A stretch of DNA of 38,179 nt, from positions 1 through 38,179 of the forward strand of contig CALVQP010000001.1 of assembly GCA_944358225.1 (NCBI GenBank), written 5' to 3'. This DNA comes from an uncultured Bacilli bacterium (lineage in GTDB: Bacteria; Bacillota_I; Bacilli_A; RF39; UBA660). Position numbers and translations under genes: made by a program. The notes under the pieces are model-generated. The model searched no databases. It saw nothing but the letters and a program-made list of their open reading frames with translations, and was not told the DNA's origin. Of this stretch, positions 1 through 38,179 are shown piece by piece (the first letter of the stretch is position 1; each line of letters opens with the position of its first letter).

Positions 1-53
1 AAACCATTTAATTTATCTTGAACAAGTTTTAATGCATATTCTTTATTATGCAT
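1..53 (-). CDS. N-terminal fragment of an unidentified protein (gene continues off the left edge)
   Basis: ATG on the complement of 51-53. An AAAGGAGA Shine-Dalgarno (complement of ~62-69) lies 9 nt upstream. The reading MHNKEYALKLVQDKLNG stays open to the window edge. Confidence 0.4.
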   Translation of the reverse strand, partial: MHNKEYALKLVQDKLNG

Positions 54-160
54 ATAAAAATATCTCCTTTCCAAAGAGATATTATATGTTAACGTCGGTG
101 ACATTTCTATTAATGATATGGTGACATTTAAAAAAAGGATTAACAACTTCAAAAAATAGA

Positions 161-189
161 TTGAATAAATAAATATAATTTATTATAAT
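161..189 (+). promoter_or_regulatory. sigma-A type promoter of the T-box/leuS transcription unit
   Basis: TTGAAT (161-166), 17-nt spacer, TATAAT (184-189), just upstream of the T-box leader. Confidence 0.6.
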
Positions 190-195
190 ATAACC

Positions 196-390
196 AAGCG
201 AAGAAAAAAGAGTAGTAATATATCTTACTTAAGAAGAGACTTAGTGGTTGGTGAAAACTAAGAAGTATATATATGAACTTGCTTTTGGATGTGATAGGTT
301 AATCCCCTTTAGAAGATCTAAAGCTAGTAATTACTAGGAATTAAGGTGGTACCACGACATTTTCGTCCTTATGATGAAGATGTCTTTTTT
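196..390 (+). promoter_or_regulatory. T-box leader (tRNA-sensing attenuator), probably Leu-specific
   Basis: Stem-I-like GCGAAGAAAAAAGAGTAGTAA and a GGTGAAAA distal-loop motif are present. The candidate specifier is GAA-CTT-G (CTT at 278-280, a Leu codon). The T-box sequence AAGGTGGTACCACG (343-356) overlaps the 5' arm of the terminator. The gene downstream is leuS. Confidence 0.8.
356..390 (+). terminator. intrinsic terminator of the T-box leader
   Basis: A 12-bp stem GACATTTTCGTC (356-367) / GATGAAGATGTC (373-384, two G-U pairs) with loop CTTAT, followed by T6 (385-390). Confidence 0.8.
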
Positions 391-407
391 ATAGAAAGAA
401 GGATTTT

Positions 408-788
408 ATGATTTATAATTTGTGCTTTTTTGGAATTTTGCTTGTTATAAGCTTGTTAATATTTATTATTATGTATTTGCGTAATATCAAGAAAAATAGA
501 CCTAGTAAAATAGGAAGTATCAACTATCTAATTTCCAAGTTTAATTTGGATAAGAAAAAATTAAATTACAAGTTTTTAGCTTTTATAGCTAGTATTACAA
601 ATGCTTTTATTATTTCTTTTACATGTACTGTAATTAGTATCTTACCGCTTGATTTAATTTGGCAAATGTTAATTGGCTTTGTAATGCTTTTTATTCTAAT
701 ATATTTATTCTATGAGTTAATTGGTAGATATTGTTTAAAGAAAGGCTGGAAGAAAAATGGAACTAAATCATCAAAAAATCGAAAGTAA
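408..788 (+). CDS. small integral membrane protein (about three hydrophobic helices), unknown function
   Basis: ORF of 126 aa with GAAGGA 7 nt upstream of the ATG. It has three long hydrophobic stretches. It sits between the T-box terminator and leuS and overlaps the leuS start by 32 nt. Confidence 0.55.
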
Positions 789-3579
789 ATGGCAAAAATA
801 TTGGGAAGAAAACGAAACTTTTAAAACTGATATTTATGATTTCAGCAAACCTAAATACTATGTTTTAGATATGTTTCCTTATCCTTCAGGTGTTGGTCTT
901 CATGCTGGACATTGTGAAGGATATACGGCTACAGATATAGTTTCTAGAATGAAACGTATGCAGGGATATAATGTTTTACATCCTATGGGCTATGATTCTT
1001 TTGGATTACCAGCTGAACAATATGCAGTCCAAACGGGAAACCATCCCGATGGATTTACGCAAAAGAATGTTGCTTATTTTACGGAACAATTAAAATCTTT
1101 AGGATACGATTATGATTGGACTAAAACTTTGCAAACAAGTGATCCTAAATTTTATAAATGGACACAATGGATATTTAAACAACTATTCAAGGATGGTTAT
1201 GCCAAGTATGTTGATATGCCAGTTAATTGGTGTGAAGAGTTAGGTACAGTTTTATCAAACGACGAAGTTATTGATGGTAAAAGTGAGCGTGGTGGTTATC
1301 CAGTTGTGCGTAAAAATATGCGTCAGCTATGCATCGATCAAGTTGCTTTTGCTGAAGCGTTACTTTCTGGCTTGGATGAACTTGACTGGCCAGAGTCTAC
1401 CAAAGAAATTCAACGCAATTGGATTGGTAAAAGTATTGGCGCTCATGTTGATTTTAAAGTCAAAGGCTTTGACGAAAAATTTACAGTTTTTACTACGCGT
1501 TGCGATACTTTATACGGAGCAACTTATTGTGTTTTAGCTCCTGAGCACAAATTAGTGGAAAAAATTACAACTTTAGAGCAACAAAAAGAATTAAGGACTT
1601 ACCAAAAAGCTAATGCATCTAAAATATATTTAGAGAATATATAATTAAATAAAGAAAAAACTGGTGTATTTACAGGTGCTTATGCAATAAATCCTGTCAA
1701 TAATAAAGAAATACCTATTTACATAAGTGATTATGTCTTAGCAAGTTATGGTACTGGTGCAATAATGGCTGTTCCAGCACATGATACTAGAGATTACGAA
1801 TTTGCCAAAAAATTTAATATTCCCATTATTCAAGTTTTAGAAGAAGAAACTGGTACTAAAGTAGCAGGTGAAACCAAGAAAAAATCTATTGTTGCAATTT
1901 TATACGATGAAAACCAAGATAAATACTTAACATTAAATTGTCATGATCTAGGTGGTTATTTATTTATTGGTGGAACCGTAAAAGATGATGAAGATCCTCT
2001 AACTTGTGTCAAAAGAGAAATAGCCGAAGAAACTGGCTATACTGATATAAGACTTATTAGAGAACTACCCAAAATAAATCATCACTATTATGCTAAAAAT
2101 AAAGATATCTATTTTAATACTGAAGCAACAGGATATTTCTTTGCTCTTAATTCTTCCAAAAAAGAATCCTTAAAATTAGATGCTGATGAAGTATTTGATA
2201 TAATTTGGCAAACTAAAGAAGAAATTCTAAAAAATGTAACTGATCAGTTACATGCCAAAACGTTCTTGTACGCTTTAAAAGATACAGCTATGACAGAAGA
2301 TGGAATTCATATTAATTCGGAAATTCTTAATGGTTTAAATAAAGAGGAAGCTATAACTAAAATGTTAAAACATTTAGAAGAAATTAAAGCTGGTTCTAAG
2401 CAAGTTAATTACAAATTTCGCGAATGGATATTTGCTCGTCAAAGATATTGGGGAGAACCAGTACCTATAGTACACATGGAAGATAACACTGATATTGTCT
2501 TAGAAGATGAACAGTTGCCTCTTATTTTACCTAAATTAAATGACTATAAAGGTAAAAATGGCCAATCACCTTTAGAAAACGCTATAGAGTGGAAAAATTA
2601 TGTTTCTAAAGACGGTAAAAAAGGAAAAAGAGAAACATCAACTATGCCTGGAAGTGCTGGCTCTAGCTGGTATTATCTTCGTTATATCGATCCGCAAAAT
2701 GATAATATTTTCTGTGATCCTAAGTTAGCTAAACATTGGATGCCAGTAGATTTATATATGGGTGGTCCAGAACATGCTGTAGGACATTTAATTTATTCGC
2801 GTATTTGGAATCACTACCTATATGATAAAGGATATTCTCCCGTTAAAGAGCCATTTAAAAAATTAGTGCATCAAGGTATGATACTAGGAGAAAATGGAAT
2901 AAAAATGGGAAAACGTTATCCAGAGTATGCTATTGATCCTAAAGACATTGCCAAAAAGTACGGAGCTGATACTTTAAGATTATACTTAATGTTTATGGGA
3001 CCGATTGAAGCTAGTAAACCATGGAGTGCCAAAGGCGTAGAAGGGGCTTACAAATTTGTGCAAAGAGTATTTAGATTTTTTACTGATGCGAGTAAAATAG
3101 TAGAAAATAACGATGGATCTTTGGATAAAATCTATCATGCTACGGTAAAAAAAGTTACTAATGATTTTGAAGCTTTAGCATTTAATACGGCAATTAGCCA
3201 ACTAATGATTTTTGTTAATGAATGTTATAAAGTAGGTTATTGCTATAAAGAATATGCTTTAGGATTTATCAAAATGATTAGTTGTATTACACCACATGCG
3301 GGGGAAGAAATGTGGGAAATCATGGGTCAAAAGGATACCATTGCTTATGCATCTTGGCCAAAATATGATGAAAGTAAAATTATTGATAAAGATGTAAATA
3401 TTGCTGTATCTATTAATGGCAAGTTAAGAACTACATTTAAAGTACCAATAGATACATCTAAAGAAGAGTTAGAAAAACTAGCTCTTGCTAATGAAAAAAT
3501 TCAAAAATATATCCAAGATAAAACAATTGTTAAAATAATCGTAGTTGTTAATAAAATAGTTAATATTGTTTTAAAATAA
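757..3579 (+). CDS. leuS: leucine--tRNA ligase, interrupted by one in-frame TAA (1642-1644) and carrying a ~150-aa Nudix-domain insertion (about 1840-2283)
   Basis: ORFs 757-1644 and 1765-3579 are in the same frame, and codons 1645-1764 read [40 protein letters not shown], which is continuous LeuRS sequence. Class I motifs are present: HAGH (HIGH-like), [23 protein letters not shown] and a KMGKR (KMSKS-like) loop. The Nudix box lies at 1972-2040. Confidence 0.92.
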
Positions 3580-3587
3580 TAAAAGCC

Positions 3588-4181
3588 TCACTTAAAGAGG
3601 TTTTTATTTAGCTTTAAAATTATAATTCTTTGTACCTGACGCTTTAATATTCTTAAAGCAGAATAAATAAGGCTTAAACTATATAAATCTTTTAGTACAT
3701 CTTCTTTTGTAGCAAAAAAATCACTTTTAACAATTATTTGGTTTTTAAAAGAAAGTAGTTTTAAAATATTTAAATTTATTGCCTGCATTTCTGGAAAATT
3801 ATCTATAACAGCAGAACAATTAAATAATTTGCATGCTAAATTAGCCGTAGTACACCCCTTATTTGATTGATATAAACATTTTCGACAACAACCATTGCAT
3901 TTATTATTATCAAGTTTTCGTTGAATAAAACATTTATTTTCTTTAAAACTACAAATATTTTTACTAAAGGCTATCTTATCGATTTTAAAACAAGCCGTCT
4001 CATAAATAAATTTAATTCTTTCTTTGCGTTTTTTAATATTTAAACTCTTTAAAATTTCTAAAAAATCCTCATTTTGTATATTTTTTGAGGGTTTAAAATA
4101 AATATTATGATATAAAAAACTCTTATAAAATTTAAGATGTTTCCAAAAAAATTTATTATCAGATACTTCTTTGATTTTCAT
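3588..4181 (-). CDS. Cys-rich hypothetical protein (possibly YkgJ/UPF0153-like metal-binding)
   Basis: ORF of 197 aa with the cluster CNGCCRKCLYQSNKGCTTANLACKLFNC. Its stop lies within the convergent leuS terminator hairpin. Confidence 0.4.
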   Translation of the reverse strand: MKIKEVSDNKFFWKHLKFYKSFLYHNIYFKPSKNIQNEDFLEILKSLNIKKRKERIKFIYETACFKIDKIAFSKNICSFKENKCFIQRKLDNNKCNGCCRKCLYQSNKGCTTANLACKLFNCSAVIDNFPEMQAINLNILKLLSFKNQIIVKSDFFATKEDVLKDLYSLSLIYSALRILKRQVQRIIILKLNKNLFK

Positions 4182-4302
4182 ACCTACAGACCTCTAATAA
4201 AAAATAACATAAATAACAATAATAAAGCAATTATGTTTTTTACTATATACTTAAAAGTCATTTGTTTGTATAATAAATTATAGTAGTAAGGAAGTGAAAT
4301 TA

Positions 4303-5011
4303 ATGAATAATAAATTACCTTTACATATTGGCATAATTATGGATGGTAATGGTCGATATGCGCAAATGTTTGGCAAACCTCGTAGTTGGGGGTCATCAAG
4401 AAGGAGCTAAAAATTTAAAAAAATTAACTAAATACATTTTTAAGAAAAATATTAAATATTTATCTGTTTATGCTTTTTCCACTGAAAATTTTAAAAGGCC
4501 AAAAGAAGAAGTAGATTATTTAATGAATCTTTTTATTTCCATGTTTACGCATGACTTTACCTTTTTATTAAAAGAAAATGTTAAAGTTGTTTTTTCTGGT
4601 CGTAAAAAAGATCTTCCTCTAAAAGTCATAAAAGCCATGCATGAAATGGAAGAAAAATCTAAAAATAATACTTCAGCTACGTTCAATGTTTGTTTAAATT
4701 ATGGTGCCCAAGATGAAATGGTGGATGCCGTTTATAAAATTAGTCAAAAAGTATTAAAACAAGAATTAAAGCTTAGCGAGATTACAAAAGAAGTTGTAGA
4801 AGATAATTTATATCAAAAATTACCACCTCTAGATTTAGTAATTCGTACCAGTGGTGAACAAAGACTAAGTAACTTTATGCTATGGCAATCTTCGTATGCG
4901 GAATTTTATTTTCCTAAATGTCATTTTCCTGAGTTTGATGAAAAAGAGTTTGATAAAGCGTTAGAAGCATATGCCTCAAGAGACCGTCGGTTCGGTAATG
5001 TAAGCAAATAA
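4303..5011 (+). CDS. uppS: undecaprenyl-diphosphate synthase (cis-prenyltransferase), reading frame broken by one extra G in a G5 run (4388-4392)
   Basis: ATG at 4303 follows AGGAAG and gives [30 protein letters not shown] (the IMDGNGRxA motif). The frame then shifts into ORF 4343-5011: HQEGAKNL...[11 protein letters not shown]...[23 protein letters not shown]...RRFG. Deleting one G restores a single uppS frame. Confidence 0.9.
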
Positions 5012-5031
5012 AAAACCCCTTTAAGAGAGGG
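5006..5031 (-). terminator. hairpin terminator, best oriented for the minus-strand tRNA pair (weakly bidirectional for uppS)
   Basis: Stem CCCTTT/AGAGGG (5017-5031). On the minus strand it is followed by GTTTTTTATTT. Confidence 0.45.
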
Positions 5032-5047
5032 ATAAAATTTTCTTAAA

Positions 5048-5124
5048 TGGTAACCCGTATGGGATTCGAACCCACGTATACCACCTTGAGAGGGTGGCGT
5101 GTTCAACCACTTCACCAACGGGTC
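5048..5124 (-). tRNA. tRNA-Glu (anticodon CUC)
   Basis: Cloverleaf read by hand: acceptor GACCCGT/ACGGGTT, a 3-bp D stem typical of tRNA-Glu, anticodon arm CCACC-CTCTCAA-GGTGG, T arm GTGGG-TTCGAAT-CCCAT, and an encoded CCA. Confidence 0.8.
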
Positions 5125-5127
5125 ATA

Positions 5128-5203
5128 TGGTTGCCCCAGTTAGATTCGAACTAACGAAATGACGGGGTCAGAGCCCGTTGCCTTACCGCTTGGCTATGGG
5201 GCA
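5128..5203 (-). tRNA. tRNA-Gln (anticodon CUG)
   Basis: Acceptor TGCCCCA/TGGGGCA, D arm AGCCAAGCGGTAAGGC, anticodon arm ACGGG-CTCTGAC-CCCGT, T arm GTTAG-TTCGAAT-CTAAC, and an encoded CCA. Confidence 0.85.
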
Positions 5204-5371
5204 GCAACAAAATGATTATAACATTAAAAAAATATTTTGAAAAGATAAAATATATAGAAAAATTGAAAAACAAAGCTACAAAAAATGTTAATTCATAGTT
5301 TAAAATATAGCCAAGACTATATAAAGCTTGGCTTTTTTGATATAATTATTTTACAAAAGGAAGCGATATTT

Positions 5372-6685
5372 ATGGAACAGACTTCTTTATTTGATATTCC
5401 TAAATTTGAACCCCTAGCATCAAGAATGCGCCCTCGGAGTTTAACTGAATTTGTTGGTCAAGCGCATTTAATTGGTGAAGGTAAGATTTTGCGTAGAATG
5501 ATTGAAGCTGATAATGTTTCATCAATGATTTTCTGGGGACCTCCGGGAGTAGGGAAGACAACATTGGCGCGAATTATCGCTAATGAAACTAAATCAGATT
5601 TTATTACGTTTTCCGCAGTTACTTCAGGTATCAAAGAAATAAAAAAGGTAATGGAAGATGCCGATAATAATAAAAGATTAGGAATTAAAACAATCGTATT
5701 TGTTGATGAAATTCATCGCTTTAATAAAGCTCAACAAGATGCATTTTTACCATTTGTTGAGAAGGGGTCAATTGTTTTAATCGGAGCAACCACGGAAAAT
5801 CCTTCCTTTGAAATTAATAATGCGTTACTTTCTCGGTGTCGTGTTTTTGTCTTAAAAGAATTATCAACTGAAGAAATTTTAGTATTATTAAAAAGAGCCA
5901 TAAGTGATTCTCGGGGCTTTGGCAATCAATCAGTAAATATTTCTGAAGAAAACTTAAGTATTATTGCTGCCTTTGCAAATGGCGATGCAAGAAGTGCGTT
6001 AACTAGTATTGATATGATTATTACTAATTCTTCACTAACAGAAGATGGATCTATCAATGTCACTAAAGAACTTATCGAAGAATGTTTAAGTAAAAAAACT
6101 TTACTTTATGATAAAAAGGGTTCAGAACACTATAATATCATTTCGGCTTTACATAAATCGATGCGTAATAGCGATCCTGATGCTGCTGTCTATTGGTTAG
6201 CTCGCATGCTAGAAAGCGGTGAAAATCCTTTATATATAGCTAGACGTTTAATTCGTTTTGCCTCTGAGGATATTGGCCTTGCTAATTCTAATGCTTTAAA
6301 TGTTGCCATAAATGCTTATCAAGCATCTTTCTATAACGGTATGCCAGAGTGTAATCTTAATTTGGCTCATGCTGTAATATATTTAAGTATGGCACCCAAG
6401 TCTAATGCAGTCCTAAAAGCCTATGAAAAGGCTAAACATGATGCTTTAAATACTATAGATGAGCCCGTTCCTTTACACTTGCGCAATGCTGTAACCAAAC
6501 TAGACCAAGAACTAGGGTATTCCAAAGATTATAAATATGCGCACAACGAAAAAAACAAAATTGCTAAAATGCCTTGTTTACCAGGAAATTTACAAAACCA
6601 AAGCTATTATGAACCAACTACTAACGGTCAAGAAAAAGCCATTAAAGATTTGTTACAATCAATTAAAAATTTCAAGGCCAAATAA
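5372..6685 (+). CDS. rarA: replication-associated recombination protein A (MgsA/RarA AAA+ ATPase)
   Basis: Walker A GPPGVGKTT, Walker B VFVDEIHRFNK, and the C-terminal MgsA region YWLARMLESGENPLYIARRL. I prefer the ATG at 5372 (AAAGGAAG upstream, MEQTSLFD...) to the ORF-track start at 5285. Confidence 0.92.
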   Translation: MEQTSLFDIPKFEPLASRMRPRSLTEFVGQAHLIGEGKILRRMIEADNVSSMIFWGPPGVGKTTLARIIANETKSDFITFSAVTSGIKEIKKVMEDADNNKRLGIKTIVFVDEIHRFNKAQQDAFLPFVEKGSIVLIGATTENPSFEINNALLSRCRVFVLKELSTEEILVLLKRAISDSRGFGNQSVNISEENLSIIAAFANGDARSALTSIDMIITNSSLTEDGSINVTKELIEECLSKKTLLYDKKGSEHYNIISALHKSMRNSDPDAAVYWLARMLESGENPLYIARRLIRFASEDIGLANSNALNVAINAYQASFYNGMPECNLNLAHAVIYLSMAPKSNAVLKAYEKAKHDALNTIDEPVPLHLRNAVTKLDQELGYSKDYKYAHNEKNKIAKMPCLPGNLQNQSYYEPTTNGQEKAIKDLLQSIKNFKAK

Positions 6686-6771
6686 GTGTCTATTACAATT
6701 ATAATTATAGTAAAAACTATTGTCAGTAAAAAATAATTATGCTAAACTTACTTAGTATGAAAGGATAAGAA

Positions 6772-7380
6772 ATGAAAAAGATTAGTAAATTATTTATCTT
6801 GAGTTTAGTTTTTTTAACATTTGCCGGTTGTGCAAGTGCTGATAAGAAAGAAAGTGAAAATGTGAATGAAGATTATTTAAGCGGAACAGTTAAAGCCGAA
6901 ATTGTTATTAAAGATTATGGAACAATCGCTTTAGACTTAGATGCTGATACAGCACCAATTACTGTAACTAATTTTGTCAAACTAGCTAAAGAAGGATTTT
7001 ATGACGGCCTAACTTTTCATCGTATAATGGAAGGCTTTATGATTCAAGGAGGCGACCCTGAAGGAAATGGTACTGGCGGAAGCGATGAAACTATAAAGGG
7101 AGAATTTAGTCAAAATGGGGTTGAAAATAATATTTCTCATGAAAGAGGAGTAATTTCCATGGCTAGAAGTCAGGATATGGATAGTGCTAGCAGTCAATTT
7201 TTTATAGTCCAAGCAGATAGCACTTATCTAGACGGAGCCTATGCTGGTTTTGGTCATGTAACATCAGGTATTGAAGTAGTTGATAAAATTGCTGCTGATG
7301 CTAATCCTACAGATAATAATGGAACTATTCCAGCTGATGAGCAACCCGTAATTGAAACTATAAAAATTCTAGATAACTAG
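6772..7380 (+). CDS. cyclophilin-type peptidyl-prolyl cis-trans isomerase, lipoprotein
   Basis: Signal peptide with lipobox FAGC. Cyclophilin motifs FHRIMEGFMIQGGDP and SQFFI are present. Confidence 0.9.
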   Translation: MKKISKLFILSLVFLTFAGCASADKKESENVNEDYLSGTVKAEIVIKDYGTIALDLDADTAPITVTNFVKLAKEGFYDGLTFHRIMEGFMIQGGDPEGNGTGGSDETIKGEFSQNGVENNISHERGVISMARSQDMDSASSQFFIVQADSTYLDGAYAGFGHVTSGIEVVDKIAADANPTDNNGTIPADEQPVIETIKILDN

Positions 7381-7439
7381 AATTTTTTAATTGCTTTATT
7401 CTAACTATTAATGTATTATAAAGTCTAGAGGAAGATAAT

Positions 7440-8159
7440 ATGTTAAACGACTTTGATAAATTATTAAATCTTTTTAAATTAACCAGAAAAAATAGAAAAA
7501 TATATGCCCAGGATCAGGAAGTAGGATACTTAAAAAAAACAAAAATAGATATCAAACAAATACAAGATAGTTTTGGTAATTTAAAATATGAATATATTAC
7601 CGGAGATGCTACAGACGATATTAAAACCGTCTATTGTTTATACGTCAAAATGCCAAATTTAAGTATTAAATCTGTCAATACTGATAAAAATCCTAAAATA
7701 TTTTGGATAAAATGTCATGATGATATTATTACTGTTGAAATAAGTCCGATTCATACAAAAATAAAAATCCCTGATATTTTAGAACTTTACTTAGTAAATA
7801 GAGATGAAAACTATCAAAATATAACATTTAAAACATATAAATGTATTAACTGTCAATATGAAAAAGATAGTATTTATTACAAACAAATTCATGATTTTAT
7901 TTCGACATATTTCTATGAACAAATATATAAAACCAATACTTTAAACGAAAATCAAACCACTACATCTTTAAGCTTAATTAATTATTTTTATGAAAAGGAT
8001 TATCAAGAAATATTAAAATCTATCCAAAAATATTTAAATAGTCATATTACGCCAACATTTTATGAAGATTTTTTAAATACTATTTTTACTACTAAAGAAG
8101 TTACTCAAGAGTTTGACTTTTTACTTTTAGATAAAAAATTAGTTTATAAACCAGAATAA
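7440..8159 (+). CDS. hypothetical protein
   Basis: ORF of 239 aa with GAGGAAG upstream. I recognise no motif. Confidence 0.5.
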   Translation: MLNDFDKLLNLFKLTRKNRKIYAQDQEVGYLKKTKIDIKQIQDSFGNLKYEYITGDATDDIKTVYCLYVKMPNLSIKSVNTDKNPKIFWIKCHDDIITVEISPIHTKIKIPDILELYLVNRDENYQNITFKTYKCINCQYEKDSIYYKQIHDFISTYFYEQIYKTNTLNENQTTTSLSLINYFYEKDYQEILKSIQKYLNSHITPTFYEDFLNTIFTTKEVTQEFDFLLLDKKLVYKPE

Positions 8160-8197
8160 AACCCTTACTAGTTTTCATACTAATAAGGGTGATTATA

Positions 8198-9139
8198 ATG
8201 AAAATTCATTTTGGTTATGCAGTTATTTCTAAAACTTTAGAGGCCCAAAAATTATTTAAAACTATTACTTATACTAATTATCAAAAAGAAAAAAATAATG
8301 ATAAATTAAAAGAAATTATTGACAATAATATTGAAGGATTTTTTGAAATATTAAAATATAATGTGAAAAACAATATTCATTTTTATCGTTTAAATTCATC
8401 ATTAATTCCTCTTGCAACCCATCAAAATGTTCGTTTTTCGTATCAAGAATATATAAAATTACGTTTAAATAATTTAGGAAAATACATCCAAGATAATAAT
8501 CTACGTATCGATACCCATCCCGATCAATACTGTGTTTTAAATAGTACCAAAAAGGAAGTGGTAGCATCTAGCATAGAAATATTAAAATATGAAGCCAGCA
8601 TTCTAAATATGTTGAAAATTACTCCCAGCAGAATAATTTTGCATATTGGCAGTAAAGAACGGTCTAAAGAAGAGGGAATAAAAAGATTTATCAAAAATTT
8701 TGCATTATTAGATCCATCTATTCAAAAGATGATCGCCATCGAAAATGATGATAAAGTTTACAATATCGTTGATACTTTACGCTTAGCTCAAAACTTAAAT
8801 ATTCCAATGGTATTAGATTATCATCACTATTTATGCAATCACGAGACCGAAAAATTAGAAGATTATTTTAAACAAATATTAGCTACCTGGAAAGGTGAAG
8901 TCCCTAAAATTCATTTTTCTTCGCCTAAAAGCAAATTAAAAAAGGACTTTAGGTCCCATCATGATTATATAAATGTGCAAGAATTTATTAAATTCATTGG
9001 CTTAATTAAGGAATTTAATCAAGATTTTGACGTAATGATAGAAGCAAAGATGAAAGATGAGGCTATGTTTCGTCTATTAAGAGAATTAAAATATTTAACA
9101 AACTATCACTTCTTAGATGAAACTACATTAATTATCTAA
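8198..9139 (+). CDS. uvsE: UV damage endonuclease (UvdE/UvsE family)
   Basis: FGYA near the N-terminus, IHFYRLNSSLIPLATH, and HPDQY...HIG...DYHHY resemble B. subtilis UvsE as I remember it. I prefer the ATG at 8198 (AAGGGTGA upstream) to the GTG at 8189. Confidence 0.8.
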   Translation: MKIHFGYAVISKTLEAQKLFKTITYTNYQKEKNNDKLKEIIDNNIEGFFEILKYNVKNNIHFYRLNSSLIPLATHQNVRFSYQEYIKLRLNNLGKYIQDNNLRIDTHPDQYCVLNSTKKEVVASSIEILKYEASILNMLKITPSRIILHIGSKERSKEEGIKRFIKNFALLDPSIQKMIAIENDDKVYNIVDTLRLAQNLNIPMVLDYHHYLCNHETEKLEDYFKQILATWKGEVPKIHFSSPKSKLKKDFRSHHDYINVQEFIKFIGLIKEFNQDFDVMIEAKMKDEAMFRLLRELKYLTNYHFLDETTLII

Positions 9140-10081
9140 ATAAAAGGCATAGTACTCATCATAAGTGATTCCTTCATCAAATACTTTTTTAGCTATTTCT
9201 TCTCCTAAATAACGATAATGCCAAGATTCAAAGGCGTAACCTGTTAAATGAGTTTTATTTTCTGGATATCTTAGAATAAAACCATATTTATAAGAATTAC
9301 TAATTAACCACTCGTATTCTTTAGTATTTTTAAAATCACTCATTGAAACTCCTGGTGTAAGGATATCTAAAGCCAAGCCTGTTTGGTGTTCAGAAAATCC
9401 AGCTTGCGCAGATACGGTATTAGCATAATCAACTCCGTACATAGAGATATAGTTATTATAAAGTGTCTGTTGATAATCAAAAGATCTAAAAGCCGAAGTT
9501 ACAAATAAATCATAACCTTCTTCTTTTGCATCCTTATACATTTTTATAAAAGCCTCATTTACTTCTTGATTAACTTTTCGATTTTCATAAGCATAAGTAA
9601 GATTCATATTAAATAGACCATCCGGTATATAAGATTGAGCTAATTTATTATATTTATTTACTAAAATTAAATTTTTTTTGGTCAAATCTGCCTCTTTAAC
9701 ATGACTATATCCCTCATAATCACCACTAACATTAACTAAAGCAATAATATCACTAGGATTTTCTTCAGGATGAGTAGTAAAATAAGTAAGATATCTATCT
9801 AAATTTTTATGTAGATAATATTTTTCTTTAATAAAGAGTTCCAAGTTTTTTATTTTTTGTTTATTTTCTAAATCAACTATTTCTTCAGCTGTTAATTTAT
9901 CATGAATCAATTTTAAAGTTCCTTCATCATAATTTTTCTCGTTTAAAATTTTTAAAACTTCAGATATTTGATTATCTTTTTGCCAATTATTCTGATATTT
10001 AACAAACATAACAATAAAAATTCCCATTATTATAAAAATCATTAGTTTAGCTTGTTTTTTTAATCTTCTTTTCCTTTTCAT
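9128..10081 (-). CDS. membrane-anchored D-alanyl-D-alanine carboxypeptidase (peptidase M15B, VanY/LdcB-like)
   Basis: N-terminal TM helix. M15B zinc-site motifs are present: SAFRSFDYQ, SEHQTGLALD and ESWHYRYLG. Confidence 0.85.
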   Translation of the reverse strand: MKRKRRLKKQAKLMIFIIMGIFIVMFVKYQNNWQKDNQISEVLKILNEKNYDEGTLKLIHDKLTAEEIVDLENKQKIKNLELFIKEKYYLHKNLDRYLTYFTTHPEENPSDIIALVNVSGDYEGYSHVKEADLTKKNLILVNKYNKLAQSYIPDGLFNMNLTYAYENRKVNQEVNEAFIKMYKDAKEEGYDLFVTSAFRSFDYQQTLYNNYISMYGVDYANTVSAQAGFSEHQTGLALDILTPGVSMSDFKNTKEYEWLISNSYKYGFILRYPENKTHLTGYAFESWHYRYLGEEIAKKVFDEGITYDEYYAFYLDN

Positions 10082-10162
10082 AACCAGTCACTATATATAT
10101 TATAACTTATTAGTTAATTTTTATCATAAATTTTAAAAAAGTATGATAAAATATTAGTAGCT

Positions 10163-10236
10163 GCCCAATTAGTTTAGTGATAAAACAAATCCATGGTAAG
10201 GATTAGAGGACTGTTTGATTCAATCATTGGGCACCA
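10163..10236 (+). tRNA. atypical tRNA-like gene, anticodon GGU (Thr) if functional
   Basis: Acceptor GCCCAAT/ATTGGGC is perfect (7 bp). D stem GTTT/AAAC has loop AGTGATA with no GG. Anticodon arm is AATCC-ATGGTAA-GGATT. T arm GACTG-TTTGATT-CAATC has one mismatch and T instead of C56. ACCA is encoded. Confidence 0.55.
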
Positions 10237-10237
10237 T

Positions 10238-10313
10238 GCTGAAATAGCTCAGTTGGTAGAGCAATTCACTCGTAATGAATAGGTCGCAAGTTCAAGTCTT
10301 GTTTTCAGCACCA
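10238..10313 (+). tRNA. tRNA-Thr (anticodon CGU)
   Basis: Canonical GCTGAAATAGCTCAGTTGGTAGAGC D arm, anticodon arm ATTCA-CTCGTAA-TGAAT, T arm GCAAG-TTCAAGT-CTTGT, and an encoded CCA. Confidence 0.9.
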
Positions 10314-10332
10314 GTAACGAATCTGTTCGAAC
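10308..10332 (+). repeat. attL-like direct repeat overlapping the 3' end of tRNA-Thr(CGU)
   Basis: GCACCAGTAACGAATCTGTTCGAAC matches 14393-14417 at 24 of 25 positions (20 bp exact, 10313-10332 = 14398-14417). Confidence 0.8.
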
Positions 10333-10799
10333 TATTCGAACTTTGATATATAGAAATCAATCGAAATGATTGATTTTTTTCTAAACACGAAAAAAATCAT
10401 AAGAAAGGTTGGTGTTTACGATAAATGTTATCAAGAAAGAAATTGATGTAGAAGAATCGTTAAGAAAGAGATTAGAAATTATATGTATTTTTTGTAATAC
10501 TACTCCAACTATTATAAATGGTAGTATTAGAAAAATAGATAAAACTAACCTAGTATGTACCTTATGACGCACAATAAAAAAATATATGAATTGCTTTATT
10601 TTAAAGAAATTATTGATGATTATAATATAGAACTAAAAATAATCGTATCGTAAAATAAATAAAATCATTTGTGTTCTTAAAACTAAATAAATAATGCTTT
10701 TATTAGAAGTTTAAAAATTAGAATATGAGAAGTTGCGAGAGATATGTTTAACTACATATCTTTTTTATTGTTTTTAAAGAAAGTGAGATAGATATTATT

Positions 10800-10925
10800 A
10801 TGAATTTAAATTATGCAATATTTAGAAGTGAACCAATTAATACTATAAATGATTTAGCACAAATTGGGTCACATAACAAACGCGAAAAAAAGACTTATAA
10901 TTCAAATCTAGATATAGATATTTAG
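10800..10925 (+). pseudogene. N-terminal stub of a Mob/Pre-family plasmid recombination/relaxase gene
   Basis: MNLNYAIFRSEPINTINDLAQIGSHNKREKKTYNSNLDIDI resembles the Mob_Pre N-terminus (M..YA..R..K......L.....HN.RE....N.DID, remembered from pUB110 Pre and pMV158 MobM). It stops after 41 codons. Only an acidic tail fragment follows, in another frame. Confidence 0.6.
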
Positions 10926-11104
10926 AACATCTTTATATGAAGAAGATTATGATTATGAATATGATGATTACGAAGAAGATAAAAACAAAGATGATGATAT
11001 GGATATGAGTTTGTAAACTTGCAAAAATATATAAAGGAGATTATTAAGTATCTAATGCATAATGAAAAAATATGATAAAATATATATTGATAGGAGTAAT
11101 AGTA

Positions 11105-12262
11105 ATGAAGAAAAAGATTATTCTTACATTATGTATTATATTAGTTTTCGTAGCAGGGTTATTGATTGGTACTTTTGTTTTATCTAAAAATAAAGAAATT
11201 GAAACTAATGAAGAAAAAATTACAAATATTGATATTAAATATAATAATGGAGAAAAATATTATATTATTAAAGATGATTATAAAGGTGCATATGACTACC
11301 AAGAAATAGATTTATCGAACGATTATGGTAATTATGAAGAAGTAAACGATAAAATTAAATTATTTAATACTACAGAAATACTTAACTATAGTCAATATTC
11401 TAAGTTTTGTGAAAAATGGAACTTAAAAAGGAAATATAATGATACTAGTAAAAATTATATGATAGTAGCATACGCTTCTTATGGACAGCCAATTGTAGAA
11501 GCAAGACTTGCAAATGCTATTGAAGACGATGGGAAAGTAGTATTATATATGTGGGAAAATACTCGCGGTGTTACAGCAGATATTGGAGCTTATTTTCTAG
11601 CCATACCTGTTAAACTAGATACATATCAAAACGAGATAAACATTGCTTATACTAATGAGGAATATAATAATATTGTTAAATATGGTTCTATTCAAGACCC
11701 AAGTACAATGACAGTAGATAAACCAATTATATATATTTATCCAAAAGAAGAAACAAAAGTAAATATAAAATTATTAAATTCATCATTATTAACTACCTCA
11801 TACCCTAAATATAATAACGGATGGAATGTTATTGCACAACCAGATGGAATATTAAAAGAAATCGAAACTAATAAAAATTATTATGGGTTATATTATGAAG
11901 GAAAAAATCATTATGTAACTATGAAAAATGATGGATTCGTAGTTAAAGGTGAAGATACAATAGAATTTTTAGAAGAAAAACTTGAAATACTAGGACTAAA
12001 CGAAAGAGAAATAAATGAATTTATAATATATTGGCTACCTAAGTTAGAAAACAATAGATATAATTATATTAGATTTGAGACTTTAGAAGAAATTGAGAAA
12101 TATATGCCACTTGAAATAACACCAAAACCTGATACTGTTATTAGAGTCGTTATGGATTATAAACCATTAAATAAAAAAATAAGAATAGAAGAACAAAAAT
12201 TAACGCCTCAAAAACGAGTTGGATATAGTGTTATTGAATGGGGTGGAAGTGAAATAAAATAG
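11105..12262 (+). CDS. membrane-anchored hypothetical protein
   Basis: ORF with TAGGAG 9 nt upstream of the ATG at 11105 (MKKKIILTLCIILVFVAGLLIG, signal anchor). I recognise no domain. Confidence 0.6.
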   Translation: MKKKIILTLCIILVFVAGLLIGTFVLSKNKEIETNEEKITNIDIKYNNGEKYYIIKDDYKGAYDYQEIDLSNDYGNYEEVNDKIKLFNTTEILNYSQYSKFCEKWNLKRKYNDTSKNYMIVAYASYGQPIVEARLANAIEDDGKVVLYMWENTRGVTADIGAYFLAIPVKLDTYQNEINIAYTNEEYNNIVKYGSIQDPSTMTVDKPIIYIYPKEETKVNIKLLNSSLLTTSYPKYNNGWNVIAQPDGILKEIETNKNYYGLYYEGKNHYVTMKNDGFVVKGEDTIEFLEEKLEILGLNEREINEFIIYWLPKLENNRYNYIRFETLEEIEKYMPLEITPKPDTVIRVVMDYKPLNKKIRIEEQKLTPQKRVGYSVIEWGGSEIK

Positions 12263-12563
12263 TGAGAGTGTAAAAAATTTTGTGTAAAGTTACCAATCTA
12301 TGGTAATAAAGATATTTGAGATTGATTAATATCAGTCTCTTTTTGTGACCCTAATAATAGCATAAATTAAATAATTTTCAAAGATCAATTTAATCGTTCA
12401 GGATATAAAATGTTTAATTCATTATAAATCATATCCCAGTTAGGGTATTTTACACATTACACACACTAAAGATTATACAACCATTTTAGTCTCGAAGTTT
12501 CTTTCGAGACTTTTGTATTATTAAAGTATTTGCTATAATCGTTATATAGGGCAGTGATAGTTT

Positions 12564-13049
12564 ATGAATTTTTATCCGATAAATCATGAAGCAGTTTTTG
12601 AAGATATAGAAAAGTTTGATTATCCTAATCGAAAGATAGGAGTTATTGCACATATTGAAAATGATAAAGGAGAAATTTTATTACAACAAAGAGGTGTTAA
12701 ATCACGTGATGAGAATGGAATTTATGAAGATATTGGCGGGAAAGTTGATACAGATGATTTTAGTTTTAAACAGGCAATTATTAGAGAAATAAAAGAGGAA
12801 GCAGGAGATGATGTAAAACTAGAATTCAATGGGAATTCAATAGGTATTTATCATTGCTACAAAAATAATATTAATTGGATATTTGTAATATATTTTGTTA
12901 AATATATTAACGGAACTATTAAGATAATGGAGTCAGATAAGTGTTTAGGATATAAATTTTTTACTTATAAGGAAGCAATTAATTCAGACTTAGTTACTGA
13001 AAGTTGTAAATATTTAATTAAGAGTATAAGAAATAATTACAAATGTTAA
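12564..13049 (+). CDS. Nudix hydrolase
   Basis: Nudix-box-like GGKVDTDDFSFKQAIIREIKEEAGD (the REUXEEXG core is intact; the first Glu position is Asp). The 161-aa size is typical of stand-alone Nudix proteins. Confidence 0.75.
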   Translation: MNFYPINHEAVFEDIEKFDYPNRKIGVIAHIENDKGEILLQQRGVKSRDENGIYEDIGGKVDTDDFSFKQAIIREIKEEAGDDVKLEFNGNSIGIYHCYKNNINWIFVIYFVKYINGTIKIMESDKCLGYKFFTYKEAINSDLVTESCKYLIKSIRNNYKC

Positions 13050-13310
13050 TTTTTTTTACAATAATATTTGTTATATCTTTGTTGCAAAACTGTTAACAAA
13101 GTGTTCAGTGTTTTAAAATTGTGTGATAAGATGTGCTTGTATTGAGGCAGAAGTACTAACTAAAATTAGGGTTTGGTATCTAAAATCTCAAGACATCAGA
13201 TTGATAGTTACTTGAATTTTTCAAGTAACAATAGAAAATGTTAATAAAACTTGTTAAAATTTCTTTTTCATAATATTATGTTTAGCCTTTTCTAGAAAGA
13301 AGGTATATCT

Positions 13311-14312
13311 ATGAATAAAGAATTGGTTAAAAGAAATAAACTAATAAGAGAAAACAGCCATTAATACCTTCTAATATTTTATATTCAACCTACGAGAGCA
13401 ATGGTGTATTCAAATATGTTTTAAAAGCAAAGGATGTTCAAATTATTTAAATGGTTTTTGTATAATGTGTGATTATGGCGTTAGTACTAATATCACTCCT
13501 AAAGAGTTAGAAATTGCCTTTGATAATGCGTTAAAAGAAAGTAAAGATGAAATAAAGGTTTTATTATTAAATTCATATGGTAGATACTAGATCAAAATGA
13601 AATAAGTGAAGAATGTTTTAATTTATTATTAACGAAAATAAAAGATACAAATATAAAAAACATTATCTTTGAAACTCATTACACGACAATAAATGAAAAA
13701 AAACTCAATTTAATTAAAAAGGCTCTTTTTGATAAAAATATAATCTTTGAATTAGGATTAGAAACTTCTAATCAACAAGTTAGAGAACATAATTTACTGA
13801 AATATATAGATAATAATAAATTTATTGATACAATTCAATTGATTCATTCATATGGTATGAAAGTAATTACTAATATCATTGTTGGCATTCCTTTCTTAAG
13901 TGAAGAAAAACAAATCAAAAATGCAGTAGAATCTATAAGATGGTGTTTTAATAATGATGTTGATGAAGTGGATTTATTCCCAATGAATATAAAGCCTTAT
14001 ACTTTATTAAGAGAACTTTATGAAAAAAAAGAATACGAAACTATTTCACATTGGATGCTAATCGAAGTTCTTTCAAAAATACCTGAGAATTATTTAAAAG
14101 ATATTTATATTGCTTGGTATGGGAATAGAGATTTAGAATATGATAATGACTTAAAGGCTATCTTTCCAACATCATGTGCTAATTGTAAATATAATTTATT
14201 TAAATTTTATGAATTATATTTGAAAAATAAAGATTCAGCCTATAGAAAATCTTTAATAAATGATTTAATATCAAATAAAGAATGTAACTGTTACAAAGAA
14301 ATATTGAAATAG
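13311..14312 (+). pseudogene. radical-SAM family gene with at least three frameshifts
   Basis: Pieces in three frames join into one protein: MNKELVKRNKL.. / ..KQPLIPSNILYSTYESNGVFKYVLKAK / GCSNYLNGFCIMCDYG...LLLNSYG (Cys triad) / ILDQNEISEECFNLLLTKIKD...ETHYTT...ELGLETSNQQVREHNL...IHSYGMKV, continuing into ORF 13839-14312. Confidence 0.75.
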
Positions 14313-14392
14313 GTTAGTTTTATGTTAAAATAATATTGTAATTGATTATCAATCTACTTTTATGCAAGAGTTCAAAATAGATTCTGTAAATC

Positions 14393-14417
14393 GCACTAGT
14401 AACGAATCTGTTCGAAC
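14393..14417 (+). repeat. attR-like direct repeat (partial copy of the tRNA-Thr 3' end plus flank)
   Basis: GCACTAGTAACGAATCTGTTCGAAC, 24 of 25 identical to 10308-10332. Confidence 0.8.
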
Positions 14418-14549
14418 AGTGCAAAATTTAAATATATATAAGTCTAAAATATGACTAATTTTTATTCTTTTAAAAAACCTAGAGGAGTTAAATGTTTTGT
14501 CATAGTAAAATATAATTGACTTATATAAAAACTATAGGGAGTGATATCT

Positions 14550-15074
14550 TTGGAAAAATTAACTAATAGTTACTTAATTAATAAGTTAGAAGACGGAAAT
14601 AATTTAAATATTGTTTTATTATCACATAATACATACTGGCCTGAGATTCAAAAAATAGATAATAATTTTGAAAATTGTAATGTTGTAGTATTGGGCAGTT
14701 CTACTTCCTACATAAAATTAGCAGATATTCAAAGTCGTAATCAAATTGAAAATAGTGATTTGATTATTTTCTATAGTTCAGAATATTATAATGAACAGGA
14801 ACTTGCTGAATTAGAAGATATTGCCTTTAGAATATCAACTGATAAAAATAAAAGAGTTAGCATAGGGTATTTATATTGTCTTCCAATTGAACAAAGACCA
14901 CATGCAAGTATATCGAAACAAATTCAAATCATTAGTTTTAAAAATGAAGAAGAAGTTATCGAAACAACATATCCAACACCATATTTTTCAACTTCTGACT
15001 TAACTGCACTTACTTTAGTTGTAGCTGACAATTATGATATAATCAAACAACAGAAGTTAGAAAAAAAGTTGTAG
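14550..15074 (+). CDS. hypothetical protein (alternating beta/alpha pattern, possibly Rossmann/flavodoxin-like)
   Basis: The ORF track starts at GTG 14541, but AGGGAG (14535-14540) sits 9 nt before TTG 14550, which I prefer. Hydrophobic strand-like segments are NIVLLSH, NVVVLGS and DLIIFYS. I recognise no family. Confidence 0.5.
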   Translation: MEKLTNSYLINKLEDGNNLNIVLLSHNTYWPEIQKIDNNFENCNVVVLGSSTSYIKLADIQSRNQIENSDLIIFYSSEYYNEQELAELEDIAFRISTDKNKRVSIGYLYCLPIEQRPHASISKQIQIISFKNEEEVIETTYPTPYFSTSDLTALTLVVADNYDIIKQQKLEKKL

Positions 15075-15132
15075 GTATCTACGACATTAGTACCAGACTG
15101 ATTGACGCTAGAACTTTCAAGATTATATACAA

Positions 15133-15170
15133 AAACTACTATCAAATTTAATTGAAAGTAGTTTTATTTT
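15133..15170 (+). terminator. possible intrinsic terminator after the 177-aa gene
   Basis: AAACTACT (15133-15140) pairs with AGTAGTTT (15157-15164), followed by TATTTT. The loop is long (16 nt). Confidence 0.4.
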
Positions 15171-15245
15171 GGCTCTTTAGAAAAGAAACTTATAAATTCA
15201 CATAATCAAGGCACAAGACAAAGAACTAATTCACTTTTTAAATTA

Positions 15246-15274
15246 TTGAAAGAAAGAACCTACAGTGTTATACT
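15246..15274 (+). promoter_or_regulatory. sigma-A type promoter of the 958-aa/222-aa operon
   Basis: TTGAAA (15246-15251), 17-nt spacer, TATACT (15269-15274). AGGAG lies 9 nt before the ATG at 15323. Confidence 0.5.
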
Positions 15275-15322
15275 AACAACTAACAAATTAATTTAAACAA
15301 GCATTAGCAGGAGCACAAAGTT

Positions 15323-18199
15323 ATGAATTTTGAAACATTAATAAACAAACTACCTATTTTACCTATGAATAAAGCTATTAAGCTATTGGAAGATTATCAA
15401 GAAAAAATTGGCTTTAAAACCTTTGCAGAGCAACAAAGAGCTTTAGATATTTTCATGCATAAAAATAATGTTTTAGAAAAGATAAAAAAAGAAGTTTTTA
15501 ATGAAGCATTTATGAATTTAGCCTTTATGGTTAAAGATAGATCTTTATGGAGTAATGCTGCCTTTGAAAATATTAAAAGATATCCCATGATTATTTGGAT
15601 AGAATGTATCGGTGTAATGAAAGAGGAGCAAATAGTGTCCTTACTTAATAATTATGGTAAAGAATTACCATCTTCTTTAATTGGTTTATGCGTTATTAAT
15701 TTACCAGAAGACACACAATTAAAAGCATTAGAACAATATAAAAAATATCTAAAAGTCGATGATGGGCTATTTTCTAATCTTTATTATTCTTTAAGCGATA
15801 AAGCCAAACTAAAATTAAAAGAATTCTTTCCTAACAAAATAGCTGATGATATCTTATTAGAATTAGAAGATTTAAATGAAGAAGATATATTGGCAAAACT
15901 AACCACCGAACATGAAAGTTTAATGAAATTAGCTGCTGATGATTTGGTAGAATTTATACTTTTAAAATCCCGCAAATTAGATACTTTAACTAAATTCTTA
16001 GAAATATTTAGTGAAAAAATAAATGAATGCTCCATATTTAAATTCAAATTGCTAATTACTAGATACAGGTATTTAGCTAATTATAGAAGTAATCAGTATT
16101 TTGATGATGAAGAACAAGAAAGTAAAATGTTAACTGACAGTGCTTTGTTCCAATTATTTAAAAATAAATTCCGTCAGATTGGTGTTGAACAAACCCTTTT
16201 ACTATTCGATAATAAAACATTTTACAATAGTAATAAATTTACAGCTGATGTTATATTTGAATTTTTAGACATTGCTTATTCTAGTAATGATCTATCCAAA
16301 TATATTAACGACGAAACTAAAATAGAAATTATTACTAGATTTGTAAAAAAATGTAATAATCAAGATTACTCCCTTGCAGATTTAAAAAAATTAGTAAAAG
16401 ATATAGGAAAGGATGGAAAATCAAAATTAATATTTGATGATTATATTGAAGCAATGATTGCCTGCGGAAAACTTTTAAAAGAAAATGTTTTAACGTCCCA
16501 AGATCCTTTGTTTTTAGAATTAAGAAATAAATTTAGTACTGATTTATTAAAAAGAAGTCAAAAAGATGGTACATATAAAGAAAATATCTCTTTAAATGGT
16601 ATATTTTATAGATTAACAAAAGGTAGCATGCCCTTTGAAAAAGTTTATATAACCAAAACCTATAAAGGGTTAATTTACTTAACTAAATGTGGACAACTAT
16701 TTGATAATGCTGATTATATAACCCAGTTTTTAACAGATGAACAACTTGCTAAACTAAATATAACCCCCGTTTTAAAATGGAAAAATAATATTAATAGGAC
16801 TAACACCAAGAAAGATAGTTTATCTTTTGAACAAAGAATGGGATTACAATTATTATGTTATTTTGGAAAAGATAAAGCTAAATATTTATTAGAATCTAAC
16901 ATGCAAGGTAATAGAATGGAAAATTTATTTGATGGTTTAAAACACGAAAATATTTCTATAAACGAAGATGGTACACCAAATATAAATCAAGAACTTGTTA
17001 ATTTTCTTTTTAAAAAAGGAGCGATGAAAGAATCTAATTCTGTAATTAATAGAATGATAGGAGGGGATATTGCTCCCTTTGAAAAATATTTTCCAGAATT
17101 TTGTAATTCTTTTGAAAAAGTAAAAAAATCATGCAACGGAATTTTAAGTGTTAAAAGAATTGTTAAATATTTTGAAGATATAGAGTTGCCAATAAAACTA
17201 AAACCAGATGAAATAGAATTTAAACAAGCTTTAAAAGAAATGAATACAATAGATCTAACTTTATTATCAGAAGCAATAGGATTATGCAAAGATGCAAGAA
17301 ACAGAGGCTATTCATCTATACCTAAAGTAGAGGGAAAGTTAGGAGATTTTACATATAAAATATTAGATTTAACTGATCCCATGGCAATTGCTGTAGGGTA
17401 TTTAACACATTGTTGTTTTGTAGTTAAAGGACTATCTTATTCAGCTTTAAAACATTCCATGCAATCAAGAAATGGAAGAACGTTTGTTGTTTATTACAAG
17501 GGGCGCTTTCTAGCTCAAAGTTGGGTATGGCGTAATGGTGATGTCATTTGCTTTGATAGTGTTGAAGCAAATAGATCATGTCGTGAAATATACAAAGATG
17601 ATATTAAATTAGTTGATGTATATAAAAAAGCTGCCAATCAAATATTAGATATTTCTCAAGATCAAGAAGATGATAGCCAAAAAGTTAAAGTTGTCACTGT
17701 TGGTCGCTCTGATGATACATTTGACGATTTAAAAAATGTCGAAATTGCTGTCCCTAGACCATTAGAAAGTGATGTTTACGTTCATGATTCACATAGACAG
17801 CAAATATTAGCTGGAGCAATTCCTAAAAAACCAAGATATGGTATTGTTGGCGCTCAATATAAAGATCCTCGCCAAAAAGTAGTATTTATTAATGATGTAG
17901 AAAGTACTGATATAGAAACTTTAGATGAAATAATAGTTAATATAAATTCTCTAAGGTATCAAATTAATAAAGAAGAAACTCCGTTAGATTTTACTATTTA
18001 TAACAAAATAATTTCCGGAGATGGCTGGTATATTTTAGTTAAATATGATGGAACTATTGAAAGCGCAGCTTTAAACAAAAACGAAGATGTAAAAATTGAG
18101 TATAATAATTATTTAGCTAGATTTATTGATACTAAAACAATTGATAATAACGAGTCATTTGTAAAAAGATTAAAACCACTAAGTGGCTATAGAAGATAA
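15323..18199 (+). CDS. large hypothetical protein (958 aa): long helical N-terminal region plus a C-terminal His/Cys-motif module
   Basis: Uninterrupted 958-codon ORF with a good RBS. Residues ~665-830 read FTYKILDLTDPMAIAVGYLTHCCFVVKG...RTFVVYYKGRFLAQSWVWRNGDVICFDSVE. This faintly recalls PcfJ-like proteins of conjugative elements (an HC[VC] motif), a resemblance from memory only. No Walker A or nuclease motif is seen. Confidence 0.85.
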   Translation: MNFETLINKLPILPMNKAIKLLEDYQEKIGFKTFAEQQRALDIFMHKNNVLEKIKKEVFNEAFMNLAFMVKDRSLWSNAAFENIKRYPMIIWIECIGVMKEEQIVSLLNNYGKELPSSLIGLCVINLPEDTQLKALEQYKKYLKVDDGLFSNLYYSLSDKAKLKLKEFFPNKIADDILLELEDLNEEDILAKLTTEHESLMKLAADDLVEFILLKSRKLDTLTKFLEIFSEKINECSIFKFKLLITRYRYLANYRSNQYFDDEEQESKMLTDSALFQLFKNKFRQIGVEQTLLLFDNKTFYNSNKFTADVIFEFLDIAYSSNDLSKYINDETKIEIITRFVKKCNNQDYSLADLKKLVKDIGKDGKSKLIFDDYIEAMIACGKLLKENVLTSQDPLFLELRNKFSTDLLKRSQKDGTYKENISLNGIFYRLTKGSMPFEKVYITKTYKGLIYLTKCGQLFDNADYITQFLTDEQLAKLNITPVLKWKNNINRTNTKKDSLSFEQRMGLQLLCYFGKDKAKYLLESNMQGNRMENLFDGLKHENISINEDGTPNINQELVNFLFKKGAMKESNSVINRMIGGDIAPFEKYFPEFCNSFEKVKKSCNGILSVKRIVKYFEDIELPIKLKPDEIEFKQALKEMNTIDLTLLSEAIGLCKDARNRGYSSIPKVEGKLGDFTYKILDLTDPMAIAVGYLTHCCFVVKGLSYSALKHSMQSRNGRTFVVYYKGRFLAQSWVWRNGDVICFDSVEANRSCREIYKDDIKLVDVYKKAANQILDISQDQEDDSQKVKVVTVGRSDDTFDDLKNVEIAVPRPLESDVYVHDSHRQQILAGAIPKKPRYGIVGAQYKDPRQKVVFINDVESTDIETLDEIIVNINSLRYQINKEETPLDFTIYNKIISGDGWYILVKYDGTIESAALNKNEDVKIEYNNYLARFIDTKTIDNNESFVKRLKPLSGYRR

Positions 18200-18211
18200 G
18201 GGGATGATATC

Positions 18212-18880
18212 ATGTTACTTTTTGAAAATGCTAAAGAAAGTTTTGAAGCAGCATCATCAACAATGAATAAATATAATTCAGAAAGTGAATTTTATCATAG
18301 ATTAGCTAAAATGATTCCCGATACAGTTGATGTTGATACACTAGTCTTGGCTTTTAAAATAGCCTTTCAAGATGCCTGTCAAAAACAAGAAGAGTATCTT
18401 TCCTTTATATCACTTGTTCCGCATTATGTTCGCCAATGCACATCTTGGGAATTTGCCCATGAATTTAGAAAAAAGTATAATGCTGAAGTCTTAGGACTAA
18501 CTCAAGAAGAATTGCCTGATGTTGATTATGGCTGTAATGAAGTAGAACCAGATGTCATTGATATATCAAATAAAGATAAAAACGAAGTGCTAGCAGCTTT
18601 ATATAATGCTAGTACACCAATAGGTAAAGGCTTTATGCAGTATAATCCTATGCCTTGGACTAAAGAAATAGCTAGTATGTACTTTGAACAATTAAAACAA
18701 GTAGATAATGACGATGTAATAACACTTAAGTGGGTTATGGGAAGACCGTTAAATTGTAAATTTATAGGGGATCTTGTCTATGTCGCCGGATATAATAACG
18801 ATAATGAATGGGGCTTAGCTCAATTAGTAATATCTACCTGTCCTAATATTGAAAGAATAAAAAAGATAAATAATAAATAA
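18212..18880 (+). CDS. hypothetical protein (222 aa), co-operonic with the 958-aa gene
   Basis: AAGGGGA RBS, starting 12 nt after the upstream stop. The C-terminal half carries conserved-looking LAALYNASTPIGKGFMQYNPM ... WVMGRPLNCKF ... GYNNDNEWGLA, which I cannot assign to a family. Confidence 0.8.
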   Translation: MLLFENAKESFEAASSTMNKYNSESEFYHRLAKMIPDTVDVDTLVLAFKIAFQDACQKQEEYLSFISLVPHYVRQCTSWEFAHEFRKKYNAEVLGLTQEELPDVDYGCNEVEPDVIDISNKDKNEVLAALYNASTPIGKGFMQYNPMPWTKEIASMYFEQLKQVDNDDVITLKWVMGRPLNCKFIGDLVYVAGYNNDNEWGLAQLVISTCPNIERIKKINNK

Positions 18881-18916
18881 TATTTTGAGTTTAGGTAAAA
18901 ATAAAACTTGACAAAG

Positions 18917-18954
18917 AAAAAGTGAAAATGTGTTATCCACAGATTCACTTTTTT
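18917..18954 (+). terminator. intrinsic terminator of the 958/222-aa operon
   Basis: AAAAGTGAA (18918-18926) pairs with TTCACTTTT (18944-18952) and the T-run ends at 18954. The loop is 17 nt. Confidence 0.5.
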
Positions 18955-19194
18955 AACATAAAATAAGGAACCTCCTCTAAAAAAGTATTATAATATACTT
19001 AACAATTTACATAATAAAATATTCATAACTAAACAAAAAATTGGAGCTGTTTTCCTATGAATAATTCTACTACCAATATATATGAAAAGACAAGAAAAAT
19101 TGTAAATTTTTCAATTGAAAAAACCTAAGCTCAAACTAATATACACTTTTAAAATGCCTTAAAAAATATTATAATATGTATAGGAGTTAATATT

Positions 19195-20376
19195 ATGACT
19201 ATTGAAGAAAAAAACAACTATATTGAAGAGTATATAAAAAATATTGCTGAAAAAAATCCTGATATTTTTACCCAAGCAATAATTCAAAGGGTTATTGAAA
19301 AATTTAGAGATAGTGAGGAATCTTTAGAGGAATTAATTTCAAAAATTAACTTAATTGCTAATGAATTTTTAGAGAAAAATATTGAACAAAGAAAATATTT
19401 ACAAATAATGAGCCAGAAATTCAACGATTCGAATTATCAGGTAAAAAATATTATTAGTATTGATATATCGAATTTAGCTTATTCTCAAATGGAAGATTTA
19501 TTTTTTCATTATAGTTGGAAAAAATATTTGGAATTCTATGATAAAAATGGTATGGTTCCAGTTATTGGGGAAAATTCTAAAGGAATAGATCCGGAAACGA
19601 GTATATTTTTTTCGAAAGGTATAGAGGGGGTTCTTGAATTATGGGATGTTTGGCTAAAATGGAGACTAGATAGACAAAATAATCCAAAATATCAAGGAAA
19701 TACACCAGAAGAAATGCAAAGAACTATCAACAGATTTATTTCAGGTGATATAACAGAAGATGAACGCAAAAAATGGTATTATTGGATTGAATTTTTTAAA
19801 GATAAACAATATTTGCAAAATGAAACTATGATGAAAAAATTGTTTGAATATCAATATACTGAAATGATAAATAGTGATTATCTTATAATGGATTTAAAAG
19901 AAAATGAAGAATTTAGATACGACCAAATTGATATAAAAAAATTATGGGTAATACAAGAAGCTAATAAAAATGAAAAAGGTATTAATCCGTTTAGAGCAGC
20001 TATGTATGGAGCATATAGTGACTTTACAACTCCGATTGCTGATAAATGGAATATGCAAACAATTCCGGGTAAAAATATAGTTATTGAGCCAAATAGATTA
20101 AAAAGATTAAGTATTCATGGAAAAACTGATGTTTATTCTATTATTAAATTTATGTATGATAAATATAAAACTGAAATACCAAAAGAACAACAAGTGAAAT
20201 TTGACATTTTAGATGATTATATTAAATATATTGAAGAAAAGAAAAATCTAAGAATAGAAGATGAAATGTTAAGAAAAACTGATGAATTAGAGCAATTGCT
20301 TTCTACTATTGAATCAACTTCTTTATTATCTAGTCAAGAAACATATAGTACGTATAGTCAAAACCCACATAGATAA
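19195..20376 (+). CDS. hypothetical protein (393 aa)
   Basis: TAGGAG RBS and a TATAAT about 20 nt upstream. I recognise no motif. The same frame stays open again from 20389 to 20694 after two stops. Confidence 0.75.
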   Translation: MTIEEKNNYIEEYIKNIAEKNPDIFTQAIIQRVIEKFRDSEESLEELISKINLIANEFLEKNIEQRKYLQIMSQKFNDSNYQVKNIISIDISNLAYSQMEDLFFHYSWKKYLEFYDKNGMVPVIGENSKGIDPETSIFFSKGIEGVLELWDVWLKWRLDRQNNPKYQGNTPEEMQRTINRFISGDITEDERKKWYYWIEFFKDKQYLQNETMMKKLFEYQYTEMINSDYLIMDLKENEEFRYDQIDIKKLWVIQEANKNEKGINPFRAAMYGAYSDFTTPIADKWNMQTIPGKNIVIEPNRLKRLSIHGKTDVYSIIKFMYDKYKTEIPKEQQVKFDILDDYIKYIEEKKNLRIEDEMLRKTDELEQLLSTIESTSLLSSQETYSTYSQNPHR

Positions 20377-20752
20377 AATACACGATGATATAATAAAATT
20401 TTTAATTTTATTACAAGAGCTAACGAATTAGTTGATATAAAAATTAATTTAGAAATAAAAGAACTAAGCAGTGTTGTATCTAATATAAATAATATTGTAA
20501 ATGAAGATAAAACGAAGTACGAAAAAATGTATACTAGCTCAAAAAACGAAATATATTATTGCTTTAAAAATGCGAAAATAGATGAAAAAACTTATAATAT
20601 ATGTATTCAAATATTAAATGATATTTTTAATTTTTATGTTAGTGGCTATCCAACCATATCTGATGAATATCTATACAAAAATGATAATGCATAATAATTA
20701 AAAATTTAGATTATACTTGCATTTTAAACAAAAATATAATAAATAATATTAT

Positions 20753-20780
20753 TTGAATATGTAAAAAAATAAAGTATAAT
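20753..20780 (+). promoter_or_regulatory. sigma-A type promoter of thyX-like/tmk
   Basis: TTGAAT (20753-20758), 16-nt spacer, TATAAT (20775-20780), then AGAGGTG and the ATG at 20801. Confidence 0.55.
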
Positions 20781-20800
20781 AAAAAAAGAGGTGTATTAAT

Positions 20801-22003
20801 ATGGATTATAGTAAGCTTAAAGTTGATATTTTACCCAACCAATTTTTAAATAAAGATGAAACATTTAACAAAGATGAAGCAATTAAACTAGCGGGTAAAA
20901 TAGCGGGAGTATGTTACGACAAAGAGGGATTTGCCCATCTTGAAAACGAAACCGAAGAAAAGACTACGCGTAGAATCAACTTAACATTAAATAATGGGCA
21001 TCATAGTGTTTACGACCATATTACAATCAATTTTAACTTCCAAAATATACCTAAGATTTTAGCGATGGTGCTTAATAATGAACATCAGTATACAGCAAGT
21101 GAAAAATCAGCAAGATATACACCAGTTGTTAGACAAGAAAATTCAATTATAACTGCAGATGAAGAAATATTATATAATAAGTGGATTGACATATTCAAAG
21201 TAAAAATTAAATCACAATATAAAAATATCTATAATGATGCTAAAATTCAAAAATTAGCTCAAGAAAATGCTAGATATTTAGTAACTGTATTTATGCCAAC
21301 TCAAATAATTTATTCAACTTCTTTAAGACAAATCAATTATATTGCTTCTTGGATGCAAGATTACATTCATAATGCTGATATGAACAAAGATTTTAGCATA
21401 AAATTATCATCATCTATGCAACAATTATTAATTCAACTGGAACAATTAAATGTTTTGGAGCCCAGACTTTTTACAAACGATAAAAATCGTACTCTATCAC
21501 TATTTGGCTGTAATTTAGATAAAAAAGAAGAAATTTTTAAAGATGTTTATTCATTTGTTTACAAAGGATCATTTGCCCACCTTGCTCAAGCACATAGACA
21601 TAGAACAATTGCTTATCAAATGGAAATGTTAAATGAAAAAGAGTACTTCATACCACCAATTATTGCTAGTGAGAAAATGTTGGTTGATGAGTGGCTTAAT
21701 GATATGCAAATAGTATCTTCTGTTCATCCGCAAGGAGAACTTGTTAGAATTAGTGAAATGGGTAAATACGAAGACTTTATTTTAAAATGCAAAGAAAGAT
21801 TATGTTCGCAAGCCCAACTTGAGATAATGTACCAAACAAGACAAAACCTTTTAAAATATCAAAAAGCTTTACAAGAAACAAATCATCCACTTGCTAAAGA
21901 TATTGAAAAATATTCCCATGGAGCAAGATGCACTTTTCCTGATTATAATTGCCCATCTGATTGTCAATTTAAAGAAGGAAAGAATTTAACGAGGAGGATA
22001 TGA
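20801..22003 (+). CDS. thyX: long (400 aa) ThyX-family flavin-dependent thymidylate synthase-like protein, internally duplicated
   Basis: The N-half has GHHSVYDH (HxSVxEH-like), ASEKSARY (SxRY) and ENARYLV...SLRQINYI, but NEH in place of RHR. The C-half has FVYKGSFAHLAQAHRHRTIAYQ (RHR at 21596-21604), EYFIPP and CSQAQLEI (AQWEI-like). Confidence 0.7.
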   Translation: MDYSKLKVDILPNQFLNKDETFNKDEAIKLAGKIAGVCYDKEGFAHLENETEEKTTRRINLTLNNGHHSVYDHITINFNFQNIPKILAMVLNNEHQYTASEKSARYTPVVRQENSIITADEEILYNKWIDIFKVKIKSQYKNIYNDAKIQKLAQENARYLVTVFMPTQIIYSTSLRQINYIASWMQDYIHNADMNKDFSIKLSSSMQQLLIQLEQLNVLEPRLFTNDKNRTLSLFGCNLDKKEEIFKDVYSFVYKGSFAHLAQAHRHRTIAYQMEMLNEKEYFIPPIIASEKMLVDEWLNDMQIVSSVHPQGELVRISEMGKYEDFILKCKERLCSQAQLEIMYQTRQNLLKYQKALQETNHPLAKDIEKYSHGARCTFPDYNCPSDCQFKEGKNLTRRI

Positions 22004-22668
22004 AAAAAGGAAAATTAATTGTCATTGAAGGCGCTTGCGATGGAATTGGCAAAACAACCCAATATGAATTATTGCATCAGCATTTTCTAAATGATAGTCA
22101 AGAAATTGCTAATCATCACTTTCCATCTTATCAAACATTTCAAGGGGCACCTGTTGAGAAATATTTACAAGGAGAATTTGGACAACCTAATGAGTTATCT
22201 CCATATTTTATAAATAGTTTGTATGCTACTGATAGAGCAGTTACTTGGTATATGAATTTAAAACAATTATATGAGCAAGGAAAAATTATTTTACTTGATA
22301 GATACACTACTTCTAGTCTAATTTATCAATCAGCATTAATTGAAGATATTACAGAAAAGAAAAAGTTTATTGATTATGTTATTGATTTTGAATATCGAAA
22401 AATTGGTATTAAAGAGCCAGACAAGGTTATTTTTTTACACGCTCCATTTAATTTAGTTACTAAACTGCGAGATGCTAGAAAACAAAATGAGGGAATAGTT
22501 AATGATATTCATGAAAGAAATCTAGATTTTATGGAAATTGTTTATAATAATGCTATGTTTGTAGCCGATTATCTTTCTTGGGATATGATTGCCTGTAATG
22601 ATGGTGAGCAAATGAAAAAAATTGATGATATTCATAATGAAATATATACATTAGTAAAAAATAGGTAG
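22000..22668 (+). CDS. tmk: thymidylate kinase-like nucleoside monophosphate kinase
   Basis: P-loop IVIEGACDGIGKTT (one residue longer than the usual EGxDGxGKxT), FPSY...YL, LYATDR and LLDRYTTSSLIYQ (DRY motif). Its start overlaps the thyX-like stop (ATGA). Confidence 0.75.
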   Translation: MKKGKLIVIEGACDGIGKTTQYELLHQHFLNDSQEIANHHFPSYQTFQGAPVEKYLQGEFGQPNELSPYFINSLYATDRAVTWYMNLKQLYEQGKIILLDRYTTSSLIYQSALIEDITEKKKFIDYVIDFEYRKIGIKEPDKVIFLHAPFNLVTKLRDARKQNEGIVNDIHERNLDFMEIVYNNAMFVADYLSWDMIACNDGEQMKKIDDIHNEIYTLVKNR

Positions 22669-22686
22669 TAACTGCCTATTTTTTGT
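22656..22686. terminator. bidirectional intrinsic terminator between convergent genes
   Basis: AAAAATAGG-TAGTAACTG-CCTATTTTTT, with A/T runs on both sides. Confidence 0.65.
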
Positions 22687-22694
22687 TAACGTCT

Positions 22695-23578
22695 TTAATT
22701 TCTATCAAAAATTATATCATTATCAGTTGGCACTTTAGAAATAAAATCATTTAAAGTAATTAATTTATCAATACTAACTTCCAGTACTCCGTTAGTTGCC
22801 ATCCTTGGTGAACTATCTAAAGAAACTTTGTGTACTCCCAGAAGTTGATTAACTTTTTCAGCATTACAAATTTTAGGAATGAAATATTCTATTCGCACTA
22901 TGTTTTGTTCATTAGTAGTAATTTCCATAGTTAAGGCATGAGCAAAATCTCTAATCATCATAATAACATGATCATCGTTAATACCAATTATATCTGTATA
23001 GCCGCAATCCAATTCTAAAACAAAGTTATCATATATTAAACTTAATAAATTACTTTGTATTCCTCTTGAAACAATTGGATAGTCATACATGTTCTTTTTA
23101 TTATTTAAAACAGGCATATTTCGCAGAATTCCTTCATTATTAATTATATACGAATGGAAAAAATGTAATAATTCATTAATTGTATTTGCACTAGCAATAG
23201 ATTTACTTACATTACCCAAGGTATAACCAACACATTCTTCTTTTACACTACTAATAAACTCTTTACTCATATTACTTATTAGCATTTGATATACTTTTTT
23301 AATTTTATTAAGATCAGTTCCACAATTCATTAATTGATTTAATAAATTACGTTCTAATGTATTTAGTTTATTCAGTAAATCTTCATGTGGTAAAAAATCG
23401 TTTGCTACATTTCTAAACAGAGTGAATATATATTTAACCTCCAAGAAAAGTTTATCTAAATACTTAATAATAGCTTCTTCACAAAAAAAGGTTGCGGGGG
23501 ACAAATATTAATTAATTCTTTTTTTATTTTGGCATCAAGAATAAAAAAACGTTGTAATTTCATCATATTTTTATTCAT
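22695..23578 (-). CDS. hypothetical protein, frame broken at a C5/G5 run (23496-23500)
   Basis: ATG at 23578 with AGGAAG upstream gives MNKNMMKLQRFFILDAKIKKELINICPP. The frame then fails, and the long ORF 22695-23504 continues in the +1 frame (..ATFFCEEAIIKYLDKL..). One extra C would fuse the two. Confidence 0.65.
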
Positions 23579-23696
23579 TAAACACTTCCTATACTAACTA
23601 AATTATAGATAGATGTATGTAAAAATGCTATAATTATTTTATTAAAGTAATAAATTTTTTTATATAATTAATACTAATTTTAAAAGGGAGATGTTT

Positions 23697-24545
23697 ATGC
23701 AATTAAATATTAATGATGAATATAGTAGTTTAAAAACCGTAGTAGTAGCTAGTGGGAACTATTTTAATTCCGAAACTGTTCCTATTAATAACGAAACAAT
23801 TAGACATTATGTAGAAACAAATAATTTGCCTAATAAAGAAATAATTTTAAAAGAACAAAAGGCTTTTTGGGATATTTTAAAAGCCAATGACGTAAAACTT
23901 CTCGTTGCTGATGAAGTAAACGGTGCTAAAGGGCAAATGTTTACTAGAGATTTAGGGTTTGTGATTAAAGATAATTTTTTTATTTCCAATATGAAAAAAG
24001 AAAATCGTCGTCAGGCCATTAAAGGATGGAATAAAATAATTAGTAAAATACCTGAAAAAAACGTTATCAAAGTTCCCGAAAATATCTTTTTAGAGGGTGG
24101 TGACATTTTAGTAGATAACCAAAATATTTATGTTGGCATTAGTCAAAGAACTACCATTTTAAGTGTCGAGTTTTTAAAACAAGTTTTACCTGATACTTAT
24201 AATATTATCCCTATATTTTTACAAGAAGGATTTTTACATTTAGATGTAGTATTTACTATCATAAACCCCCAATTAGCCTTAGTATATAAAGAGGGAATAA
24301 AACCTGAATCTTATAAATTATTAGACAAATTTAAAAAAATAGAAGTAACAAAAGAAGAACAATTAGCTTTAGCTACCAATGTAATTGTTTTAAATCCGCA
24401 AACAATAATTATGAATACTAATCAAAAACGAATAAAGAAGTTACTAACTGATTTAGGATTTAATGTAATAACTACTGATTTAAAAGAAATATCTAAAGCC
24501 GGAGGGGCATTTAGATGTACGACTTGTCCTTTATACCGTCAGTAG
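23697..24545 (+). CDS. amidinotransferase-fold enzyme (dimethylarginine dimethylaminohydrolase / arginine deiminase-like)
   Basis: FTRD, EGGDILV, HLD and the C-terminal GGAFRCTTCPL (catalytic Cys) are typical of guanidino-group-modifying enzymes. I prefer the ATG at 23697 on spacing to AAGGGAG. Confidence 0.7.
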   Translation: MQLNINDEYSSLKTVVVASGNYFNSETVPINNETIRHYVETNNLPNKEIILKEQKAFWDILKANDVKLLVADEVNGAKGQMFTRDLGFVIKDNFFISNMKKENRRQAIKGWNKIISKIPEKNVIKVPENIFLEGGDILVDNQNIYVGISQRTTILSVEFLKQVLPDTYNIIPIFLQEGFLHLDVVFTIINPQLALVYKEGIKPESYKLLDKFKKIEVTKEEQLALATNVIVLNPQTIIMNTNQKRIKKLLTDLGFNVITTDLKEISKAGGAFRCTTCPLYRQ

Positions 24546-24591
24546 CTAGCTAATCAAAATGTGTTATAATAAAGAAGTAATGAGGTGAAGT

Positions 24592-25299
24592 ATGAACAAT
24601 GAGAAAATAGCTAGCATGATCAAAGATATTCGTAAAAAATCTGGTCTTAGTCAACAAAAATTTGCCCAAAAGTATAATGTAACTTATCAAGCTGTTAGTA
24701 AGTGGGAAAATAATAAAAGTATTCCAGATATCTTAATTTTAAGACAAATTTGTGATGATTACGGTATTGATATAAATACTTTACTTCAAAATAGAAAATC
24801 CAAAAAGCATTTCTTAAAATGGCTTACTATCTTAATTTGTTTTTTGATACTATTACTAATAATATTTATAACATTCAAATCAAATGATGAAATTGAGTTT
24901 AAATCCTTAGCACCCGCCTGTCAGGATTTCACTTTAGCGGGAACCTTAGCTTCAACAGATAATAAAACTTACATTCATATTCCTTCTATAAGTTATTGTA
25001 AAGATGATGATAATACCGAATACATATCGATTAAATGTAGTTTATATGAAAATCAGCAAGATATGCAAAAAGAAATAAGTAGTAAAACTTATAATGGAAA
25101 AGGTAAAACACTAGCGGAATTTTTAGATAATATTGAATTTAAAATCGATAATTATGAAAAGTCTTGTGCATCTTATAGCAAAGATAGTCTTTATTTATTA
25201 ATTGAGGCTACTACGCAAAGTGGTAAATTAAATTCTTATAAAGTGCCTTTAGTTCTGAGTGATAATTGCCAAGACGATACTATCTCAACTACCAGTTGA
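24592..25299 (+). CDS. XRE-family HTH regulator with a transmembrane segment and an extracytoplasmic domain
   Basis: The HTH reads IRKKSGLSQQKFAQKYNVTYQAVSKWENNKSIPDI. A TM helix LKWLTILICFLILLLIIFITF follows. Confidence 0.8.
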   Translation: MNNEKIASMIKDIRKKSGLSQQKFAQKYNVTYQAVSKWENNKSIPDILILRQICDDYGIDINTLLQNRKSKKHFLKWLTILICFLILLLIIFITFKSNDEIEFKSLAPACQDFTLAGTLASTDNKTYIHIPSISYCKDDDNTEYISIKCSLYENQQDMQKEISSKTYNGKGKTLAEFLDNIEFKIDNYEKSCASYSKDSLYLLIEATTQSGKLNSYKVPLVLSDNCQDDTISTTS

Positions 25300-25307
25300 G
25301 ATTTTTT
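25283..25307 (+). terminator. intrinsic terminator
   Basis: TCTCAAC-TACCA-GTTGAGA followed by T6. It overlaps the stop codon of the XRE gene. Confidence 0.6.
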
Positions 25308-25371
25308 CAACTACCAGTTTATTTACAATCTTTAAAATAGTAATTAAACTAAAATCATAAGGAGGAAGAAT

Positions 25372-26013
25372 ATGAAAAAAATTATGCTAAGTTTAGCAGC
25401 ACTCTTTTTACTTTGTGGTTGTAGCAATGAATTACCTGCTCCTGAGGTAACAAGTGGTGTAAGAGGAGAGTTTGGAATTGATAAAAATATCAATGAAAAG
25501 ACAATTGATAAGTATTTAAATCGTGAAGATAGTGTTTATATTGATTTAAGAATGCTCAAAGATGAAGCCAATTATGAAGCAATTGGCGGGGATTCTTACT
25601 TATCAGGTATTGTAAATGGTTTTGAAGTTGTCCCTCTTCCTTATATAGTTAATGTTACTAATTTACCAAAAGAAGTTGGAACAACCTATAATAAAGAAAC
25701 TTTATTTACTCAAGATGAAAATGGCAAATATACACCAAATTACGAAGAGTCACTTACGATTTTAGAAGATTTATTCCCTAAAGATAAATACATCTTTTTG
25801 ATGTGTGGGGGAGGAGGATATGCACAAGTGATGAAAACAATGTTAATTGAATTAGGTTGGGATAAAAATAAAATTTACAATGTTGGTGGATATTGGTATT
25901 ATGAAGGAGATAATAATATTCAAATTAAAAGAAAATACAATGAGACCGATGTTTATGATTTTTATAAACTAGCTTATCACAACATTGATTTTACTGCTTT
26001 GCATAAAAAGTAA
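25372..26013 (+). CDS. lipoprotein with a rhodanese-like domain
   Basis: Lipobox LLCGC. IFLMCGGGGYAQVMKTMLIELGW...IYNVGGYWYY resembles the rhodanese active-site loop and its C-terminal GG..W. Confidence 0.5.
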   Translation: MKKIMLSLAALFLLCGCSNELPAPEVTSGVRGEFGIDKNINEKTIDKYLNREDSVYIDLRMLKDEANYEAIGGDSYLSGIVNGFEVVPLPYIVNVTNLPKEVGTTYNKETLFTQDENGKYTPNYEESLTILEDLFPKDKYIFLMCGGGGYAQVMKTMLIELGWDKNKIYNVGGYWYYEGDNNIQIKRKYNETDVYDFYKLAYHNIDFTALHKK

Positions 26014-26853
26014 ATGAAAAAATTTTATTTATTAATTATTCTAATGCTTTTTACGTGTGCTTGTAGTAATTCTAATAATACGTTAAGTAATCATTACTAT
26101 CAAAATGAACAGTTAATAGAAATTGATAACGAGAAACTCGTAGAGTTAGAGCAAAACAAAGAATCATTTGCAGTATTTTTATATACACCAGCCTGTTTGA
26201 CGTCACTAGATTTTAAACAGGTCGTTGAAGAGTTTTTAAAAACCAATAATCTTAGTTTTTATGCAGTATCCAAAGCCGAAACTGATAATACCATACTTTC
26301 TCAGACTGTTAAATATTATCCATCTGTAGTAATATATGATGAAGGAAAAATAACCAAGTACTTACAAGCAGATAGTGATGAAGACTTAAAGTATTATAAA
26401 ACAGCCGAAAACTTAAAAGATTGGTTTTTAAAAGATAGCAATATTACTCTAAAAAAAGAAGAAAGTTCTTCAAAACTTTCTAATATTAACCGTTTTTCTT
26501 CATTAAATGATATCACTTTTTCTGAAGATAAAATAAATATTTATGTTTTTTGGGGTAATGGGTGTCCGCACTGTGAAGAGTTATTTGAATTTTTAGAAGA
26601 GTTAACTACTAAATATACTTATTTTGATATTTATGCTTTTGAAGTTTGGGAAAACGAAGAAAATGGTCTGCTTATGGATAAATTTGCCTCGGCATTACAA
26701 GATGAAGTAGGAAGAAAAGTACCATATTTTATTATAGGAGATGAGTCCTTTAGTGGATTTAATCAGGCTATGCAAGAACAAATCGAAACAACTATTACTG
26801 AAAAATTTAATGCTCGTTACGAATTGCAAACATTCGACTTTCTAAATAGCTAA
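26014..26853 (+). CDS. lipoprotein with two thioredoxin-like halves (CPHC active site in the second)
   Basis: Lipobox FTCAC. The ATG directly abuts the upstream TAA. WGNGCPHCEELFEFL is a thioredoxin CxxC motif. The first half resembles a degenerate thioredoxin fold (FLYTPACLTS). Confidence 0.65.
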   Translation: MKKFYLLIILMLFTCACSNSNNTLSNHYYQNEQLIEIDNEKLVELEQNKESFAVFLYTPACLTSLDFKQVVEEFLKTNNLSFYAVSKAETDNTILSQTVKYYPSVVIYDEGKITKYLQADSDEDLKYYKTAENLKDWFLKDSNITLKKEESSSKLSNINRFSSLNDITFSEDKINIYVFWGNGCPHCEELFEFLEELTTKYTYFDIYAFEVWENEENGLLMDKFASALQDEVGRKVPYFIIGDESFSGFNQAMQEQIETTITEKFNARYELQTFDFLNS

Positions 26854-27464
26854 TTATCTAAATTGGGTTTAGAATAAGTACATCCGCAATAATTTTGCCG
26901 ATACAGATTATATTTTTTGGAAAGAATAATGGAGTTTTTATATCCATTTTCTTTTTTAAAATCAGATACTAAAAAGGGAACTTGGTACTCTAAAGCTAAT
27001 CTTTGACCTATTTCATTAAGCTTCTGTGCATTTTTATAGGGACTTACGGAAAGTGTTGTTCCAAAATAATCAAAACCTTGATTTTTAGCCACTTTTGCTG
27101 TATATTCTAATCTCATATAATAACAAACGCTACACCTTGCACCGCCTTCTTTTTCATGCTCTAAGGATTTAACCTTTTTATGAAAAAGATCATTATCATA
27201 ATCTGCATCGATAATACTTACTTTGTTTTTTGTTGGCAAAGTATTTATTAATCTAATTTGTTCTTCTTTTCTTTTTTCATATTCCTCAAATGGTTCTATA
27301 TTGGGATTATAATAAATTACTGTTATATTAAAATAATTACTTAAAATACTAATGACAGTAGAAGAACAAGGCGCACAACAACTGTGAAGCAAAATACTAG
27401 GTGGGTTATCTAAAGATAAGTTACTAATAATTTCTTTCATTTTTTCATTATAATTTATTTTCAT
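26850..27464 (-). CDS. queH: epoxyqueuosine reductase QueH (DUF208)
   Basis: LLHSCCAPCSS, CSVCYYMRL and NYCGC motifs. I prefer the start at 27464 (MKINYNEK), preceded by GTAGGTG and 7 nt after the divIB stop. Confidence 0.85.
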   Translation of the reverse strand: MKINYNEKMKEIISNLSLDNPPSILLHSCCAPCSSTVISILSNYFNITVIYYNPNIEPFEEYEKRKEEQIRLINTLPTKNKVSIIDADYDNDLFHKKVKSLEHEKEGGARCSVCYYMRLEYTAKVAKNQGFDYFGTTLSVSPYKNAQKLNEIGQRLALEYQVPFLVSDFKKENGYKNSIILSKKYNLYRQNYCGCTYSKPNLDN

Positions 27465-27471
27465 AAAACAC

Positions 27472-28185
27472 CTACTCATACTTTTGGAAATAAAAGTTTT
27501 CTTCATTACTACTATCTAAATATAAATTACCTTTTTCATTATTGAGAGTAGAATAAATTTCTTTATAGTGATTTAAATTTTTAATATTTAATAAATTAGC
27601 ATAAACAGTATTAGAATCGTTCATTCTTAAAATAAATCGGGTATCATCAATTATCTCATCATTACTTTTAGAGGGAGAATACTCAATTTCACTAATAAGA
27701 GCAATGACATTAGTATCTACTTTTTGTAAAGATTTAATCAGCTTTTTATAAATTTTATCTGGCACATAATTAATTAAAGTAGGAATACCTTTATAATTTT
27801 GGGAATCATCTATTTCTCGTCCATCATCTAATACTAATTTATTTTTATTTAAATTATAAAAAAGTATTTGTCCTTCCGTAATATTTAAAGTTAATTTTCG
27901 AAAAATATTTCTTTTTATTTTTACCTCACTAATTAAAGGTATTTTTTTTAAATTATTTTTAATCTCATCATTACTGACTTCAAACATTGAAGGATAATTT
28001 TTAATATTAGCTGTTTTTATTATTTCATTATCACTTAAAAGATTATTACCGGTAATATAAATATTTTTAATGGGCATTTTAAAAAAGTAGTAGCATCCAT
28101 ATCCTACTAGAAAAAGAGTTAAAAGAATAATTAAAAATCCTTTAAAACTAAGTTTTTTAACCTTTACTTTTTTCGTTGCAACCAT
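27472..28185 (-). CDS. divIB: cell division protein DivIB/FtsQ (POTRA domain)
   Basis: Basic N-terminus, a single TM helix, then the POTRA-like IKNIYITGNNLLSDNEII. It lies immediately downstream of murG. Confidence 0.8.
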   Translation of the reverse strand: MVATKKVKVKKLSFKGFLIILLTLFLVGYGCYYFFKMPIKNIYITGNNLLSDNEIIKTANIKNYPSMFEVSNDEIKNNLKKIPLISEVKIKRNIFRKLTLNITEGQILFYNLNKNKLVLDDGREIDDSQNYKGIPTLINYVPDKIYKKLIKSLQKVDTNVIALISEIEYSPSKSNDEIIDDTRFILRMNDSNTVYANLLNIKNLNHYKEIYSTLNNEKGNLYLDSSNEENFYFQKYE

Positions 28186-28199
28186 TATTATTTTCCTTT

Positions 28200-29273
28200 T
28201 TAAATATTTTCTTTTATTTTATTATAAATTATTTCGCTACTATTTTTAACTGCAATTTTTTTAATATTATCTTTCATAATTTGCATTTTATTAGGATCAT
28301 TTAAAATACTATTTATTTTTGATTTTATTAATTTACTAGTTAAATCTTTTTCTTCCAGCATTTCTCCAGCATTATTATTCTTAATTGCTAAAGCATTATA
28401 GTATTGATGGTTATTAGCAACATAAGGAGATGGAATATAAATAGCAATTTTTTCTAAAGCCAGTAGTTCACTAATCGTACTAGCTCCCGCTCTTGTAATC
28501 ACAAGATCAGCGCTTTTCATTAAAGCCGATAAATTATCTAAATATGGTAAAACTTTAACGTTTTTAGCAAAAGTTGTATCTTTCACAAAAGCATCATAAT
28601 GACTTTTACCACTAATATATAAAACTTCATAATCATCGTCAAAATTTATTAAATAATCTTTAACTTTTTTATTGATAGCTGAACTTCCTAAGGACCCAGA
28701 AACAAAAACAACTAATTTTTTCCTAGCGTTAAAACCTAGAGTTGTTTTATCAAGTGGGGGAATTTCTAAAGCATTTTCTCCACAAGGATTACCACTATAA
28801 AAAGCCTTAGCTTTTTTAAAATAATGCAAAGTAGATTCAAATGATACCCCAACCAAAGTGTTTTTTTTTGCTAGTAAAATATTAGATTTACCCGGAATAG
28901 AATTTTGTTCGTGAATGAAAGTTTTAATTTTTAGCTTTTGAGCCGCTTTAATAACGGGAAAAGTAACATAACCGCCACAACCTATAACGATATCTGGTTT
29001 AAAATCTTTCATAATTGCTTTACATTTTTTAAAAGCTTTATTAATTAAAAAAATATTTTTAAAATTTCGCTTCATATCTGATTTACTAAAACCGTATATT
29101 TCTAAGGTTTCATATTTTATTTTCCGGCTTGGAACAATATCTTTTTCCATTCTATTGTGTGTACCAATATATAAAACTTCCAAATTCATCTCTTTTTCCT
29201 TAAATTTATTAATAATTGCTAAAGCAGGATAGATATGACCCCCTGTACCTCCAGCACTAACAATAATTTTCAT
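28200..29273 (-). CDS. murG: UDP-N-acetylglucosamine--N-acetylmuramyl-(pentapeptide) pyrophosphoryl-undecaprenol GlcNAc transferase
   Basis: MKIIVSAGGTGGHIYPALAI, the IHEQN motif and the C-terminal GASTISELLAL. Confidence 0.92.
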   Translation of the reverse strand: MKIIVSAGGTGGHIYPALAIINKFKEKEMNLEVLYIGTHNRMEKDIVPSRKIKYETLEIYGFSKSDMKRNFKNIFLINKAFKKCKAIMKDFKPDIVIGCGGYVTFPVIKAAQKLKIKTFIHEQNSIPGKSNILLAKKNTLVGVSFESTLHYFKKAKAFYSGNPCGENALEIPPLDKTTLGFNARKKLVVFVSGSLGSSAINKKVKDYLINFDDDYEVLYISGKSHYDAFVKDTTFAKNVKVLPYLDNLSALMKSADLVITRAGASTISELLALEKIAIYIPSPYVANNHQYYNALAIKNNNAGEMLEEKDLTSKLIKSKINSILNDPNKMQIMKDNIKKIAVKNSSEIIYNKIKENI

Positions 29274-29348
29274 CTAATCACCTTTTTACATTATACTATA
29301 GTTTTTAAAATTTAGCATTTTGTTTACCAATATTTTTTGAGTGCTAGA

Positions 29349-30227
29349 CTACTTTTGACATTTGCCACACATACTGCATCCGTTACAAATAGGCTTAGAT
29401 CCACAAGTAAAACATTTAGGTAAAAACTTTGGTTTGTATAAATCTTTTTTTTCTAACAAATTATTAAACTCATCATATAATTTAAAATTAATCGGTTTTC
29501 TTTCAAAATTAAGATTAGCTAAAAATGCTTGATGCGCTTGGATCTCTTTACTTTTAATAATATATCTTTTATTATCTTTAACAAAATTAGTACCAGTTTC
29601 AATGAAAGTAAATTTTACATTTTCTTTTTGACACTGCTGTGATAAGGATTTTACCCATGCATAATTACATTCTCGAGAACCATCATAATTTTCCCCGCCA
29701 CAAATAACTTGTTCTATTTGTTTTGTTTTTAAATATTTTTCCAAATGAATTTCTTCTAAAAGGGGAGCAGCCATAATTCCTTTATGTTTAGCTTTTATTT
29801 GCAATAAATACTTAAGTCTTTCTTCAGCCCTTTTTTGATTTTCACAAGTAACATGCAAAAAAACATTTTCGTATCCATCATGCCAATCATCTGGTAAGCA
29901 CTGGGCTATTCTATGTGCTCTTTTTGTTAGAATAAAAAATATTACATCAGCTCTTTTTTTAATCATTTGCCACACTTCATTACGCCATAAATCAGCTTCC
30001 TCTAAGAAAAAATCACTTGTCATACATACGCGAATTTGTTCGCCACTTTTAATTTTATATTCGCCATTTCTATTTTTGGCTAGAGGATAACGAAACTTAC
30101 TTTTGGTTTTATAAATTTTACTACCATCCTTATTTGATCTTACTTTATCTAAATAAAACATATAACAATTAAGACAACCTTCACTACATTTACGGCACCC
30201 ATGCCAAGGATTATAAATATCGTGCAT
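29349..30227 (-). CDS. DUF5131 (phage Gp37/Gp68-like) protein with an extra C-terminal Cys cluster
   Basis: The N-terminus NPWHGCRKCSEGCLNCY matches the family signature (WNP..GC...S.GC..CY). The C-terminus is CFTCGSKPICNGCSMCGKC. Confidence 0.7.
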   Translation of the reverse strand: MHDIYNPWHGCRKCSEGCLNCYMFYLDKVRSNKDGSKIYKTKSKFRYPLAKNRNGEYKIKSGEQIRVCMTSDFFLEEADLWRNEVWQMIKKRADVIFFILTKRAHRIAQCLPDDWHDGYENVFLHVTCENQKRAEERLKYLLQIKAKHKGIMAAPLLEEIHLEKYLKTKQIEQVICGGENYDGSRECNYAWVKSLSQQCQKENVKFTFIETGTNFVKDNKRYIIKSKEIQAHQAFLANLNFERKPINFKLYDEFNNLLEKKDLYKPKFLPKCFTCGSKPICNGCSMCGKCQK

Positions 30228-30232
30228 AAAAA

Positions 30233-31162
30233 CTAAAATTTCAAATTAGTATTTCTTAAAAGTTTTCTCTGGGGTCCTAAAAAGTCCCAGTCTTCGTGTT
30301 TAAGCTGGTTATCTTTACCGGTTAAAAAATTAATATAATCGTTATAGTTATAAGGGGTAGTATAAGATACATATCCTAAATTTTCGTAAAATAAAGCATT
30401 GCGAAATGAAAGGGTAAATCCATCTAGATAATCCTTAAAATTTTGTTTGTCTAATTTAATATATCCTGTATTTAAAATTGTTTGCGCCACAGTCTTTCTT
30501 TGCGCATCTTTAACCATATAATATCCTACATCACATAAATAATAATCATAAATGCCAATTAAACTAGCTAAATTATAACGCAGCTTAAAAAATTGTAAAT
30601 AACTTAAATCAACTAAATAATAATTATTGTTTACTTCAATAATATTAAAATAATGAAAGCCATCTCCATTATAAAGATTTGCTTTTTGGCTATAAGCAGG
30701 GTCAATTTTTATTCGATAATTTTTAAGATTTAATTCCTTAGCTTTTAAATATACTATTTTACTAACATAAGTGCATAAATTTTCAAAATCGAATGTTGGC
30801 GAAATATTTTTCTTACAATCTAGCATTTCTGGATATTTTTTAGCGAGCTTTTGTAGTGTACTTTTTATGATATAACCAATTATATCATCAGCGTCAAAAA
30901 AATCATTTCTTTCTTTAAATCTTTGACTATATTTAAAAGAATTATAATAATCAATCATATAACGGATTTTCCGTCCTTTTTCTTTAACAGTTAAAGATTT
31001 AGAAAATAATTTTTCTAATTTAGTTCTTTTTAAATCATACCCAGCTTTAAATAAAACTTCATTTCTAACATTATAAAGCTCTTTAATTTCTCTATAATTT
31101 GAAGTATTAGCAAATTCTCGTTTGATCTTATCAAGTTGGTCAAAATAAATATTTGTATTCAT
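30233..31162 (-). CDS. hypothetical protein, possibly with a transglutaminase-like Cys-His-Asp fold
   Basis: The spacing ENLCTYVSKIV...GDGFHYFNIIEVNNNYYLVDLS resembles the transglutaminase-like core (G.C..f...HaW.ev....w...D). Weak, by eye only. Confidence 0.35.
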   Translation of the reverse strand: MNTNIYFDQLDKIKREFANTSNYREIKELYNVRNEVLFKAGYDLKRTKLEKLFSKSLTVKEKGRKIRYMIDYYNSFKYSQRFKERNDFFDADDIIGYIIKSTLQKLAKKYPEMLDCKKNISPTFDFENLCTYVSKIVYLKAKELNLKNYRIKIDPAYSQKANLYNGDGFHYFNIIEVNNNYYLVDLSYLQFFKLRYNLASLIGIYDYYLCDVGYYMVKDAQRKTVAQTILNTGYIKLDKQNFKDYLDGFTLSFRNALFYENLGYVSYTTPYNYNDYINFLTGKDNQLKHEDWDFLGPQRKLLRNTNLKF

Positions 31163-31201
31163 AAAAAAATCTCCCCTAGTGGAGATATATTAACATAAAA
31201 A

Positions 31202-31432
31202 CTATATTTTTACCAATATTACATCAGCCCCGATTTTAGTTATATTTGCAAATGTAAAAGACAACTCTTTAGTAGGAGCAAACAATCTTTTAAAAAATCG
31301 TCTATGTTCTACGACAAAATAATGTATTTTACCAGTTTCAATATCTACTTTAACATCAACTATTTTACCTAATTTTTTACCATCATCGACATTAACAATT
31401 TCTTTAATTTGTAAGTCGGATAAATTCATCAT
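31202..31432 (-). CDS. ylmC: YlmC/YmxH family sporulation protein (PRC barrel)
   Basis: LSDLQIKEIVNVDDGKKLGKIVDVKVDIETGKIHYFVV and the 76-aa size are typical of the family. Confidence 0.8.
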   Translation of the reverse strand: MMNLSDLQIKEIVNVDDGKKLGKIVDVKVDIETGKIHYFVVEHRRFFKRLFAPTKELSFTFANITKIGADVILVKI

Positions 31433-31452
31433 TACACCTCCTTACATTATAT

Positions 31453-32229
31453 TTATTTAATAAGTCTTTTAACATTATTTATCGCATTTTTTTCGATTCT
31501 AGAAACTTGAGCTTGGGAAATATCTAAATCCTTAGCAATTTCCATTTGGGTTTTTCCAATAATATAACGTTGTAGTAAAATATTTCTTTCTCTTTCTTTA
31601 ATTTGCTTTAAAGCTTTGTTTAAAGAAATTAACATATCCTTATCTTTAGTATTTTCTTTTTTATCGGCAATTTGATCTAAAAGATAAATAGTATCGCCAC
31701 CATCATTGTAAATAGGTTCAAAAATACTCATCGGTTCTCTTAATGAATCTAATGCTGAGGCTATTTCATATTCTTTTATATTTAAAGATGTAGCAATTTC
31801 TTTATTTGTCGGCTCTTTGCCATACAAAGCGATATATTCTTCTTTAAATTTAAGAATCTGATAAGCCAAATCTTTTAGACTACGACTAACTCTAATTGCA
31901 CTGTTATCTCGGACATATCTTTTAATTTCTCCTAGTATTAAAGGAACTGCATAGGTCGAGAACATTACATTATAGCTCATGTCAAAATTATCGATTGCTT
32001 TTACCAAGCCTACACAGCCAATTTGAAATAAATCATCCATATTGTATTTTTGATTATTATACCTTTTTAAAATACTTAAAACCAAACGTAAATTACCTTC
32101 CACTATTTTATCTTTGGCTTGTTTATCACCATTTTGGAATTTAATAAATAATTCTTTTTGTTCTTCATTTGTTAAAACTTTTAAATTACTAGTATTTATT
32201 CCCGTTATTTCTACTTTATAGTTTGCCAT
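31453..32229 (-). CDS. sigG: sporulation sigma factor SigG
   Basis: MANYKVEITGINTSNLKVLTNEE, GNLRLVLS, FEPIYNDGGD and GKTQMEIAKDLDISQAQVSRIEK closely track B. subtilis SigG. I prefer the start at 32229 (GAGGTGG upstream) to the ORF-track start at 32268. Confidence 0.88.
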   Translation of the reverse strand: MANYKVEITGINTSNLKVLTNEEQKELFIKFQNGDKQAKDKIVEGNLRLVLSILKRYNNQKYNMDDLFQIGCVGLVKAIDNFDMSYNVMFSTYAVPLILGEIKRYVRDNSAIRVSRSLKDLAYQILKFKEEYIALYGKEPTNKEIATSLNIKEYEIASALDSLREPMSIFEPIYNDGGDTIYLLDQIADKKENTKDKDMLISLNKALKQIKERERNILLQRYIIGKTQMEIAKDLDISQAQVSRIEKNAINNVKRLIK

Positions 32230-32343
32230 CTTGCGCCACCTCAAGTTATTTATGCGATTTATTGTCATTAATTATTCATTAACTTGATAATTATTTTACA
32301 TTTTTTATAATTTATAATTATTAAATATTTTCTCTAAGAAATA

Positions 32344-32376
32344 TCGACAACGTTTGTAATTTTCTTCTTTTATAAT
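32344..32376 (+). promoter_or_regulatory. candidate spoIIG-type promoter with a Spo0A-box-like -35 region
   Basis: TATAAT at 32371-32376. TCGACA (32344-32349) lies 21 nt upstream, within ATCGACA, which matches the reverse 0A box TTCGACA at 6 of 7 positions. The long spacer resembles the B. subtilis spoIIG promoter architecture. Confidence 0.35.
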
Positions 32377-32392
32377 AGCTTTAGGTGATTTA

Positions 32393-33187
32393 ATGACTAT
32401 ATATATAGATTTAGTATTCTTACTTAATTTCTTTTTCGATCTATTATTATTAATAGGAGTTAAAATTTTACTCAAACGTTCGACGAAATTACTTCGTTTA
32501 ATCTTTGGAGCATTAGTAGGAAGCATAAGTATTTTTTTATTATTTTTAAAAATTAATAGTCTAGAACTTTTTGCTTTTAAAGTTTTAATTAGTTTGCTCA
32601 TGATTTGGTGTGCTTTTTCTTACAAGAACATTCGTTACTTTTTTAAAAATTTTGTTACTCTATATATAGTTAGTGCTGTTTTGGGAGGCTTTTTATATTT
32701 TCTAAATATTAGCTTTTCCTACAAAAATCAAGGTCTAATTTTTTTTCACAATGGTCTTTCGATAAATTTTATTTTCCTAATTATCATAAGTCCTTTCATA
32801 ATATACTTATATGTTAAAGAACATAGACGTTTAAAAAGTGAATATCAAAACTATTACACTGTTAAAATTAATTTTAATCATCACGAATATCTCTTAACTG
32901 GTTATTTAGATACAGGAAACAATTTAATAGACCCGATCACATGCAAAAAAGTTATTTTGATAAATCGCAAAATATTAAATGCTGATCTAAAAAATAAAAG
33001 TCCCATTTTTGTACGTTATAACGCTTTAAATACTAGTGGTATTATCGAATGTTTTAAACCGGAAAAGGTTCAAATAAACAACAATATAATTCCTGATATT
33101 TTATTAGGAATCAGTGATAATGAATTTAAAATGGAAAATATTGATTGTATTTTAAATAACCAAATAAAGGAGCTATTTAATGTTTAA
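32393..33187 (+). CDS. spoIIGA: sigma-E processing peptidase SpoIIGA
   Basis: MTIYIDLVFLLNFFFDLLLLIGVKILLKR, multiple TM helices, and the aspartic protease motif GYLDTGNNLIDP. Confidence 0.9.
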   Translation: MTIYIDLVFLLNFFFDLLLLIGVKILLKRSTKLLRLIFGALVGSISIFLLFLKINSLELFAFKVLISLLMIWCAFSYKNIRYFFKNFVTLYIVSAVLGGFLYFLNISFSYKNQGLIFFHNGLSINFIFLIIISPFIIYLYVKEHRRLKSEYQNYYTVKINFNHHEYLLTGYLDTGNNLIDPITCKKVILINRKILNADLKNKSPIFVRYNALNTSGIIECFKPEKVQINNNIIPDILLGISDNEFKMENIDCILNNQIKELFNV

Positions 33188-33872
33188 AAAATTAAAAGAA
33201 TTAATTCAAAGACTTAAAAGTAAGTATAGTGAAGTATTTTTTGTTGGAAGTACGGATATTTTGCCTCCGCCTCTTTCTAAAGAAGAAGAATTAAATTATA
33301 TTATTAAAGCTCAAGAAGGGGATTTAACAGCTCGAAATAAACTAATTGAACATAATTTAAGATTAGTTGTTTTTTTAGCTAAAAAATATGAAAATACTGG
33401 CTATGACATTGAAGATTTAGTTAGTATTGGTTCAATTGGCCTGATAAAAGGGATTAAAACCTACAAAATTGATAAAAACATCAAACTAGCTACGTATGCC
33501 TCTCGCTGTGTAGCTAATGAAATTTTAATGTTTTTAAGAAAAAACAAACGTCGTAAAGGCGAAATTAGCTTTGAAGATGCGTTAAATTATGATGCCGATG
33601 GAAATGAACTACACTTAGAAGACATTTTAGGAACAGATAATGATATTGTCATCAAAGAATTTGAAGATAAGTTAGATAAACAAGTATTATCCAAGCATTT
33701 AAATGATTTAGATGAAAGAGAAAAACAAATTATGATTTTACGTTATGGTTTAAATAATACTAAAGAATACACTCAAAAAGAAGTAGCCGAAATTTTAGGG
33801 ATATCTCAGTCTTATATTTCACGAATCGAAAAAAAGGTTATTGCTCGTTTACAAAGTATCTTAAAAGTTTAG
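33180..33872 (+). CDS. sigE: sporulation sigma factor SigE (pro-sigma-E)
   Basis: Pro-sequence followed by FVGSTDILPPPLSKEEE, NLRLVVFLAKKY and the region 4 segment YTQKEVAEILGISQSYISRIEKK. The start overlaps the end of spoIIGA, with AAGGAG upstream. Confidence 0.9.
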   Translation: MFKKLKELIQRLKSKYSEVFFVGSTDILPPPLSKEEELNYIIKAQEGDLTARNKLIEHNLRLVVFLAKKYENTGYDIEDLVSIGSIGLIKGIKTYKIDKNIKLATYASRCVANEILMFLRKNKRRKGEISFEDALNYDADGNELHLEDILGTDNDIVIKEFEDKLDKQVLSKHLNDLDEREKQIMILRYGLNNTKEYTQKEVAEILGISQSYISRIEKKVIARLQSILKV

Positions 33873-33883
33873 ATTTACAAAAT

Positions 33884-33912
33884 TTGACAAATAGAATTTT
33901 TTATGTTATGAT
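33884..33912 (+). promoter_or_regulatory. near-consensus sigma-A promoter
   Basis: TTGACA (33884-33889), 17-nt spacer, TATGAT (33907-33912), upstream of the kinase-like gene. Confidence 0.6.
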
Positions 33913-33979
33913 TTAATCACAAGTGGGGGGTTGATTAATTTTAGTTTTATAATCATCTCCCATAAAAGGGGGATTTTTT

Positions 33980-34834
33980 ATGATTATAAATGAAAACAAA
34001 ATGCCAGAATTTAACCAACAGTCTTTACCGCAAGATGTGATTTTAGCTAATGTAGATATTGATAAAAATCATTTGGCTGAAAAACCATTATGGTATGAAA
34101 TAGACGGTAAAATGTATTATTTTAAACCACGTCAAGATGATCGAGCTTTATCAGAATTAATTAATCGTGAATTTTATAAAGTTCAAAATTTATCCTCAGC
34201 CCATTATGCGGCGGCTAAAGTTAACGGGCAAAGTGGTTTATTATCTCAAAATTTTCAAACCAAAGGTAACTTTTATGAAGATATAGATCAATTATATAGA
34301 GCTTATTATATCGATAAAAATAATTATTCTTTACAAAATTTATTGCAACATTTTGCAACAATTTTACCAACTAATGTTTATGATAATATTGAAACTGAAT
34401 TAATTAATTTATATTTATCTGATTATTTTGCTCATCAATTAGATCGTAATCCTCGTAATGTTATGTTAGAAGAAGCTGGTCAAAATATTCATTTAGCTAA
34501 GATATTCGATAGTGAAAAATCATTAGGAATTAAAAAAAGAAGTTTTCAAGATTTAGATAGTAAAAGTTTATGGATTCCTAGTATGCCATATGAAGCCGGT
34601 TTAGAACCAAGTGAAATAGACAATGTTGATATTAATATTATGGGCCTTTTTCTGGACTATCCAGAAAAAGTATCAAGCTTCCTTGATACTTTATTAAAAC
34701 AAGACTATTATAATATTATTAATTCTTTTACTAACCGAAATCAACCTTTGTCACTAACTGAAGAAGATGCCAAACAAATCAAAGAATTATTAGAATATAA
34801 GCAAGAAAAAATATATACTTTAAAAAGAATGTAA
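33980..34834 (+). CDS. protein-kinase-like fold protein (HipA-like / ePK-like catalytic loop)
   Basis: YYFKP (candidate ATP Lys), SELI (candidate Glu), catalytic-loop-like LDRNPRN (DxxPxN, 34442-34459) and KIFDSE (DFG-like Asp). Confidence 0.4.
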   Translation: MIINENKMPEFNQQSLPQDVILANVDIDKNHLAEKPLWYEIDGKMYYFKPRQDDRALSELINREFYKVQNLSSAHYAAAKVNGQSGLLSQNFQTKGNFYEDIDQLYRAYYIDKNNYSLQNLLQHFATILPTNVYDNIETELINLYLSDYFAHQLDRNPRNVMLEEAGQNIHLAKIFDSEKSLGIKKRSFQDLDSKSLWIPSMPYEAGLEPSEIDNVDINIMGLFLDYPEKVSSFLDTLLKQDYYNIINSFTNRNQPLSLTEEDAKQIKELLEYKQEKIYTLKRM

Positions 34835-34840
34835 AATTAA

Positions 34841-34873
34841 AATACCAAGTAGACAAAAACTTGGTATTTTTTT
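34841..34873 (+). terminator. intrinsic terminator
   Basis: AATACCAAGT-AGACAAAA-ACTTGGTATT followed by a T-run. Confidence 0.75.
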
Positions 34874-34967
34874 AGCTTGATATTGCCTTTTAAATAAAAA
34901 TCATGTATTGTATTAATTAGTATTAAAACATCAAGCTAAGTATGTCTATTAGAGGAGATTTATAACA

Positions 34968-37391
34968 ATGATTAATGATGAAAATTTACAAAAATTAAGT
35001 GTAGCTTTTTTAGAAAATGAACAGTTAGCTACTAAAAATTTAAAAGAAATAGGCTTTAATTTTAAAGATTTAAATTTCTTAATAAAAAAGCAAATGATTA
35101 AAAGAGAAAAAAAGGGGATATACGTTTTAAATTCAATGAATCTATTATATTTCTGCGGTAAGAAATTAATAAGTGAAGATAAATATTTTGAAGCTATAAA
35201 GTGTTTTGAGAAGTGTTTTGAAATCAATCCTTTACATGTGGGAACTTCTTTCCAGTTGTTTTTACATAACATCCGCTTTAAAAATTATGAAAAAGCTCTA
35301 GATTATTTCGAAGTGATTTATAATTATAATAATATATTTTATAAAACCGATTGTAAATTTTATTTATATATGCTAAGTATGATTATAAAACTTCCTCTAA
35401 AATATAGACGGTTAGCTAAAAGCTTAAGCTTTACCGATATAGAAGTTGATAATGAAGATAAAAGGTATGTTAATGTTATTAAGCAAAATAAAATAAGATT
35501 GTCGGCTTTTAATCAGAAATTTGGTTTGGCATTAATCCAAATCAATGAAGATCTATCCCCAAAAGGCCAAGCTACCAGTAAAGATGTAGTTATTAATACC
35601 TTGATTGAGCAAGCGTTAGAACTTCAAACACAAAATTTGAATACTGTTCTAAAATTAGCTCAACAAAAAGAATATAAACAAATTATTGACTTTTATGAAG
35701 ATATGTTAAATTATCATGCTTTACGTCATTTTGATAATTATATATACAATTTAACAAGAGAATTACAAGATATAATCAGTTTAGAAAAAATTCCCGAAAA
35801 ACAAATAAATAGTACCGAAAATATTTTTGAAGCAATGGCTGGTAAAAATTATGAGTTAGCTTTATCATTAAGCAATTCACTAGAAACTGATGATAAAAAT
35901 TATCAGGTAATTAATATATTACTAAACGAAATAGTTAACACATGTCAGAGTTTAAACTCCCAAGAAAACTTAGAAAGTCAAAAATTAGCTAATCAACAAA
36001 ACTTTTTAGAAAATGATTTTTCCGATATGATGAGTTTTTTAGAAAAAAAAGATTTAGATAATGCTTTTATAAGATTAAAAAATTATCTTATGAATATAAA
36101 TAAAAAAGAATATGAATTTTTAATTATAGATCTTTTGAAAATTAGTTTGCTAGAAAATGATATTGCCTTTATTAAACCTAAAGTAGTATTAACTTTACTT
36201 AGTTGTGAAAATTACACATTTGATATTTCAAAATACATTCAAGAATTTTATGTAAATTTATATCAAAATAATTTTGAAATGGCTAGAATTTATTTAGATA
36301 TTATTTCCAAGGCTAATAAATTAGGGCAGGAATGTTTTATTAAAGAAGAACTATTTCAACTCTTAGAAAAAAAGAAAGACAACAAATCTTTAGCTTCTAC
36401 AAATAAAATAATTCCCGAACAAACAAATGATAAGCAAGTAGATAATATTCTACGCCAACCAAAAGTTATGACTCAAGCTAAATTAAATCCATCTTTAAAA
36501 GTTCATAATCCAATTTCGGACAAACAAGAACAAGTAAATATGAAAAATGGTAAGAAGCATTATTTAGCTCATAAACATGAAAAACTGCTTGAGCATAAAG
36601 AAATTATTTTATTAAAACCAATGGAAGACCAAGAAATTAGTATAATAATGGAAATTATAAAAGAATATTCCGACATGGTTGCTTTTACAATAAAAAATGG
36701 TGCTAAAAAACAGATTGTTTTGAAATATAAATTAGTAAATGAAGATTTGAATACAAAAGATTTTCTAGCTTTGGCTCAACAGGCTTATAAAGTCAAAAAA
36801 TATAATGAATGTATAAACTACTGTCTTCAAATACTTCAAACTTGCGATAATCCCGATATAAACGTTTATGCAACCTTGGGATTAGCATATATGAAAAAGT
36901 GGAAAATAGATAAAGCCATTGATTACTTAACAATTGCCACTTCATTAGCTAAAGAAAGAAATCTTAAATTGGATTTTTCAATATTAATAGCGCGCTTAAA
37001 AGGAGAAATAAGTGAGTATGATTCCAAACCCCATTTTAAAATGAAACTAGAAGATTTTTATGATAATGTAAGTGATGATTATAACGTGGAAAACTTTAAT
37101 GAAATTAATGATTACATTGTTCAATCTGGTTTAGATGTTACTACCGCTTGTATAAACATGGGCTTTACTCCTCAAAAAATTAATATAATAAAATTAATTT
37201 ATGCCCAAAAATATTATGCTCAAAAATGGTATGACAAAGGGGATTTATTTTTCAAAGATGTTGTAAAAAGTAAAAATAAAACTAAAGAAACGCAAAAGTT
37301 ATTAGAAGAAGTAAGTAAAAACAAGATGTTTTATCATCATAGACAAAGTGATAATTCAACCAAATTAACATTAACACTAGTTCCTAAATAA
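34968..37391 (+). CDS. 807-aa TPR-like repeat protein
   Basis: Several TPR-like units, e.g. YFEAIKCFEKCFEINPLH and YNECINYCLQILQ...VYATLGLAYMKKWKIDKAIDYLTIA. No enzymatic motif is seen. Confidence 0.7.
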   Translation: MINDENLQKLSVAFLENEQLATKNLKEIGFNFKDLNFLIKKQMIKREKKGIYVLNSMNLLYFCGKKLISEDKYFEAIKCFEKCFEINPLHVGTSFQLFLHNIRFKNYEKALDYFEVIYNYNNIFYKTDCKFYLYMLSMIIKLPLKYRRLAKSLSFTDIEVDNEDKRYVNVIKQNKIRLSAFNQKFGLALIQINEDLSPKGQATSKDVVINTLIEQALELQTQNLNTVLKLAQQKEYKQIIDFYEDMLNYHALRHFDNYIYNLTRELQDIISLEKIPEKQINSTENIFEAMAGKNYELALSLSNSLETDDKNYQVINILLNEIVNTCQSLNSQENLESQKLANQQNFLENDFSDMMSFLEKKDLDNAFIRLKNYLMNINKKEYEFLIIDLLKISLLENDIAFIKPKVVLTLLSCENYTFDISKYIQEFYVNLYQNNFEMARIYLDIISKANKLGQECFIKEELFQLLEKKKDNKSLASTNKIIPEQTNDKQVDNILRQPKVMTQAKLNPSLKVHNPISDKQEQVNMKNGKKHYLAHKHEKLLEHKEIILLKPMEDQEISIIMEIIKEYSDMVAFTIKNGAKKQIVLKYKLVNEDLNTKDFLALAQQAYKVKKYNECINYCLQILQTCDNPDINVYATLGLAYMKKWKIDKAIDYLTIATSLAKERNLKLDFSILIARLKGEISEYDSKPHFKMKLEDFYDNVSDDYNVENFNEINDYIVQSGLDVTTACINMGFTPQKINIIKLIYAQKYYAQKWYDKGDLFFKDVVKSKNKTKETQKLLEEVSKNKMFYHHRQSDNSTKLTLTLVPK

Positions 37392-37417
37392 AAAAGTTCC
37401 CATTTGAGAACTTTTTT
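37391..37417. terminator. bidirectional terminator between convergent genes
   Basis: AAAAAGTTC-CCATTTGA-GAACTTTTTTT. Confidence 0.7.
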
Positions 37418-37433
37418 TGATGTAGCTAATTTT

Positions 37434-37898
37434 TTACACACAATCAACAGTTGTATCACTTAAACATTTAATGCAGCATACACAACTTAAATCCATTGTA
37501 AAAAATGAATTAGTTGCTATATATGGCATAGTATTACAGCAACTTGGTTCTGGGTTATCTGCAAGAACTCTAAATGTTGCACAATTTCCATCTAATTTTT
37601 CTACTCTAAACACACTTGAACAACAAACGTTAGTATCGTCGCTAGCTTGAGGATTAGAACAAGTTATTGAACTATCCTTGCAAGTTGGCATACTCCAAGG
37701 AACTCCATTACCACAACAAGTATAAAGCATTACTGGACGAGTGTTACAAATCAAGCAATTAGGTCCGCCACCAAGCATTGGTCTGTCACATGAGTCCAAA
37801 CAATTTTCTGGACTAGCATTTTGTTGTAAAACTAAAATAACATTTAAAATATCACTAATGCAGTTACCTTTATTATTTGAGTTGTTATTATTACACAT
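37434..37898 (-). CDS. spore coat/exosporium protein of the CotZ/CotY (ExsY) family
   Basis: CISDILNVILVLQ, CCSSVFRVEKLDGNCATFRVL and FTMDLSCVCCIKCL parallel B. subtilis CotZ (FFRVERVHGSCATLSLL, VDLDCFCAINCL). I prefer the start at 37898 (MCNNNN, AAGGGTG RBS) to the ORF-track start at 37991. Confidence 0.8.
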   Translation of the reverse strand: MCNNNNSNNKGNCISDILNVILVLQQNASPENCLDSCDRPMLGGGPNCLICNTRPVMLYTCCGNGVPWSMPTCKDSSITCSNPQASDDTNVCCSSVFRVEKLDGNCATFRVLADNPEPSCCNTMPYIATNSFFTMDLSCVCCIKCLSDTTVDCV

Positions 37899-37928
37899 AT
37901 TATTCACCCTTTCATGTATTCTCATTAA

Positions 37929-37955
37929 TAATTTATGACAAAATAAAAAATGCGT
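37929..37955 (-). promoter_or_regulatory. candidate sigma-K type promoter of the coat gene
   Basis: The minus strand reads AC-N16-CATAAATTA, matching the mother-cell sigma-K consensus AC-N16/17-CATAnnnTA, about 30 nt upstream of the ATG. Confidence 0.3.
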
Positions 37956-37962
37956 GCGCACT

Positions 37963-38178
37963 TTATAATTTAAGAATATATCTTTCTTCATGGTTTATAG
38001 TATCTTTTATTTCTAAGCCTAATAATTTATCGATAAATATAGTAGTTTGTTGCTTTTTTCTTAAATTTACAAGCATTATAAATAAAATAAACCAAATAAA
38101 TCCTTGAATAATAATTATTTTATAAAAAGGAATATTAAACTCATTTAAAAATATAATATTATTAAGAATTAAACTTTC
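37963..38178 (-). CDS. C-terminal part of an unidentified protein, probably membrane (gene enters from the right edge)
   Basis: The frame is open from the window edge to the TAA at 37963-37965 (..IIIIQGFIWFILFIMLVNLRKKQQ..ERYILKL*). It is missing from the ORF track because no start codon lies inside the window. Confidence 0.4.
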   Translation of the reverse strand, partial: ESLILNNIIFLNEFNIPFYKIIIIQGFIWFILFIMLVNLRKKQQTTIFIDKLLGLEIKDTINHEERYILKL

Positions 38179-38179
38179 A

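What the first reader, a model, noticed from the sequence alone, without database searches (positions are those of the whole stretch)
1840..2283. Complete Nudix hydrolase domain inserted inside the LeuRS editing (CP1) region
About 150 extra codons sit between the conserved [16 protein letters not shown] motif and the [13 protein letters not shown] segment. Bacillus and E. coli LeuRS, as I remember them, have only a short linker there. The insert contains a letter-perfect Nudix box GX5EX7REUXEEXGU, read as [23 protein letters not shown] at 1972-2040. It is flanked by strand-like segments ([15 protein letters not shown]) as expected of a full Nudix fold. The insert is in frame and LeuRS sequence resumes normally after it. 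Aminoacyl-tRNA synthetases generate aminoacyl-adenylates and ApnA, which are classic Nudix substrate classes. An in-cis pyrophosphohydrolase could therefore hydrolyse Ap4A, mis-activated adenylates or a nucleotide alarmone. I do not know of a described LeuRS-Nudix fusion.
Basis: partly seen in the sequence, partly recalled or inferred. Interest (0 to 1): 0.78.

Follow-up and report, generated by a model that had tools for sequence, protein, structure and literature searches.

The report
Nudix hydrolase domain inside LeuRS

Summary
About 149 codons (nt 1843-2289) interrupt a surface loop of the LeuRS CP1 editing domain. They are a bona fide Nudix domain: Pfam PF00293 at E=1.5e-13, a perfect Nudix box at 1972-2040, and an AlphaFold model with pLDDT 87.

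It is not a chimera. At least 291 species-representative genomes carry the insert at the same site, mostly uncultured gut Bacilli, and CPR-type LeuRS proteins carry it too. It is under purifying selection as strong as the rest of the enzyme. Related loci show tandem copies, a free-standing "dead CP1 + Nudix" gene next to an ordinary leuS in the same T-box operon, or no Nudix at all.

Databases name these proteins only "leucine--tRNA ligase", and I found no paper on them.

The substrate is unknown. Weak sequence and fold similarity (Ap4A hydrolases, RppH, Dcp2) and an acidic surface favour a small cap-like dinucleoside polyphosphate such as Ap4A. This is inference.

It lies in a 75-nt patch of 14 clustered substitutions that conspecific assemblies lack; they encode an intact 940-aa protein.

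The parts
193..373 (+). T-box leader; the specifier reads CUU (Leu) at 278-280, followed by a purine
   Evidence: Rfam RF00230, 98.1 bits against a gathering score of 93. Sequence read. A terminator-like hairpin plus T-run ends near nt 390.
408..788 (+). Small hydrophobic ORF (126 aa), first gene of the T-box operon, overlapping the leuS start by 32 nt
   Evidence: No Pfam or PADLOC family. Homologous 114-143 aa ORFs sit at the same place in L011, L081, L083, L090-L096, upstream of leuS with or without the Nudix.
757..1644 (+). leuS 5' part (codons 1-295 plus in-frame TAA): catalytic core with HIGH motif (HAGH) and the first third of CP1 including the T-rich motif TTRCDT
1591..1665 (+). Window-specific patch of 14 substitutions in 75 nt, including GAA->TAA at 1642-1644. 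It changes ...EVRAYQKACASKSDLERTEL... to ...[19 protein letters not shown]...
   Evidence: Nucleotide comparison with conspecific L090 and L091. 14 of the 15 differences from L091 across 2823 nt fall here. 10 of the 14 destroy a G or C and none creates one. The patch is identical in Logan contig L001.
1645..3579 (+). leuS remainder (codons 297-940 plus stop): rest of CP1 (GTG...AVPAHD), Nudix insert, return strand, KMSKS variant KMGKR, anticodon-binding and C-terminal domains. The first ATG after the stop is at 1765.
1414..1842 (+). CP1 editing domain, part before the insert (aa 220-362)
   Evidence: PF13603 at aa 220-370 matches profile positions 1-150 of 185. The modelled CP1 matches the S. 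pneumoniae LeuRS editing domain 4k47 with target-normalised TM 0.94 and rmsd 2.5.
1843..2289 (+). Nudix hydrolase domain insert (aa 363-511), including the conserved entry linker E-x-T-G
   Evidence: PF00293 E=1.5e-13. AlphaFold pLDDT 87, pTM 0.82. Foldseek probability 1.0 to many Nudix structures. 60 positions are at least 97% conserved in 73 species.
1972..2040 (+). Nudix box GX5EX7REUXEEXGU = [23 protein letters not shown]
   Evidence: Direct reading. G406, E412, R420, E421, E424, E425 and G427 are at least 97% conserved across 73 species.
2077..2103 (+). Subfamily signature INHHYYAKN(K), 12-21 residues after the box; Tyr444 and Tyr445 lie at +16 and +17
   Evidence: Invariant H, Y, A and K in alignment A1. 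This motif was the search pattern that retrieved 291 genomes.
2290..2391 (+). CP1 return segment ([15 protein letters not shown]... helix) leading back to the catalytic core
   Evidence: Alignment with no-insert LeuRS. Model secondary structure.

Best explanation
What it is (shown): a bacterial leucyl-tRNA synthetase gene with a complete Nudix pyrophosphohydrolase domain inserted into a surface loop near the C-terminal end of the CP1 editing domain. The editing motifs (TTRCDT, GTG, AVPAHD) and all Nudix catalytic residues are intact. AlphaFold models the two domains as one confidently packed unit. The gene belongs to a large, previously undescribed LeuRS-Nudix family found in uncultured gut Bacilli and in CPR-type bacteria. 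It is expressed from a Leu-specific T-box operon.

How it most likely works (inferred): the Nudix domain is an active Mg2+-dependent hydrolase of a small, cap-like nucleoside-5'-polyphosphate compound. The best guess is a dinucleoside polyphosphate such as Ap4A or Ap3A, which aminoacyl-tRNA synthetases make when ATP attacks the enzyme-bound aminoacyl-adenylate. Mounting the hydrolase on LeuRS, or encoding it beside leuS, ties removal of these by-products or alarmones to the amount of synthetase made when tRNA-Leu is uncharged.

In this particular assembly the gene is interrupted by a TAA inside a short hypermutated patch. Conspecific strains have the intact 940-aa protein.
For: Domain identity:
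- PF00293 E=1.5e-13, PF13603 and TIGR00396 hits.
- The Nudix-only model has pLDDT 87 and pTM 0.82.
- The CP1+Nudix model has pLDDT 86.7 and pTM 0.80, with high confidence through both linkers.
- The CP1 part superposes on 4k47 at target-normalised TM 0.94.

Not an artefact, and functional:
- At least 291 GTDB species genomes carry the insert.
- 73 of the best 80 loci have an uninterrupted 937-957-codon frame through it.
- Nei-Gojobori omega is 0.23 for the Nudix, 0.24 for CP1 and 0.25 for the rest of the enzyme. Mean pairwise identity is 70%, 71% and 65% respectively.
- Box residues and an extra acidic pair D477/E478 are at least 97% conserved.

Linkage to aaRS genes:
- A free-standing CP1+Nudix gene lies between the T-box and an ordinary leuS.
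- Stand-alone members of the same Nudix subfamily lie directly upstream of a ValRS gene (L085) and of a MetRS-like fragment (L088).
- Of the 150 best 50%-identity cluster representatives of the subfamily, 91 are LeuRS.

Substrate class:
- The best single-sequence PDB hit is CT771, which the literature cites as an asymmetric Ap4A hydrolase.
- Profile hits are Dcp2 and AvrM14 decapping enzymes.
- Fold neighbours include RppH (also solved bound to Ap4A), MutT1 and the Aquifex Ap4A hydrolase at target-normalised TM 0.82.
- Conserved Tyr residues lie at +16/+17 after the box. From memory, this matches the ApnA-hydrolase signature of Dunn et al. 1999.
- The domain is acidic (median pI 4.9, net charge -10), which argues against direct RNA-backbone binding.
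Against: - No enzymatic data exist.
- All similarities to characterised Nudix enzymes are weak: E about 1e-5 to 1e-6 and 14-22% identity. Every NCBIfam equivalog scores far below its cut-off, for example RppH 24 bits against 118. The subfamily is therefore distinct and its specificity is not transferable.
- To my knowledge LeuRS is not a prominent Ap4A producer.
- A plain small-molecule hydrolase would not obviously need the CP1 scaffold, yet the free-standing form keeps a catalytically dismantled CP1.
- Copy number varies from 0 to 3 among close relatives. That pattern looks more like an accessory or protective function than core metabolism.
- I had no model coordinates, so the distance between the Nudix site and the editing site is unknown.
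Confidence: 0.4

Rival explanations
1. tRNA-end or LeuRS-protecting module. CP1 acts as an adaptor that brings the Nudix domain to tRNA-Leu or LeuRS. There it removes a pyrophosphate-linked adduct, for example a 3'-pyrophosphorylated CCA end made by toxic alarmone-synthetase toxins or an ADP-ribose-type modification, or it destroys a nucleotide-mimic inhibitor.
For: - The Nudix is always mounted on CP1, the domain that binds the tRNA 3' end.
- The free-standing form keeps a CP1 scaffold whose editing residues are lost (TTRPDT -> VKEVDT, the YGTGA stretch deleted, AHD -> AHN) while the Nudix box is kept.
- Presence, absence and copy number (0-3) vary among close relatives in a syntenic locus. 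Such variation is typical of accessory or protective functions.
- The subfamily also neighbours other class Ia synthetase genes.
- RppH and Dcp2 are among the nearest relatives.
Against: - The Nudix domain is strongly acidic (net charge about -10), which is unfavourable for binding RNA.
- The free-standing CP1 has lost the GTG stretch of the editing pocket, so A76 binding may be lost too.
- No toxin gene lies beside it in the loci examined.
- No Nudix enzyme that acts on tRNA 3' pyrophosphate appeared in the literature search.
Confidence: 0.15
2. A housekeeping Nudix enzyme (nucleotide sanitation, ADP-ribose, NAD(H) and the like) with no mechanistic link to leucylation. It is fused to, or encoded beside, an essential and well-expressed gene in small genomes.
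For: - Stand-alone members of the subfamily exist without any synthetase neighbour (L086).
- 48 of the 150 best cluster representatives have no aaRS part.
- Some close relatives do without it entirely.
- The T. thermophilus ADP-ribose pyrophosphatase is among the sequence hits.
Against: - The same internal loop is used across distant lineages, which an in-frame accidental fusion would not predict.
- CP1 is retained in the detached form.
- Selection on the Nudix is as strong as on the synthetase.
- 61% of the best representatives are LeuRS.
Confidence: 0.2
3. A non-catalytic ligand-sensing or structural domain that modulates CP1 movement, editing or aminoacylation in response to a nucleotide, comparable to the Nudix-like effector domains of NrtR regulators.
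For: - The predicted CP1-Nudix interface is rigid (pTM 0.80).
- Some copies in multi-Nudix LeuRS proteins and in P0027 have degenerate boxes (REI -> AEI in copy 2 of P0121, RE -> RG in P0027).
Against: The full catalytic box and additional acidic residues are at least 97% conserved in 73 species and in the window. Pure binding domains usually lose them.
Confidence: 0.1
4. The window's own copy is a pseudogene or an assembly or sequencing artefact at nt 1591-1665. Whatever the family does, this copy would not make full-length LeuRS-Nudix.
For: - There is an in-frame TAA at 1642-1644.
- 14 clustered substitutions are confined to 75 nt, against 1 elsewhere in 2823 nt relative to L091.
- The same sequence appears in the Logan contig of run ERR14964826.
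Against: - The rest of the gene is intact and nearly identical to intact conspecific genes.
- The 40 codons after the stop match the family consensus.
- leuS is normally essential and no second copy is visible in the window.
- The two assemblies may derive from the same reads, so they may not be independent.
Confidence: 0.45

Closest known systems
Canonical bacterial LeuRS with CP1 editing domain (for example S. pneumoniae CP1, PDB 4k47; T. thermophilus 1obh/2bte; E. coli 4aq7/4arc)
   Same: Same enzyme family (TIGR00396) and the same CP1 fold (target-normalised TM 0.94 to 4k47). The T-rich, GTG and AVPAHD editing motifs are conserved.
   Different: None of the Foldseek matches among solved LeuRS structures carries an extra domain at this loop. 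Here a linker of about 9 residues is replaced by a Nudix domain of about 149 residues. The window's lineage also has KMGKR instead of KMSKS and lacks the four zinc-binding cysteines seen in the main gut-Bacilli clade.
Nudix-type asymmetric Ap4A hydrolases / NudH-RppH group (C. trachomatis CT771 4ilq; Aquifex aq_158 3i7u; E. coli RppH 4s2x, 7sp3)
   Same: Minimal single-domain Nudix fold, complete box, aromatic residues 16-17 positions after the box. These are the best sequence hit (CT771) and among the best fold hits.
   Different: Only 14-22% identity. Scores fall below every NCBIfam equivalog cut-off. The insert has its own signature (ETGxP...SIVAIV...LTINW...GGxLFIGG...INHHYYAxNK), an acidic surface, and is embedded in another domain.
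Dcp2 / AvrM14 mRNA-decapping Nudix domains
   Same: Best PDB hits with the family profile (E about 3e-6). The substrates are cap-like 5'-5' polyphosphate bridges, the same chemical class as Ap4A.
   Different: These are eukaryotic RNA-binding enzymes with extra regulatory domains. The similarity is weak and no RNA-binding surface is evident here.
Class Ia synthetases with an appended accessory enzyme domain (for example NCBIfam NF040702, 'isoleucine--tRNA ligase, N-acetyltransferase domain-containing')
   Same: A housekeeping class Ia aaRS that has acquired a second catalytic domain. I know this family only from its listing.
   Different: It has a different partner domain (GNAT). I did not examine its position or function.
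Free-standing trans-editing proteins (AlaX, ProX/YbaK, D-Tyr-tRNA deacylase)
   Same: The 276-302-aa CP1+Nudix proteins are editing-domain homologues detached from their synthetase.
   Different: Their editing catalytic residues are dismantled, so they are unlikely to deacylate tRNA. The conserved active site is the Nudix one.

Membership tests
Nudix hydrolase superfamily (PF00293) | Profile HMM match above the curated threshold | tested here: met
   46.8 bits in the whole protein and 51.3 bits (E=1.5e-13) for the insert alone, against a gathering score of 21.1.
Nudix hydrolase superfamily (PF00293) | Nudix box GX5EX7REUXEEXGU with the catalytic Glu residues | tested here: met
   G406-TVKDD-E412-DPLTCVK-R420E421-I-A-E424E425-T-G427-Y428 at nt 1972-2040. 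These residues are at least 97% conserved in 73 species.
Nudix hydrolase superfamily (PF00293) | Alpha/beta/alpha sandwich Nudix fold | tested here: met
   AlphaFold pLDDT 87, pTM 0.82. 465 PDB matches at E<=0.001; the top hits have probability 1.0 and TM 0.6-0.8.
Nudix hydrolase superfamily (PF00293) | Mg2+/Mn2+-dependent hydrolysis of a nucleoside diphosphate-X bond | not testable with these tools
   Needs recombinant protein.
Bacterial leucyl-tRNA synthetase (TIGR00396 leuS_bact) | Equivalog HMM above its cut-off | tested here: met
   969.6 bits against 548.4, in two stretches split by the insert.
Bacterial leucyl-tRNA synthetase (TIGR00396 leuS_bact) | Class I signature motifs HIGH and KMSKS | tested here: inconclusive
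   HIGH = HAGH is present. KMSKS is KMGKR in the window, in its conspecifics and in P0306, while the main clade has KMSKS. The second Lys is kept and the variant is fixed in the lineage, but its activity is untested.
Bacterial leucyl-tRNA synthetase (TIGR00396 leuS_bact) | CP1 editing motifs (T-rich TTRxDT, GTG, conserved Asp of AVPAHD) | tested here: met
   [19 protein letters not shown].
Bacterial leucyl-tRNA synthetase (TIGR00396 leuS_bact) | One uninterrupted coding sequence | tested here: not met
   TAA at codon 296 in the window. The criterion is met in conspecific P0268-P0271, L090 and L091 and in 73 other species.
Nudix-type Ap4A hydrolase / NudH-RppH | Match to a curated equivalog model | tested here: not met
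   RppH models score 24 bits or less against cut-offs of 116-259. MutT scores 24 bits against 97.9.
Nudix-type Ap4A hydrolase / NudH-RppH | Tyr 16-18 residues downstream of the Nudix box (criterion recalled from Dunn et al. 1999, not re-read here) | tested here: met
   Y444 and Y445 are 16 and 17 residues after Y428. Y444 and Y445 are at least 97% conserved in the 73 species. In the nine-sequence alignment only the first Tyr is invariant; the second is Tyr or Phe.
Nudix-type Ap4A hydrolase / NudH-RppH | Ap4A (or 5'-ppp / Np4-RNA) hydrolysis | not testable with these tools
   Only weak similarity to CT771 (E=5e-5) and to Aquifex 3i7u (target-normalised TM 0.82).
RppH-like RNA pyrophosphohydrolase | Basic RNA-binding surface | tested here: not met
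   Insert pI is 5.2 in the window and a median of 4.9 across the family, with net charge -6 to -10. This uses overall charge only as a proxy; no surface map was available.
Trans-editing CP1-like deacylase (for the free-standing CP1+Nudix paralogue) | Retention of the editing catalytic residues | tested here: not met
   TTRPDT -> VKEVDT, the five-residue YGTGA stretch deleted, AHD -> AHN in P0006-P0023.

The most novel reading that the evidence does not exclude
CP1+Nudix is a self-contained, evolutionarily mobile accessory module. It occurs embedded once, in tandem up to three times, detached with a catalytically dead CP1, or lost. It uses the CP1 scaffold to dock on tRNA-Leu or LeuRS and provides a protective or repair activity. 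Examples would be removing pyrophosphate- or ADP-ribose-type adducts from the tRNA acceptor end, or destroying a nucleotide-mimic LeuRS poison. That would be a new kind of quality control attached to an aminoacyl-tRNA synthetase, distinct from amino-acid proofreading.
Probability: 0.12. Interest if true: 0.85.

Novelty: new variant of a known kind. Interest (0 to 1): 0.62.

Why it matters
Bacterial aminoacyl-tRNA synthetases rarely acquire whole extra catalytic domains, and the CP1 editing domain is a validated antibiotic target (benzoxaboroles).

Here a second hydrolase with an intact active site sits inside CP1 in hundreds of uncultured gut and candidate-phyla species. It is kept under selection as strong as on the synthetase itself. 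It also exists as a detached "dead CP1 + Nudix" gene in the same leucine-sensing operon.

If the Nudix degrades Ap4A-type by-products, it would be a direct physical link between tRNA charging and alarmone or dinucleotide turnover. If it acts on tRNA or on inhibitors, it would be a new layer of translational quality control.

Either outcome can be tested with one recombinant protein. The natural series (embedded, tandem, detached, absent) is a ready-made comparative experiment.

Tried and rejected
1. Alternative genetic code or recoded stop. Rejected: every Trp in the LeuRS translation shown by table 11 is TGG, no TGA interrupts that frame, the other window ORFs are long under table 11, and relatives have Glu (GAA) at the stop position.

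2. A naturally split LeuRS conserved in relatives. Rejected:
   - the break in L011 is a run of N;
   - L082 has a TGA at a different codon on a contig with 3x coverage;
   - 73 of 80 species and all conspecifics are uninterrupted.

3. Assembly chimera for the insert. Rejected because hundreds of independent assemblies carry it at the same site.

4. Assigning a substrate from curated families. NCBIfam equivalogs all score far below their cut-offs. PADLOC gives only a weak generic Nudix hit, PDC-S07 at 24 bits. PDB sequence and fold hits are spread over Ap4A hydrolase, RppH, MutT1, ADP-ribose pyrophosphatase and Dcp2. Nothing is decisive.

5. Geometry of the two active sites. The structure tool returns no coordinates, so only confidence values (pTM 0.80) could be used.

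6. Literature. Five full-text searches pairing Nudix with leucyl-tRNA synthetase, LeuRS, aminoacyl-tRNA synthetase + domain architecture + fusion, CP1 domain, or tRNA + CCA end + pyrophosphorylation found nothing on this architecture. Subscription-only papers were not searchable.

7. Leu-AMP as substrate. I considered it unlikely on chemical grounds, because an acyl-phosphate is not a nucleoside diphosphate-X linkage. This rests on my own knowledge.
Full report
**1. Checking the observation**

Under table 11 the frame starting at nt 757 translates as a bacterial leucyl-tRNA synthetase. It matches TIGR00396 at 969.6 bits against a cut-off of 548.4, and the match is split into two stretches.

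Pfam places the LeuRS editing domain PF13603 at residues 220-370, but only profile positions 1-150 of 185 are matched. A NUDIX domain PF00293 follows immediately at residues 376-496. It scores 46.8 bits in the whole protein and 51.3 bits (E=1.5e-13) for the excised 148 residues, against a gathering score of 21.1.

The 23-residue box [23 protein letters not shown] fits GX5EX7REUXEEXGU and lies exactly at nt 1972-2040.

A close LeuRS without the insert (P0031) reads [24 protein letters not shown] at this point. The window therefore has about 149 residues (aa 363-511, nt 1843-2289) in place of a linker of about nine residues.

**2.

Codon 296 is TAA (nt 1642-1644). The frame is therefore two ORFs, 757-1644 and 1765-3579.

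An exact-sequence look-up showed that both pieces cluster with four 940-residue proteins from other assemblies. Those proteins read ...EVRAYQKACASKSDLERTELNKEKTG... where the window reads ...[25 protein letters not shown]....

At the nucleotide level the window differs from conspecific locus L091 at 15 of 2823 positions. Fourteen of these are packed into nt 1591-1665. Ten of the fourteen destroy a G or C and none creates one.

The same patch is present in a Logan contig of run ERR14964826, which is identical to the window over 4475 nt. That contig may come from the same reads.

The stop is therefore a strain- or assembly-specific anomaly, not a property of the gene family. I could not determine its cause. 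Two apparent breaks in relatives do not support a conserved split either:
- The break in L011 is a run of N.
- L082 has a TGA at a different codon on a contig with 3x coverage.

**3. The insert is real, widespread and constrained**

A scan of one genome per GTDB species with the subfamily motif [IM][NH][HA]HY[YF]Ax[NS]K found 291 genomes that encode a relative. This is a lower bound, because only one motif was used.

The best 80 are almost all uncultured gut Bacilli, "Tenericutes" or Mycoplasmatota MAGs from rabbit, chicken, rumen and human samples. They also include Clostridium sp. CAG:451 and Candidatus Onthocola.
- In 73 of the 80, the stop-to-stop frame through the insert is 937-957 codons.
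- The exceptions are contig ends, the N-run in L011, and one free-standing gene.

A search with the intact conspecific protein returned more than 100 clusters at 90% identity of full-length LeuRS carrying PF00293, some with hundreds of members. The few that carry a name are called only "leucine--tRNA ligase".

Across the 73 species:
- The Nudix box and 60 positions of the insert are at least 97% conserved.
- Nei-Gojobori omega is 0.23 for the Nudix, 0.24 for CP1 and 0.25 for the rest of the enzyme.
- Mean pairwise identity is 70%, 71% and 65% respectively.

The absolute omega values are probably inflated by saturation of synonymous sites. The comparison between regions is the informative result.

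**4. Structure**

- The insert alone models as a standard Nudix sandwich with pLDDT 87 and pTM 0.82.
- The CP1+Nudix segment of the intact conspecific sequence models with pLDDT 86.7 and pTM 0.80. Both linkers have high confidence, which suggests a fixed interface.
- The CP1 part superposes on the S. pneumoniae LeuRS editing domain (4k47; target-normalised TM 0.94, rmsd 2.5).
- All top hits are LeuRS structures, and the alignments leave a gap of about 140 columns for the insert.
- No coordinates were available, so I could not measure the relative placement of the Nudix and editing active sites.

**5. A wider family with informative variants**

A profile search of 1.84 billion cluster representatives found 277 with E<=1e-10. 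I classified the best 150:

| Class | Number |
|---|---|
| LeuRS with one Nudix | 80 |
| LeuRS with two Nudix | 9 |
| LeuRS with three Nudix | 2 |
| CP1 fragment plus Nudix | about 10 |
| No synthetase part | 48 |
| ValRS-like | 1 |

In most of the single-copy LeuRS with sequence on both sides of the insert, it falls at the same CP1 position. Extra copies sit either in tandem at that site (P0306) or at the junction between the catalytic core and CP1 (P0121). CPR-type sequences such as Candidatus Liptonbacteria are included.

In loci that share the gene order (GH31 gene, small ORF, leuS) I saw four states:
- Embedded Nudix (L011).
- Tandem double Nudix (L095).
- No Nudix at all, with a 799-aa LeuRS (L092-L094).
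- A separate gene of 284-302 aa made of CP1 plus Nudix, lying between the T-box and small ORF and an ordinary 806-809-aa leuS (L083, L081).

In the free-standing proteins the editing site is dismantled: TTRPDT becomes VKEVDT, the YGTGA stretch is deleted, and AHD becomes AHN. The Nudix box is kept.

Stand-alone members of the same Nudix subfamily also lie directly upstream of a ValRS gene (L085) and of a MetRS-like fragment (L088). One other (L086) has no synthetase neighbour.

**6. Regulation**

A T-box leader lies at nt 193-373 (98 bits). Its specifier reads CUU (Leu) at 278-280. It precedes a conserved 126-aa hydrophobic ORF (408-788), which overlaps the start of leuS. The Nudix-bearing enzyme is therefore induced when tRNA-Leu is uncharged.

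**7. Mechanism**

Shown:
- The Nudix catalytic residues are intact and conserved.
- The editing motifs are intact in the embedded form.
- The Nudix packs confidently on CP1 in the model.
- It is genetically linked to leuS and, in the detached form (L081, L083), shares the same T-box operon.

Inferred: the substrate.
- The nearest characterised relatives are all weak matches. They are CT771 (E=5e-5), which is cited as an asymmetric Ap4A hydrolase; Dcp2 and AvrM14 with the family profile (E about 3e-6); and, by fold, RppH, MutT1 and the Aquifex Ap4A hydrolase.
- What these enzymes share is hydrolysis of cap-like nucleoside-5'-polyphosphate bridges.
- Conserved Tyr residues at +16/+17 after the box fit the diadenosine-polyphosphate signature as I recall it.
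- The domain is acidic (median pI 4.9, net charge -10), which argues against direct RNA binding.

I therefore favour a small dinucleoside polyphosphate such as Ap4A, a known side product of aminoacyl-adenylate chemistry, as the substrate. I put about 0.3-0.4 on this mechanistic part. I put more than 0.95 on the anatomical description.

Points against the favoured mechanism:
- The detached form retains a dead CP1 scaffold.
- Copy number varies from zero to three among close relatives.

Both fit better with a docking-dependent, accessory or protective role. I keep that as the main rival and as the novel case.

**8. Comparison with what is known, and novelty**

The protein is a member of the Nudix superfamily and of bacterial LeuRS by every sequence and fold test I could run. 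It is not a member of any curated Nudix equivalog family.

Among the Foldseek matches to solved LeuRS structures, none aligns a domain at this loop. Five literature searches found no description. Subscription-only papers could not be searched.

The architecture is visible in automated Pfam annotations of metagenomic proteins, so it is "in the databases" but apparently uncharacterised. I rate it a new variant of a known kind.

**9. Verdict**

The clade-level frequency removes any claim that this window is unique, but it strengthens the biological case. The window's own copy carries an unexplained nonsense patch that needs read-level checking. Interest 0.62.

Noticed in passing
window 1591-1665: Fourteen substitutions are clustered in 75 nt relative to conspecific genes. 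Ten destroy a G or C and none creates one. They include the GAA->TAA stop at 1642-1644. Only one other difference occurs in the remaining 2748 nt of leuS relative to L091. The cause is unknown: mutational cluster, minority allele or artefact.
   Followed up: partly
window 408-788 (+); also L011 2783-3214, L081 4352-4714, L083 7649-8014, L090 2652-3032, L092 3588-4001, L095 2654-2998: A conserved small hydrophobic protein (114-143 aa, C-terminal motif NAFIIS...YEL.GR...KKGWKK) is always encoded between the Leu T-box and leuS and overlaps the leuS start. It is present whether or not the LeuRS carries a Nudix. It has no Pfam or PADLOC family.
   Followed up: partly
L083 8001-8855 and L081 4650-5558: A free-standing CP1+Nudix gene (284-302 aa) lies directly upstream of an ordinary 806-809-aa leuS in one T-box operon. 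Its editing motifs are dismantled and its Nudix box is intact.
   Followed up: yes
P0306 / L095 3001-6318; P0121, P0124, P0131-P0133, P0139, P0143, P0159, P0170: LeuRS proteins of 1100-1283 aa carry two or three Nudix domains. These sit in tandem at the same CP1 loop or at the core/CP1 junction. Some copies have degenerate boxes.
   Followed up: partly
L085 711-1175 and 1180-3462; L088 40-552 and 562-1218: Stand-alone Nudix proteins of the same subfamily sit 4-40 nt upstream of a ValRS gene and of a MetRS-like C-terminal fragment on CPR-like contigs. TsaD lies upstream in L085.
   Followed up: partly
window 2908-2922 (KMGKR) and about 1230-1330 (zinc-motif region): The window's LeuRS lineage has KMGKR instead of KMSKS. 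It lacks the four cysteines (CxxC...CxxC) present in the main gut-Bacilli LeuRS-Nudix clade. Both features are shared with P0306, and the missing cysteines also with P0019 and P0031. The Nudix insert therefore occurs on two different LeuRS backbones.
   Followed up: partly
window codons 395, 408, 418, 483, 497 (nt 1939-2247): Among five conspecific sequences, 5 of the 9 amino-acid polymorphisms outside the patch fall in the Nudix domain, which is about 16% of the protein's length. They include W395C and A418V at positions that are at least 97% conserved in other species.
   Followed up: partly
window 3588-4181 (-): A 197-aa cysteine-rich ORF (CNGCCRKC...C...C) lies convergent with leuS. It has no Pfam family and is conserved at the same place in conspecific loci L090 and L091.
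   Followed up: no
window 15323-18199, 11072-12262, 19195-20376 (+): Large ORFs (958, 396 and 393 aa) have no Pfam match at E<=0.001.
   Followed up: no
window 5048-5203 (-) and 10163-10313 (+): Two tRNA gene pairs: Glu(CTC)+Gln(CTG) and Thr(GGT)+Thr(CGT).
   Followed up: no
L082 36-38: The short contig (3x coverage) that encodes P0001, the top-scoring hit of the first protein search, has an in-frame TGA aligned with a Cys of relatives, ten codons upstream of the window's stop position. This could be a sequencing error or a TGA=Trp organism.
   Followed up: no
P0075, P0085, P0005, P0129: Several database proteins join LeuRS-Nudix fragments to unrelated sequence: an outer-membrane-like protein, a ClpB C-terminus, an alpha/beta hydrolase. 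These are probably chimeric contigs or frame errors. They show that automated architectures for this family need care.
   Followed up: no

Follow-up and report, generated by a model that had tools for sequence, protein, structure and literature searches.

What does a pair of adjacent genes encode when neither product can be assigned to a family? The question is raised by an operon in a 38,179-nt stretch of DNA from an uncultured Bacilli bacterium (GCA_944358225.1, CALVQP010000001.1:1-38179), here called the window, with positions counted from its first letter. An earlier note, made from the sequence alone, had described a self-contained unit encoding proteins of 958 and 222 aa, had placed it in a tRNA-linked accessory region, and had suggested a defence, anti-defence or element-maintenance role. 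We favor, tentatively and with a probability of about 40%, a different reading: a two-subunit cytoplasmic enzyme, transferase-like in the fold model of its large subunit.

Operon layout and expression signals

All the parts of the unit described earlier were found (Table 1): promoter, large ORF, small ORF 12 nt further on with its own ribosome binding site (RBS), and terminator hairpin. With a conserved promoter and a terminator of its own, the unit is indeed self-contained. Ahead of the large gene, a TTG -35 element with an extended -10 of the TGnTA..ATAAT type keeps its position in every one of the 13 aligned loci, which is more than chance would give. The hexamers by themselves are no evidence, because this AT-rich region has no excess of promoter-like sites (55 counted, 48.7 ± 7.8 after shuffling). 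Orthologous loci also have G-rich, RBS-like stretches at the same place before the large gene. The large gene ends in TAA (18197-18199). The terminator hairpin folds as RNA at -15.3 kcal/mol (z = -4.31), and none of 200 shuffles was equally stable.

Table 1. Features of the operon and the ORF that follows it, in window coordinates; gene coordinates include the stop codon.
Feature	Position	Strand	Basis or remark
Promoter, -35 TTGAAA, 17-nt spacer, TG-extended -10 TATACT	15246-15274	+	Scan of window
RBS of large gene, AGGAG	15309-15313	+	9 nt 5' of ATG; read from sequence
Large gene, 958 aa, ATG start	15323-18199	+	ORF listing
N-terminal all-helical alpha-solenoid, residues 1-640	15323-17242	+	AlphaFold2 model: about 40 helices, no strands
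Conserved, catalytic-looking alpha/beta module, residues 660-835	17300-17827	+	Model, Foldseek, superfamily clusters
Cys698 codon, second Cys of THCC	17414-17416	+	Sole invariant cysteine of superfamily (alignment)
WVWRNGDVICFDSVE motif, residues 734-748	17522-17566	+	End of strand b3 through strand b4
C-terminal alpha/beta subdomain, residues 851-935	17873-18127	+	AlphaFold2 model elements
RBS of small gene, GGGGA	18200-18204	+	Abuts large-gene stop codon; read from sequence
Small gene, 222 aa, ATG at 18212	18212-18880	+	ORF listing
N-terminal five-helix domain, residues 1-100	18212-18511	+	AlphaFold2 model; operon-type partners only
C-terminal alpha/beta domain of about 95 aa (sdom), residues 105-210	18524-18841	+	Homologous to stand-alone proteins
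Intrinsic terminator hairpin	18916-18954	+	A-tract on 5' side, T-tract on 3' side
Orphan ORF, 393 aa	19195-20376		Between operon and thyX-like/tmk pair; ORF listing

Linkage and conservation of the pair

The small gene directly follows the large one, at gaps of 2-15 nt, in 20 of 20 further loci, mostly from MAGs of uncultured 'Bacilli', so that the two genes co-occur without exception. The distant branch L029 keeps the pair, with proteins of 1211 and 248 aa and a small-protein identity of only 36%. The small partner is more conserved (50-80% identity) than the large protein (42-73%). Flanks vary between loci, with yqeH, mraZ-rsmH-divIC-pbp, Amidase_3 and thyX/tmk among the chromosomal neighbors. 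Between the window and L009 the large and small proteins are 63% and 66% identical, and the neighboring thyX and tmk products 71% and 75%; between the window and L005 the pair is 68% and 77% identical and UvdE 53%. By such comparisons the pair is roughly as conserved as its housekeeping neighbors. Three of the further 20 loci carry independent disruptions of the large gene: L007 has a nonsense codon, L020 has lost 1 nt and L021 has lost 2 nt. The small gene is intact in each. Unless the assemblies are at fault, some lineages can therefore do without the function.

Database searches and the mobile-element question

Neither protein matched Pfam, NCBIfam, PHROGs, PADLOC or PDB sequences (Pfam and NCBIfam models at E <= 0.1 for the large protein), and 35 distant relatives of the large protein gave no match to these either (Pfam and NCBIfam models at E <= 1e-3). 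The earlier note's impression that neither protein has a nameable family was thus upheld by sequence and profile searches, and both appear to belong to families described in no database.

The operon had also been said to lie directly after the attR-like repeat of a decayed mobile element. An att-like repeat (14393-14429) does copy the tRNA-Thr 3' end (10308-10344; 84% identity over 37 nt), and a remnant of a MobV-like relaxase N-terminus lies upstream of the operon. The repeat-bounded segment spans 10308-14429 and the operon starts at 15246, with 817 nt and an unrelated 177-aa ORF intervening; the decayed element, its repeat stopping 0.8 kb short of the operon, thus does not carry it as cargo. 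In 15 other loci no tRNA-Thr was found near the pair, only an unrelated tRNA-Cys (L005) and tRNA-Gly (L029), and no similar repeat context. With the operon outside the att repeats and the same tRNA not recurring, we rejected the tRNA-linked island, and the accessory setting fares no better, as other genomes have the pair in core-gene surroundings, for example yqeH or the mraZ-rsmH-divIC-pbp cluster. A thyX-like/tmk pair does lie downstream as described, but not immediately, with an orphan ORF in between (Table 1).

The large protein had been likened to PcfJ. PcfJ (PF14284) was matched neither by this protein (E <= 0.1) nor by its 35 distant relatives (E <= 1e-3), and the module found no homolog by tblastn in 72,556 PLSDB plasmids and 50,697 INPHARED phages, or by pattern scans in IMG/VR. 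What is left is a loose visual likeness, a Cys-containing motif followed by beta strands. The proposal that the pair is a PcfJ-like accessory module of a conjugative or integrative element, carried on a tRNA-Thr island, draws on the direct repeat and the relaxase remnant; with the operon beginning past the distal repeat, no Pfam match of any kind, empty plasmid and phage searches, and no such tRNA or repeat context at the 15 other loci, it is largely refuted, and we give it very little credence.

A defence or anti-defence role also lacked support. PADLOC-DB v2 returned zero families for either protein or the 35 relatives, the pair is about as conserved as housekeeping neighbors, and the small protein is better conserved than its large partner, an unusual trait in an antitoxin or immunity protein. 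We therefore find no support in the data for a defence-system or mobile-element identity of the pair. A polymorphic toxin/immunity pair was also considered and rejected: conservation is highest in the C-terminal module, the gene downstream is likewise conserved rather than variable, and there is no signal or secretion domain. No membrane-spanning or signal segment is likely in either protein (maximum 19-residue Kyte-Doolittle mean 1.44 for the large, 1.21 for the small).

The large protein

The AlphaFold2 model of the large protein (pLDDT 86.7, pTM 0.70) fits the earlier description of about 650 helical residues followed by a compact module, with helices to about residue 659 and then the alpha/beta module. 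The protein has 86 homologs at 42-73% identity, every one unannotated. Foldseek matches of the solenoid are weak, to PPR, PUF and HEAT-type solenoids (best E = 0.085). The module is the best-conserved part of the protein, and the superfamily built around it numbers 853 clusters at 50% identity; the modeled elements of the module are b1 (676-680), helices (686-714), b2-b4 (718-749), a3 (763-781), b5 (790-796) and b6 (827-831). The C-terminal subdomain travels with it, as a 'cterm' HMM matches distant stand-alone module ORFs (L014-L017), which are without a small partner gene.

The high conservation of the module and its Cys motif were correctly anticipated, and THCC (17405-17416, residues 695-698) and WVWRNGDVICFDSVE lie where they had been placed. 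The chemistry then suggested, a Cys/His-dependent or metal site on H696, C697 and C698, finds no support, as the superfamily keeps only C698 of the three. In an alignment of 18 sequences, the window module plus 17 distant relatives taken from the 853 clusters, the invariant residues are R661, P667, C698, R719, S733, R737, E748 and G794, while H696, C697, C743 and both Trp vary. R737 and E748 fall within WVWRNGDVICFDSVE, and S733 immediately precedes it. Within the module the invariant positions group on the a1-a2 loop and strands b2-b4.

GNAT likeness of the module

The module model has a GNAT-like element order (compare PaiA 1tiq, VipF 6wqb, GCN5 5trm, SACOL1063 5jq4): b1, a1-a2, an antiparallel b2-b3-b4 sheet, a3, b5 and b6. 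Set against the full topology b1-a1-a2-b2-b3-b4-a3-b5-a4-b6, it matches as far as b5, has coil for a4, and has b6. Of the 50 best PDB structures by Foldseek, GNAT acetyltransferases account for over half, with probability up to 0.98, but the matches are weak (E 0.2-0.7, target-normalized TM 0.3-0.5, the module being searched within the large protein), and no Foldseek match reached E <= 1e-3. Sequence methods gave no match: no Pfam or NCBIfam acetyltransferase model hit the protein (E <= 0.1) or the 35 relatives (E <= 1e-3), the PDB sequence-profile search was empty for the large protein, and hhalign of the module profile with one GNAT sequence (E. coli RimI) was not significant.

Read from the sequence, a hairpin FVV.D..G.IVAQSW resembles the usual GNAT b2-b3 hairpin. 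The pyrophosphate-binding motif A loop between b4 and a3 (Q/R-x-x-G-x-G/A) is absent; the stretch that links these two elements in the module (residues 749-762) differs in length and sequence among superfamily members and was modeled at low pLDDT. Unlike GNATs, the module shares its chain with a 640-aa solenoid and a C-terminal subdomain, and we know of no GNAT family with its invariant Cys, Glu, Ser and three Arg.

Two kinds of known system invite comparison. (i) In eukaryotic NatA-type complexes the helical TPR subunit Naa15 wraps the catalytic GNAT Naa10. The pair likewise joins a large helical-repeat scaffold, a GNAT-like unit and a small partner; this is analogy only. Here scaffold and module are one polypeptide, and there is no sequence or significant structural match. 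(ii) FemX/FemABX, Leu/Phe-tRNA-protein transferase and ATE1 have GNAT-like folds without the acetyl-CoA P-loop and use a polyanionic donor; peptidoglycan precursors are the targets of the Fem enzymes, and genes for cell-wall functions turn up repeatedly close to the pair. These aminoacyl-tRNA-dependent transferases have two tandem GNAT-like lobes, with conserved residues unlike those of the module. Foldseek gave only MprF of this kind (probability 0.04), and there was no profile match.

The small protein and its phage relatives

The small protein, with 126 homologs at 50-100% identity, was modeled at pLDDT 89.3 and pTM 0.84; its best Foldseek match in the PDB was no better than E = 2.4. Its sdom carries the motifs LYNAS.P.G.GF, GR and YN.DNE.G, and the three signatures singled out in the earlier note (LYNASTPIGKGF, GRPLNCKF and YNNDNEWG) proved to be conserved motifs of this domain. 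Stand-alone relatives (93-180 aa), found in phages, Priestia megaterium and 75 environmental metagenome loci, align only to residues 112-217 or so of the small protein. In unrelated phages (Dulem virus 39, Streptomyces phage Gilgamesh gp28, Xanthomonas phages, phiCbK-like phages) the gene for this protein of about 95 aa sits in early or recombination regions; no conserved neighbor gene was found for the stand-alone bacterial copies. This stand-alone family is very widespread, with a strictly conserved Y-D-R-D-N-G-x-G-A loop. Where it has R-D-N-G-x-G, a fit to the GNAT motif A pattern, after the third strand, operon-type small proteins have N-D-N-E-x-G (N-D-N-E-W-G in the window), and they add the 100-aa helical domain. 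Phage and Priestia relatives match phrog_12532, a phage family of unknown function that includes phiCbK gp021-like proteins, at E = 6e-7 and 6e-5 over the LYN/P.G.GF region; the window's own sdom falls short of the match threshold.

The phage copies bear on the main rival, a toxin-antitoxin or abortive-infection cassette that would have the large protein as latent enzymatic effector, the small one as its cognate inhibitor, and the stand-alone phage sdom proteins as decoy antitoxins (anti-defence). A compact unit with its own promoter and terminator in varied chromosomal places would suit such a cassette, as would repeated inactivation of the large gene beside an intact small gene (L007, L020, L021), the fact that unrelated phages encode the sdom protein in their early or recombination regions, and the location of a distant module relative (L014/L015) beside HNH, Fic, TnpV and type I restriction-modification genes. 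Yet the sdom phages infect Caulobacter, Xanthomonas and Streptomyces, hosts from which no large-protein relative was seen, the bacterial stand-alone copies lack a conserved neighbor, and searches of phages, plasmids and IMG/VR did not find the module. Together with the negative PADLOC results for both proteins and the 35 relatives, the greater conservation of the small protein, and a pair about as conserved as its housekeeping neighbors and often among core genes, this makes the cassette unlikely in our view.

A putative two-subunit enzyme

Another alternative dispenses with catalysis: the pair could serve the cell envelope, division or sporulation machinery as a scaffold or assembly factor, with the module as a binding domain. 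The solenoid is two thirds of the large protein, the canonical GNAT cofactor loop is missing, and some neighbors point in this direction: in L012, L013 and L020 the first called gene of appreciable size beyond the pair is Amidase_3 (with only a 25-aa called ORF between in L012), L007 has an Amidase_3 homolog after the pair, the pair is followed by mraZ-rsmH-divIC-pbp in L021 and L008, SpoIID occurs in L012, and VanY, UppS and MurG in the window. Such links are few, however, and could be chance in small genomes, and apart from them the flanks show no conservation. That a Cys, a Glu, a Ser and three Arg stay invariant over 18 very distant sequences is typical of an active site rather than a binding surface, and we hold the scaffold to be distinctly improbable.

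In the enzyme reading the large subunit combines the solenoid scaffold with an alpha/beta module of GNAT-like element order that has, in place of the acetyl-CoA P-loop, C698, E748, S733 and arginines 661, 719 and 737. The three arginines may bind an anionic group-donor, for example acyl-CoA, a nucleotide-linked group or an aminoacyl-tRNA; Cys698 and Glu748 would catalyze group transfer, possibly via a covalent Cys intermediate, and the solenoid would hold a macromolecular acceptor. The small subunit, probably translationally coupled, would be an obligate partner, its clade-specific helical domain docking on the large protein and its C-terminal domain serving as a ligand- or substrate-binding or regulatory module. 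We counted for this reading the strict linkage, the conserved promoter, the greater conservation of the small partner, the conservation of the pair near that of housekeeping genes, the chromosomal contexts, the confident models, the GNAT-like element order with its Foldseek matches, the invariant residue cluster and the hydropathy values, which make a membrane or signal segment unlikely, and against it the lack of a significant GNAT match, the variable b4-a3 loop, the disrupted large genes and the partnerless L014-L017.

The analysis shows the anatomy, conservation, co-inheritance and fold models, and we infer subunit interaction, chemistry and substrate. Whatever group it may transfer, the pair is a fixed cassette of promoter, two genes and terminator, inherited together in a clade of uncultured low-GC, spore-forming gut 'Bacilli'.

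Anatomy and co-inheritance of the operon

The genes for the 958-aa and 222-aa proteins form a compact operon whose signals are listed in the table; its two reading frames, promoter, 12-nt gap and hairpin terminator, all described in the earlier note, are real. This AT-rich region shows no enrichment of promoter-like hexamers (55 observed vs 48.7 ± 7.8), and the promoter call is supported because a TTG -35 and an extended TGnTA..ATAAT -10 are kept at the same position in 13/13 aligned loci. The surroundings are looser than had been proposed: an att-like repeat (14393-14429) does lie upstream, though not directly, since 817 nt, including a 177-aa ORF, separate it from the promoter, and the thyX-like/tmk pair does lie downstream, though separated from the operon by a 393-aa ORF. 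Both the 177-aa ORF (14541-15074) and the 393-aa ORF (19195-20376) were rejected as parts of the system, having no homologue that adjoins the pair elsewhere.

Features of the operon, breaks in large-gene orthologues, and phage and bacterial loci of the small-protein domain
Feature	Locus	Position	Detail	Basis
Promoter TTGAAA-N17-TATACT	window	15246-15274	TG extension	scan
AGGAG	window	9 nt 5' of large-gene ATG		sequence read
Large gene	window	15323-18199	958 aa	ORF listing
GGGGA	window	after large-gene stop TAA	small-gene ATG 12 nt past stop	sequence read
Small gene	window	18212-18880	222 aa	ORF listing
Terminator hairpin	window	18916-18954	-15.3 kcal/mol, z = -4.3	fold
Break in large gene	L007	11855-11857	TGA nonsense codon	
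Break in large gene	L020	~5872-5887	1-nt deletion	
Break in large gene	L021	~5915-5930	2-nt deletion	
Small-protein domain	L019	5001-5297		
Small-protein domain	L022	2983-3309		
Small-protein domain	L023	2986-3336		
Small-protein domain	L024	2917-3663		
Small-protein domain	L018	5986-6273		

Homologues number 86 for the large protein (42-73% identity) and 126 for the small one (50-100%, or 50-80% excluding one identical copy), and all are unnamed. Linkage of the two genes across genomes, which the earlier note had proposed to check, holds in every locus with enough sequence (L001-L013, L020, L021 and L025-L029): the small gene is 3' of the large and in the same orientation, the two being 2-15 nt apart. 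A distant branch (L029) has the same arrangement, with proteins of 1211 and 248 aa, the small one only 36% identical. Most relatives belong to MAGs that carry the label 'uncultured Bacilli bacterium' and derive from mouse, rabbit and other samples, with a few bins inconsistently labelled; the presence of SpoIID and CotE in related contigs is indicative of spore-forming Firmicutes. One assembly, GCA_011262095.1, has three different copies of the pair (L008, L010 and L028) on contigs of 274, 107 and 141 kb. The window's large protein shares 57% identity with that of L008 and 45% with that of L010, and L028, measured by its small protein only, is at 47%; either the assembly mixes related organisms or these are paralogues of the cassette.

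Genomic context

Nothing besides the pair itself is conserved in the flanks. Its neighbours include yqeH and the mraZ-rsmH-divIC-pbp cluster in L008 and L021, Amidase_3, TetR and MMPL in L007, L012, L013 and L020, NUDIX and radical-SAM clusters in L010 and L011, and thyX/tmk in the window and L009. The window, with G+C of ~27%, otherwise holds ordinary bacterial chromosomal genes, for LeuRS, UppS, MgsA, cyclophilin, UvdE, VanY, a ThyX-like protein, Tmk, QueH and MurG, together with two tRNA-Thr genes. Against L009 the two proteins are 63% and 66% identical (ThyX 71%, Tmk 75%), and against L005 68% and 77% (UvdE 53%), so that the conservation of the pair roughly equals that of its housekeeping neighbours. 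A selected function passed on vertically accounts for this pattern better than does a defence island with fast turnover.

The framing as a tRNA-Thr-linked island is not supported, as the operon lies beyond the repeat-bounded remnant of a mobilisable element and 15 other loci have no tRNA-Thr gene in the vicinity of the pair. A wider mobile-element or defence framing is likewise not supported, with no PADLOC match and with core-gene contexts. The suggested resemblance to PcfJ is not supported either: PF14284 is matched neither by the large protein nor by 35 distant relatives. A blastn search of the region against phages returned nothing. That the operon encodes an accessory protein of a mobile element, an idea to which the nearby remnant lends itself, is highly improbable.

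Some other genes of the window are peculiar in their own right. (i) The leucyl-tRNA synthetase gene (757-3579) is interrupted by one in-frame TAA at 1642-1644, and what is left of its editing domain is followed by an inserted NUDIX domain (residues 40-160 of ORF 1765-3579). For an essential gene, both the internal stop and the insertion are odd, and could reflect assembly error, a pseudogene or read-through. (ii) The ThyX-like ORF (with tmk, 20801-22668) encodes 400 aa, only residues 26-177 of which are spanned by the Thy1 profile, and tmk starts (22000) before this ORF has ended. L009 likewise has a 400-aa ThyX-like ORF and then tmk beside the pair, 71% and 75% identical to those of the window; the ThyX-like protein may be a divergent flavin-dependent pyrimidine-modifying enzyme. 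(iii) Two directly repeated 37-nt copies of the 3' end of tRNA-Thr(cgt), at 10308-10344 and 14393-14429 and 84% identical, enclose 4.1 kb. This segment contains the N-terminal remnant of a MobV-like relaxase (~10800-10925), an orphan ORF of 396 aa, a NUDIX gene and what may be the C-terminal fragment of a radical-SAM protein, with a sub-threshold Pfam match only; it looks like a decayed integrated mobilisable element.

Disrupted large genes

Orthologues of the large gene are broken independently, at different sites, in three loci (L007 from MGBC119928, L020 from SRR10097267 and L021 from GCA_965645805.1), with the small gene intact in each and both halves of each large gene still well conserved. 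The breaks are either MAG errors or signs that the function is dispensable in some lineages. Stop-codon recoding was rejected as the cause of such split homologues, given a TGA and deletions of 1 and 2 nt at three sites, and is also disfavoured by the coding density, already ~95-100% under code 11. Among distant relatives, L014 (9992-9994) and L016 (1041-1043) carry an in-frame TGA between the helical N-terminal part and the ORF of the alpha/beta module described below, that of L016 aligning with a Cys TGT codon in L014 (NNYDEKLKK*H vs NNYDEVLEKCH); these could be chance, pseudogenes, or cases of Sec or read-through.

Repeated disruption of the large gene beside an intact partner is what a toxin-antitoxin or abortive-infection cassette might show. 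Also in favour of such a cassette are the compactness of the unit and its mobile look, the phage genes for the small domain, and one distant relative located in a restriction-modification/Fic/HNH island; the conservation pattern of the pair, its core-gene contexts and the absence of any matching defence model nevertheless make it unlikely.

The large protein and its module

Searches of Pfam, PHROGs, PADLOC and NCBIfam with both proteins, and also with their neighbours, gave only sub-threshold noise for the pair, and at the family level the label of an undescribed system is a fair one. Profiles of 69 and 58 homologues found no PDB sequence match even at E ≤ 10; PDB searches with our profile alignments A2, A3, A5 and A6 gave nothing, or spurious matches to histone H4 and ephrin receptor. 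The literature searched on PcfJ, on GNAT-like and alpha-solenoid proteins and on the motifs yielded nothing relevant.

The AlphaFold2 model of the large protein is confident (pLDDT 86.7, pTM 0.70). In it, residues 1-640 form an all-helical solenoid, whose weak Foldseek matches are PPR, PUF and HEAT repeats; an alpha/beta module occupies residues 660-835, its elements running b1, a1-a2, b2-b3-b4, a3, b5, b6; and residues 851-935 form a small alpha/beta subdomain. Foldseek found no PDB match at E ≤ 1e-3, and GNAT acetyltransferases make up more than half of the top 50 matches (probability up to 0.98, target-normalised TM 0.3-0.5). There is thus moderate support from the model for a GNAT-like fold; we do not class the module as a GNAT because no GNAT profile matches it and its b4-a3 loop is variable. 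In GNATs that loop carries the acetyl-CoA-binding Q/R-x-x-G-x-G/A motif, whereas in the module it varies and is predicted with low confidence. An hhalign comparison of the module profile with E. coli RimI was not significant.

With the family profile, HMMER found 853 representative clusters (at 50% identity) at E ≤ 1e-3 and 454 at E ≤ 1e-10, nearly all of the 853 matching through profile positions ~645-800 and some out to ~940. These proteins, of 300-1900 aa, have the module near the C-terminus behind differing, often repetitive, helical N-terminal regions; by such profile matches they constitute a large unrecognised superfamily. It was seen only on cellular-type contigs of AT-rich bacteria and has no Pfam, NCBIfam or PDB relative. 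Traceable members lie on long cellular contigs, the only named one coming from a 'Bacilli bacterium' MAG. Apart from one weak SHOCT match, 35 distant relatives have no Pfam, NCBIfam or PADLOC domain. By tblastn the module was not found in 50,697 phage and 72,556 plasmid records, nor in IMG/VR by scans with the module of a relative and with a degenerate WVWRN..CFDN pattern. Long relatives (1000-1900 aa; P0303 and others) carry tandem helical repeats of ~110 aa with the motif F-L-S/N-x-D/N-A-P-x-E-L-K..F/Y-Y, covered by no Pfam model.

Across the window module and 17 distant relatives, R661, P667, C698, R719, S733, R737, E748 and G794 are invariant, while H696, C697, H711, C743, W734 and W736 vary. 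The THCC motif, taken in the earlier note as consistent with a Cys/His-dependent enzyme or a metal site, is therefore reduced to one essential cysteine, which makes a Cys/His metal site unlikely; a zinc or other metal site built from H696, C697, C698 and C743 was rejected, only C698 being invariant. Also rejected was an R-S-E ADP-ribosyltransferase reading (R719/S733/E748): these are spaced at intervals of 14-15 residues over three successive strands, and the Foldseek matches include no ADP-ribosyltransferase structure. The a1-a2 loop and strands b2-b4 carry one Cys, one Glu, one Ser and three Arg, which resemble a polyanion-binding active site. A non-catalytic scaffold, in which the module would be a binding domain, is rather improbable, more so than the toxin-antitoxin cassette.

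The small protein and its stand-alone domain

The small protein is also modelled confidently (pLDDT 89.3, pTM 0.84), and has no Foldseek neighbour in the PDB (best E = 2.4). Residues 1-100 form a five-helix domain limited to operon-type partners, and residues ~105-210 an alpha/beta domain (~95 aa) that also exists on its own, in proteins of 93-180 aa from Priestia megaterium, the lemur-gut Dulem virus 39, Streptomyces phage Gilgamesh (gp28) and Xanthomonas phages. Phages of the phiCbK type carry it inside a 248-aa protein. The phages that encode it (Dulem virus 39 and phages of Streptomyces, Xanthomonas and Caulobacter) are unrelated. Environmental metagenomes add 75 loci with the domain, and some of their contigs reach 958 kb. 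The stand-alone domain has no NCBIfam, Pfam or PDB entry; its phage and Priestia members match only phrog_12532, a family with no assigned function, and the window's own domain falls below threshold.

The stand-alone consensus is VLAALYNAS.PQGMGF.HYDP...FDYLKGRVMKVDL...YDRDNG.GAA.RAI, in which the conservation of AALYN is inflated because the set was selected by that pattern. The Y-D-R-D-N-G-x-G-A loop is conserved in this ~95-aa family, and its R-D-N-G-x-G, which follows the third strand, agrees with motif A of GNATs. GNATs are 5 of 19 weak Foldseek matches, and hhalign of the small-protein profile against one GNAT (E. coli RimI) was not significant; kinship to GNATs is only a lead.

No neighbour of the stand-alone domain is conserved, any one being common to at most 3-4 of the 75 loci; in some phages the gene lies beside recT, exonuclease and ssb genes. 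The HMM search found no distant large relative with the small protein fused to it. The small protein does not adjoin the distant stand-alone modules in L014-L017, and hhalign found no relationship between it and the module.

A possible two-subunit transferase

Our best reading, with a probability of about 0.4, is that the operon encodes a two-subunit cytoplasmic transferase-like enzyme. Among known kinds, the nearest by fold is a GNAT-like transferase that combines a helical scaffold with an accessory subunit. Beyond the observed anatomy, co-inheritance and conservation, we infer a scheme for subunit interaction, chemistry and substrate. A macromolecular acceptor would sit on the solenoid, the arginines of the module would bind an anionic donor, and Cys698 and Glu748 would effect group transfer. 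The acidic small partner (pI 4.8), a product of coupled translation, would use its helical domain for docking, and its ligand-binding-looking domain may give it the role of a regulatory or substrate-handling subunit. A Fem/LFTR-like version, using aminoacyl-tRNA and perhaps acting on a cell-wall precursor, is speculative, and is raised because the CoA loop is missing and cell-wall neighbours recur. What probability remains beside the alternatives discussed goes to something else.

A bolder form of the transferase reading is doubtful, though less so than the toxin-antitoxin cassette: the module would be the founding member, and one open to experiment, of an unrecognised enzyme superfamily of >850 clusters (50% identity) whose GNAT-like scaffold bears a new active site of Cys, Glu and Arg, performing an undescribed modification of macromolecules, and its partner would contribute a ubiquitous ~95-aa domain shared with phages and lacking any solved structural neighbour. 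If so, the pair could reveal the role of this mini-domain of phages and bacteria, for example in binding or mimicking the cofactor or substrate of an enzyme, and might open a new axis of host-phage conflict.

The pair represents two new sequence families, both sizeable and missed by every library tried, that of the small C-terminal domain being widespread in environmental bacteria and unrelated phages. The operon is the one place that locks both together, and thus offers a handle for assigning a function to each. Should the module be a GNAT-like transferase with a cysteine mechanism, it would be a new branch in one of the largest enzyme superfamilies; should the toxin-antitoxin reading be right, this would be a new defence system with ready candidate phage antagonists. 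Not yet a discovery, the pair is a well-delimited, hypothesis-generating target in uncultured gut Bacilli and a clean, testable entry into two large 'dark' families.
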